Source of the DNA: Pyrodictium delaneyi
Lineage (GTDB): Archaea > Thermoproteota > Thermoprotei_A > Sulfolobales > Pyrodictiaceae
Reading direction: 5' to 3'
DNA length: 32,000 nt
Assembly: GCF_001412615.1 (NCBI RefSeq)
Contig: NZ_CP013011.1
Location: forward strand, 1,440,001 to 1,472,000
In this document: piece after piece, positions 1 through 32,000 of the stretch
Layout: each line of letters starts with the position of its first letter
Numbering within the stretch: the stretch's first letter is position 1
Notes under the pieces: model-generated
Seen by the model: the letters and a program-made list of their open reading frames with translations, nothing else
What the model was told of the DNA's origin: nothing
The model's database searches: none
Made by a program: the position numbers and the translations under genes

Positions 1-324
1 ACATGTAGCCGTGTGTAGGCTGCCAACCCGGCACCCAAGAGGCAGCTGCCACGACGCCTAGGCCCGGAGCTTGTAGCCGCCGCTGGCGGCCAAGGCCTAT
101 AGCATGGCTGCTGAGGCTCTGGGCCCCAGGGTGTCTTCGAGGCCAGCCTACGGTACTACAGTATTCCCCTCATAGGGTTTTATCCGGAGGCAGCAAACGC
201 GCTAGCTTCATGGCTCCAGTTCCCGGCAATCAAGAAACCAGCACACCTCTATGGTGTTCCCCTTGTAGAACTAGGAGAGCTGGTTCCATGCCGCTTGCAG
301 GACTTTGGCCTGGAGCTTAGGAGC

Positions 325-1605
325 CTAAATGACGAGCTTTTCGTCTTCTATCCGGCGGCTCTTCGTTCCCAGTATGTCTGCGTCTATCTCCTCACCGCCG
401 TAGAGCACAGCCTTCTTCTTGCCCAGGGCGAGGGCTGCAGCTATCCTGCCCACGGCATCAGCCTTCATTATCCCGCTGCCGCTTGTCCCCGCCGCGACGA
501 CTAAGCCGGGCTCGCTGAAGACCACAGGCTGCCCGTCTATCGATATGTCGTAGAAACCCGCCCAGGCCGCAGCGGGCCGGGCACCATTGAACGCTGGGAG
601 GTAGCTGCGTAGGATGGGGTAGACCCCGTAGGTGTAGTAGGGCTCCTCGGGCTGGGGATCCGGCTCCCAGGCGAAGGGCCTACCGAGGTGGTCAGAGGCG
701 CCTACCCAGAACGCGTTCTCCTCGGGGGCTGGGCGTACGTACACCCCCTTGGGCAGGAGGATGAACGGCATTACGCCGTACGGATTAAAGCCCTCTGCGT
801 GAAGAAGCCTCTGGAGCCCAGGAGTATTGGCGCGGAGCACGAAGACCTGCCTCTTCTTCGGCTTGGCGTGAACATCTACGCCTATCGGGTCGAGGAGCAT
901 GGGCGACTCGGCGCCAGCAGCTATTATCGTCACGTCTGCCCGTATCTCGCCATGTTGAGTGACGGCGCCGGCTACTCGGGCCCGCTGCCAGGGGAGGGGC
1001 TCATAGGCTAGGCCAAGAGGCTCCTCGGGCTCTACTATGAGCCGCTCGACCCGGGTGTTGTAGATGGTCTCGACCCCCATTTCCCTTATCCTAGTGTGGT
1101 AGTACTCGACGAGCCTCTCCGGCCTCATTATCCCAGCGTTCTCGGCGAGGATACCGACCTCTATGTCCTCGAGCCCCATGAGCTCCGCCTCCTCATCACC
1201 CCGAACACGCGTCCGTAGCCCCAGTCTCTCCTCTAACTCCCCGGCGTCAATGACCCGGTAGCCTAGGCCGCGGCGCCGCAGCTCCTGGAGCACCGGCTCC
1301 AGCGCCCCATACTTCTCCTCGCTGAGGAGAAAGAGGTAGCCGATGAACTTCATGCCAAGGTCGAAGTTCTCCCTCTCCTGTATGCTCCGGTAGAACGCGA
1401 TACTTGTGGCGGCGAGCGCCATGTTGGTACGCGAGTAGAAGAAGGCGCGGAAAGCCGCTGCACTCCTCCCCGTATCCCCGTGACCGGGGCCGGGGTGTTT
1501 GTCCACCAGGGCTATACTACAGCTGGGGCACTGCTGTTTCACGTGGAAGGCTGTTGCGAGGCCTATTACGCCGGCGCCCACGACTAGCACGTCTACCCTA
1601 GTCAT
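325..1605 (-). CDS. FAD-dependent oxidoreductase (DAO / glycine-sarcosine-D-amino-acid oxidase-like family)
   Basis: ORF 325..1677. The Rossmann dinucleotide motif VLVVGAGVIGLATA begins 5 aa after Met25 (ATG at 1603-1605), so I prefer the 1605 start. The length (~425 aa) and the C-terminal GTSGSGIM-like segment fit the DAO family. Confidence 0.8.
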   Translation of the reverse strand: MTRVDVLVVGAGVIGLATAFHVKQQCPSCSIALVDKHPGPGHGDTGRSAAAFRAFFYSRTNMALAATSIAFYRSIQERENFDLGMKFIGYLFLLSEEKYGALEPVLQELRRRGLGYRVIDAGELEERLGLRTRVRGDEEAELMGLEDIEVGILAENAGIMRPERLVEYYHTRIREMGVETIYNTRVERLIVEPEEPLGLAYEPLPWQRARVAGAVTQHGEIRADVTIIAAGAESPMLLDPIGVDVHAKPKKRQVFVLRANTPGLQRLLHAEGFNPYGVMPFILLPKGVYVRPAPEENAFWVGASDHLGRPFAWEPDPQPEEPYYTYGVYPILRSYLPAFNGARPAAAWAGFYDISIDGQPVVFSEPGLVVAAGTSGSGIMKADAVGRIAAALALGKKKAVLYGGEEIDADILGTKSRRIEDEKLVI

Positions 1606-1720
1606 AATCGCGCCTCCGGCACTAGGGGTCTGAGTCCAGCGAGGCTCTACGATGTCCATGTTGTGGCCGATGCACACCTGGAGATAACTGCTACTATGCG
1701 TGGTCTAGCGGTGGGCCAGC

Positions 1721-1728
1721 TATAAATA
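1721..1728 (+). promoter_or_regulatory. Candidate archaeal TATA box (TATAAATA) for the oxidoreductase operon; may also serve the divergent gene
   Basis: TATAAATA lies in the 90-160 bp divergent intergenic region, 39 nt upstream of the TTG at 1767. Confidence 0.5.
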
Positions 1729-1766
1729 TGGAATCCTGCTGAAGGCTCCTCGGGAGTGGCTAGGCC

Positions 1767-2408
1767 TTGGTCCCGCACGCAACTACCGGCGGTGGGCTCC
1801 TCGAGGCTCTAAGAAGCACTGTAGAGTTGAGGTTTCATGGCCGCGGCGGCCAGGGAGCTGTAACCGCGGCTACGCTCCTCGTCCGCGCCGCGCTGCTGGA
1901 GGGCAAGTGGGGCCAGGCTATCCCCAGCTTTGGAGCCGAGAGACGTGGAGCGCACGTGCTTGCATTCGCCCGTGTCGCCGAGAAGCCGGTGCCTATCCAC
2001 AGTATGGTTCGGAGGCCTGACGTTGTTGTGGTACTTGATCCCTCGCTAATCCTGGTTGAAAAGAAGAAGGTACTGCATGGAGTCAAGCCAGGCGCAAAGA
2101 TAGTGGCTAATCTCCCCGAGCCCGTGGACCTAGGAGACTCTAGCGCCAGGCTCTACTGGGTCAACGCTACCCGCATCGCCCAGGAATTAGGGCTGATTGT
2201 GGCAGGCTGGCCCGTGGTTAACACGGCTATGCTAGGAGCTCTCGCCAAGGCTACGGGTCTGGTCTCGATAGACTCTGTGGTTGAGGCCATCAAGGAGCAT
2301 TGGAGCGGTCGACCGCGGGTAGCGGAGTTGAACGCTGAGGCCGCCCGCCGCGCCTACGCTGAGACCCGGGAAGCTGTAGCCAAGCCGGCGGAGGTGGCTC
2401 AGCCGTGA
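1767..2408 (+). CDS. 2-oxoacid (pyruvate/2-ketoisovalerate):ferredoxin oxidoreductase, gamma subunit
   Basis: The motif RFHGRGGQGAVTAATLL is typical of the PorG/VorG N-terminus. An in-frame TTG at 1827 directly precedes RFHGRGGQG and is an alternative start. The stop overlaps the next gene (GTGA at 2405). Confidence 0.85.
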   Translation: MVPHATTGGGLLEALRSTVELRFHGRGGQGAVTAATLLVRAALLEGKWGQAIPSFGAERRGAHVLAFARVAEKPVPIHSMVRRPDVVVVLDPSLILVEKKKVLHGVKPGAKIVANLPEPVDLGDSSARLYWVNATRIAQELGLIVAGWPVVNTAMLGALAKATGLVSIDSVVEAIKEHWSGRPRVAELNAEAARRAYAETREAVAKPAEVAQP

Positions 2409-2758
2409 CAAGAGCCGATAGGCCAGGCCTTGTGGCTCTAGCCGATCCCGCTGGCCATGTACTGCCGCTATCGCTCGCCGACAAGGGCTCGGCAGGGCGT
2501 ACTGGGTTCTGGCGTACCCAGCGACCCGTACTGAACCCTGAGCGGTGCACTGGCTGCTTCATGTGCTGGCTATACTGCCCCGAGGACGTGATAGAGATGA
2601 AGGAGGGCGCTGGACCGCGTGGCCAGGCGATACCGGTGATCGACTACGAATACTGTAAGGGCTGCGGTGTCTGCGCCAACGTCTGCCCCGTCAAGGCTCT
2701 CGAAATGGTCGACGAGGAGAAGTTTCTACACGAGGAGGTAGTACAAAGGGAGGGTTGA
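2405..2758 (+). CDS. 2-oxoacid:ferredoxin oxidoreductase, delta subunit (2x[4Fe-4S] ferredoxin-like)
   Basis: Two Cys clusters are present, CTGCFMCWLYCP and CKGCGVCANVCP. The gene overlaps gamma by 4 nt. Confidence 0.9.
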   Translation: MTRADRPGLVALADPAGHVLPLSLADKGSAGRTGFWRTQRPVLNPERCTGCFMCWLYCPEDVIEMKEGAGPRGQAIPVIDYEYCKGCGVCANVCPVKALEMVDEEKFLHEEVVQREG

Positions 2759-2765
2759 GCAAGCC

Positions 2766-4001
2766 GTGCCCGTGCTCACAAGCATGAGGGGCAATGAAGC
2801 TGTAGCATACGCGGCTAAGCTGGCCCGCGTAGAGGTTGTAGCAGCATATCCGATAACACCACAGACTATCGTCGTGGAGAAAATCGATGAACTGATAGCA
2901 AGCGGCGAAATGAATGCTGAGATGATACATGTAGAGAGCGAGCATAGCGCACTCGCAGCAGCCTATGGTGCTGCCGCCGGCGGAGTGAGAGCCTTCACGG
3001 CTACTAGCAGCCATGGACTCGCCTACATGTATGAGATGCTCTGGTGGACAGCTGCTAGCCGCATACCCCTAGTAATGGCGATAATTACGAGGGCTCTAGG
3101 CCCACCCTGGAATATCCACGTAGAGCATGCAGACCTAATGAGTACCCGTGATACAGGATGGCTAATAGCCATGGCTGAGAACAACCAGGAGGCACTAGAC
3201 CTGACACTAATGATGTTCCGTGTCACCGAGGACCCACGGGTCTACCTACCCGGCATAATCGGACTCGACGGCTTCATCCTCAGCCACACGGTGGAGCCGC
3301 TTGAGCTGCCCGACCAGGAAACTGTGGACGAGTTCCTGCCACCGCGCCGACAGCCCTACGTGATGGAGCCAGGCGAGCCTAAGGCAATGGGCAACCTGGT
3401 GCCAGACGAGTACTTCGAGGAACTCCGCATGGACATGCACCAGAGCCTTGCCAGGGCCCGCCAGGTCATTATGGAGGCTGGCCGCGAGTATGGTAGGCTC
3501 ACGGGCAGGAGCTACGAAAGCCTCGTAGAGTGCTACCGCTGCAACGACGCCGACATAGTGATAGCTGGCATGGGCTCCTGGATGGGCGACGCCAAGATCA
3601 CAGCCGACGTGCTCCGCGAGAAGGGACTACGCACTGGAGTCCTACGCTTACGCTGGGTGAGGCCCTTCCCCTGGGAGGAGATACGGGAAGCCGCCATGGG
3701 CAAGAAACTGTTGGTGGTGCTCGACCGTAGCGTCTCCTTCGGCCACGCTGGGCCACTCTTCCTAGAGATTAGCAGCGCCGTAGAGGCCAAGCCTAGCATG
3801 GTAGGCATCCTGGCTGGAGTCGGCGGAGTTGATATATCGTACGAGGACATAGCTAGGATGGTTGAGCACATCTACGAAATGGTTGAGGAGAGGGGCCGGG
3901 TCTACATACCGGCCTACTGGTACCACCTCGGCAAGTTCCACCCAATGCCCCCATACGAGTCCGTGTTTCTAGCGCCCGAACAAGCCCCTAAGGGTGAGTA
4001 A
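2766..4001 (+). CDS. 2-oxoacid:ferredoxin oxidoreductase, alpha subunit
   Basis: GNEAVAYAAKLARVEVVAAYPITPQT matches the N-terminus of POR/VOR alpha. The protein is 411 aa and the gene order is gamma-delta-alpha-beta. Confidence 0.9.
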   Translation: MPVLTSMRGNEAVAYAAKLARVEVVAAYPITPQTIVVEKIDELIASGEMNAEMIHVESEHSALAAAYGAAAGGVRAFTATSSHGLAYMYEMLWWTAASRIPLVMAIITRALGPPWNIHVEHADLMSTRDTGWLIAMAENNQEALDLTLMMFRVTEDPRVYLPGIIGLDGFILSHTVEPLELPDQETVDEFLPPRRQPYVMEPGEPKAMGNLVPDEYFEELRMDMHQSLARARQVIMEAGREYGRLTGRSYESLVECYRCNDADIVIAGMGSWMGDAKITADVLREKGLRTGVLRLRWVRPFPWEEIREAAMGKKLLVVLDRSVSFGHAGPLFLEISSAVEAKPSMVGILAGVGGVDISYEDIARMVEHIYEMVEERGRVYIPAYWYHLGKFHPMPPYESVFLAPEQAPKGE

Positions 4002-4003
4002 CC

Positions 4004-4924
4004 GTGGCCGTAAACATACGCAAGCTCCCGCGCAAGAAGTACGTGATGCCGGGTAACGCTGCCTGCCCCGGCTGCCCAGAGACCATGGGGTTCCGCTACG
4101 TAGGAATGGCACTCGGCGAGAAGGCAGTGATGGTGATACCCGCCGGCTGTAGCTCTGTGATCCAGGGACTGTGGCCCCGGCAGGGCTGGGGGCTCCCCGT
4201 ACTCAACATAGTGTTCGCTGCAGGTGCCGCTGCTGCCAGCGGGCTCGCCCGCGCCCTACGCCGCCGCGGCATAGACGCGCAGGTCGTGGTATGGGCTGGT
4301 GACGGCGGCACCGCAGATATAGGCCTCCAGGCTCTCAGCGCTGCTGCCGAACGCGGCGAGGACATCATATACATCTGTGTCGACAACGAGGCCTACATGA
4401 ACACGGGTATCCAGAGGAGCGGCCTCACACCTTACGGTGCCTGGACCACGACGACGCACCAGGGCAAGAAGGAGTTCAAGAAGCCACTCCCACAGATAGT
4501 TGCAGCCCACCGCATCCCCTACGTAGCTACTGCAAGCATCGGTTATCCCTGGGACTTCATAGCTAAGCTCCGCAAGGCGGCGAGTATACGGGGCTTCAAG
4601 TACATACACCTTCACGCGCCTTGCCCGGTAGGCTGGAGGTTCGACCCAGGCCTCACAGCGAAGATAGCACAGCTCGCCGTCGAGACCGGTATGTGGATAC
4701 TTTACGAGTACGAGAACGGAAAACTACGGTTAAACCCGCCGAGCAACCGGCTAATAGACCCCTCGAAGAGGAAGCCTATAGAGGAGTACATTAAGCTGCA
4801 GGGTAGGTTCCGGCACCTAAAACCAGAAGACATCGAGAGGCTACGCCAAGAGGTTGAAATGAACTGGCGCGAGATAACAGCGATGCTGAAGCTGCAGGAG
4901 CTGGAGGAGCGGTCAAAGACCTAG
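4004..4924 (+). CDS. 2-oxoacid:ferredoxin oxidoreductase, beta subunit (TPP-binding)
   Basis: N-terminal Cys motif CPGCPE, TPP-binding GDGGTADIG...CVDNEAYMNTG, and a GTG start 2 nt after the alpha stop. Confidence 0.9.
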   Translation: MAVNIRKLPRKKYVMPGNAACPGCPETMGFRYVGMALGEKAVMVIPAGCSSVIQGLWPRQGWGLPVLNIVFAAGAAAASGLARALRRRGIDAQVVVWAGDGGTADIGLQALSAAAERGEDIIYICVDNEAYMNTGIQRSGLTPYGAWTTTTHQGKKEFKKPLPQIVAAHRIPYVATASIGYPWDFIAKLRKAASIRGFKYIHLHAPCPVGWRFDPGLTAKIAQLAVETGMWILYEYENGKLRLNPPSNRLIDPSKRKPIEEYIKLQGRFRHLKPEDIERLRQEVEMNWREITAMLKLQELEERSKT

Positions 4925-4930
4925 CCTCTG

Positions 4931-4971
4931 CTTTACATCCTCACTATCTTGGATCTTTTGTAAGTACTTTC
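4931..4971. terminator. T-rich convergent intergenic region (possible oligo-T terminators)
   Basis: CTTTACATCC...GGATCTTTTGTAAGTACTTTCT lies between the convergent por operon and the ABC-2 permease. Archaeal termination uses oligo-T runs. Confidence 0.35.
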
Positions 4972-5001
4972 TAACTCCCGGCTCTAGTTGGCCGCCCCCG
5001 T

Positions 5002-5757
5002 CTACTCGTGGCCCCACTTTATGGTCCTCGATGCCACTACTAGCGCCGCTATGTTCCACATTACGAGGACTAGGGCTGGTAGCTGAGGCTGATAGACAGC
5101 ATAGTAGCCCGCGAGGCTCCTCGCCAGCTCTGCTGCCGCTGCTGTGGGTACCATGAGTGCTATAGGCTGGAGCATAGCCGGCAGCGCTGCGAGGGGGTAG
5201 AATACTGGCGGCAGCATTATGAGGATCATTGCTATCGGGTTTGTTATAGCTGATATGTTGGTGTGCTTCCGTATCCTCATCGCTAGTGCTAGGCCTAGGA
5301 ACACTGAGCACGGTAGTAGCAGGAGCCCTGCAGCCACGGCAGCCGGTATGAGCCCTAGCGTGTCTAGGGCTGTTGCTATCAGCGATAGGACTGCTATGCT
5401 GAGCGGCATATGTACTGCAAAATGGCTAGCCAGGAGGCCGAGCAGGTAGCCGCGGGGCGTCACGGGCGACGCTATGTACATCTGGAGTTTGCCGTAGACA
5501 CGTGCCCAGGCTATATCCTGTCCGACAAAGTTTATGCCGGTAGACCAGGCGCCCGCGATTATCCATGCTATTATTATGCTCTTCACTGCCTCGGCGCCGC
5601 CCCACGCCCAGAGTATGAGCGCGAACGATAAAGCCATGAACGCGTCTTGTATCAGCCAGCCAGGCTGCCTGGTCACCCACCGGCTCTCCAGAACTGCTAT
5701 ACCTAGGATACTACGGAGAATGCTAGGTCTAATGTCTCGGCCACCGCTACTGCTCAT
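5002..5757 (-). CDS. ABC-2 type transporter permease
   Basis: A 251-aa polytopic hydrophobic protein (about 6 TM segments). It overlaps the upstream ATPase gene by 11 nt. Confidence 0.75.
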   Translation of the reverse strand: MSSSGGRDIRPSILRSILGIAVLESRWVTRQPGWLIQDAFMALSFALILWAWGGAEAVKSIIIAWIIAGAWSTGINFVGQDIAWARVYGKLQMYIASPVTPRGYLLGLLASHFAVHMPLSIAVLSLIATALDTLGLIPAAVAAGLLLLPCSVFLGLALAMRIRKHTNISAITNPIAMILIMLPPVFYPLAALPAMLQPIALMVPTAAAAELARSLAGYYAVYQPQLPALVLVMWNIAALVVASRTIKWGHE

Positions 5758-6670
5758 TAAGTTTCACCTCCTTACGTGCCTCATGCACGTAGTAAAGATA
5801 GACGTCTTCGAACCCCACGGGTTCTACCGTAGCAGATTCTGCCTCAGCATCTTCTGCTATTGCATGAGCCTCGCTACGGGACGAAGCATACGCTATCAAT
5901 GTGTCACCTACGCGTATAATCTTGGCCGCAAGGCCCTGGGGGTCACGGCGTGGCCGGCGGAGCACGACACGGTAGCGGTAGGGCAGCGCCCCTCGGAGCC
6001 TCCTAGGACTCCCCTCCGCCACCACCCGCCCCTTCGATATAAAGACTGCATGGTCGGCTAACATCTCCGCCTCCCTCATATCATGGGTGGTAAATACTAT
6101 GCATCGTCCCTCGGCTGCTGCGCCCCGGACAGCATCCCATACACCATACCGGCTCTCCACGTCCAGCCCCGTGGTGGGTTCGTCAAGGAACACCACCTCA
6201 GCCTCTGTCGCCAGGGCCATGGCAGTCACTGTTTTCCTCTTCTGGCCGCCGCTCAGCCCCCAGCCACTACGGTTCCGTATTTCCCAAAGCCCTAGCTGTT
6301 TGAGCACCTCGCGAGCACGTCTCTCAGCATCACGTATACTCCAGCCTCGGGCTACGAGATACCACTTCACGGCCTCTAGTGGAGTCCAGTTGAGGTCTAT
6401 ACGGGCCTCCTGTGGCACAAGCGCTATGCGGCGTCGGACCTCCCGGGCCTCCCTGACAATGTCGAAACCCGCTACGAAGCCGCGGCCACGGCTGGGCTTG
6501 AGTATGGTAGATACCATCCCTATGGTTGTGGTCTTCCCGGCCCCGTTGGGTCCGAGAAGTACTGTCACACGACCCCAGGGTGAGGAGAAGCTCACGTCGA
6601 CCGCGCCCCAGACGCCCCCTGGGTACCTCTTAGCCAGGCCCTCCGCTACCACTGCATAGCTGCTAGGCAT
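5747..6670 (-). CDS. ABC transporter ATP-binding protein (ABC-2/CcmA-like exporter)
   Basis: Walker A GPNGAGKTT, signature LSGGQKRK, Walker B VVFLDEPTTGLD and H-loop TTHDM. Confidence 0.9.
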   Translation of the reverse strand: MPSSYAVVAEGLAKRYPGGVWGAVDVSFSSPWGRVTVLLGPNGAGKTTTIGMVSTILKPSRGRGFVAGFDIVREAREVRRRIALVPQEARIDLNWTPLEAVKWYLVARGWSIRDAERRAREVLKQLGLWEIRNRSGWGLSGGQKRKTVTAMALATEAEVVFLDEPTTGLDVESRYGVWDAVRGAAAEGRCIVFTTHDMREAEMLADHAVFISKGRVVAEGSPRRLRGALPYRYRVVLRRPRRDPQGLAAKIIRVGDTLIAYASSRSEAHAIAEDAEAESATVEPVGFEDVYLYYVHEARKEVKLNEQ

Positions 6671-6709
6671 GGTACGCGCCAGCCCGAGTCAAGGTCTCGA
6701 CCAGCAGTT

Positions 6710-6717
6710 CTATATAA
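6710..6717 (-). promoter_or_regulatory. Candidate TATA box (TTTATATA on the minus strand) for the ABC-2 operon
   Basis: The plus strand reads TATATAAA; its reverse complement TTTATATA is the canonical archaeal TATA. It lies 40 nt upstream of the ATG at 6670. Confidence 0.55.
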
Positions 6718-6992
6718 ACCGGCTGTGGATAACGCTCGGCCGAGAAGAGTGGAGCAGTCTCCACACATAGTTCTGAGAGCTTGTGGTCTTAAGGTAAAGT
6801 GGGCCAGGAAGAGCGTAGCCTCGTTAGGGACTATATCGTCACCAATACAACTAGCTAGCTGTGGCGGCTGCTAGTGTTATCTCTTGGCTAAGAGCCGAAG
6901 ACATTAAAACGTAAGACTATGTACTTCATGGATACTATACTGGATTCCTAGCACTAAGGAGTGGGCCACAGACTCCATTGAGGTGAGGAATA

Positions 6993-7325
6993 GTGGGCGG
7001 CGAGATGGTTCGCGCGTACCTCCGCATCTATGGGCTTGTACAAGGCGTGTTCTTCCGGGCCACTATGAGGGACGTGGCGCGCCGGCTCGGAGTAACGGGC
7101 TGGGTGCGCAATATGCCGGATGGCAGCGTGGAGGCCGTCGTTGAGGGACCCCGGGAGGCAGTCGAGAAGGTCATACAGTGGGCGCACCGCGGACCCCCGG
7201 CCGCTCGGGTGGAGCGTGTAGAGGTCATCTGGGAGCCCTACCGGGGCGAGTTCCGGGACTTCACTATACGTTACGACCTAGAACCCTACACACCGAGGCC
7301 CATCAAGCAGAGCGGGGAAGGCTAG
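6993..7325 (+). CDS. acyP: Acylphosphatase
   Basis: [40 protein letters not shown] is the classic acylphosphatase signature. The GTG start at 6993 is preceded by the SD-like GAGGTGA at 6980-6986; an ATG at 7005 is an alternative. There is a ~20-aa C-terminal extension. Confidence 0.9.
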
Positions 7326-8506
7326 AGACCACGGCTGGCAGCTAACGCGACTGTCTCCACTATCTCCTCCACATCACTCCTCGTATGACACCACTTCGCC
7401 ACGTACCTCAGTACACCGGGTAGCCGGGAGGGATAGAGTATCCAGCCCTGCCTCCTCAGTGCCTCTGCCACGCTGTCCGCCCTACGCCCCACGTTGAAGG
7501 CTACGAGGGGCGTCGAGGGCCCACCCTGGACCGGGATCCCGGCTGCGCGTAGCCCCTCCGCCACGCGTTCTGCTAGTTCGTAGAGGTGCTGGGCTAGCTT
7601 CTCTACGCCGTCTTGCCCAAGTGCTTCTAGCGCCGCCACCGCGGCAGCGAGCCCGGCTGCTGTACGGGTCCATGGCAGGCCCTGTTGCCTCCCGGAGGGC
7701 ATGTAGGGCGCCTGGTACTCCACTACGTCGAGGAGTTCCGGCGTGTTTGCGAGGAGGACACCGCTAGGTGGCGGTGTTATGTGCTTGTGGAAGTCTATCC
7801 CCACGAGGGCTGGACCACTCCTCGGGAGGATCATGCCCCGAGCCGCTGGGCGGCCTAGAAGGGGGAACCCGCCCCACGCCGCGTCCACGTATAGTACTGC
7901 ACCGCTCTCCCACGCCGCCTCGGCAGCCTCCAGGATTGGGTCAATGGCCCCGTTGTCGGTTACTCCTAGCGTTACAACTACTACTGCTACGCGGCCCTGA
8001 TGGGCACGGAGAAGCCTGCGGAGCGAATCCACGTCCAGGCGGAGGTCGTAGTCCACGGGGGCCTCTATGAGCCTCATGCCGAGTATCCTAGCAGCCTTGG
8101 CTATGCTCGCGTGGGCTGCGCGGCTAGCCATTACGATGTTTCGGCCTGTTGCCTCCCTAGCTATGTAGAGCCCCGTCAAGGCGGATTCACTGCCGCCGCT
8201 CGTGGGCAGCATGCCTAGCTCTGGGCCTAGCAACTCCTCTAGAAGCCGGCGTAACCGCTTCATTAATGTCTCGACACTGTACCACGTCGTGGGGTCGTTG
8301 AGATTCACTCTAGCGTATAGCGTGTAGGCCTCGAGCGCTACGGGGAGGGGTTCAGCCGTCATTCCTCCCGCAACACGGCATGGTGGTGGATCTTCGTCTC
8401 TCAGCCTCTGTAGGTCTTCGAGTATCTTCTCCGCCCTCGCCGGGTCCAGCAACCAGTCGACCCTGTTGCGCAAGCCTAGGTCATGCCCCCGATGCCCGGC
8501 CAACAT
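7322..8506 (-). CDS. Group II PLP-dependent decarboxylase (MfnA-like tyrosine/aspartate/glutamate decarboxylase)
   Basis: [17 protein letters not shown] and [16 protein letters not shown] (PLP-lysine D-x-HK motif) resemble archaeal MfnA-type decarboxylases. Its stop overlaps the acyP stop (CTAG). Confidence 0.8.
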
Positions 8507-8519
8507 GGTCCGCCCAGCG

Positions 8520-8527
8520 TAAATAGA
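8520..8527 (+). promoter_or_regulatory. Candidate TATA-like element (TAAATAGA) in the divergent intergenic region
   Basis: It is the only A/T-rich octamer in the 130-bp region between 8506 and 8637. Confidence 0.3.
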
Positions 8528-8610
8528 TCTGGTATGCGCCTCTGGGGTGCTACCCGGGTAGTACGAGCCCGGCGGCCCGGCGCGGTGGGTGTGGCTGTAT
8601 GAGTGTTACC

Positions 8611-8631
8611 GTGCCCCCTACTAGGGGGCAC
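8611..8631 (+). promoter_or_regulatory. Perfect 9-bp GC-rich hairpin/palindrome 5 nt upstream of the ATG of the giant ORF
   Basis: GTGCCCCCT-ACT-AGGGGGCAC. A second 12-nt perfect palindrome, CTACCCGGGTAG, lies at 8550-8561. Confidence 0.5.
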
Positions 8632-8636
8632 CCACT

Positions 8637-11600
8637 ATGCCGCCAGAGACTAGGCCACGTTGTGGGCCACCGCCTAGCCGTCTCCCGAGCCTGACTGGTA
8701 CTGACGCCCGGCTCCTTGACGAGTACCTGCCGCCGTTGCCTAGTAGGCAGAGGGTCTACCAGCAAGTCGCCGAAGCGCTCAACGAGATGGAGAAGAGCCA
8801 GGACCCGGTGCTAGTGCTCCTCGTGGCCGAGTGGGGCGAGGGGAAGACGAGCATCTACAATGCGCGGGTGAAGCCCTGGCTGGAGGAGAGGGGCTGGAGG
8901 AGCCTAGAAGCCCGCGCTGCCACGGTAATGGCTCATCTCGCCTCGCTGAGGAGCCGTAGCGAGCGCGACCCAGCGTACCGGCTTATGGCCGCGCTGCTCG
9001 CCGCCGGACTCGAGCAGGAGGGCATGCTGGCAGAGCACGGGGCTCCCGATGCTGCTGGGAGCCTCCGGGAATACGTGGATCGTGTCCTCCGCAGCCTCGT
9101 TCCCCGTGGTGGGAAGCTGATAGTCTTCATCGACGAGCTGGAGGACCTCGTGGCCTCGGCCCGGGAGGAGGAGCTAGCAGAGCTAGTCGCCGGGCTCGTT
9201 GGGATACTCAATGGGGACGTCGAGACCGTCTCTGCCCAGTGCCGTGGAGAGGGCTGCATGCCCGGCTCCTTCCATATAGTGGCTAGCCTCACGCCGCCGG
9301 CCTACAGCAGGCTCATGGGTCTCCGCGACTTCGCCACCGTGGCAGCGAGGCTGCGGAGGAGGATACGCAGCGTCTGGATACAGCCACTACCCCGCCGTGA
9401 GGCTTTCGCCTTCCTCGAGAGCCTCGCCCGCTACACGCTCGGCCGGGGGCTCGACGGGCTACTCGAAGACCATAGCCTCGCCCACGCCGTGGTCTCTGGC
9501 ACCCTGGGGAACATGGGGGCGCTCGTCTCGGCGTTCAGGTACCTCGTCTCCTGGGCCCGCGGCCGTGGAGGCTGCGGCGACGGCGTAGCAGTGCTCTCGA
9601 CTGGCGATCTACTCGAGGCATTGCAGGGACTCACTCTGAGCGTTGGGGGCGCCGAGCTGCCAGCCCTCAACAGCGAGGCCTACGCACGGCTAGCCGAGGG
9701 CTGGGGGGCGCGGGCCCGGCTAGCAGGCTTCGACACTGCCGCCGCCCGGAGGCTGCTAGACGAGCTAGTCGCGCGGGGCACTGTCCCTGTCGAGGAGCTG
9801 GCCGTAGCCATTGGGACCCGACTGAGCGTCGTGGCCGAGATGGTGCAAGAGCTCAACGTGTACGGTGAGCAGTCATGGCCGCGCCGGGAGCTAGGCGTAC
9901 AGAGGCTCGTCCATGAGGTCGTGGAGGCTCCAGCAGTCGAAGACGCGTTCAAGCTGCTAAGGGCCGTGGAGCCGGAGGCTGTTAAGCTCCTCCCCCAGCT
10001 GGCTGGAAGGGAGGAGCAGAAGCCGCTAGAGCAGCTACTCGACTCCCTCGTGTACCTCGACTCGGCTGGCCGGCTCGTAGTAGCGGTGCCCGCTGACGAG
10101 CGCATGGCAGCCGACCTAGTGGCGGACGCGTCGCCGCTAGAGCTGAGCCGCGCAGAGGCCGAGAGGCTCGCTGCGCTGCTGTGGGAGGGCATCTTCTCCA
10201 GGTTGCTGGGCTCCGGTGGTGCCCGGGCCTACATGCTCTCGCCGAGGCTCCAGCGTCTACTCTACGTGAGCCCCGAGCTGAGCTACCTAGACTTCATAGC
10301 TGACCGTGTCGAAAGGCTGCAAGTGATACGCCGCGTCTACACCGAGGCAGGCCGAGGCCACCTAGCAGTAGGTGTCTCAGCCCTCCTTGCTGCAGAGGGG
10401 CTGCTGGCAGAGCCGCCAGCACTGCAGGGCGAGGGCGTCGCACGCGCTGAGCTAGTCCTCCAGGGTGGTGCCCGGGCCAGAGTACTCGTCTATGCTGTGC
10501 CGGGCGAGGTAACCGCCGCGGAGGCCCGTAGACTAGAAAGCCAGGTCATGGCTGCACTCATGAGCGGGTGGCGGCCGCACGCGATACTACTAGTACACCA
10601 TGGCGGAGTGGAGCCGCAGGCAAGGCGGCTCCTAGACGCGCTGGAGGGCAAACTCTTCCTAAAGGTGGTAGAGGCCCCGATAGAGTCAATGGTGTCCCGT
10701 GCCCGGCTCCAGGCTCTGGGCGTCAAGCTCGCCGACGAGGCTGGCGGCGTAGAGGAGGCCCTCCGTGCCGCGGTCGAGGCGGCGAGGGACCCGGGGAGGG
10801 CCGAGGAGTTCGGCTTCGACCCGTTGAGGCTCCACTCGCTGCTACGGGAGCTGGCTGAGGAGATACGGCCCCGGGAGAGGCTGGAAAGAGCGCTAGAGGA
10901 GGGCATAGACGGCGCGCCACTAGTGGTGCGGGACCCCCGCCTAGGCTATGACGTGGAGAGGCCTACCGAGCTTAGCGGCGCACTCCGCTACTTCCTCGTA
11001 GTGCCTAGCACCCGTGCATCGGCTCGGGAAGCGCTCCACGCTGCCTACGAATACGTGATGCGGTATCATCTCTACCGGGGCCCCGGCGGCGAGGGCCGGG
11101 GCCTACTAAGCCCGGACATTGACCGCGGCGAGACACAGACCCTGGAGAAGTATATGCTTCTACTAGCCGCCAACGGGTTCCTCGAGAAGAGCAACGGCAC
11201 AGCGAGAATAGACACGTTGAGCCCTATGGAGCGTAGCGTGCTCCGGGCACTGGAGCAGCTCGGCGCCCGTAGCCAAGAGGTCCCCGCATCCAGGGTCTGG
11301 GAGCTGCTGGTAGTGGAAGCACGTAACCCGGGCACTCGGAGGATGCTGCTACAGGCGCTGGCCCACCGCGGCCTCGTGTCCGCTGCCGCCTCGCGGAGGA
11401 TAGACCCGGAGCGCTCCCGGCTAAGGCTACGTGACGGCGAGGAAGCCGCCTGGCAGCTAATACGCGAGGCCCGGGCCATTGTAGAGGAGATCGAGAACGA
11501 CCCCGAGGCAGCCTCCTGGGGCTATGTGGTCTCCGCTAAGGCCCGCGACTACCGCGCCGGCAGCCTAGAGGAGTTCACCCGGAAGATGTACAGCTTGCTA

Positions 11601-13067
11601 GACACAGCCGAGGAGGCCCTAAAGGCTGGCAATACACTGATGGCGCTGAGGCTTGCCCGCACAGTGCTAGACACCGCGGAGTACGTCAGGGACGAGGTCC
11701 TCCGGGGACACGTGAAGCCCGCCGCCGCCGAGGCCAGGAGGTTACGGAGCCTCCTAGAGGACTATGCGGAGAGGATAGAGGAAGCGCGCCGGGCAGCCGA
11801 AAGGATGCTCGAACAGCTGACCGGTAGCCGTGTACAGCTAGAGGTCGAGGGCTTTGAGAGGCTCCAGGAGGCCCTCCACGCGATAGAAGAGATCGAGGAG
11901 TTGCGGCTCAGCGAGAAGCAGCTAGAGGAGGAGGTGCAACAGCTCTGGGAGGAGGCCCGGCGCCGCCACCCCCGCGACCCAGGGCGCCACCTACCATTCT
12001 ACGTCGGTGGCACTGGCCCCGTGCTACACTTCAACTACAAGCTCTGGCTGCTGGCCAAGAGGCTTGAGGAGCTGGGGCTAGCACGGCTAGGCGAGTCTGG
12101 GCTCGAGGAGGGAGAGTGGCTACGCCGCACAATGCAGGCCCTGGAGACGCTGGTCAGCGAGGCCCGGAGGCTGCTAGAAGAGAGTGCTGAGCTACGCCGC
12201 CGCGCTGAGAGGCTAGCCGAGCGGCTGAGGAGGCTCGGCGTAGAGGCCCCCGCGCCGCAGAGCATCGTGCTGCAGGGGCTAAGCGCGCCCGAGAAGCTTG
12301 GCCTCGGCGAGGCCGAGCAGCTGCTCCAGGAGGCCCGGCGCCAGCTAGAGGAGGGGCGGCGCCCGCTACTGGAGCTCGAGGAGCAGGTGGACCGGCTCCT
12401 AGGCGAACTCGAGCAGCTGGAAGAGCTAGCCGCTGAGGCCGAGAGCTGGATACATGGGCTAGAAGAGGCGGCCGAGCGCGCCAGGGCAGCAGGGCTAGCT
12501 GCTAGCCAGAGGCTGCGCGAGGCCCTAGAGGACCTAGCACTGGCACTCGACCAGGCCCAGGCCATGAAGGGCAAGGCCCAGGCAGTGCTACAGCAGCCCG
12601 GCAGACTGCTAGACGCGCTCAGGGATGCCCGCAGCCTTGTCGAGAGCGCGCTCACCCTGCTACGCGACAGTCTAGAGAGGAGCAAGAGGATACACGCGGA
12701 CGCGGTAGCGGAGGCCGAGAGGCAGCGCCAGGCCCTAGAGGCCGAGGCCCAGGCGCTCCGCGAGGCGCTGGAGAGGACCGGGGCAAGGGCGCCACAGCCG
12801 CCACGCAGCAGCGACCCGTTCACCGCTATAGCTGGGCTCCACGAGTACATCGAGAAGCTGCGACGCATGGCGGCTGAGGCGGGGGTACTATCGCAGATGG
12901 AGATGGAGGCCTACCGGGTGGTGGCCCTTGAGCGTAGGAGGCGCGGCGAGCTGCTGCTACGAGAAGCAGCCGAGCTAGTAGCGGAGAGCCTCGGCATAGA
13001 CCTCGAGGAGGCTCGCCGTATACTCATAGCCCTCATCGAGAAGGAGATACTCGAGCCAAGGCTATAG
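8637..13067 (+). CDS. Very large P-loop NTPase (KAP/ORC-like AAA-type N-domain) with winged-helix-like segments and a long C-terminal coiled coil; function unknown
   Basis: Walker A VAEWGEGKTS (nt 8835-8852) and Walker B KLIVFIDELED (nt 9117-9146). An AAA-lid-like segment reads IRSVWIQPLPRREAFAFLESL. HTH-like segments include LLDELVARGTVPVEELAVAIG, SVLRALEQLGARSQEVPAS and the C-terminal LVAESLGIDLEEARRILIALIEK. Residues from about 950 to 1400 are E/R/L/A heptad-rich. Continuous codon-like coding runs over 4.4 kb. The true start could be downstream (in-frame TTG in PPLPS, or the ATG in NEMEKS). Confidence 0.8.
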   Translation: MPPETRPRCGPPPSRLPSLTGTDARLLDEYLPPLPSRQRVYQQVAEALNEMEKSQDPVLVLLVAEWGEGKTSIYNARVKPWLEERGWRSLEARAATVMAHLASLRSRSERDPAYRLMAALLAAGLEQEGMLAEHGAPDAAGSLREYVDRVLRSLVPRGGKLIVFIDELEDLVASAREEELAELVAGLVGILNGDVETVSAQCRGEGCMPGSFHIVASLTPPAYSRLMGLRDFATVAARLRRRIRSVWIQPLPRREAFAFLESLARYTLGRGLDGLLEDHSLAHAVVSGTLGNMGALVSAFRYLVSWARGRGGCGDGVAVLSTGDLLEALQGLTLSVGGAELPALNSEAYARLAEGWGARARLAGFDTAAARRLLDELVARGTVPVEELAVAIGTRLSVVAEMVQELNVYGEQSWPRRELGVQRLVHEVVEAPAVEDAFKLLRAVEPEAVKLLPQLAGREEQKPLEQLLDSLVYLDSAGRLVVAVPADERMAADLVADASPLELSRAEAERLAALLWEGIFSRLLGSGGARAYMLSPRLQRLLYVSPELSYLDFIADRVERLQVIRRVYTEAGRGHLAVGVSALLAAEGLLAEPPALQGEGVARAELVLQGGARARVLVYAVPGEVTAAEARRLESQVMAALMSGWRPHAILLVHHGGVEPQARRLLDALEGKLFLKVVEAPIESMVSRARLQALGVKLADEAGGVEEALRAAVEAARDPGRAEEFGFDPLRLHSLLRELAEEIRPRERLERALEEGIDGAPLVVRDPRLGYDVERPTELSGALRYFLVVPSTRASAREALHAAYEYVMRYHLYRGPGGEGRGLLSPDIDRGETQTLEKYMLLLAANGFLEKSNGTARIDTLSPMERSVLRALEQLGARSQEVPASRVWELLVVEARNPGTRRMLLQALAHRGLVSAAASRRIDPERSRLRLRDGEEAAWQLIREARAIVEEIENDPEAASWGYVVSAKARDYRAGSLEEFTRKMYSLLDTAEEALKAGNTLMALRLARTVLDTAEYVRDEVLRGHVKPAAAEARRLRSLLEDYAERIEEARRAAERMLEQLTGSRVQLEVEGFERLQEALHAIEEIEELRLSEKQLEEEVQQLWEEARRRHPRDPGRHLPFYVGGTGPVLHFNYKLWLLAKRLEELGLARLGESGLEEGEWLRRTMQALETLVSEARRLLEESAELRRRAERLAERLRRLGVEAPAPQSIVLQGLSAPEKLGLGEAEQLLQEARRQLEEGRRPLLELEEQVDRLLGELEQLEELAAEAESWIHGLEEAAERARAAGLAASQRLREALEDLALALDQAQAMKGKAQAVLQQPGRLLDALRDARSLVESALTLLRDSLERSKRIHADAVAEAERQRQALEAEAQALREALERTGARAPQPPRSSDPFTAIAGLHEYIEKLRRMAAEAGVLSQMEMEAYRVVALERRRRGELLLREAAELVAESLGIDLEEARRILIALIEKEILEPRL

Positions 13068-13110
13068 CCAAGCCCTAAGCCACAGCAGTCTCCCACGGTT
13101 CTTACGATCC

Positions 13111-13125
13111 CTCGGGTTTTCTCGC
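13111..13125 (+). terminator. Possible oligo-T terminator after the giant ORF
   Basis: CTCGGGTTTTCTCGC lies about 45 nt after the stop at 13067. Confidence 0.3.
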
Positions 13126-13347
13126 CCCAGCTCCGGGAGCCTAGTCTCCTGGTCTTACACTGCAGCCCCGCGTCCACTAGCCGTGCTGGCCTAGAGGCAC
13201 GGGGAGCGAGTAGATTCGGCCATGTGTAGCTAAGGCTATAGATTAGTGTCCGGGTTCCTGTGGTACCAGGGTGTGTCTCTACCCGTGTTCTCCGGCTCAG
13301 AGGCAGCCAGCAGCCAAGGAGCCTGGTAGACTGGGGCCTGGATAGTA

Positions 13348-14046
13348 TTGCGGGGTAGCCGTAGGCTTGACGAGTATCTGCGTGAGCTCGGCAGCGCTGT
13401 AAGGAACAGACAGGTGGATGTAGAGGCACTCGTGCGACGCATAGTCGAGGAGGCTGTACGGGAGGCCGGCTGCAGCACAGTCGCTTCTCCGGATCCTGGC
13501 CTCCTGGAGAGGCTAGAGCGTATCGAGCAGCGGCTAGAGAATATTGAGAAGAGGCTTGAGCGGCTAGAGCGCCAGGGCAGCGGGGGCTTCTCGAGGAGGG
13601 ATATCGAGGAGCTCGCCCGAGCTATAGCATCCGCCGTAGCTGCTGCCGTCAAGCCCCCAGGAGCCCAGCAGAGCCGGAGAGACGAGCCACGCTGGCTACG
13701 CGCCGTCGTGGAGCGGCTCCGGGGCCGTGGCTATGTTGTTCTCCGCGAGCTTCCGCCGGAGATCCGGGAGGGCTTCGACCCCGAGGATGCCCGGAGACGC
13801 GGCCTAGTAGTAGCCAGTATCGGGGGCGAGACCGTCGTATTCACCAGGCAAGGGCTCCGTGACTTCTTGGAGCGGCTCCGGGGGCTTCGTGCGAGCGACG
13901 AGTATGAGGCAGAGGCTCAGCTGGGCCGGTACAAGCTGCTATTCCGCCTCCTCCGGGAGGAGGGCCTCGTCTACTACGCTGGGCCGGGTCGCGGCTGGGT
14001 GCTCCAAGGCCAGCTAGAGAGACTAGCCCATGAGGAGCTTGTATAG
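13348..14046 (+). CDS. Hypothetical coiled-coil protein (possible partner of the giant NTPase)
   Basis: A 232-aa ORF with no internal Met codon, so it must start at TTG 13348 or GTG 13414. It carries the perfect heptad stretch LLERLERIEQRLENIEKRLERLERQ. The C-terminal half (RGYVVLRELPPEI...VVFTRQGLRDFLERL) looks globular. Confidence 0.55.
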   Translation: MRGSRRLDEYLRELGSAVRNRQVDVEALVRRIVEEAVREAGCSTVASPDPGLLERLERIEQRLENIEKRLERLERQGSGGFSRRDIEELARAIASAVAAAVKPPGAQQSRRDEPRWLRAVVERLRGRGYVVLRELPPEIREGFDPEDARRRGLVVASIGGETVVFTRQGLRDFLERLRGLRASDEYEAEAQLGRYKLLFRLLREEGLVYYAGPGRGWVLQGQLERLAHEELV

Positions 14047-14553
14047 CAGGAGGCCGGCCACCGTCTTCCCGTCCCGTATCTCGCCCCGCCTTATCATCTC
14101 CAGGGCCTCGTCCATGGAGACCCAGAGGGTCTCTATCAGCTCGTCCTCCTCGGGCCTGGCCCCGGCCTCGCGCAGGTCACCAGCCGCGTAGATGTACATC
14201 ACCTCCGTCGAGATCCCAGGGCTAGTATAGAACCTGGCCAGTAGCCGGAGCCAGCCCGGCTCGTAGCCTGTCTCCTCCACCAGCTCCCGGCGCGCTGTCT
14301 CCTCCGGCGACTCTCCCGGCTCAAGGGTGCCGGCGGGTATCTCGTAGAGCCACTCTCCCACACTAGGACGATACTGGCGCTCCAGCAGCACCCTTCCAGA
14401 ACCGTCGACAGCCACTATCGCCACTGCGCCGGGATGACGCAGCGTATCATAGACCTGCCTTCGGCCGCGTATGACCGCCTCTACTTGGCCGAATACAAAG
14501 CGCCTGCCACGGCAAAGCTCGCGAAACCCCAGGATACGCGGCTCTACCTCCAC
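14023..14553 (-). CDS. Nudix hydrolase (ADP-ribose pyrophosphatase-like)
   Basis: The Nudix box GTLEPGESPEETARRELVEETGY matches GX5EX7REUXEEXGU. It has a convergent 24-nt 3' overlap with the previous gene. Confidence 0.9.
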   Translation of the reverse strand: MEVEPRILGFRELCRGRRFVFGQVEAVIRGRRQVYDTLRHPGAVAIVAVDGSGRVLLERQYRPSVGEWLYEIPAGTLEPGESPEETARRELVEETGYEPGWLRLLARFYTSPGISTEVMYIYAAGDLREAGARPEEDELIETLWVSMDEALEMIRRGEIRDGKTVAGLLLYKLLMG

Positions 14554-15041
14554 ACCCAGAACACCCTGGCCCTATCCGCTCCGCAGACTAGATAGAGGTT
14601 AGCACGCTAGCAGGCATTAGCTGCAACATAATCATCACATGCTCCCGCACCGATTATCTAACGACAGGAAGAATAGAATTTTAGGGTGAACGAGCAACTA
14701 ACCCCCGCTCCCAGTGACTAGTTATGTTGCTTCGAATCCCGATTCACAATCCTTGACACCGGGCAGCTAAACGGCCGAAAGCAATAGAGCATGCCAGTAT
14801 CACAAACCCCTCTATGACGCGAGTCAATCCACTGTCCTAGCAATTACTGTGCTGGTTACACTGTCATACCCTACCATTTACAATTCAACTCCCTAAGGCT
14901 AATACGCGGGGACAGGGCAGCATACCAACCCGATGTACTAGCTACACTCTGCTACCTGACACACAAATCTATTTATCATTATTTATAACTTGGATAGCCG
15001 AATGTCGTATATACCTGGAACGCTAAACTATATTGAATACC

Positions 15042-15056
15042 TATATATATATATAT
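15042..15056. repeat. (TA)7.5 microsatellite; also the probable TATA region of the 15100 gene
   Basis: TATATATATATATAT lies 44 nt upstream of GTG 15100. The SD-like GGGGTGAT at 15084-15091 lies between them. Confidence 0.7.
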
Positions 15057-15099
15057 CAACATCATGTATAGTTCACCCGCGCCGGGGTGATACAGCCTG

Positions 15100-16719
15100 G
15101 TGCTCCTACACGGCTCAAAAACTGCAGCAATGCTAACTATAGCACTGATACTAGCCGCGTCATCAACTATGCTTGTAAAGCATTACACTACAGCAACCAT
15201 CTACGAGGATAGGTCTACTATTGTTACGGCAACTCGGCCTCTGATATCGAGAGGCCCACCGGTACTAACGATAGAGGTTAGCGACCAACAAGGAAGACCA
15301 GTAGACTTCTACGCTACGATAAGCATGCCTGCTGCCAACGGCAGTCTCATACACAGTAAGCCAGTGCGCGGTCATGGTCAAGCCACGATAGAGCTAACGA
15401 AGTACGCCGAGGAGCTATCAAGGCTGTTAGACTCGATAAACGCGGCAGGCAAACGGCTCCAAAAGATAGGGATACTAGTACTCCTAACCAGTGTAGAGAT
15501 AGAGAACGGCAAACCAGTAGTAGTCACCGATGCGTTTACCGTACCCATTAGCCTAGACGTGTTGAAGCCAGGCTACCATATAAAGGCAGTACACAAGTTC
15601 ACCCCCAAGGCCAAGACTGAGGCTAAGCAGGCGAAGCCACAGATACAGCTAGCAGCACCAAAACTAGACCTAGCCACGAGCCCCGTAGAGCCCACAGTCA
15701 ACGGACCATGCGTAGACTACGGCTTTAGCGTCACATGCTACTACTGGGAGCTAGACCAGATAGTATACCCTCCAAGCGGCGTAGACAACACCGTAAACAT
15801 GCCCTTCACAATAGTTGATGTAGCCCCAAGCAACGGCATCGACTCGCCAGCACAGAAGACAGAATCTGTGATAGTAAGTAACGTTATACGACTCCAGCTA
15901 TACACTATAGAAGAAGTAGAGATAGGGCTAGTAGTGGACTTCACACTGCTAGGCGGGTCTGTCACGATACCAGGACCAGCATTCGTAGACAGTATAAGAA
16001 ACTATGATACCTCCATCAAGACACTCCTAGACGTACAGTGTACATTCCTGAATACCCTCAACAGCCTGCCTGGGTCAAAGTGCACGCTGAATGGTATCGA
16101 TGCAGCTATCCCCGACTACTATTATGCAGCATACCTGGCTACTGGTGCTGAGGGTAGGCTATGGGTAGCAAAATATAACCTTATAGCTGAGACCTGCGAC
16201 CTGGACGGCATTTGCTACACTGAGAGTATTGGTAGCAACTATGCAGCATACTTTATACCCATCTACAATATCTTCGGGTACTTCGAACCCTACGTGGAGG
16301 TACAGGACGATTACTACAACTATGGTGGCTACCTCTACCGTGTGCTCGACGACTTAAGAAGCAAAATGGAAACAGCCACTATACTGAGCGGATACTATAA
16401 CGATAGACAATTCAACTACTATAGTGTAATCGTTGACGTGAATGGAGAGACGTACATGTCGGTATCTCTCCCCGTAGGCTCCGTAGCGGCTATAGTCTCG
16501 GGACTCAACCTGCCAATGGCTGCTACAACACTCAGCTTTACAGTAACATCTAGCGTGTACTACATTACCGCGTATGAAAGCCTATCGACTGTAACTATAG
16601 ATATAGATACGTCGGTATACCCAGGTATGCAGTATAGCAGTGAAGTCCTGAAGACCGATATGATGGTTGTACCAGATAACGGCGTCTTCACAATCCCGTT
16701 GATGGCCTTAAGACCGTGA
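15100..16719 (+). CDS. Secreted or membrane-anchored hypothetical protein (orphan, Tyr/Asn/Thr-rich)
   Basis: N-terminal hydrophobic anchor AAMLTIALILAASSTMLV. Three closely spaced Cys pairs (CVDYGFSVTC, CTFLNTLNSLPGSKC, CDLDGIC) suggest extracellular disulfides. GC is lower than the flanks. I recognise no family. Confidence 0.65.
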   Translation: MLLHGSKTAAMLTIALILAASSTMLVKHYTTATIYEDRSTIVTATRPLISRGPPVLTIEVSDQQGRPVDFYATISMPAANGSLIHSKPVRGHGQATIELTKYAEELSRLLDSINAAGKRLQKIGILVLLTSVEIENGKPVVVTDAFTVPISLDVLKPGYHIKAVHKFTPKAKTEAKQAKPQIQLAAPKLDLATSPVEPTVNGPCVDYGFSVTCYYWELDQIVYPPSGVDNTVNMPFTIVDVAPSNGIDSPAQKTESVIVSNVIRLQLYTIEEVEIGLVVDFTLLGGSVTIPGPAFVDSIRNYDTSIKTLLDVQCTFLNTLNSLPGSKCTLNGIDAAIPDYYYAAYLATGAEGRLWVAKYNLIAETCDLDGICYTESIGSNYAAYFIPIYNIFGYFEPYVEVQDDYYNYGGYLYRVLDDLRSKMETATILSGYYNDRQFNYYSVIVDVNGETYMSVSLPVGSVAAIVSGLNLPMAATTLSFTVTSSVYYITAYESLSTVTIDIDTSVYPGMQYSSEVLKTDMMVVPDNGVFTIPLMALRP

Positions 16720-16948
16720 CAAGAATAACTTGCTTACACAAAGACATGGCCATCGATGGTACCTAGAACGTAGATGCATACTCTCTTTTTCGCAGCTGTA
16801 TTCCCCGTAAGCCGTTTTGCTTGATGGATAGCTGCCGCGCAGTGAAAGACCGGGCTTATGGCTAGCTAGCCCTATTATCCTGTGCCCATGTTGGAGGACT
16901 GACAAGGATTAATAATATTTAGGCTAATGTGTTAAGCCATTAGTGTGA

Positions 16949-17560
16949 ATGCCTACATGCTCTGAGAGATGTGGCCCCAAGCACCAGCTTAGCGGAGGGT
17001 TGGGTACGATCTTGTCTAGTAGAGTTGTCCTAGTACCGTTCCACCTGGCCAGGCTTGGTAAGAGGATAGTGGGCCTAGACGCGTTCTTCTGGCCAAGCCT
17101 AGAGAAGAGGTACCGGGTAGTTCTCCTAGTACACCCTGCTGAGAGGCTAGGAGAAGCTGCCATAGAAGGCTGTCAACTCCCTGCACAAGTGGATATAGGA
17201 AGTCAAATCGGCGAGATACGGGAAATCGCGCAACGTAAGCCAGAGGGACCTCGGGCACCACGTGCTACTATGCGGCGGAGGTTTGCCTGGTTCCTGTTGC
17301 CACTCAACATGCTCCGCGATATGCTGCGCAGCGAAGCCGAGGAGTTCCAGTTATCGGAGGAGCTGCAAGCTGTGGGCCTTGCCAAGATTCTTAGAGAGTT
17401 GGAGCCTCTCGGGGAGACCCGTTACGCAGTCTTCGAGCCAGTGGAGGAGGATGGCGAGAAGCTGCTCTTACCCGTTGACGATCATATGAGGAGGATATAT
17501 CGGGAGCTAGCACGCCGCGACCAGGGCTATAGAAGGGCAGCAAGCCAGGCAGGATGCTAG
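16949..17560 (+). CDS. Hypothetical protein; only the C-terminal ~97 aa (from ATG 17270) look protein-like
   Basis: MRRRFAWFLLPLNMLRDMLRSEAEEFQLSEELQAVGLAKILRELEPLGETRYAVFEPVEEDGEKLL has ordinary composition. The upstream 107 codons are doubtful. No family recognised. Confidence 0.35.
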   Translation: MPTCSERCGPKHQLSGGLGTILSSRVVLVPFHLARLGKRIVGLDAFFWPSLEKRYRVVLLVHPAERLGEAAIEGCQLPAQVDIGSQIGEIREIAQRKPEGPRAPRATMRRRFAWFLLPLNMLRDMLRSEAEEFQLSEELQAVGLAKILRELEPLGETRYAVFEPVEEDGEKLLLPVDDHMRRIYRELARRDQGYRRAASQAGC

Positions 17561-17580
17561 ACGCATTAGCTTAGGGAGAA

Positions 17581-17685
17581 AGGCGGGTCGGCCAGCAGCC
17601 CCTAGTCGTCATGCCCTGGGGCCCGCAGCCCCCGGGGACCGGCTGCGGAGCCCCTCTGCTTTGCTACATCTCCCCATACCCGCCT
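17581..17685 (+). ncRNA. Candidate structured RNA element or 3' structure (extended GC-rich hairpin, ~105 nt)
   Basis: Nested helices: AGGCGGGT 17581-88 pairs with ACCCGCCT 17678-85; AGCAG 17594-98 pairs with CTGCT 17656-60; GGGGCCCGCAGCC 17618-30 pairs with GGCTGCGG-A-GCCCC 17641-54. It forms a GC-rich patch inside an AT-rich island. Confidence 0.3.
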
Positions 17686-17832
17686 GCCACGGCTAGCACG
17701 TAGTGTGTTGCCGAGGCTATATCTTCTATGCCCGACTGATGGCACCAAACCATTAGGACTCTATTATTGATGGCCTTCTCCTGCGTGCTAACGACGGTCA
17801 CAGCTAATAGTTCTAAGCCTTGAGTAGGCTTC

Positions 17833-17840
17833 CTAAATAT
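17833..17840 (+). promoter_or_regulatory. Candidate TATA box (CTAAATAT) for the GH114-like gene
   Basis: It lies 39 nt upstream of GTG 17879 and 66 nt upstream of ATG 17906. Confidence 0.4.
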
Positions 17841-17878
17841 GCCGCTATCCTTGCCGCACTACCCCTCTGGGTGCTATA

Positions 17879-19028
17879 GTGCGCTATGTTAAAAGACTTA
17901 GAGGCATGAGCGATTTCGCCGTATTCCTCGCCTTGTTAGTGTTGCTCATACTCCTCATCATCCTTGCTTCCCGGGCTAGCCTGCCCTACACCCCTTCTAT
18001 GACTGCCACAGTTACTGTCACCAACACCGCAACATTTGATGAATCTGTAACTAGTACAAGAGCCAATCTGCAGGAGAAAGCTACAACAAAGACGCTAACA
18101 TTTTACAGAGACGCGGACAATGACAGAGACTGTAACAGCTACCGTTACAGTGACAGCCACTATAACGGCTACAAAGATTGCTGCTACTGCCTCCTCCTGG
18201 TGCAGTATCGCTTGCTACTACCTGACAAATATCGAGTCGGAGCCTTTACTGGCCAGGCACTGGACTGTAGCAGTGATAGAGCCAGATGAAGCAAATGACA
18301 CACTGCTAATGGAGGTGAGGAAACGCAGCGACCTGGTTCTCGCCTACCTAAACGCCGGGTATGCCGAGGAGTGGAGGAGCTACTGGGACGTAGTCAAAGA
18401 TAAGCCCTGGATCCACGGCACCACCATGTACGAGGGCGAATACTATGTGGAATATTGGCACACTGAGTGGAGGAAGATACTTGTAGAGTTAGCAACGAGA
18501 TACCTGGCTAGGGGGTTTCAGGGCATCTATCTAGACAACATCGATGCAGCCGAGCTGCTTGCTATAGAGAGACCCTCTTGGGCTCAGGGAGTAGATCCAC
18601 GAGAAGCCATGATAGATCTCGTCTGTAACGTGTCCAATGCCGTCAAAGCCGTAGACCCTAAGGCAAAGGTGTACCTCAATATCGGTGGTGCAGTGAACCT
18701 GCTGTACAATGACCGCCTCCTAGGCTGCATAGATGGGGTGCTACGAGAGGAGCTGTGGAGCCACCCAGGCCCAAGCGGACCCGAGCCACAGGACCCTTGG
18801 GAAACTCTCGCAGCGCTCGACGCGCTAGCCTATGCACACAGCCACGGGAAGACCGTGCTAGTGGCGGATCCCGTGAACGACTTAAAGGAGGCTTGGAGTT
18901 TCTGTGTAAAGGCCTGGAGCCATGGCTTTATTCCAGTTCCGCAGCCAGCCTGGGCTCTTGACTACAGCGCTCCACCTCCACCAGTTTGGTGCAGTTGCAG
19001 CACCTCAATGGTCAAAAGCAACAAGTGA
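17879..19028 (+). pseudogene. Frameshifted gene: signal anchor plus Thr/Val-rich stalk (frame A) joined to a GH114/TM1410-like glycoside-hydrolase TIM-barrel domain (frame B, +1)
   Basis: Frame A (17879..18289) encodes FAVFLALLVLLILLIILA plus TATVTVTNTAT, then degenerates into C/Y/D/R-rich nonsense. Frame B is open from 18099 and continues the stalk (TETVTATVTVTATITATK) into the catalytic domain. The only place to switch is the TTTT run at 18101-18104. Confidence 0.7.
18120..19028 (+). CDS. GH114-like (endo-alpha-1,4-polygalactosaminidase / TM1410-like) hydrolase domain ORF
   Basis: VLAYLNAGYAEEWRSYW, YYVEYWHTEWRKIL and ARGFQGIYLDNIDAAE match my recollection of the GH114 family core (..YlsiGeae.yR.YW.. 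/ ..GfDGvyLDnvD..). There is no signal peptide and no SD before ATG 18120. Confidence 0.7.
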   Translation: MTETVTATVTVTATITATKIAATASSWCSIACYYLTNIESEPLLARHWTVAVIEPDEANDTLLMEVRKRSDLVLAYLNAGYAEEWRSYWDVVKDKPWIHGTTMYEGEYYVEYWHTEWRKILVELATRYLARGFQGIYLDNIDAAELLAIERPSWAQGVDPREAMIDLVCNVSNAVKAVDPKAKVYLNIGGAVNLLYNDRLLGCIDGVLREELWSHPGPSGPEPQDPWETLAALDALAYAHSHGKTVLVADPVNDLKEAWSFCVKAWSHGFIPVPQPAWALDYSAPPPPVWCSCSTSMVKSNK

Positions 19029-19301
19029 GGGTATCATCCGGAGACCATATACCCCGACGCAATATTTATCACTGTTTGATATACTATAGCTAGCTAATTC
19101 GAAACCCTATCTAACTCTAACAAATCCTACTCTAAACGGAATAGAGTTTGTTTTCGCTTTCGCAGGAGCCACGGTGCTTCTTGGCATTTTTGTTTACACG
19201 ACCGTAATACCTCCATACCTTGTACCCTACATAGTTGAGTTGATGTTAAATACTGGACCCCCGGTCCAGGCCCTTCTCCTGCAAGAGGAGGCGAGCAAGC
19301 T

Positions 19302-20438
19302 ATGTGGACTAGCAGGGTAATAGCCATAGCTATAGTTGCTTTCATCGCTATCATAGCTGCCTATATGCTTACAAGCGGAGGGGGAGAACCAGCCTCTACC
19401 GCAACACCTATGACCACCACTATCACAGTCACCAAAACCGCTACGACTACTATGACCACTACCGCGGTCGAGACCACTACAGTGTCAAAGACGGTGACAT
19501 TCACCCAGACTGTGACCCAGACAATACCACAGGTAGAAGAGAAGCTAGTCCTAGTCGATGCGCTAGGCAGAACAGTCGCTGTCGAAAAACCCGCTGAGCG
19601 TGTCGTCGCTCTAGCGCCCTCGATAACCGAGGATATTTGCTCTCTTGGGCTCTGCAGCCGGCTGGTAGGCGTCGACAGCTTCTCCAGGGATGTGCCCGGC
19701 GTCCCCGAGGGCGTCGTGGATGTTGGCGGCTACTGGCAGCCTAGCAGCGAGAAGGTAGCCGAGCTAAAGCCGGACCTAGTACTGGCATGTAGCGGTGTAT
19801 CCGCCCAGGAGCAGATGGCACAGCAGCTCGAGGGGCTCGGTATCCGAGTATTCTTCCTTCGCTGCGACCAGGCCCGGGGCTTCGACGACATCTACTGGGA
19901 TCTACGTGCTATAGCGACACTACTGGGCAAGCCCGAGGCTGCCGATAAGGTGATAGAGCTGATGGAAGAGAGGGTTAGCGCGCTAGAGAAGAAGCTAGCC
20001 AATACTACGAGACCTGGTGTAGCCCTGCTAGTTTACCTCCAGGAGAACGGCGCCTGGGTAGCCGGCGGCGGCACATTCCACGACACAGTGATAGCTGTTG
20101 CTGGCGGCTCTAACGTGTTTCACGGTCTCTACGGCTGGCAGATGGTTGGCTACGAGGAGCTAGTATCCCGGGACCCCGACTACATAATAGTGACCGGTAT
20201 GACTCCTGCTGACTTCAACCGCACGATAGCGCTCGCGGAGAAGACGCCACTACGGGAGACTAAGGCCTTCCAGGAGGGCCATGTATGTGTCCTCTACGGC
20301 GCCGCCACCGACGCGCTTAACAGACCATCACCAGGCGTAGTAGACGCCGCCTATCTGTTGGCCTCGATACTGCACCCCGACCTAGTGGAGCCGCCGGAGA
20401 GGCTAGCCGGCAACTATACTTGTATGCACCAGGGCTAG
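19302..20438 (+). CDS. ABC transporter substrate-binding protein (BtuF/FepB-like, iron-siderophore/cobalamin class), membrane-anchored with a Thr-rich stalk
   Basis: TM anchor VIAIAIVAFIAIIAAYML and stalk TTTITVTKTATTTMTTTAVETTTVSKTVTFTQTVTQT. The binding domain reads RVVALAPSITEDICSLGL...VGVDS...LKPDLVLA. Confidence 0.85.
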   Translation: MWTSRVIAIAIVAFIAIIAAYMLTSGGGEPASTATPMTTTITVTKTATTTMTTTAVETTTVSKTVTFTQTVTQTIPQVEEKLVLVDALGRTVAVEKPAERVVALAPSITEDICSLGLCSRLVGVDSFSRDVPGVPEGVVDVGGYWQPSSEKVAELKPDLVLACSGVSAQEQMAQQLEGLGIRVFFLRCDQARGFDDIYWDLRAIATLLGKPEAADKVIELMEERVSALEKKLANTTRPGVALLVYLQENGAWVAGGGTFHDTVIAVAGGSNVFHGLYGWQMVGYEELVSRDPDYIIVTGMTPADFNRTIALAEKTPLRETKAFQEGHVCVLYGAATDALNRPSPGVVDAAYLLASILHPDLVEPPERLAGNYTCMHQG

Positions 20439-20463
20439 CCCGCGGCAGGGACGTGGCGAAGCC

Positions 20464-21441
20464 TTGCACACGCGGCGTGTTTTTGCAGCACTAGTCGCCT
20501 TGGCGGCACTGCTCTTCCTAGCAGGTCTAGCCGTGGGCCCGGCCGGGTTCCGTAACCCCCTGGACCCTGGGTCCTGGGACCTGGTGCTCAGGCTCCGGCT
20601 GCTCCGGGGTCTTCTCGCTCTAGGCGTGGGAGCGGCGCTGGGGGCGGCCGGGGCCTTCATGCAGTATAGCGTCTCGAACCCATTGGCGAGCCCGAGCATC
20701 CTAGGAGTCTCGCCAGGCGCGCTCGCCGCCAGCGTCCTAGTAATGCTCGCGTGGAGGGGCTCGCCACCGCTCGGAGCCCCTCTCCTTGCCGGGATGCTGG
20801 GAGGCTTCGCTGCCTACGCCGCCTCGGCCGCCCTAGCCGCCCGGCTCGGGTTCACAAGGGTAGGCCTAGTCCTAGCAGGCGTAGCTGTCTCCAGCACACT
20901 CTCCGGCCTCTCGAGCCTTCTCGTTCTCCTGGCTGAGGCGAGGCTCCGTCTACCCGCCTCATTGATGCTTCTCGGCAGCTTCGCCTACGCAACCCCCGAG
21001 ACCGTCTACGTCGCTCTAGCCTCATCTGGTGCCGGCCTAGTCGCGGGACTCGCCCTAGCCCGAGGACTCGACGCAATATCCTACGGAGACGAGACAGCAT
21101 CCGCTATGGGATATAGCCCGGGGCAGATCCGGCTCGCTGCGAGCCTCACCTCAGCCGCCCTGACCTCTGTTTGTGTCTACGCCGCCGGGATAGTGGGGTT
21201 TGTCGGCCTCGTAGCCCCTAACACCGCGCGTCTCCTTGTAGGCGGCCATCCTAGGGCTAGTTTGCCCGCCTCCCTACTCCTCGGCGCAGCCACCACGCTG
21301 GCTGCAGACCTGGCCGGGAGACTCACAGCGCTAGCTCTAGGGCTTGGTGAAGTACCGGCTGGGCTCGTTACAAGCGCCGTGGGGGGTCTGTTCCTGGCCT
21401 ACATGCTCCTTCGGGGAGCCGCTGGGGGAGAAGAACAGTGA
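20464..21441 (+). CDS. FecCD/BtuC-family ABC permease
   Basis: A 325-aa polytopic protein rich in A/L/G, with typical FecCD length and position. It overlaps the ATPase gene by 4 nt. Confidence 0.85.
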   Translation: MHTRRVFAALVALAALLFLAGLAVGPAGFRNPLDPGSWDLVLRLRLLRGLLALGVGAALGAAGAFMQYSVSNPLASPSILGVSPGALAASVLVMLAWRGSPPLGAPLLAGMLGGFAAYAASAALAARLGFTRVGLVLAGVAVSSTLSGLSSLLVLLAEARLRLPASLMLLGSFAYATPETVYVALASSGAGLVAGLALARGLDAISYGDETASAMGYSPGQIRLAASLTSAALTSVCVYAAGIVGFVGLVAPNTARLLVGGHPRASLPASLLLGAATTLAADLAGRLTALALGLGEVPAGLVTSAVGGLFLAYMLLRGAAGGEEQ

Positions 21442-22220
21442 CAGCAGAACTGAAGGCTCTAGGGGTATACGCTAGGCATGGTAGCAAGGTCGTACTGGAA
21501 GACGTCACCATGGAGGCACGGCCCGGCGCAGTCACAGTAGTCCTTGGACCCAACGGTGCGGGGAAGACCACACTCCTCAGAGTGCTTGCTGGCCTCCACG
21601 TCCCGGCCCAGGGCCGTGTCTTCATCGGGAACCGGGACGTCTACAAGCTACCCCGCATGGAGAGAGCCAGGCTTATCGCCTACGTTCCGGCTGTGCTTGA
21701 ATCCCCAGGGCTCGGCCAGACCGTGGAGGAGTTTGTCGCTGCTAGCCGGTACCCGCTCCACCCTGGGCCCCGCCTAGGCCCCCAGCCAGGTGACCTGGAG
21801 GAGGCGCAGAGGCAGCTCCGCCGAGTAGAGGCGGAGAAACTAGCCCAGCAGAGCCTCGGAAAGCTGAGTAGTGGCGAGAAACAACGTACACTCCTAGCCC
21901 ATGCATTAGCCCGTGACGCTGATGTACTGCTCGTAGACGAGCCTACTAGTTTCCTCGACCTGAGGGGCCGGCTGCTCGTCTACAAACTGCTCCACGAGGA
22001 GGCCCGCCGGGGCCGCGTCGTGGTAGCGGCGACCCACGACATGATGCTTGCAGGGCTCTATGCTGACCAGGTGGTTCTCCTTTCCCAGGGCCGGATAGTA
22101 GCCCAGGGACCTCCCAAGGATATACTCCACCCCCGGCTTCTAGAAAGAGTGTTCCAAGTCAAGGTTGAAATGACTAGACTCGGTGACAAGCACATACCGG
22201 TACCTGTAGACATTACATGA
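21438..22220 (+). CDS. ABC transporter ATP-binding protein (FepC/BtuD-like)
   Basis: Walker A GPNGAGKTT, signature LSSGEKQR, Walker B VLLVDEPTSFLD and H-loop ATHDM. Confidence 0.9.
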   Translation: MTAELKALGVYARHGSKVVLEDVTMEARPGAVTVVLGPNGAGKTTLLRVLAGLHVPAQGRVFIGNRDVYKLPRMERARLIAYVPAVLESPGLGQTVEEFVAASRYPLHPGPRLGPQPGDLEEAQRQLRRVEAEKLAQQSLGKLSSGEKQRTLLAHALARDADVLLVDEPTSFLDLRGRLLVYKLLHEEARRGRVVVAATHDMMLAGLYADQVVLLSQGRIVAQGPPKDILHPRLLERVFQVKVEMTRLGDKHIPVPVDIT

Positions 22221-23191
22221 CTGTCGCAACGAGCGTTGCGTGCCCTCGTCGAAGGGGTTCCCGCTTGCCGCGGCTATGTATAGACGTTGCTTGGCTAGAC
22301 CTCGACCTCTCCATGTACCCTAGCTTCGTTTCATCACTCTATAGCTACGCTGAGCCTGGCCGCTGGATAAAGATCCTGGGCTATGGGAGAGGCCACGTTC
22401 TTGTAAAGCGTGGCCCGCTACTATGCTGTGAGGGCCCCGGTTGCGGCACTGAGATGCTCCATTACTTGTCGGGCCGGTGGTGCCTCGACGTTTGCCGCCG
22501 GGGGCTCCTTAGCCGAGCCCTACCGCTGCGGGAGTACTACCTCGGTCTTGTAGTGGCGGCTGCACCGCCCCGGGATCGGCTCCTCGTCGCAGCAGCTGTC
22601 GTGCTGTCGTGGAGGACCCGTTATGCTAGCAATGTTAGGCGCTGGATGCGGATAGTGTTCGACGGGGTCGTTGACGAGGAGACAGGGGAAATAGACTTAG
22701 AGAAAGCCGTGGAGAGGGCCGCGAGGCTCCCGAGTCCACAGCCACGACGGCTAGCCCGGCTTCTACCAGCGCTGGCCAAGGCGCTGGAGGACTTGGACGA
22801 CCCAGTCGCGCTTCGGAGAAAGCTCCTGGAGCTATCCGGCGTGGGGCCAAAGACCGCCGACGCTATACTATTGTTCACCGGTGTCTCGAGCGCAGTAGCG
22901 CCAGGTGATGTGCATCTCCAGCGCTTCGCGGCCAGGGTGCTTGGGCTAGAGAGGCTCCGGCCCGCGTCCAAGGACATGTGCCTGCGCGGGGGCGCCTGGT
23001 GCCCTGAGTGCCCTCTACGCGGCGGCTGTCTCCAGGGACGCATAGTAGAGACATATGGTGGCGCGGCGGGGCTTGTCCAGACCATTGCTTACGTTTATGG
23101 GAGCCTTGGCGGGAAGAGCTGGCGGGAGAAGCTCCCCCGGGTTCTCGAGCAGTTCTACACAAGCTCCGGGGGTACCTCGCCGGGCCGGTAG
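22217..23191 (+). CDS. HhH-GPD superfamily DNA glycosylase with an EndoIII-type [4Fe-4S] cluster loop and a Cys-rich N-terminal extension
   Basis: The helix-hairpin-helix is LSGVGPKTADAILLF, followed by APGDVHLQRF (catalytic Asp). The Fe-S motif CLRGGAWCPECPLRGGC is exactly C-X6-C-X2-C-X5-C. An ATGA overlap joins it to the upstream ABC ATPase. Confidence 0.8.
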   Translation: MTVATSVACPRRRGSRLPRLCIDVAWLDLDLSMYPSFVSSLYSYAEPGRWIKILGYGRGHVLVKRGPLLCCEGPGCGTEMLHYLSGRWCLDVCRRGLLSRALPLREYYLGLVVAAAPPRDRLLVAAAVVLSWRTRYASNVRRWMRIVFDGVVDEETGEIDLEKAVERAARLPSPQPRRLARLLPALAKALEDLDDPVALRRKLLELSGVGPKTADAILLFTGVSSAVAPGDVHLQRFAARVLGLERLRPASKDMCLRGGAWCPECPLRGGCLQGRIVETYGGAAGLVQTIAYVYGSLGGKSWREKLPRVLEQFYTSSGGTSPGR

Positions 23192-23961
23192 GCCTTCCTA
23201 GGCTTCAGCCCAGTACGGCGGAGCAGCTCCTCAACGTGCCGGTATAGGATGACGTACTCGGGGTCAATGTTCTCCGCGAGGGCTGGATGTATGCGGCGCA
23301 GCTTCTCCCGTATCCTCTCGACGCCCTGCTCATCGGTGAAGCTAAGCATGACTGCCGGGTAGACTTCCTCACCCGGCTCGAGCCCGTAGGCGACCAGCAG
23401 CTCTAGGGCTTTTAGCTGGAGCGTCCAGGCCTCTGGCCTGGCCCCCGTCAGCATGGCGAACTCTTCGGGGCTTGTACCCTTAATTGAGACGCGTACCTCT
23501 ATCCCGGCTCCGTGGAAAGAGGCGAGCTTCTGGGCATACTCCTCCCGGGCCCCTATGAGGATCCCGTTAGTCTCCACTACGAAATGAATGCCCTCGGCAG
23601 TTACAGTCTCCATCACCTCGACGAGATGGTCGAAGCCCAGTGTAGGCTCGCCGCCGCTCAGCCTGGCTTGTTTCACGCCGCTCTGCCGGGCCAGCTCGAT
23701 GAGCCTTGACGCCGCCTCGCCTGGCGACAGCAACTTTCCAGCTCTGGGGTTACCCCATGTAAACTTGTGGGCCCAGCAGAACCCACAGCGAAGGATACAG
23801 CCAACCACATCGCCCGTCACTATACCTCCATACCAGCGGTCTCTGCGGAACCGGTAGTAGCGGCGTAGCTGCACCCCGTCTCGTCGTGGCGCCACAACAT
23901 GCTCAAGCCACTCAGCTAGAGCTACAGGGTCATAGCCTCGGCTCCTGCCTTGTTGTACCAT
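23155..23961 (-). CDS. Radical SAM enzyme (unassigned subfamily)
   Basis: The CILRCGFC motif (CX3CX2C) is followed by SGGEPTL (SAM-binding GGE motif). The protein is 268 aa, and its 3' end overlaps the glycosylase gene by 37 nt (convergent). Confidence 0.8.
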   Translation of the reverse strand: MVQQGRSRGYDPVALAEWLEHVVAPRRDGVQLRRYYRFRRDRWYGGIVTGDVVGCILRCGFCWAHKFTWGNPRAGKLLSPGEAASRLIELARQSGVKQARLSGGEPTLGFDHLVEVMETVTAEGIHFVVETNGILIGAREEYAQKLASFHGAGIEVRVSIKGTSPEEFAMLTGARPEAWTLQLKALELLVAYGLEPGEEVYPAVMLSFTDEQGVERIREKLRRIHPALAENIDPEYVILYRHVEELLRRTGLKPRKAYRPGEVPPELV

Positions 23962-24095
23962 ACGGGTCCCAGAGGACTATAGTCGCTGAGAGCCTTTCAT
24001 AATCATCCATAACTGCTATTCCTGCCGGAAGCGACTCTCCTAGAGTATCGCCATGGCTTCTGAACCACGGCAGAGGTCAGTGGAGCGAGGGTCAT

Positions 24096-24103
24096 CTATA
24101 TAG
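24096..24103 (+). promoter_or_regulatory. Candidate TATA box (CTATATAG) driving the structured leader/queDE transcript
   Basis: An A/T octamer 34 nt upstream of the first base of helix P1 (24138). The expected TSS is about 24126-24130. Confidence 0.45.
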
Positions 24104-24137
24104 CGTCTCCCTAGCCCTAAGTAACTCGTTGCTACAT

Positions 24138-24273
24138 GGTGGCGCCCGCTCCCCTCGGGGGCATGAAGACCGGGCTACCAGCCCGCAGGGCCAGAGGCCG
24201 CTTCTCTGGCTCGGCCTCTGGGATGCGGAGGAAACCTCGGGGGCGACCCCCGGGGGCCAGTGCGGGCGCCGCC
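24138..24273 (+). ncRNA. Candidate structured RNA (cis-regulatory leader of queD-queE, or an independent sRNA): closing helix plus four hairpins
   Basis: P1 pairs GGTGGCGCCCGC 24138-49 with GCGGGCGCCGCC 24262-73 (12 bp, one G-U). H1 is 24150-61 (4 bp, CUCG loop). H2 is CGGGC-UACCA-GCCCG at 24171-85. H3 pairs CCAGAGGCCG with CGGCCTCTGG at 24191-24221 (10 perfect bp, 11-nt loop). H4 is 24235-55 (9 bp, one G-U). All G-U pairs become A-C mismatches on the other strand. Confidence 0.45.
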
Positions 24274-24352
24274 TTTATCAACAGTAGAGGCCGCCACTGA
24301 CGCCTTGGCAGAGAAGGAACATCGAGCGCATGCTGCGGGGTGCCACCATAAG

Positions 24353-24709
24353 TTGCCGTTCCGCGTGAAGGCATGCACTATGTTCTCTGCTGCACACCGT
24401 ATCGAGGGACATCCACGCTGTGGAAGGATCCACGGACACAACTACCGTGTATGCATAGTACTCCGCGAGGACAAGCCCATGGGGATAGACCTGGACGAGC
24501 TCGAAGAGTGGCTCCAGGAACACGTCTTCAAGAGGTTCGACCACCAGTACCTCAACAAGCTACTAGCCGAGGACGGAGAGCTACCAACAGTGACCAGCGA
24601 GGACCTCGCCCAGATGATAGCTAGTTGGCTTGAGAAGAGCTACCCGGGGATGGTCGAGCTTGTCGAAGTCTGCGAGACCCCCCAGCTCTGTGTCGAGTAC
24701 ATCCCCTAG
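24353..24709 (+). CDS. queD: 6-carboxy-5,6,7,8-tetrahydropterin synthase (QueD / PTPS family)
   Basis: FSAAHRIEGHPRCGRIHGHNY carries the Cys and His-x-His Zn/catalytic motif. The track ORF starts at 24260, but the conserved fold begins at FRVKACTMFSAAH. An in-frame TTG at 24353 is preceded by the SD-like GGGGTG at 24337-42 and gives a typical ~118-aa QueD. Confidence 0.85.
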   Translation: MPFRVKACTMFSAAHRIEGHPRCGRIHGHNYRVCIVLREDKPMGIDLDELEEWLQEHVFKRFDHQYLNKLLAEDGELPTVTSEDLAQMIASWLEKSYPGMVELVEVCETPQLCVEYIP

Positions 24710-25373
24710 GCTCCGCGTAGTAGAGATCTTCACTAGCCTGCAGGGCGAGGGCCCATTTACGGGTACCCGCAGCGTCTTCGTCCGCCTCGCGGGCTGTGAT
24801 CTACGCTGCCCGTTCTGCGACACCACATACAGCCTAGACCCCCGAACCGGGAAGCCCATAGCCATCGAGGAGATAGCCATTATCGTCGAGAGGGCGCGTC
24901 CTAGCCTGGTCGTAATTACTGGGGGTGAGCCTCTGCTACAGAGGAGAGGGGTCAACGAGCTAGCCAGGCTCCTAACCGAACAGGGGTATAGGATGCAGCT
25001 CGAGACTAATGGCACATTACCCGCACCTAGACCAGGAGAACCCCTCTATGCTGTACACCACGTGGTCTCACCGAAGGATGTACCAGTAGCTGTTGAGGGT
25101 GCGAGGCTCCACCCTTCCTGGGTAGAGGCTTCCCGGGCTACGGGTAGGGTTTGGTTCAAGTTCCTAGCCTCTACGAGGGAGCACGTAGAGGCCATAGCGG
25201 TATACGTGAAGGAGAAAGGTATACCCCGGGACCATGTCTACATTATGCCACTGACAAGGGATGGGATGTCCATGGATGAGCTACTCAAGCTCCACCAGCA
25301 GGTGGCGAAACTGGCACTAGACTATGGGTTCAACTTCAGTCCCCGACTTCACCTCCTTCTCGGACTACGCTAG
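24690..25373 (+). CDS. queE: 7-carboxy-7-deazaguanine synthase (QueE, radical SAM)
   Basis: VEIFTSLQGEGPFTGTRSVFVRLAGCDLRCPFCDT is the QueE N-terminal signature, followed by ITGGEPL. The track ORF begins at 24630. An in-frame GTG at 24690 (overlapping the queD end by 20 nt) is the more plausible start. Confidence 0.85.
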   Translation: MSSTSPRLRVVEIFTSLQGEGPFTGTRSVFVRLAGCDLRCPFCDTTYSLDPRTGKPIAIEEIAIIVERARPSLVVITGGEPLLQRRGVNELARLLTEQGYRMQLETNGTLPAPRPGEPLYAVHHVVSPKDVPVAVEGARLHPSWVEASRATGRVWFKFLASTREHVEAIAVYVKEKGIPRDHVYIMPLTRDGMSMDELLKLHQQVAKLALDYGFNFSPRLHLLLGLR

Positions 25374-26200
25374 CCCCGCTGGACCGGGTAGCTGCCGAGC
25401 ACGTGGATGAACAGACTCCGAGCTGCTGCCTCCTCCAATGCTTCCGCGACGTGCCGGTCGAGCCTACTGCCCTCCAAGTCTATGTAGAAGTTGTAGTGCC
25501 AAGGCTTCCCCGGTATAGGCCGCGAGTATATCATCTTCAAGTTAACGCCGTGACGGGCGAAGGGCTCTAGGAACCGGTATAGGCTGCCCGGCTCGTCGGG
25601 AAACGCTGTTATTATGCTAGTCCTCTCCGCGTTCTCAGGCTGATCGCGCCAGGCTAGAGCTATGAACCTGGTGTAGTTGGGGCCATCCTCTAATCCCTCG
25701 GCTATTATCTCGAGGCCGTATGCCTCGGCCGCACGGCGGCTGCAAACGCAGAGCGCGTCCTCCTCGGCGGCCTGGCGGGCTGCATGGCTAGTGCTAGGCA
25801 CCGGGACTAGCTCAGCTCCGGGCGCCAGCCTCTCAAGGCTCCGGGCTGCCTCGCGGAGCGCATGAGGATGACCATAGATCTTTCCTGCGCCTTTACGGCC
25901 TGCGAGTACAAGGTCTATCCTCATCTCGAGCGCGGCATAGATGTGGAGCATTGTGGTGGCGAGGTTATCTAGGGTCTCGCCAACAGGGCCCTCGAGACTG
26001 TTCTCTATCGGGACGACACCGTAGTCTACCTCGTAACCCTCTACTAGCCGGAACACTTTGGTTATGCTGTTACATGGTACCAGCTCTGCGCCTGGGAAGA
26101 GCTTCTCGGCCGCCATGTGAGTGAAGCTATGCTCGGGGCCTAGGAAGGCAACGCGAACAATCACTCCCACCCCTAGCCCACTCACGCTCCATGCCGTCAC
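25370..26200 (-). CDS. pheA: Prephenate dehydratase
   Basis: VAFLGPEHSFTHMAA at the N-terminus and an ACT-domain signature YSRPIPGKPWHYNFYIDLEG. A GTG at 26164 (giving M-IVRVAFLGP) is a likely alternative start. Confidence 0.85.
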   Translation of the reverse strand: MTAWSVSGLGVGVIVRVAFLGPEHSFTHMAAEKLFPGAELVPCNSITKVFRLVEGYEVDYGVVPIENSLEGPVGETLDNLATTMLHIYAALEMRIDLVLAGRKGAGKIYGHPHALREAARSLERLAPGAELVPVPSTSHAARQAAEEDALCVCSRRAAEAYGLEIIAEGLEDGPNYTRFIALAWRDQPENAERTSIITAFPDEPGSLYRFLEPFARHGVNLKMIYSRPIPGKPWHYNFYIDLEGSRLDRHVAEALEEAAARSLFIHVLGSYPVQRG

Positions 26201-26317
26201 TGCAGCCGATCCCTATAACCCTGCCTCCAGAGGGCTCGTGACACCTCCGGGCCACATTCTATCGGAAAAGGTTTAGCCTGGTGAGACTATTCTCCGAACC
26301 TCCGGGTGTAGACTACT

Positions 26318-27376
26318 ATGTCAACCAATGGGAGGAACCCCAGCAGTGGAGGGGAGCCAGAGAAGCACGAGGTAATCATAGTTGGTGCCGGAATAGCTGG
26401 GCTTACTGCCGCACTCTACCTGGCGCGGCAAGGCGTGGATGTACTAGTTGTGAGCAGGGATCTTGGCGGCCAGTTGCTCCAGGCGACACTGATAGAGAAC
26501 TACCCGGGCATAGAAGCCGTCAAAGGCGTAGACCTAGCCATGAAGGTGGAGAGACAGGCTAAGACCTTCGGCGCTAAGACAAGGTACGGCGAACAGATAG
26601 TCAAGATAGAGAGACTAGAGGACGGCACCTTTCTGCTTGAGAGCAGCCGGGGCCGCCGTTACCACGCCGAGGTCGTGATACTAGCCTTCGGCAAGACTCC
26701 CAGGAGGATGGGTGTACCTGGCGAGGAAGAGTACGATGGCCGTGGCGTGAGCTACTGCACCATATGCGACGGGCCTCTGTACCGGGGCAGGAACACTGCT
26801 GTAGTGGGCATAGGCGACCAAGGCCTAGAGGCTGTAGCATTGCTGGCCGGGCTATGCCCAAAGGTCTACTACGTCACGCCGACCAGGCTCTTCGGTGACC
26901 CTGACCTCGTAGCCAGAGTCAGTGGGGCCGAGAACGTAATAGTACTAGAGAACCACGAGCCTGTACGCGTCCTGGGCGACGGGCGCCGCGTCACCGGCCT
27001 AGTAGTACGGGACAAGAAGACCGGCGAGGAAAAGACCCTCGAGGTTGAAGGCATTTTCGTAGAGCTGGGCTACGAGGCTAAGACCGAGTTCGTCAAGCAC
27101 CTCGTCGACTTAAACGAGAACGGCGAGATAATAGTGGACAAGATAGGGAGAACTAAGACCCCAGGCCTCTTCGCTGCCGGCGATGTGACAGACATACCCT
27201 TCAAGCAGGCAGTAATCTCTGCCGGCGAGGGCGCCAAGGCTGCGCTGGCTGCGTTCAATTACTTGCAGAAGAGGCGCGGAAAGAATGTAGAGATACGTGG
27301 CGACTGGAAGAAAACCGGCGCTGTAAAGCCGAAGACGCAGCTGCGCCTAGGCCTCAAGAAAAGGAAGAACGAGTAG
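26318..27376 (+). CDS. trxB: Thioredoxin reductase-like flavoprotein (low-Mr TrxR family)
   Basis: FAD motif VIIVGAGIAGLTAALYLAR, redox-active CTICDG, and C-terminal GLFAAGDV. The NADPH motif is atypical (see findings). The C-terminal tail is Lys-rich. Confidence 0.8.
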   Translation: MSTNGRNPSSGGEPEKHEVIIVGAGIAGLTAALYLARQGVDVLVVSRDLGGQLLQATLIENYPGIEAVKGVDLAMKVERQAKTFGAKTRYGEQIVKIERLEDGTFLLESSRGRRYHAEVVILAFGKTPRRMGVPGEEEYDGRGVSYCTICDGPLYRGRNTAVVGIGDQGLEAVALLAGLCPKVYYVTPTRLFGDPDLVARVSGAENVIVLENHEPVRVLGDGRRVTGLVVRDKKTGEEKTLEVEGIFVELGYEAKTEFVKHLVDLNENGEIIVDKIGRTKTPGLFAAGDVTDIPFKQAVISAGEGAKAALAAFNYLQKRRGKNVEIRGDWKKTGAVKPKTQLRLGLKKRKNE

Positions 27377-27391
27377 CCCGCGGAGCTGGGG

Positions 27392-27823
27392 CTAGAGGCC
27401 TTCTTCCTTTCGTATCTTTTCCGCGTATCGCTCCGGGGTGAGCAGTTTCTCCAGCTCCTTCTCGTCGCTCATCCTTATCTTGAACATCCAGCCCTCGCCG
27501 TAGGGATCCCTATTCACGAGCTCCGGCTCGTCGTATAGCCTCTCGTTGACTTCGACTACTTCGCCCGAGACCGGGGCGTAGATGTCAGCAGCAGCCTTCA
27601 CGGACTCGATGCTACCAACTGCTTCGCCAGCTTTGACATTGGAGCCAGGCTCTGGGAGCTCTACACCCACAATATCGCGCAGCTTCTTCTGCGCGTAGTC
27701 GGTTATACCGATGACTACCACATCGCCCTCGCGCTTGACCCACTCGTCGCTCTCCGTGTAGAGCCTGTCCTTTAGGATCACGTAGTCGCCTACACGTATC
27801 TCATCCACCAACCCTCTACACAC
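27392..27823 (-). CDS. gcvH: Glycine cleavage system protein H (lipoyl carrier)
   Basis: [18 protein letters not shown] and the lipoyl-lysine motif [24 protein letters not shown]. Confidence 0.9.
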
Positions 27824-27991
27824 CCCGCAGAGAGATAGGCCATGCTTATCTCTCGAGAGCCGGGTGCACTAAAGCCTCCTGGAGATTAACCTGGGTTGTT
27901 CTCTCCTAAACCGTATCGCCAACTAACCGGGAGTTGATGTCAAACACGTGGTCGGCTACGTGGCGGTATGTGATGAAGTAATGCTATTATT

Positions 27992-28759
27992 GTGTCTGTG
28001 TCTTCGAGCCAACGTGGCCTGGGCCTATGCGTCGAGAGGCGGGAGCGGGGCAGCCTGATGAGTAGGAGACTCGAAGTGGGTGGCCCAGAGAATGTGGCTG
28101 GCAGATGTAACGCTCGGCTGGCGTTATTAGCGGTCCTGTTCTCCGCTATATCAGCTGTCTTGACGGTACTAGAGCTCATGGGTCTCACGGATAATCTGAA
28201 CTACTTGATTTTCCACTCTATTCCTCCACAGGGATCAGTATTCGTTAGGCTATTGTCTCTAACGGCAAGCGTTGCTGCATTCATAGTTTATGCCGCTATA
28301 CTTGTAGTTTACGATATTGCTAAGTTTGGTAAATTGAGGCTACAGACAGTTGCGCTAGGCATATCTTTGGCATCCTCTATGATAGTAGTTGCGGTACTGA
28401 AAGCACTATTACAAGTACCTAGACCTGGGGAACAACCTCTACATTACCCATTTCTACAGGCACTCCTAGTCTCTGATTACTACGCATTTCCTTCAGGCCA
28501 TACTGCAAGAGCGGTAGTGGCTGCATACTATATCGGGAAGAGGCAGAAGCCATACTTTAGAGCGGCTTTATGGATCTGGGCATTCAGTGTAGCAGCAAGC
28601 CGAGTACTGCTGGGTGCGCACTGGGTGAGCGATGTCATAGCTTCAACTGCTATAGGTCTCGCCACGGCACTTATAGTAGACTGTACAGCAAGGTACTGGG
28701 TGCGGGTTTACAATAAGTTTCTGGGAAGAATTAAAGTGTTGAGACTTAGCCTAGACTAG
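27992..28759 (+). CDS. PAP2-family (type 2 phosphatidic acid / polyprenyl-diphosphate) phosphatase, membrane protein
   Basis: The three PAP2 motifs are present: KALLQVPRP, PSGH and SRVLLGAHWVSDV. There are several TM segments. The probable true start is ATG 28058 (MSRRLEV...). GC is lower than average. Confidence 0.8.
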   Translation: MSVSSSQRGLGLCVERRERGSLMSRRLEVGGPENVAGRCNARLALLAVLFSAISAVLTVLELMGLTDNLNYLIFHSIPPQGSVFVRLLSLTASVAAFIVYAAILVVYDIAKFGKLRLQTVALGISLASSMIVVAVLKALLQVPRPGEQPLHYPFLQALLVSDYYAFPSGHTARAVVAAYYIGKRQKPYFRAALWIWAFSVAASRVLLGAHWVSDVIASTAIGLATALIVDCTARYWVRVYNKFLGRIKVLRLSLD

Positions 28760-28970
28760 TTCATGCGCGGATAGTTACGGGTGTAGGCCACACCGACCTG
28801 TTTATCGTTAAAGGCTAGAAAATCGTATAGGATTCACGTTTGCTTGACAACGTAGGAGTTGATATGGTGTTTGTTGTTTGCAAACCTACCGGACTCTATG
28901 CCGGGAGGAACACTAATAATCCTCTCAGGGAAGCTATTTGGTGTAGCTGACGTCTAGAGTACACTAGGCC

Positions 28971-28978
28971 TTTAAAGT
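28971..28978 (+). promoter_or_regulatory. Candidate TATA box (TTTAAAGT) for nuoA
   Basis: It lies 26 nt upstream of ATG 29004, consistent with a leaderless or near-leaderless transcript. Confidence 0.45.
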
Positions 28979-29003
28979 ACGTTGGTAAGAGAGGGGCCAG
29001 TTC

Positions 29004-29375
29004 ATGGCGTACGATGCTATAATAGCTGTTGCAGTCGTACTCACAGTTGTGCCCCTCACTTTGCTGCTTGTTTACGCGTTTCTATCCCGGGTTACCCGAG
29101 GCCCGGATCATGTTTACAAGAGACTCCGTTATGAGGCAGGTAATCCACCACGTGGAGCAGCCCGGATACCTACCATATACCAGTACTTCGGCTACATACT
29201 GATATTCGTCGCCCTCGATCCTGTCTTTATGTTGCTCTTCGTCTTGCCCGCCGCTGCAGGAGGTCAATGGCTCAAGGCAGTACTTTTGAGTATGGCATCA
29301 GTAGCCGCTATACTCCCGCCTATAGTATATGCTGCTAGGTATGCCCGCCGCCGTGAGTACTGGAGTCTTCCATAG
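29004..29375 (+). CDS. nuoA: NADH-quinone oxidoreductase subunit A
   Basis: RYEAGNPPRGAARIPTIYQYFGYILIFVALDPVFMLLFVLP matches the NuoA/ND3 core (YECG....yyl.ailFiiFD). Three TM segments. Confidence 0.85.
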   Translation: MAYDAIIAVAVVLTVVPLTLLLVYAFLSRVTRGPDHVYKRLRYEAGNPPRGAARIPTIYQYFGYILIFVALDPVFMLLFVLPAAAGGQWLKAVLLSMASVAAILPPIVYAARYARRREYWSLP

Positions 29376-29391
29376 AAGGGTGAGACGAGCC

Positions 29392-30024
29392 ATGGTTCAT
29401 GGTGACTGGAGGCGCGGGCTCATACTAGTAGGCAATCTCGAGGAAGCCGCTGAGCGGGCCGCACGCTGGCTAGTAGAGAAGACGCCGATAAGAACACTGA
29501 GGGATTGGGCCACTAGCTTTAGTCTCTGGCCCGTCCACCTTACCACGAGCTGCTGTGGAGCAGAATTCGCCGCCCTTTACGCCCCGAAGTACGATGCTGA
29601 GAGGCTTGGTAGCCTCCCCTTTACTCATCCTCGTAACACGAACCTGATGTTGATAGAGGGCACACTAACGCGGAAGATGGCACGGGTTGCCCGTATCACC
29701 TGGGAGCAGATGCCATGGCCTAAGTTCGTCATAGCTATGGGTGCTTGTGCGTTCACTGGAGGCTTATTCTACAATAGCTATAACATCGTCTTGGTACAGG
29801 ACGTGCTTCCCGTCGACTACTACGTGCCCGGCTGCCCCCCACCCCCCGAGGCTGTTGCAGACGCTTTGATAAAGCTTCAGAAGAAGGTCCGGGAAGGCAA
29901 GTGGAGGCCCCGCGACGTAGAGGACAAGGGGAAGCTGGAGGAGCTGATGCAGCCAGTCTACACGAAAGCCGAGCGTTATAGAGAAAGTGTAGTAAGCTGG
30001 AGAAGACTGCTTGAAGGACTTTAG
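29392..30024 (+). CDS. nuoB: NADH-quinone oxidoreductase subunit B
   Basis: SLWPVHLTTSCCGAEF, AMGACAFTGG and VDYYVPGCPPPPEA supply the N2 cluster ligands. The track ORF starts at 29329 inside nuoA. The ATG at 29392 lies 14 nt after the nuoA stop. Confidence 0.85.
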   Translation: MVHGDWRRGLILVGNLEEAAERAARWLVEKTPIRTLRDWATSFSLWPVHLTTSCCGAEFAALYAPKYDAERLGSLPFTHPRNTNLMLIEGTLTRKMARVARITWEQMPWPKFVIAMGACAFTGGLFYNSYNIVLVQDVLPVDYYVPGCPPPPEAVADALIKLQKKVREGKWRPRDVEDKGKLEELMQPVYTKAERYRESVVSWRRLLEGL

Positions 30025-30102
30025 ACTCGCGTTAGCTATTTGTGATTCCGCGAACTACGATGCTAGCTACCTAGCATGTAGCTTATTGGCTGAGCTGTAT
30101 CC

Positions 30103-30630
30103 TTACTCCTTTCCTTGTTCTTCTCTGGGTTTAAGCTCGGGTTTTAGCACCCATATTGGCTTGCTCTGCTTCGTCGTGGTGAAGGGCTCTTCTACTACGC
30201 GGAAGTCCTTGCGGAGTGGATACACGTTCTCCGGCCAGTCCTCGGGCAGTAAGAGGTGGCGTAGATCAGGGTTGCCCTCGAAGATTACTCCTAGCATCTC
30301 GTGCTCTTCTCTCTCCTGGAGCTGCGCCGCCGGGTAGATGTCGGCTATGCTGCTCACGCGGGGATTGTCCCGGGACACGTATACCTCGAGCGCCACTAAA
30401 TCGGATGGGTTGTCTATTCGGGTGAAGTGGTAGACTAGCCTTATCCTGCCCTGCTTGGGCTCGTCTACGGCACTGAGTGACAGGAAGTAGTTGTAGCCTG
30501 CGTCTCTCAGAGCCTCAGCTGCCTCGCGGAGCCGTTCTGGCGGCACAATTGCCGCCCTGTAGGTCTGTTGTTCTCTTACCTCGGATGCTATACCGCGTAG
30601 CAGCTCTTCAAGCTCAGGCAAGGAGAACAC
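30103..30630 (-). CDS. nuoC: NADH-quinone oxidoreductase subunit C (30-kDa subunit), encoded on the opposite strand to nuoA/B/D
   Basis: AAQLQEREEHEMLGVIFEGNPDLRHLLLPEDWPENVYPLRKDF matches the NuoC signature (ERE..dmfGi.F.GHPdlrriL...W.g.PLRKD). The plus-strand ORF 30011..30337 is nonsense. Confidence 0.85.
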   Translation of the reverse strand: MFSLPELEELLRGIASEVREQQTYRAAIVPPERLREAAEALRDAGYNYFLSLSAVDEPKQGRIRLVYHFTRIDNPSDLVALEVYVSRDNPRVSSIADIYPAAQLQEREEHEMLGVIFEGNPDLRHLLLPEDWPENVYPLRKDFRVVEEPFTTTKQSKPIWVLKPELKPREEQGKE

Positions 30631-30802
30631 CCCTAGAAGCGAGGAGACTCCGGACCCTCCCTGTGCCGCTTATTCAGCCGGCCTCTGCATTTCCTGGCGT
30701 CGTGGCAGGGTATAGACTTTAATGCTAGTGCTACGCGGTGCTGTAGCGACGAGAGTCCTCGTACCACAGACGTGTCTACACTTGCTTGATCGAGTATTTA
30801 GT

Positions 30803-30829
30803 GATTTCATCTAAAGATTTCAATCTAAA
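30803..30829 (+). repeat. Tandem imperfect direct repeat GATTTCA(A)TCTAAA x2 in the nuoD promoter region
   Basis: GATTTCATCTAAA at 30803-15 and GATTTCAATCTAAA at 30816-29, lying 26-52 nt upstream of the proposed nuoD start. Confidence 0.6.
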
Positions 30830-30854
30830 CTGAGCCCGGGGGAGTGTATCAGAG

Positions 30855-32000
30855 TTGACGACACTAGAGCTGCCGGGAATTCTAGCAAGAGAGGCTGGTA
30901 CCCGTGAGGGTTACCGTGTAGTAGAATTGTTTATCGGTGCCCAGCACCCGGCTTCAGGGCACATGAGGCTCATTGCATACCTCGACGGCGACATCGTTGT
31001 CCGCGTTGACCCGGATATAGGCTACGTACACCGCACTATGGAGAAGCTTGCCGAACAGAGAGAGTACGTACGCGTCATAAGCCTTCTGGAGCGAATGACT
31101 ATAATAGATGCTTGTAACATTACACTCCCCTACGTGGAGGCTGTAGAAAGGCTCCTCGGAGTAGAGCCTCCACCCCGAGCCAAGTACCTTCGCACGATAC
31201 TCTGCGAGATCAACCGTATCGCAAGCCACCTTTACGGTCTCGGGATAGGCGGTATATTCCTCAACCATTCGACTATGTATATGTGGGCCTTTGGGGACCG
31301 CGAGGTTTTCGTACACCTGGCCTCACTAATTACAGGCTCCAGGCTTACCCACACCTACCCAATACCTGGCGGTGTAAGGCGAGATCTCCCCCAGGTGTTC
31401 CGCGACGAGTTCGAGAAAGCTAAACGCTATATGTTACGTCGCCTCAAGGAGTACGACAAGATATTCTTTAACAATCCTGTTGTACGAGGCCGCCTCGAGA
31501 ACGTAGGTGTGTTGTCGCGGCACCGCGCGATAACGCTTGGAGCTACAGGGCCAAACCTACGTGCTAGCGGTGTACGATACGACGCTCGTCTCCTAGGCTA
31601 CGCGGCCTACGGAGAATTAGGCTACGAGCCTGTAGTGGGAAGCGAGGGTGATGCGCTAGAGCGGGTCTGGGTAAGGCTACGTGAGATAGAGGCAAGTCTC
31701 GAGCTCATAGACCGCGCTCTAAGAGAGATGCCAGAGGGTCCCATACTAGCTGAGCAGTATGTAAGACTCATACCTCCACCAATGAGGAAGAAGTGGCTAG
31801 AAAAGGGCAGAGTAAAGCTACCCGGGAGCTATGTGAGGTTGAAGACTAAGCCGGGTGAGGTGATAACTCGGGGCGAGATGGGCCGCGGAGAGGTCACCTA
31901 CTTCCTCGTCAGCGACGGAGGAGTTAAGCCCTACAGGCTACGTGTAGTAACCCCGAGCGCCCGGAACCTAGTGCTCTTCGACGCACTTGCCAGAGGTCAT
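30855..32000 (+). CDS. nuoD: NADH-quinone oxidoreductase subunit D (49-kDa subunit), 3'-truncated by the window end; not in the ORF track
   Basis: My own translation of the frame containing 30927 gives LFIGAQHPASGHMRLIAYLDGDIVVRVDPDIGYVHRTMEKLAEQREY...ERMTIIDA...RAKYLRTILCEINRIASHL...THTYPIPGGVRRDLP...PNLRASGVRYDAR...PYRLRVVTPSARNL. The frame is open from 30834 to 32000. TTG 30855 is the first in-frame start, preceded by the SD-like GGGGAGTG. Confidence 0.85.
   Translation, partial: MTTLELPGILAREAGTREGYRVVELFIGAQHPASGHMRLIAYLDGDIVVRVDPDIGYVHRTMEKLAEQREYVRVISLLERMTIIDACNITLPYVEAVERLLGVEPPPRAKYLRTILCEINRIASHLYGLGIGGIFLNHSTMYMWAFGDREVFVHLASLITGSRLTHTYPIPGGVRRDLPQVFRDEFEKAKRYMLRRLKEYDKIFFNNPVVRGRLENVGVLSRHRAITLGATGPNLRASGVRYDARLLGYAAYGELGYEPVVGSEGDALERVWVRLREIEASLELIDRALREMPEGPILAEQYVRLIPPPMRKKWLEKGRVKLPGSYVRLKTKPGEVITRGEMGRGEVTYFLVSDGGVKPYRLRVVTPSARNLVLFDALARGH

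What the first reader, a model, noticed from the sequence alone, without database searches (positions are those of the whole stretch)
26318..27376. TrxR homologue lacking the NADPH-specificity motif and carrying a Lys-rich tail
The alignment below is by eye against E. coli TrxR as I recall its sequence ([35 protein letters not shown]).
- This protein reads TAVVGIGDQGLEAVALLAGLCPKVYYVTPTRLFGD.
- The GGGNxA(V)EEA motif is replaced by GIGDQGLEA.
- The HRRxxxR 2'-phosphate-binding residues are replaced by TPTRLFG.
- The redox CxxC (CTICDG) and the FAD motifs are intact.
TrxR-like enzymes that do not use NADPH are known: the Thermoplasma acidophilum enzyme, ferredoxin-dependent FFTR and F420-dependent DTR. 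This protein may likewise use a different reductant. The C-terminal ~35 aa (KRRGKNVEIRGDWKKTGAVKPKTQLRLGLKKRKNE) form an extra, highly basic tail of unknown role.
Basis: partly seen in the sequence, partly recalled or inferred. Interest (0 to 1): 0.35.

Follow-up and report, generated by a model that had tools for sequence, protein, structure and literature searches.

The report
Archaeal thioredoxin reductase with flavin-stacking tail
This gene encodes a thioredoxin-reductase-type flavoenzyme that has lost the NADPH-recognition loop and carries the same C-terminal Asp-Trp tail that caps the flavin in a cyanobacterial ferredoxin-dependent enzyme, so it probably takes electrons from ferredoxin, though nobody has tested this archaeal family.

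Summary
**Observation:** confirmed. ORF 26318-27376 (+) encodes a 352-aa low-molecular-weight TrxR homologue with these features:
- Intact FAD motifs and a CTIC redox pair.
- TPTRLFG in place of HRRxxxR.
- A 35-aa basic tail.

- GIGDQG still fits GxGxxG, so the Rossmann core is retained here.
- The tail is not an oddity. G321-x7-D329-W330 is conserved in essentially all close homologues across Thermoproteota, including cultured Sulfolobales, and in Nitrososphaerota.
- The tail aligns residue for residue with the C-terminus of Gloeobacter FFTR/DTR (...KPDWAH). In that enzyme W315 stacks on the partner subunit's FAD, and the tail is required for ferredoxin binding.

**Caveat:** the DW tail also occurs in many DPANN and CPR TrxRs with intact HRRxxxR, so on its own it does not prove NADPH independence.

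**New here:** a further roughly 20 residues after the Trp, consisting of a charged linker plus a G-phi-x-phi-K-phi end. This extension is specific to the archaeal family and is under purifying selection.

**Best reading (about 0.5):** a ferredoxin-dependent, DTR-like thioredoxin/PDO reductase.

**Main rival:** NADH use.

**Verdict:** a new variant of a known kind, of moderate interest.

The parts
26318..27376 (+). Complete gene for a 352-aa low-molecular-weight thioredoxin-reductase-family flavoprotein (stop codon included).
   Evidence: ORF list. Pfam Pyr_redox_2 at 2.7e-36. NCBIfam TRX_reduct at 291 bits, below its 343-bit cutoff. PDB hits to AhpF and archaeal TrxRs at about 1e-57 to 1e-59. 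AF2 model with mean pLDDT 85.8 and Foldseek hits to the TrxR fold.
26384..26401 (+). FAD-binding GxGxxG motif (GAGIAG, residues 23-28).
   Evidence: G23, A24, A27 and G28 are invariant and G25 is nearly invariant (at least 90%) in the 26-sequence family alignment. Coordinates checked.
26756..26767 (+). Redox-active CxxC (C147-T-I-C150).
   Evidence: C147 and C150 are invariant in the family and align with the CxxC of the solved TrxRs and AhpF.
26807..26824 (+). Second Rossmann signature, GIGDQG (residues 164-169). It still fits GxGxxG here but is degenerate in the wider family (GWGLHN, GEGEPG, GSAEYA).
   Evidence: 68 of the 119 close homologues fail G.G..[GAS]. Positions 165, 167 and 168 are among the 11 that discriminate this family from the HRR+ class.
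26876..26896 (+). Loop at the position of the NADPH 2'-phosphate motif HRRxxxR, here TPTRLFG (residues 187-193). It has no basic cluster and no acidic beta2-end residue.
   Evidence: Alignment to Sulfolobus TrxB3 and AhpF. P188 is nearly invariant in the family. All PDB alignments of this segment stop at T187.
27170..27187 (+). FAD 'GD' motif, FAAGDV (residues 285-290).
   Evidence: A286, A287, G288, D289 and V290 are invariant and F285 is nearly invariant (at least 90%).
27269..27373 (+). C-terminal extension beyond the last TrxR helix (residues 318-352). K318-E352 is net +11; G321-E352 is net +8.
   Evidence: Last helix is H298-319 in the AF2 model, and tail pLDDT falls from 62 to 35. The tail is conserved in 118 of 119 close homologues, and the exception is a frameshift. 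Codon comparison shows 12 synonymous and 4 non-synonymous differences, matching the core ratio.
27302..27307 (+). D329-W330, the conserved Asp-Trp of the tail. It is positionally equivalent to D314-W315 of Gloeobacter FFTR/DTR, whose Trp stacks on the re-face of the partner monomer's FAD.
   Evidence: D and W are invariant in the 54-sequence tail alignment. The tail profile aligns through ...KPDWAH of 5j60/6xtf and through no other PDB tail. The role of W315 is taken from PMC8154056 and PMC12796991.
27341..27355 (+). Terminal hydrophobic element LRLGL (residues 342-346). This is the Thermoproteota-specific G/x-phi-x-phi-[KR]-phi end of the tail. GvFFTR has no counterpart.
   Evidence: A phi-x-phi motif at least 8 residues after the Trp occurs in 106 of 118 close homologues. 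The median length after the Trp is 20 residues, against 4-5 in other DW-tailed proteins.

Best explanation
**What it is**
The gene encodes a homodimeric FAD/CxxC disulfide reductase of the low-molecular-weight thioredoxin-reductase fold. It belongs to an uncharacterised archaeal family (Thermoproteota, Nitrososphaerota) that is built like the 'deeply rooted' or cyanobacterial-type ferredoxin-dependent flavin thioredoxin reductase (DTR/FFTR).

**Proposed mechanism**
1. The pseudo-NADPH domain no longer recognises NADPH.
2. In the resting state, the C-terminal tail of one subunit reaches across the dimer, and W330 stacks on the re-face of the other subunit's isoalloxazine. This shields the flavin and tunes its potential.
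3. Reduced ferredoxin docks against the tail and the disulfide domain and delivers two successive electrons to the FAD. In this organism 2-oxoacid:ferredoxin oxidoreductases make reduced ferredoxin.
4. The tail then swings out, the CxxC domain rotates over the flavin and is reduced, and it passes the electrons to a thioredoxin or PDO.

**Shown and inferred**
- Shown: the fold, the intact FAD and CxxC motifs, the loss of HRRxxxR, and the sequence equivalence of D329-W330 with D314-W315 of GvFFTR.
- Inferred: stacking in trans, ferredoxin as the donor, and the identity of the disulfide substrate.
- The role of the extra 20-residue basic extension ending in phi-x-phi is a guess. It may be electrostatic capture of an acidic [4Fe-4S] ferredoxin, or strand docking on the partner subunit.
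For: **Fold and catalytic motifs**
- Shown: **The NADPH site is degraded**
- HRRxxxR is replaced by TPTRLFG, with a nearly invariant Pro at the R176 position and no Glu/Asp at the beta2 end.
- None of the 119 close homologues is NADPH-like or NADH-like by motif, and 68 of the 119 have also lost GxGxxG.
- 6 of the 11 positions that discriminate this family from HRR+ relatives lie in the 28-residue cofactor segment (binomial P = 8e-5).
- The loop after T187 matches nothing in the PDB.

**The tail matches GvFFTR**
- D and W are invariant 11-12 residues after the last helix.
- A profile of the tail aligns end to end with KQAVVAAGDGCIAAMAIDRFLNSRKAIKPDWAH of 5j60/6xtf. Every other PDB hit to that profile (TrxR or AhpF) stops before the tail.
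- In GvFFTR that Trp stacks on the opposite monomer's FAD. Deleting the tail abolishes ferredoxin binding and activity and destabilises the semiquinone (PMC8154056, PMC12796991, PMC8469568).

**The tail is under selection**
- Synonymous to non-synonymous change is 12:4 in the tail and 155:53 in the core.
- The only apparent exception, H. butylicus, is a 1-nt frameshift with the tail intact out of frame.

**Physiological plausibility**
- The window encodes a four-subunit 2-oxoacid:ferredoxin oxidoreductase at 1767-4924.
- Thermoproteota also carry a separate HRR+ tail-less NTR type, which fits two reductases with different donors (3f8p).
- No DW tail occurs among the 25 AhpF/NADH-like representatives.
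Against: - No biochemical data exist for any family member.
- This protein, and the other Pyrodictiaceae, keep G-x-G-x-x-G, so a dinucleotide could still bind.
- Lack of HRRxxxR did not stop Thermoplasma TrxR from using NADH (PMC6262447).
- The DW tail coexists with intact GGGNSA plus HRRxxxR plus CxxC in 105 of 116 DPANN/CPR proteins, and in 26 of 52 NADPH-like representatives. The tail alone is therefore not diagnostic of ferredoxin dependence.
- Overall the family is more similar to archaeal NTR and AhpF (about 296 and 277 bits) than to GvFFTR (239 bits) or clostridial FFTR (172 bits). The FFTR-like features may be ancestral or convergent and need not mark a shared function.
- The AF2 monomer places the tail with low confidence (pLDDT 62 to 35), and a dimer model could not be run.
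- No ferredoxin, Trx or PDO gene is linked to the gene, and the neighbourhood is not conserved beyond the Pyrodictiaceae.
Confidence: 0.5

Rival explanations
1. It is an NADH-dependent, or a weak dual NAD(P)H-dependent, thioredoxin reductase. On this view the retained GxGxxG Rossmann core binds the dinucleotide, only 2'-phosphate discrimination has been lost, and the Trp tail acts as a removable flavin cap, like the C-terminal aromatic residue in ferredoxin-NADP+ reductases.
For: - GIGDQG fits GxGxxG, and the beta-alpha-beta segment still aligns with genuine NTRs up to T187.
- Thermoplasma TrxR lacks HRRxxxR yet uses NADH (PMC6262447).
- Desulfovibrio TR3 and Thermotoga TR prefer NADH (PMC5627308).
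- DW tails coexist with complete NADPH motifs in DPANN and CPR enzymes. A stacked Trp therefore need not exclude a nicotinamide donor.
Against: - There is no acidic residue at the beta2 end (T187), whereas Thermoplasma TrxR and AhpF have Glu there.
- 0 of the 119 close homologues have an acidic residue at that position.
- GxGxxG is lost in 68 of the 119 family members, so dinucleotide binding is not a conserved property of the family.
- Bulky Ile/Trp replaces the second Gly, and a nearly invariant Pro replaces R176.
Confidence: 0.25
2. It is not primarily a thioredoxin reductase. On this view it is a flavoprotein disulfide reductase or oxidase with another physiological substrate, such as direct reduction of a peroxiredoxin or PDO, a sulfur or polysulfide species, or O2. 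The basic tail would serve partner or surface binding unrelated to ferredoxin.
For: - The score is below the curated TRX_reduct equivalog cutoff (291 against 343 bits), and the best single-sequence PDB hits are the AhpF catalytic core.
- The CxxC is CTIC/CAIC, not the CATC that is about 97% conserved in the HRR+ class.
- No Trx gene is nearby.
- From my own recollection, not verified here: Sulfolobus TrxR paralogues have been reported as NAD(P)H oxidases.
Against: - It has no AhpF N-terminal domain.
- The CxxC, the FAD motifs and the two-domain architecture that define Trx-reducing enzymes are invariant.
- The closest structural analogue carrying the same tail, GvFFTR, is a bona fide Trx reductase (PMC8154056).
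Confidence: 0.15
3. It is an F420H2-dependent thioredoxin reductase, like Methanocaldococcus DFTR.
For: DFTR also lacks HRRxxxR (PMC6262447, PMC5627308).
Against: - I found no evidence of F420 metabolism in the window.
- The family is spread over Thermoproteota, which (from my own knowledge) are not known as F420-rich.
- The tail motif links it to the ferredoxin-dependent enzyme, not to DFTR.
Confidence: 0.03

Closest known systems
Gloeobacter violaceus DTR, the cyanobacterial-type ferredoxin-dependent flavin thioredoxin reductase (GvFFTR; PDB 5j60, 6xtf)
   Same: - Low-molecular-weight TrxR fold with FAD and CxxC.
- HRRxxxR absent.
- A C-terminal tail after the last helix with the same Asp-Trp, at an aligned position (...KPDWAH against ...IRGDWKK).
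- The tail of GvFFTR is required for ferredoxin binding and activity (PMC8154056).
   Different: - Only about 32% identity (Foldseek), and it is not the best-scoring relative (239 bits against 296 for Sulfolobus TrxB3).
- The GvFFTR tail ends 2 residues after the Trp. This protein has 22 more residues, consisting of a charged linker and a conserved phi-x-phi-[KR]-phi end.
- The host is an anaerobic hyperthermophilic archaeon, whose ferredoxins are (from my own knowledge) [4Fe-4S]-type, not plant-type [2Fe-2S].
- The published literature describes the tail as unique to cyanobacterial FFTRs.
Sulfolobus (Saccharolobus) solfataricus TrxR-B3, an NADPH-dependent archaeal TrxR (PDB 3f8p, 3f8r)
   Same: The best profile hit in the PDB (296 bits, about 37% identity). 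It shares the fold, the FAD motifs, the CxxC, a GxGDxx-type Rossmann motif and a ...KKGK start to the C-terminus.
   Different: It has HRRDTFK and binds NADP. It ends at residue 323, before any DW. It represents the second, canonical TrxR paralogue of Thermoproteota.
Ss-TrxB2, listed as 'putative non-NADPH TR' (WP_010923960.1) in Valette et al. 2017, and the orthologues in S. acidocaldarius (Q4J9L4) and S. tokodaii (Q975H4)
   Same: The Sulfolobales orthologues retrieved here are 49-55% identical to the window protein's family. They lack HRRxxxR and carry ...VDWKAEKKK...SFRL tails. The literature has already flagged a Sulfolobus paralogue as probably NADPH-independent (PMC5627308).
   Different: - I could not confirm that the WP_010923960.1 accession belongs to this family.
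- No donor has been identified, and the tail is not discussed in the papers I could read.
- The Sulfolobales tails are shorter and less basic (net about +4).
Clostridial FFTR (PDB 6gna, 6gnc)
   Same: A TrxR-fold enzyme that is independent of NAD(P)H and dependent on ferredoxin, using 2x[4Fe-4S] ferredoxin. That is the kind of ferredoxin expected in this archaeon.
   Different: It has no C-terminal Trp tail, is about 288 aa long, and is much more distant (172 bits).
AhpF C-terminal (TrxR-like) module (PDB 1fl2, 1hyu)
   Same: The highest single-sequence similarity (2.5e-59, about 36% identity), particularly in the last helix.
   Different: AhpF has an N-terminal double Trx-fold domain and a Glu at the beta2 end for NADH, and it has no tail.
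DvTRi from Desulfovibrio vulgaris (PDB 5nii)
   Same: An experimentally NAD(P)H-independent TrxR whose donor is unknown (PMC5627308).
   Different: TRi proteins carry a TQ/NGK motif in place of HRRD, whereas this protein has TPTR. It is a distant relative (163 bits) and no DW tail was detected.

Membership tests
Low-molecular-weight thioredoxin reductase superfamily (two Rossmann domains, FAD, CxxC) | N-terminal FAD GxGxxG motif and C-terminal GD motif | tested here: met
   GAGIAG (residues 23-28) and FAAGDV (residues 285-290) are conserved in the family, with most positions invariant and G25 and F285 at 90% or more. Pfam Pyr_redox_2 at 2.7e-36.
Low-molecular-weight thioredoxin reductase superfamily (two Rossmann domains, FAD, CxxC) | Redox-active CxxC in the second domain | tested here: met
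   C147 and C150 are invariant and align with the catalytic cysteines of solved TrxRs.
Low-molecular-weight thioredoxin reductase superfamily (two Rossmann domains, FAD, CxxC) | Two-domain TrxR fold | tested here: met
   AF2 mean pLDDT 85.8. The top Foldseek hits are all TrxR or AhpF, at E about 1e-34 to 1e-38.
NCBIfam TIGR01292 thioredoxin-disulfide reductase (equivalog) | Score at or above the curated cutoff of 343.45 bits | tested here: not met
   291.4 bits.
NADPH-dependent thioredoxin reductase (NTR) | GxGxxA/G pyrophosphate-binding motif in the second domain | tested here: met
   GIGDQG in this protein. The motif is lost in 68 of the 119 close homologues.
NADPH-dependent thioredoxin reductase (NTR) | HRRxxxR 2'-phosphate-binding motif | tested here: not met
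   TPTRLFG lies opposite HRRDTFK of 3f8p and HRRDGFR of E. coli. 0 of the 119 close homologues are NADPH-like.
NADPH-dependent thioredoxin reductase (NTR) | NADPH-dependent reduction of FAD and Trx | not testable with these tools
   Requires an enzyme assay.
NADH-type TrxR / AhpF-like | Acidic residue at the end of beta2 that binds the ribose 2'-OH | tested here: not met
   T187 lies where AhpF (LLEF) and Thermoplasma TrxR (IIEY) have Glu. 0 of the 119 close homologues are acidic at that position.
AhpF | N-terminal double thioredoxin-fold domain | tested here: not met
   The protein starts 16 residues before the FAD motif, and the match covers only AhpF residues about 210-517.
DTR / cyanobacterial-type FFTR | Absence of the NADPH-binding HRRxxxR motif | tested here: met
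   The absence in GvDTR is stated in PMC5627308.
DTR / cyanobacterial-type FFTR | [quoted passage not shown] | tested here: met
   D329-W330 is invariant in the family. The tail profile aligns to ...AIKPDWAH of 5j60 and to no other PDB tail.
DTR / cyanobacterial-type FFTR | [quoted passage not shown] | not testable with these tools
   The monomer AF2 model gives tail pLDDT of 62 to 35. No coordinates or ligands were available.
DTR / cyanobacterial-type FFTR | Ferredoxin-dependent, NAD(P)H-independent Trx reduction | not testable with these tools
   Requires biochemistry. The only circumstantial evidence is a 2-oxoacid:ferredoxin oxidoreductase in the window.
DTR / cyanobacterial-type FFTR | Closest overall sequence relationship is to DTR proteins | tested here: not met
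   5j60 ranks about 20th in the PDB profile search (239 bits), behind archaeal NTRs and AhpF.
Clostridial FFTR | Short (about 290 aa), tail-less, NAD(P)H-independent TrxR | tested here: not met
   The protein is 352 aa and has a tail. 6gna scores only 172 bits.
TRi (Desulfovibrio type) | TQ/NGK motif in place of HRRD | tested here: not met
   The sequence is TPTR. The motif definition comes from PMC5627308.
TrxR-like ferredoxin-NADP+ reductase | No CxxC; NADPH site present; aromatic C-terminal extension over the flavin | tested here: not met
   The CxxC is present and the NADPH motif is absent. Only the aromatic C-terminal extension is shared.
F420-dependent TrxR (DFTR) | F420H2-dependent activity | not tested
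   I know of no sequence signature to test. It would need an assay and F420 gene content from the whole genome.

The most novel reading that the evidence does not exclude
The Asp-Trp tail could be an ancient, widespread module of low-molecular-weight TrxRs that adapts the flavin for one-electron donors. It is found in Thermoproteota, Nitrososphaerota, DPANN archaea, CPR bacteria and cyanobacterial FFTR. [quoted passage not shown] Its extended basic tail would recruit an archaeal [4Fe-4S]/[3Fe-4S] ferredoxin, or another low-potential partner, and it would be the main link between ferredoxin-based catabolism and thiol redox control in hyperthermophilic Crenarchaeota.
Probability: 0.3. Interest if true: 0.65.

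Novelty: new variant of a known kind. Interest (0 to 1): 0.45.

Why it matters
**The open question.** How thioredoxin and PDO systems are reduced in anaerobic, ferredoxin-centred hyperthermophilic archaea is not settled. Only NADPH-type enzymes have been characterised in Crenarchaeota (Sulfolobus TrxB3, Aeropyrum). If this family is ferredoxin-dependent, it would tie thiol redox control directly to 2-oxoacid oxidation. It would also extend the FFTR concept from clostridia and cyanobacteria to archaea.

**A correction to the literature.** The DW flavin-stacking tail is described as unique to cyanobacterial FFTRs. This work shows it is widespread in archaea and CPR bacteria, sometimes alongside an intact NADPH site. 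That changes how the tail should be interpreted.

**It can be tested.** Orthologues exist in genetically tractable Sulfolobus acidocaldarius (Q4J9L4) and in S. tokodaii (Q975H4).

Tried and rejected
1. **Synteny as a clue to the partner.** The window neighbours are prephenate dehydratase and GcvH on the opposite strand, with QueD/QueE and nuoA-D nearby. That order is shared only with Hyperthermus. The Thermofilum locus is unrelated, and no Trx, PDO or ferredoxin gene is adjacent. Uninformative.
2. **AF2 monomer model.** The core is confident but the tail is not, so it cannot place W330.
4. **Foldseek against the PDB.** It returns only generic TrxR/AhpF folds and nothing for the tail.
5. **Genome-collection scan with the family alignment.** I could not test whether Pyrodictiaceae also carry a canonical NTR.
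6. **The hypothesis that the DW tail is specific to HRR-less enzymes.** Rejected: 26 of 52 NADPH-like representatives and 105 of 116 DPANN/CPR proteins have both.
7. **A first column-based HRR classification.** It was wrong because of gap columns. I redid it with fixed offsets from GxGxxG.
8. **Papers I could not obtain.** The PNAS 2018 FFTR paper, the Mol Plant 2017 DTR paper and the Sulfolobus TrxR biochemistry papers were not held.
9. **The Ss-TrxB2 accession.** I could not confirm that WP_010923960.1 is a family member.
10. **Rfam scan of the window.** No hits.
Full report
**1.

The ORF at 26318-27376 on the + strand runs from ATG to TAG and encodes 352 residues.
- GAGIAG, the FAD GxGxxG motif, at residues 23-28.
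- CTIC at residues 147-150.
- GIGDQG at residues 164-169.
- TPTRLFG at residues 187-193.
- FAAGDV at residues 285-290.
- The tail KRRGKNVEIRGDWKKTGAVKPKTQLRLGLKKRKNE at residues 318-352, with 14 K/R against 3 D/E.

HMMER alignment to Sulfolobus TrxB3, which was crystallised with NADP, places KVYLIHRRDTFKA opposite KVYYVTPTRLFGD. Alignment to AhpF places VTLLEFAPEMKA there. So both the basic cluster of NADPH enzymes and the Glu of NADH enzymes are absent.

The protein is a genuine member of the low-molecular-weight TrxR fold:
- Pfam Pyr_redox_2 matches at 2.7e-36.
- PDB hits to AhpF and archaeal TrxRs reach about 1e-57 to 1e-59.
- The AlphaFold model has mean pLDDT 85.8, and its Foldseek hits are exclusively TrxR or AhpF.
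- It nevertheless scores below the curated TRX_reduct equivalog cutoff, at 291 against 343 bits.

**2.

The closest relatives are Pyrodictiaceae: Hyperthermus butylicus at 84% identity and Pyrofollis japonicus at 82%. At about 50% identity come Thermofilum, Infirmifilum, Sulfolobaceae and Nitrososphaerales.

In a 26-sequence alignment the catalytic motifs are invariant, and so is part of the tail:
- G321 is invariant.
- D329 and W330 are conserved in at least 90% of sequences.
- P188, at the position of the first Arg of HRR, is nearly invariant.

The single sequence lacking DW is the Hyperthermus entry, and it is a 1-nt frameshift. In the genome record the adjacent frame reads KGDWKKTGRVKPKTQMRLGLKKREG*.

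The tail evolves under the same constraint as the core. Between the window and Hyperthermus, the tail shows 12 synonymous against 4 non-synonymous codon differences, and the core shows 155 against 53.

Other clades range from 0 to +8. The conserved elements are these:
- [KR]-G-x(6-7)-D-W-[KR].
- About ten charged residues further on, a hydrophobic G/x-phi-x-phi-[KR]-phi terminus (LRLGL, GLSIKL, GLFLKL, FKLGF), present in 106 of 118 close homologues.

**3. The tail has a known counterpart**

In Gloeobacter DTR, now called cyanobacterial-type FFTR, the literature reports three things (PMC8154056, PMC12796991, PMC8469568):
- Deleting Ser307-His317 abolishes ferredoxin binding and activity.
- The same deletion destabilises the semiquinone.

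I built a profile of only the last helix plus the DW tail from 54 diverse members and searched the PDB with it. Of the 43 hits, only 5j60/6xtf aligned through the tail: KQAVVAAGDGCIAAMAIDRFLNSRK---AIKPDWAH, with D-W on D-W. All other TrxR and AhpF chains stopped at or before profile position 28. Independent full-length alignments agree:
- P0130 residues 2-306, ending on its Trp, align to chain positions 9-318.
- P0173 residues 33-342 align to chain positions 9-320.

D329-W330 of the window protein is therefore positionally equivalent to D314-W315 of GvFFTR. The papers I could read call this tail unique to cyanobacterial FFTRs and never mention archaea.

**4. How far is the NAD(P)H site really lost?**

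In this protein the beta-alpha-beta core is intact. GIGDQG fits GxGxxG, and the segment still aligns with bona fide NTRs. Every alignment stops at T187, however, and the loop PTRLFGDPD matches nothing in the PDB.

At family level the picture is more decisive.
- I used fixed offsets from the glycine motif. None of the 119 close homologues has an NADPH-like basic pattern or an acidic beta2-end residue, and 68 of the 119 have also lost GxGxxG (GWGLHN, GWGHHG, GEGEPG and others).
- I compared 70 sequences from this family with 70 from DW-tailed relatives that keep HRRxxxR. Six of the 11 discriminating positions (165, 167, 168, 185, 189, 192) fall in the 28-residue cofactor segment (binomial P = 8e-5).

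Selection for pyridine-nucleotide binding has therefore been relaxed or redirected specifically at that site.

**5. An important caveat**

An exhaustive profile search of 1.84 billion representatives, followed by motif classification, showed that the DW tail is not confined to HRR-less proteins:

| Representative class | With DW tail |
|---|---|
| NADPH-like | 26 of 52 |
| Neither motif | 20 of 65 |
| AhpF/NADH-like | 0 of 25 |

- A targeted search found 105 of 116 proteins combining HRRxxxR, CxxCD and a DW tail. They come from Aenigmarchaeota, Nanoarchaeia, Kuenenbacteria and other Patescibacteria.
- Some DW-tailed, HRR+ proteins even lack the CxxC.
- None of these proteins has been characterised.

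The tail therefore looks like an old and widespread module. By itself it does not prove NAD(P)H independence. A stacked aromatic residue and a nicotinamide site coexist in TrxR-like ferredoxin-NADP+ reductases, a parallel the FFTR authors themselves draw (PMC8154056).

**6. Two TrxR types in Thermoproteota**

Organism-labelled loci show both types in the phylum:
- HRR+ tail-less enzymes: L033, which resembles Sulfolobus TrxB3, and L051 from Acidilobaceae, with CSVC and HRRREFR.
- HRR-less DW-tailed enzymes: L003 and L007.

The tailed family is present in cultured Sulfolobales, namely S. acidocaldarius (Q4J9L4), S. tokodaii (Q975H4), Acidianus and Stygiolobus. It also occurs in Vulcanisaeta, Nitrosocaldus and Marsarchaeota. 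All of these lack HRR and have ...VDWKAEKKK...SFRL-type tails.

Valette et al. list a Sulfolobus 'Ss-TrxB2' as a 'putative non-NADPH TR' (PMC5627308). I could not confirm that its accession belongs to this family.

**7. Context**

- The gene stands alone. Prephenate dehydratase lies upstream and GcvH downstream, both on the opposite strand. QueD, QueE and a radical-SAM gene lie further upstream, and nuoA, nuoB and nuoC further downstream.
- That order is shared with Hyperthermus but not with Thermofilum.
- The window also encodes a four-subunit 2-oxoacid:ferredoxin oxidoreductase at 1767-4924. The organism therefore produces reduced ferredoxin, but at 21 kb away this is not linkage evidence.

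**8. Interpretation**

The best-supported reading is an archaeal enzyme built on the DTR/FFTR plan:
1. FAD and CxxC provide the chemistry.
2. The pseudo-NADPH domain is no longer tuned for NADPH.
3. W330 caps the partner's flavin.
4. A low-potential one-electron donor, most plausibly ferredoxin, reduces the flavin. The tail is then displaced so that the disulfide domain can be reduced and pass electrons to Trx or PDO.

The core of the window protein is mildly acidic (pI 6.2, net -2), and nearly all the positive charge sits in the tail (net +8 over residues 321-352). That would suit capture of an acidic ferredoxin, but this is inference.

I give the ferredoxin-dependent reading about 0.5, NADH or weak NAD(P)H use about 0.25, a different physiological substrate about 0.15, and F420 about 0.03.

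The limits are plain:
- There is no biochemistry for any member.
- The tail is placed with low confidence in the monomer model.
- The family is closer overall to archaeal NTR and AhpF than to GvFFTR.

**9. Novelty and score**

NAD(P)H-independent TrxRs and the Trp tail are both known, and a Sulfolobus paralogue has been flagged as 'putative non-NADPH'. This is therefore not categorically new. Three things are new:
- The recognition that a large archaeal family carries the FFTR-type DW tail.
- The additional conserved extension that this family has.
- The finding that the DW tail is much more widespread than published, and sometimes coexists with an intact NADPH site.

I rate it a new variant of a known kind, with interest 0.45.

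Noticed in passing
L083:4001-5075 (Hyperthermus butylicus CP000493.1, 162184-163258): The annotated TrxR homologue (P0012) ends ...IRVTGRRLVGLSQKRR*. The adjacent frame reads KGDWKKTGRVKPKTQMRLGLKKREG*. This is a 1-nt indel relative to the window (AGGGTGACTGG against CGTGGCGACTGG). It is either a sequencing error or a very recent frameshift that truncates the conserved tail in the deposited genome.
   Followed up: yes
Proteins P0130, P0133, P0138, P0200, P0278-P0393 (not in the window): A large class of TrxRs from DPANN archaea and CPR/Patescibacteria combines intact GGGNSA, HRRxxxR and CxxC with a DW tail (105 of 116). The published view that the Trp tail is unique to cyanobacterial FFTRs is therefore too narrow. 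None of these proteins has been characterised.
   Followed up: partly
Proteins P0161, P0233, P0247, P0267, P0218, P0252 (not in the window): These TrxR-fold proteins have an intact NADPH motif and a DW tail but no CxxC (SVAA, SVSE, SAVG and others). They might be ferredoxin-NADP+ reductase-like enzymes built on the same tail.
   Followed up: no
window 1767-4924 (+): A four-gene 2-oxoacid:ferredoxin oxidoreductase cluster: gamma (POR domain), delta (two-[4Fe-4S] Fer4 domain, 2405-2758), alpha (POR_N/PFOR_II) and beta (TPP_enzyme_C). A DAO-family FAD oxidoreductase lies upstream at 325-1677 on the minus strand.
   Followed up: partly
window 8637-13067 (+): A very long ORF of 1476 aa in the most GC-rich part of the window (GC 0.64-0.68) with no Pfam match at E <= 1e-5. 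It could be a large surface or S-layer-type protein. Several shorter antisense ORFs overlap it and are probably spurious.
   Followed up: no
window 14000-20000: A stretch with lower GC (0.47-0.57, against about 0.59-0.68 in most other parts of the window). It contains ORFs with no Pfam hits (15100-16719, 16949-17560, 17879-18289) and a GH114-family glycoside hydrolase (18120-19028). An iron-siderophore/B12-type ABC transporter follows (19302-22220). It may be a horizontally acquired island.
   Followed up: no
window 23155-25373: A cluster for 7-deazaguanine (archaeosine precursor) synthesis: a radical-SAM gene (23155-23961, minus strand), QueD/PTPS (24260-24709) and a QueE-like radical-SAM gene (24630-25373). 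QueD and QueE overlap by about 80 nt as listed, so the true starts are probably downstream of the listed ones. The same cluster precedes the TrxR gene in Hyperthermus.
   Followed up: partly
window 1-32000: No Rfam family reaches its gathering score anywhere in the 32-kb window, so no rRNA, riboswitch or other curated RNA family was detected. A dedicated tRNA scan was not run.
   Followed up: yes

Follow-up and report, generated by a model that had tools for sequence, protein, structure and literature searches.

The window analysed here is a stretch of 32,000 nucleotides from Pyrodictium delaneyi, which holds at its right-hand end the beginning of a complex I-type (nuo) gene cluster. ORFs and Pfam matches placed nuoA, nuoB and nuoD on the plus strand, whereas nuoC was found on the minus strand. 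The genes and the two spacers around nuoC are as follows:

29004-29375, plus strand: nuoA, 123 aa (Pfam Oxidored_q4/NuoA, 2e-7)
29392-30024, plus strand: nuoB, 210 aa (Pfam Oxidored_q6/NuoB, 3e-25)
30025-30102, no strand: convergent nuoB/nuoC spacer, 78 nt from stop to stop
30103-30630, minus strand: nuoC (Pfam Complex1_30kDa/NuoC, 2e-35)
30631-30854, no strand: divergent nuoC/nuoD spacer, 224 nt, shared by nuoC and nuoD-N
30855-32000 (window end), plus strand: nuoD, 403 aa (Pfam Complex1_49kDa/NuoD, 2e-66)

The strands, the NuoC identity and both gap lengths had been given in the original prediction, and all are in agreement with the ORFs and Pfam matches. The nuoD gene would end at 32066, past the window edge; the complete gene and those downstream were read from the continuing contig, where nuoD is the first gene of nuoD-H-I-J-K-L-M-N. 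NuoA orthologues (43-72% identity) were found in all Pyrodictiaceae loci. The divergent gap becomes 233 nt if nuoC starts at the TTG at 30621. Being on the opposite strand, nuoC cannot be co-transcribed with nuoA, nuoB and nuoD, which supports the earlier reading that the A-B-C-D operon is broken and that nuoC and nuoD need promoters of their own.

In the window and its continuation, Pfam recovered NuoA, B, C, D, H, I, J, K, L, M and N all together. No nuoE, F or G was present among the genes called within 10 kb on either side of nuoC. Group 4 hydrogenase large subunits are recognized by N- and C-terminal CxxC NiFe-binding motifs; the 403 aa of NuoD contain no CxxC, with cysteines only at positions 87 and 117, and the protein is thus not a hydrogenase large subunit. 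NuoB displays four cysteines, the tandem C54 and C55 plus C119 and C148 (contexts SCCGAEF, GACAFTGG and GCPP), which we take to be the ligands of cluster N2. The canonical co-directional nuoA-B-C-D arrangement is absent: the positional order is kept, with nuoC on the opposite strand. The Hulk genome paper gives the cluster as 'subunits A-D and H-N' and does not remark on orientation (PMC5556600). A literature search found no publication commenting on the orientation of nuoC.

Cultured Pyrodictiaceae loci were located by protein search and exact look-up, and a scan of metagenomes added one new family locus (contig L023) and a background of 76 loci. The order A> B> <C D> was observed in at least five Pyrodictiaceae organisms of at least three genera. 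Besides the window, it was present in P. occultum (an NCBI assembly and an independent Logan assembly), Pyrofollis japonicus (AP028634.1, a 2.0-Mb record), Hyperthermus butylicus (CP000493.1, a 1.67-Mb record) and L023, so that two long chromosome-scale records are included. The Hulk draft contig has the same layout and is identical to the window over 11,898 nt except for one homopolymer base. The orientation of nuoC was constant across the P. delaneyi and P. occultum assemblies, and nuoC and nuoD were divergent in 11 of the 11 Pyrodictiaceae-type loci that retain both side by side.

These comparative data already refute an assembly artefact, in which a collinear nuoC would have been turned round by the assembler. 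Nothing was found in its favour beyond the draft status of the Hulk genome (PMC5556600), and its probability is practically nil: at least seven independent assemblies give one and the same layout, the window agrees with the Hulk contig although the two are different versions, and both nuoC junctions lie in unique, repeat-free sequence. A misassembly or strain-level event, as had been implied at first, is accordingly not supported. The single-gene inversion proposed within an otherwise collinear cluster is genuine and took place in situ. Its novelty did not hold, since a layout shared throughout the family was to be taken as real but not new; comparison of nuo loci shows it to be ancestral and widespread in the Pyrodictiaceae rather than a fresh event.

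Within the family the order N..D-C-B-A-gcvH is invariant, as are the flanks, with nuoD..N on one side and gcvH and an FAD oxidoreductase on the other. Some lineages show further in-place flips beside that of nuoC, involving nuoA in Bin023 and Bin025 and both nuoA and nuoB in two lineages. The MAGs DIMAG01 and S141 carry a reversed, tightly coupled nuoC-B-A, in which C and B overlap by 4 nt and both B and A are preceded by Shine-Dalgarno-like elements; these three flipped genes form a new operon with translational coupling. Such a pattern, with gene order kept, cannot be produced by block inversions. A neighbour-joining tree of NuoD plus NuoH implies several flip events, its deep nodes being weakly supported. 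In Pyrolobus fumarii and a relative, nuoD-nuoH stands alone amid unrelated genes, with no nuoA, B or C in the vicinity. The divergent neighbours of the isolated Pyrolobus nuoD were considered as diverged NuoC and rejected (no Pfam match, BLASTP E=1.1).

Outside the family, A-B-C-D-H.. is collinear in Aeropyrum camini and a Desulfurococcales MAG, the stop codon of one gene overlapping the start codon of the next. The metagenomes yielded 78 classifiable NuoC loci, and in all 76 that were non-Pyrodictiaceae nuoC was co-directional with nuoB and/or nuoD. The inverted nuoC is apparently a derived state, rare outside the Pyrodictiaceae and ancestral within them.

The phylogeny of NuoC differs from that of its neighbours. 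For NuoD and NuoB the Aeropyrum type is clearly the nearest relative (54-59% identity), and both trees join the Aeropyrum-type relatives and the Pyrodictiaceae with 100% bootstrap. The NuoC tree (134-column alignment) does not recover this clade, which receives 2% support. Unlike NuoD and NuoB, Pyrodictiaceae NuoC is not nearer to the Aeropyrum type, at 35-37% identity and 91-93 bits, than to very distant NuoC, at 33-46% and 87-102 bits. This would be expected from xenologous displacement, that is, loss of the collinear nuoC and insertion of a foreign one, reversed, into its former position. We consider such an exchange unlikely. There is no candidate donor, nothing outside the family exceeding about 46% identity. 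NuoC also evolves faster than NuoD (53-74% versus 72-85% identity within the family), and extrapolation of this rate predicts about 35-40% at the Aeropyrum distance. Since the Aeropyrum-type NuoC is long-branched and has lost EDWPxGVYPLRKDF, a motif common to the Pyrodictiaceae and distant archaea, the incongruence looks like rate variation in a short alignment.

The junctions of nuoC were inspected for traces of an inversion mechanism. The heptamer GCTTATT, which had been pointed out at both junctions, is indeed present at 30081-30087 (followed by GGCTGA) and 30668-30674 (followed by TCAGCC); it carries no weight, as the window contains three copies (the third lies within nuoB, at 29762) where 2.1 are expected, and three were reached in 35 of 100 shuffles, which is chance level. 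A repeat search with seed 7 detected no convincing inverted repeat bracketing nuoC, in line with the earlier failure to find long ones. The best flanking pair matches at 10 of 11 nt (30086-30096 / 30611-30621); 29 pairs of this quality occur in 2.2 kb. A perfect 11-nt inverted pair at 30592-30602 / 30729-30739 was set aside, being at about chance level in 2.2 kb by a rough estimate; it lies outside the predicted transcripts. No recombinase or transposase Pfam family was detected among the genes called within 10 kb on either side, and 28760-31000 contained no terminal inverted repeats or target-site duplications of an IS or transposon. Because the event is ancient, such traces could have decayed.

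A programmed invertible element, acting as an on/off switch of nuoC or of the downstream operon in the manner of phase variation, would be compatible with a single gene between two intergenic regions and with the occurrence of nuoA and nuoB in both orientations among relatives. It is nevertheless highly improbable, given that flanking inverted repeats and a nearby recombinase are lacking, that nuoC has the same orientation in every family genome examined, and that the nuoA/nuoB differences separate lineages of about 20-45% protein divergence and not strains.

NuoC comprises 175 aa from the GTG at 30630 or 172 aa from the TTG at 30621; the Su06 protein has 172 aa, which points to the TTG. The ORF is intact, and 27 columns are invariant across 18 family members, including the QEREEHEMLG and PLRKDF regions; a C-terminal tail, SKPxWxLKPELKP..., is specific to the family. 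The orthologue from Su06, Pyrde_1474 (A0A0P0N3L7), belongs to the same 90% cluster. Published proteomics of P. delaneyi detected it in 8 of 8 samples alongside NuoB, D, H and I, and NuoK and NuoL are listed too (PMC8105010 supplement). Its spectral signal was about 3- to 10-fold below that of NuoB or NuoD (PMC8105010 supplement), which might reflect a real dosage difference or mere detectability.

The lower signal could be taken to mean that the inverted gene is redundant or in decay and that the functional 30-kDa subunit comes from the second Nuo/Mbx-like cluster, Pdsh_06660-06630, which is reported for the P. delaneyi genome with B-D, L-N and I subunits (PMC5556600). We give this very little credence in view of the intact ORF with its strong Pfam score and invariant positions, the detection of the protein in every proteome sample, and the retention of nuoC beside nuoD in 11 of the 11 family loci that keep nuoC.

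The signals that could drive the separated genes were read from sequence only, and include:

28971-28976, plus strand: TTTAAA, candidate TATA box of a leaderless nuoA-nuoB transcript, at -33 to -28 from the nuoA ATG
29378-29383, plus strand: Shine-Dalgarno-like GGGTGA, 8 nt before the nuoB ATG
30060-30077, no strand: hairpin ATGCTAG-CTAC-CTAGCAT inside the nuoB/nuoC spacer
30628-30633, minus strand: putative Shine-Dalgarno-like GGGGTG, 6 nt before the alternative nuoC TTG
30669-30675, minus strand: GAATAAG (cttattc on the plus strand), weak TATA-like candidate for nuoC, at -39 to -45 from the GTG at 30630
30718-30723, minus strand: ATTAAA, putative alternative A/T box for nuoC
30795-30801, plus strand: TATTTAG
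30803-30815 / 30816-30829, plus strand: tandem 13/14-nt repeat GATTTCATCTAAA / GATTTCAATCTAAA
30824-30829, plus strand: second TCTAAA of the tandem repeat, at -31 to -26 from the nuoD TTG

The placement of TTTAAA fits the archaeal TATA-to-TSS distance, and the motif is a candidate TATA box. GGGTGA ahead of nuoB appears to mark it as an operon-internal gene. GGTGA-type elements likewise stand before nuoJ, L, M and N, which are internal genes too, and Shine-Dalgarno-like elements were seen only before internal genes and the nuoC TTG; in P. occultum, GGAGGTG lies ahead of the TTG start of nuoC. An A/T box is located 24-53 nt upstream of nuoC in most relatives. TATTTAG and the tandem repeat are present upstream of nuoD as first described, and the earlier promoter proposal is reasonable, with the second TCTAAA, which also lies at the distance of an archaeal TATA box, as a candidate TATA box of a leaderless nuoD-N mRNA. 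P. occultum and the other relatives showed no such tandem repeat. The divergent spacer is found in all family loci, with a length of 108-278 nt and a sequence that is not conserved between genera. These promoters are assigned from short A/T motifs, which arise by chance, and should be read as candidates.

The convergent spacer varies in length, from 14 nt in P. occultum to 78 nt here, 98 nt in Pyrofollis and 513 nt in H. butylicus. Its fold z-scores were -1.7 (plus strand) and -2.6 (minus strand). Neither strand of it contains an oligo-T tract that could act as a terminator, and read-through with antisense overlap may occur between nuoB and nuoC. Rfam gave no match in the window at the gathering threshold, and none in 29950-30900 at E<=1.

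Taken together, the explanation that we favour, with a probability of about 0.8, is that nuoC was flipped in place in the ancestor of the Pyrodictium/Hyperthermus/Pyrofollis group and the flip was fixed, leaving an eleven-subunit archaeal Nuo cluster that is likely expressed as three transcription units. In the first step nuoC alone would have been inverted; with fixation, the cluster would have ceased to be a single operon. The first unit would be nuoA-nuoB, read from the TTTAAA box, with the Shine-Dalgarno-like element before nuoB. The second would be nuoC by itself, transcribed leftward from the 224-nt divergent spacer, and the third nuoD-H-I-J-K-L-M-N, transcribed rightward from the same spacer with TCTAAA as its putative box. 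The subunits would be assembled post-translationally as usual. As NuoC is conserved and detected in proteomics, three units (nuoAB, nuoC and nuoD-N) are most likely. We think that the flip is a tolerated, probably neutral rearrangement in organisms whose genes readily carry their own promoters, and not a regulatory device.

It is also conceivable, though doubtful, that the nuoA-nuoB-nuoC segment is a hotspot where single genes have repeatedly flipped in place, and that the ancestral nuoC flip created a convergent transcription conflict between nuoAB and nuoC and the later flips of A and B were selected as resolving it. The flip pattern itself is observed, whereas the adaptive, conflict-resolving reading and any dedicated flip mechanism are speculation. 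If true, the nuoA, B and C flips would represent a stepwise, gene-by-gene re-orientation of an operon.

No new molecular system is revealed, and the in-place flip is a modest curiosity of operon evolution. Its interest lies in a core subunit gene that has stood on the opposite strand over a long evolutionary time and is still expressed, so that, in these hyperthermophiles at least, assembly can proceed without co-transcription of the Q-module genes. The loci also offer a natural series (collinear; C flipped; C and A flipped; C, B and A flipped and re-operonised; dispersed in Pyrolobus) that is useful for the study of operon breakage and re-formation and of the tolerance of convergent transcription. 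For annotation and synteny-based operon prediction, the Pyrodictiaceae nuo cluster is not to be treated as one transcription unit.

The nuo/complex I cluster is a textbook conserved prokaryotic operon, with nuoC and nuoD fused in some bacteria. The canonical archaeal nuoABCDHIJKLMN of Aeropyrum camini and the Desulfurococcales MAG shares with the P. delaneyi cluster its eleven subunits and their positional order, the lack of nuoE/F/G, a NuoD without NiFe-binding cysteines and a NuoB with four cysteines including a tandem pair. In P. delaneyi, by contrast, the convergent and divergent gaps replace overlapping, translationally coupled B/C and C/D junctions, and NuoC is encoded on the opposite strand with its additional family-specific tail. 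Cyanobacteria and plastids also build one complex from several units, their split ndh sets having ndhC-K-J apart from ndhH and ndhA-I-G-E; their genes lie scattered over separate loci, whereas each gene of the P. delaneyi cluster has stayed in position, with a change of strand only. Pyrolobus fumarii, of the same family, has likewise lost the single nuo operon, but by dispersal and not by in-place flipping. Small or single-gene in-place inversions are a recognised class of rearrangement in yeasts and other genomes, where, as here, one gene, delimited by the intergenic regions on either side, changes strand and the order and orientation of its neighbours are kept. The Pyrodictiaceae flip differs from these in lying inside one of the best-conserved prokaryotic operons and in recurring within a single archaeal family for three adjacent genes, C and then A and B.

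The ORF listing and Pfam scan placed the nuo genes of the window as follows.

29004-29375, plus strand, nuoA
29392-30024, plus strand, nuoB
30103-30630, minus strand, nuoC
from 30855 (TTG start), continuing past the window end, plus strand, nuoD

The opposite strand of nuoC relative to nuoA, nuoB and nuoD was found exactly as the original prediction had it, with gaps of 78 nt (nuoB/nuoC, convergent) and 224 nt (nuoC/nuoD, divergent). The motifs named there were also present: the tandem GATTTCA(A)TCTAAA (30803-30829), TATTTAG (30795-30801) and two copies of GCTTATT (30081 and 30668). On the contig of strain Hulk (NCQP01000003.1), nuoH-I-J-K-L-M-N come after nuoD on the same strand. NuoD contains no CxxC motif, and two of the four cysteines of NuoB stand in tandem (C54-C55). 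The module is therefore of complex I type; a membrane hydrogenase was rejected on these grounds. Elsewhere in the window, two plus-strand ORFs, 8637-13067 (1476 aa) and 15100-16719 (539 aa), gave no Pfam match at E ≤ 1e-5.

A misassembly had been considered possible. Over 11,898 nt compared, the window and the Hulk contig were one homopolymer base apart (near 27016), so at least two sequence versions of P. delaneyi agree on the layout. This layout, in which nuoA, nuoB and nuoD share a strand, only nuoC faces the other way and gcvH lies past nuoA, was also found in Pyrodictium occultum (NCBI assembly and an independent Logan assembly), Pyrofollis japonicus (AP028634.1, 2.0-Mb record), Hyperthermus butylicus (CP000493.1, 1.67-Mb record) and metagenome contig L023. 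Misassembly was thus ruled out by the Hulk contig and by the recurrence of an inverted nuoC in several related genomes. The inversion proved ancestral and widespread in the clade, an outcome that, by the prediction's own criterion, makes it real but not novel: nuoC and nuoD diverge in all 11 Pyrodictiaceae-type loci where nuoC stays beside nuoD.

Several differences were observed around this layout. At 27010-27020 (ORF 26318-27376) the window reads GACAAGAAGACC and the Hulk draft GACAAGAAAGACC; because of the extra A, probably a homopolymer sequencing error of the draft, the deposited annotation shows a pyridine-nucleotide/FAD oxidoreductase gene broken into pieces of 243 and 107 aa, while the ORF is whole in the window (352 aa, Pyr_redox_2). 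A PAP2-family phosphatase gene (27992-28759, plus strand) lies between gcvH and nuoA in P. delaneyi only; nuoA directly adjoins gcvH in P. occultum, P. japonicus and H. butylicus. In the genome record of H. butylicus, nuoH (L017 5605-6623) appears as a pair of ORFs of 81 and 262 aa, owing to a frameshift or else to an error in sequencing.

Outside the family, Aeropyrum camini and a Desulfurococcales MAG, which group with Pyrodictiaceae in the NuoD and NuoB trees (100% bootstrap), have a collinear nuoA-B-C-D-H... order with overlapping stop and start codons. In the genome scan, nuoC ran in the same direction as the nuoB and/or nuoD gene beside it in 6/6 non-Pyrodictiaceae loci. Among 78 classifiable metagenomic NuoC loci, it was co-directional with its neighbours in 76/76 that were not Pyrodictiaceae-like and opposite in only two, both on Pyrodictiaceae-like contigs. 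Collinearity in the relatives and co-directionality elsewhere indicate that the flip is an ancient, fixed and derived character of the Pyrodictium/Hyperthermus/Pyrofollis group. In Pyrolobus fumarii (CP002838.1, L018 6001-8251) and a relative (L021 5001-7269), nuoD-nuoH stand isolated among ribosomal-protein and unrelated genes, and nuoA, B, C and I-N were not found within 6 kb. The divergent ORFs upstream of nuoD there (117 and 243 aa) were rejected as NuoC, as they match no Pfam family. These two loci represent a further stage of nuo break-up.

Regarding the origin of the flip, no inverted repeat pair brackets nuoC, in line with the reported absence of long inverted repeats, and no recombinase or transposase gene was found within 10 kb. 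The junction 7-mer GCTTATT did not hold up as a signal, occurring at chance frequency (3 observed vs 2.1 expected). No trace of the mechanism is left. Insertion of a foreign nuoC backwards would give the same arrangement, and Pyrodictiaceae NuoC indeed resembles the Aeropyrum-type protein (35-37% identity) no more closely than it does distant homologues (33-46%); the NuoC tree lacks resolution. Against replacement, a donor lineage is not visible, the family's NuoC (53-74% identity) evolves faster than its NuoD (72-85%), and the long-branched, motif-divergent NuoC is the Aeropyrum-type one. Replacement was therefore kept as a minor and improbable rival to inversion in place.

Beyond the inversion of nuoC, nuoA and nuoB also switch strand, one gene at a time, among family lineages.

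Strands of nuoC, nuoB and nuoA relative to nuoD
P. delaneyi, P. occultum, Pyrofollis, H. butylicus, L023: nuoC opposite, nuoB same, nuoA same
Bin023 (L003 5977-7880): nuoC opposite, nuoB same, nuoA opposite (C+ B- A+)
Bin025 (L005 5974-9351): nuoC opposite, nuoB same, nuoA opposite (C+ B- A+)
DIMAG01 (L006 5959-7477) and S141 (L007 5959-7478), Pyrodictium-like MAGs: all three opposite
4571-419 (L002 5971-12436): all three opposite (C+, insert, B+ A+)
Hyperthermus sp. MAG (L004): nuoC opposite; nuoB and nuoA not found in the 5 kb past nuoC

Family-wide, the genes stay in the order nuoN..H-D-C-B-A-gcvH-FAD oxidoreductase without exception, and both flanks keep their strands. Inversion of nuoA-B-C as a block would reverse the gene order, which was never seen across the family; it was therefore rejected in favour of in-place single-gene flips. 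The states on a neighbour-joining tree of NuoD+H imply several independent events, but its deep nodes are weakly supported, so the claim is limited to at least three flips in total. In DIMAG01 and S141, nuoC and nuoB overlap by 4 nt and Shine-Dalgarno-like elements precede nuoB and nuoA, so that the three genes make up a re-formed, compact reversed nuoC-B-A operon. The nuoA and nuoB flips could stem from a local mechanism, from selection resolving the convergent nuoAB/nuoC conflict or from simple tolerance. By eye, the ORF between nuoB and nuoA in Bin025 has a mevalonate-kinase-like N-terminus, and the 5-kb insert between nuoC and nuoB in 4571-419 holds AbrB-like and PIN-like ORFs. A MazE/PIN toxin-antitoxin pair is inserted beside gcvH, near the nuo cluster, in P. 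japonicus (L016 10615-11294); this neighbourhood seems to be a repeated target of such small mobile pairs.

Since nuoC cannot share a transcript with its neighbours, the cluster would need at least three promoters. The predicted need for separate nuoC and nuoD promoters thus stands, with sites inferred from sequence, as are the ribosome-binding elements.

28971-28976, plus strand, candidate TTTAAA box, -33 to -28 from the nuoA ATG
5' of nuoB, plus strand, Shine-Dalgarno-like GGGTGA, also before internal nuoJ, L, M and N
-31 to -26 from the nuoD TTG, plus strand, candidate TCTAAA box, second copy in the tandem repeat
30675-30669, minus strand, GAATAAG, weak candidate box for nuoC
6 nt before the alternative nuoC TTG start at 30621, minus strand, GGGGTG element
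30060-30077, 7-bp hairpin in the nuoB/nuoC spacer, fold z = -1.7 (plus) and -2.6 (minus)

The box positions would fit a leaderless nuoA-nuoB mRNA and a leaderless transcript from nuoD. The start at 30621 is implied by the 172-aa protein of the type strain Su06, and GGAGGTG precedes the TTG start of nuoC in P. occultum. An A/T box lies 24-53 nt upstream of nuoC in most relatives, in nuoC/nuoD spacers of 108-278 nt that are otherwise not conserved. The nuoB/nuoC spacer contains no oligo-T run and is only 14 nt long in P. occultum, so overlapping convergent transcripts are possible. No Rfam family matched the nuo region. Just past the window, an 89-nt nuoJ/nuoK gap (L001, the Hulk locus, 6415-6503) with a TTTTATAA box could be an internal promoter; the other nuoD-N genes are tightly packed. 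This gap is 103 nt in P. occultum, 106 nt in Pyrofollis and 42 nt in H. butylicus.

The nuoC ORF is intact (122.8 bits vs Complex1_30kDa), and 27 columns are invariant among 18 family members, including the QEREEHEMLG and PLRKDF regions. Its Su06 orthologue Pyrde_1474 (UniProt A0A0P0N3L7, same 90% cluster) is annotated as 'chain J', presumably the plastid NdhJ name for the NuoC subunit. This orthologue was listed in 8/8 proteome samples at about 16-40 units, together with NuoB (170-395), NuoD (57-209), NuoH and NuoI; NuoK and NuoL also appear, whereas NuoA has no quantified value (PMC8105010, supplementary table). The flip is functionally tolerated. Past the Pfam domain, NuoC has a C-terminal tail of about 30 residues (30103-30190), which reads TKPSKPxWxLKPELKP and then turns charged or Gly-rich. 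The tail is conserved in Pyrodictiaceae and missing in Aeropyrum-type and aligned distant archaeal NuoC; it may have been gained once the 3' end was freed of the nuoD overlap.

Both the nuo genes and their cluster have been described and annotated before; in the paper on the Hulk genome they appear as 'subunits A-D and H-N (Pdsh_06005-05955)', with no remark on orientation (PMC5556600). The full-text literature search found no paper discussing the nuoC inversion, which is real and rare across prokaryotes. Elsewhere, the inversion of single genes is an established type of rearrangement. The Pyrodictiaceae nuo cluster is therefore not a new system; it is a family-wide, strand-scrambled form of the archaeal nuo cluster.
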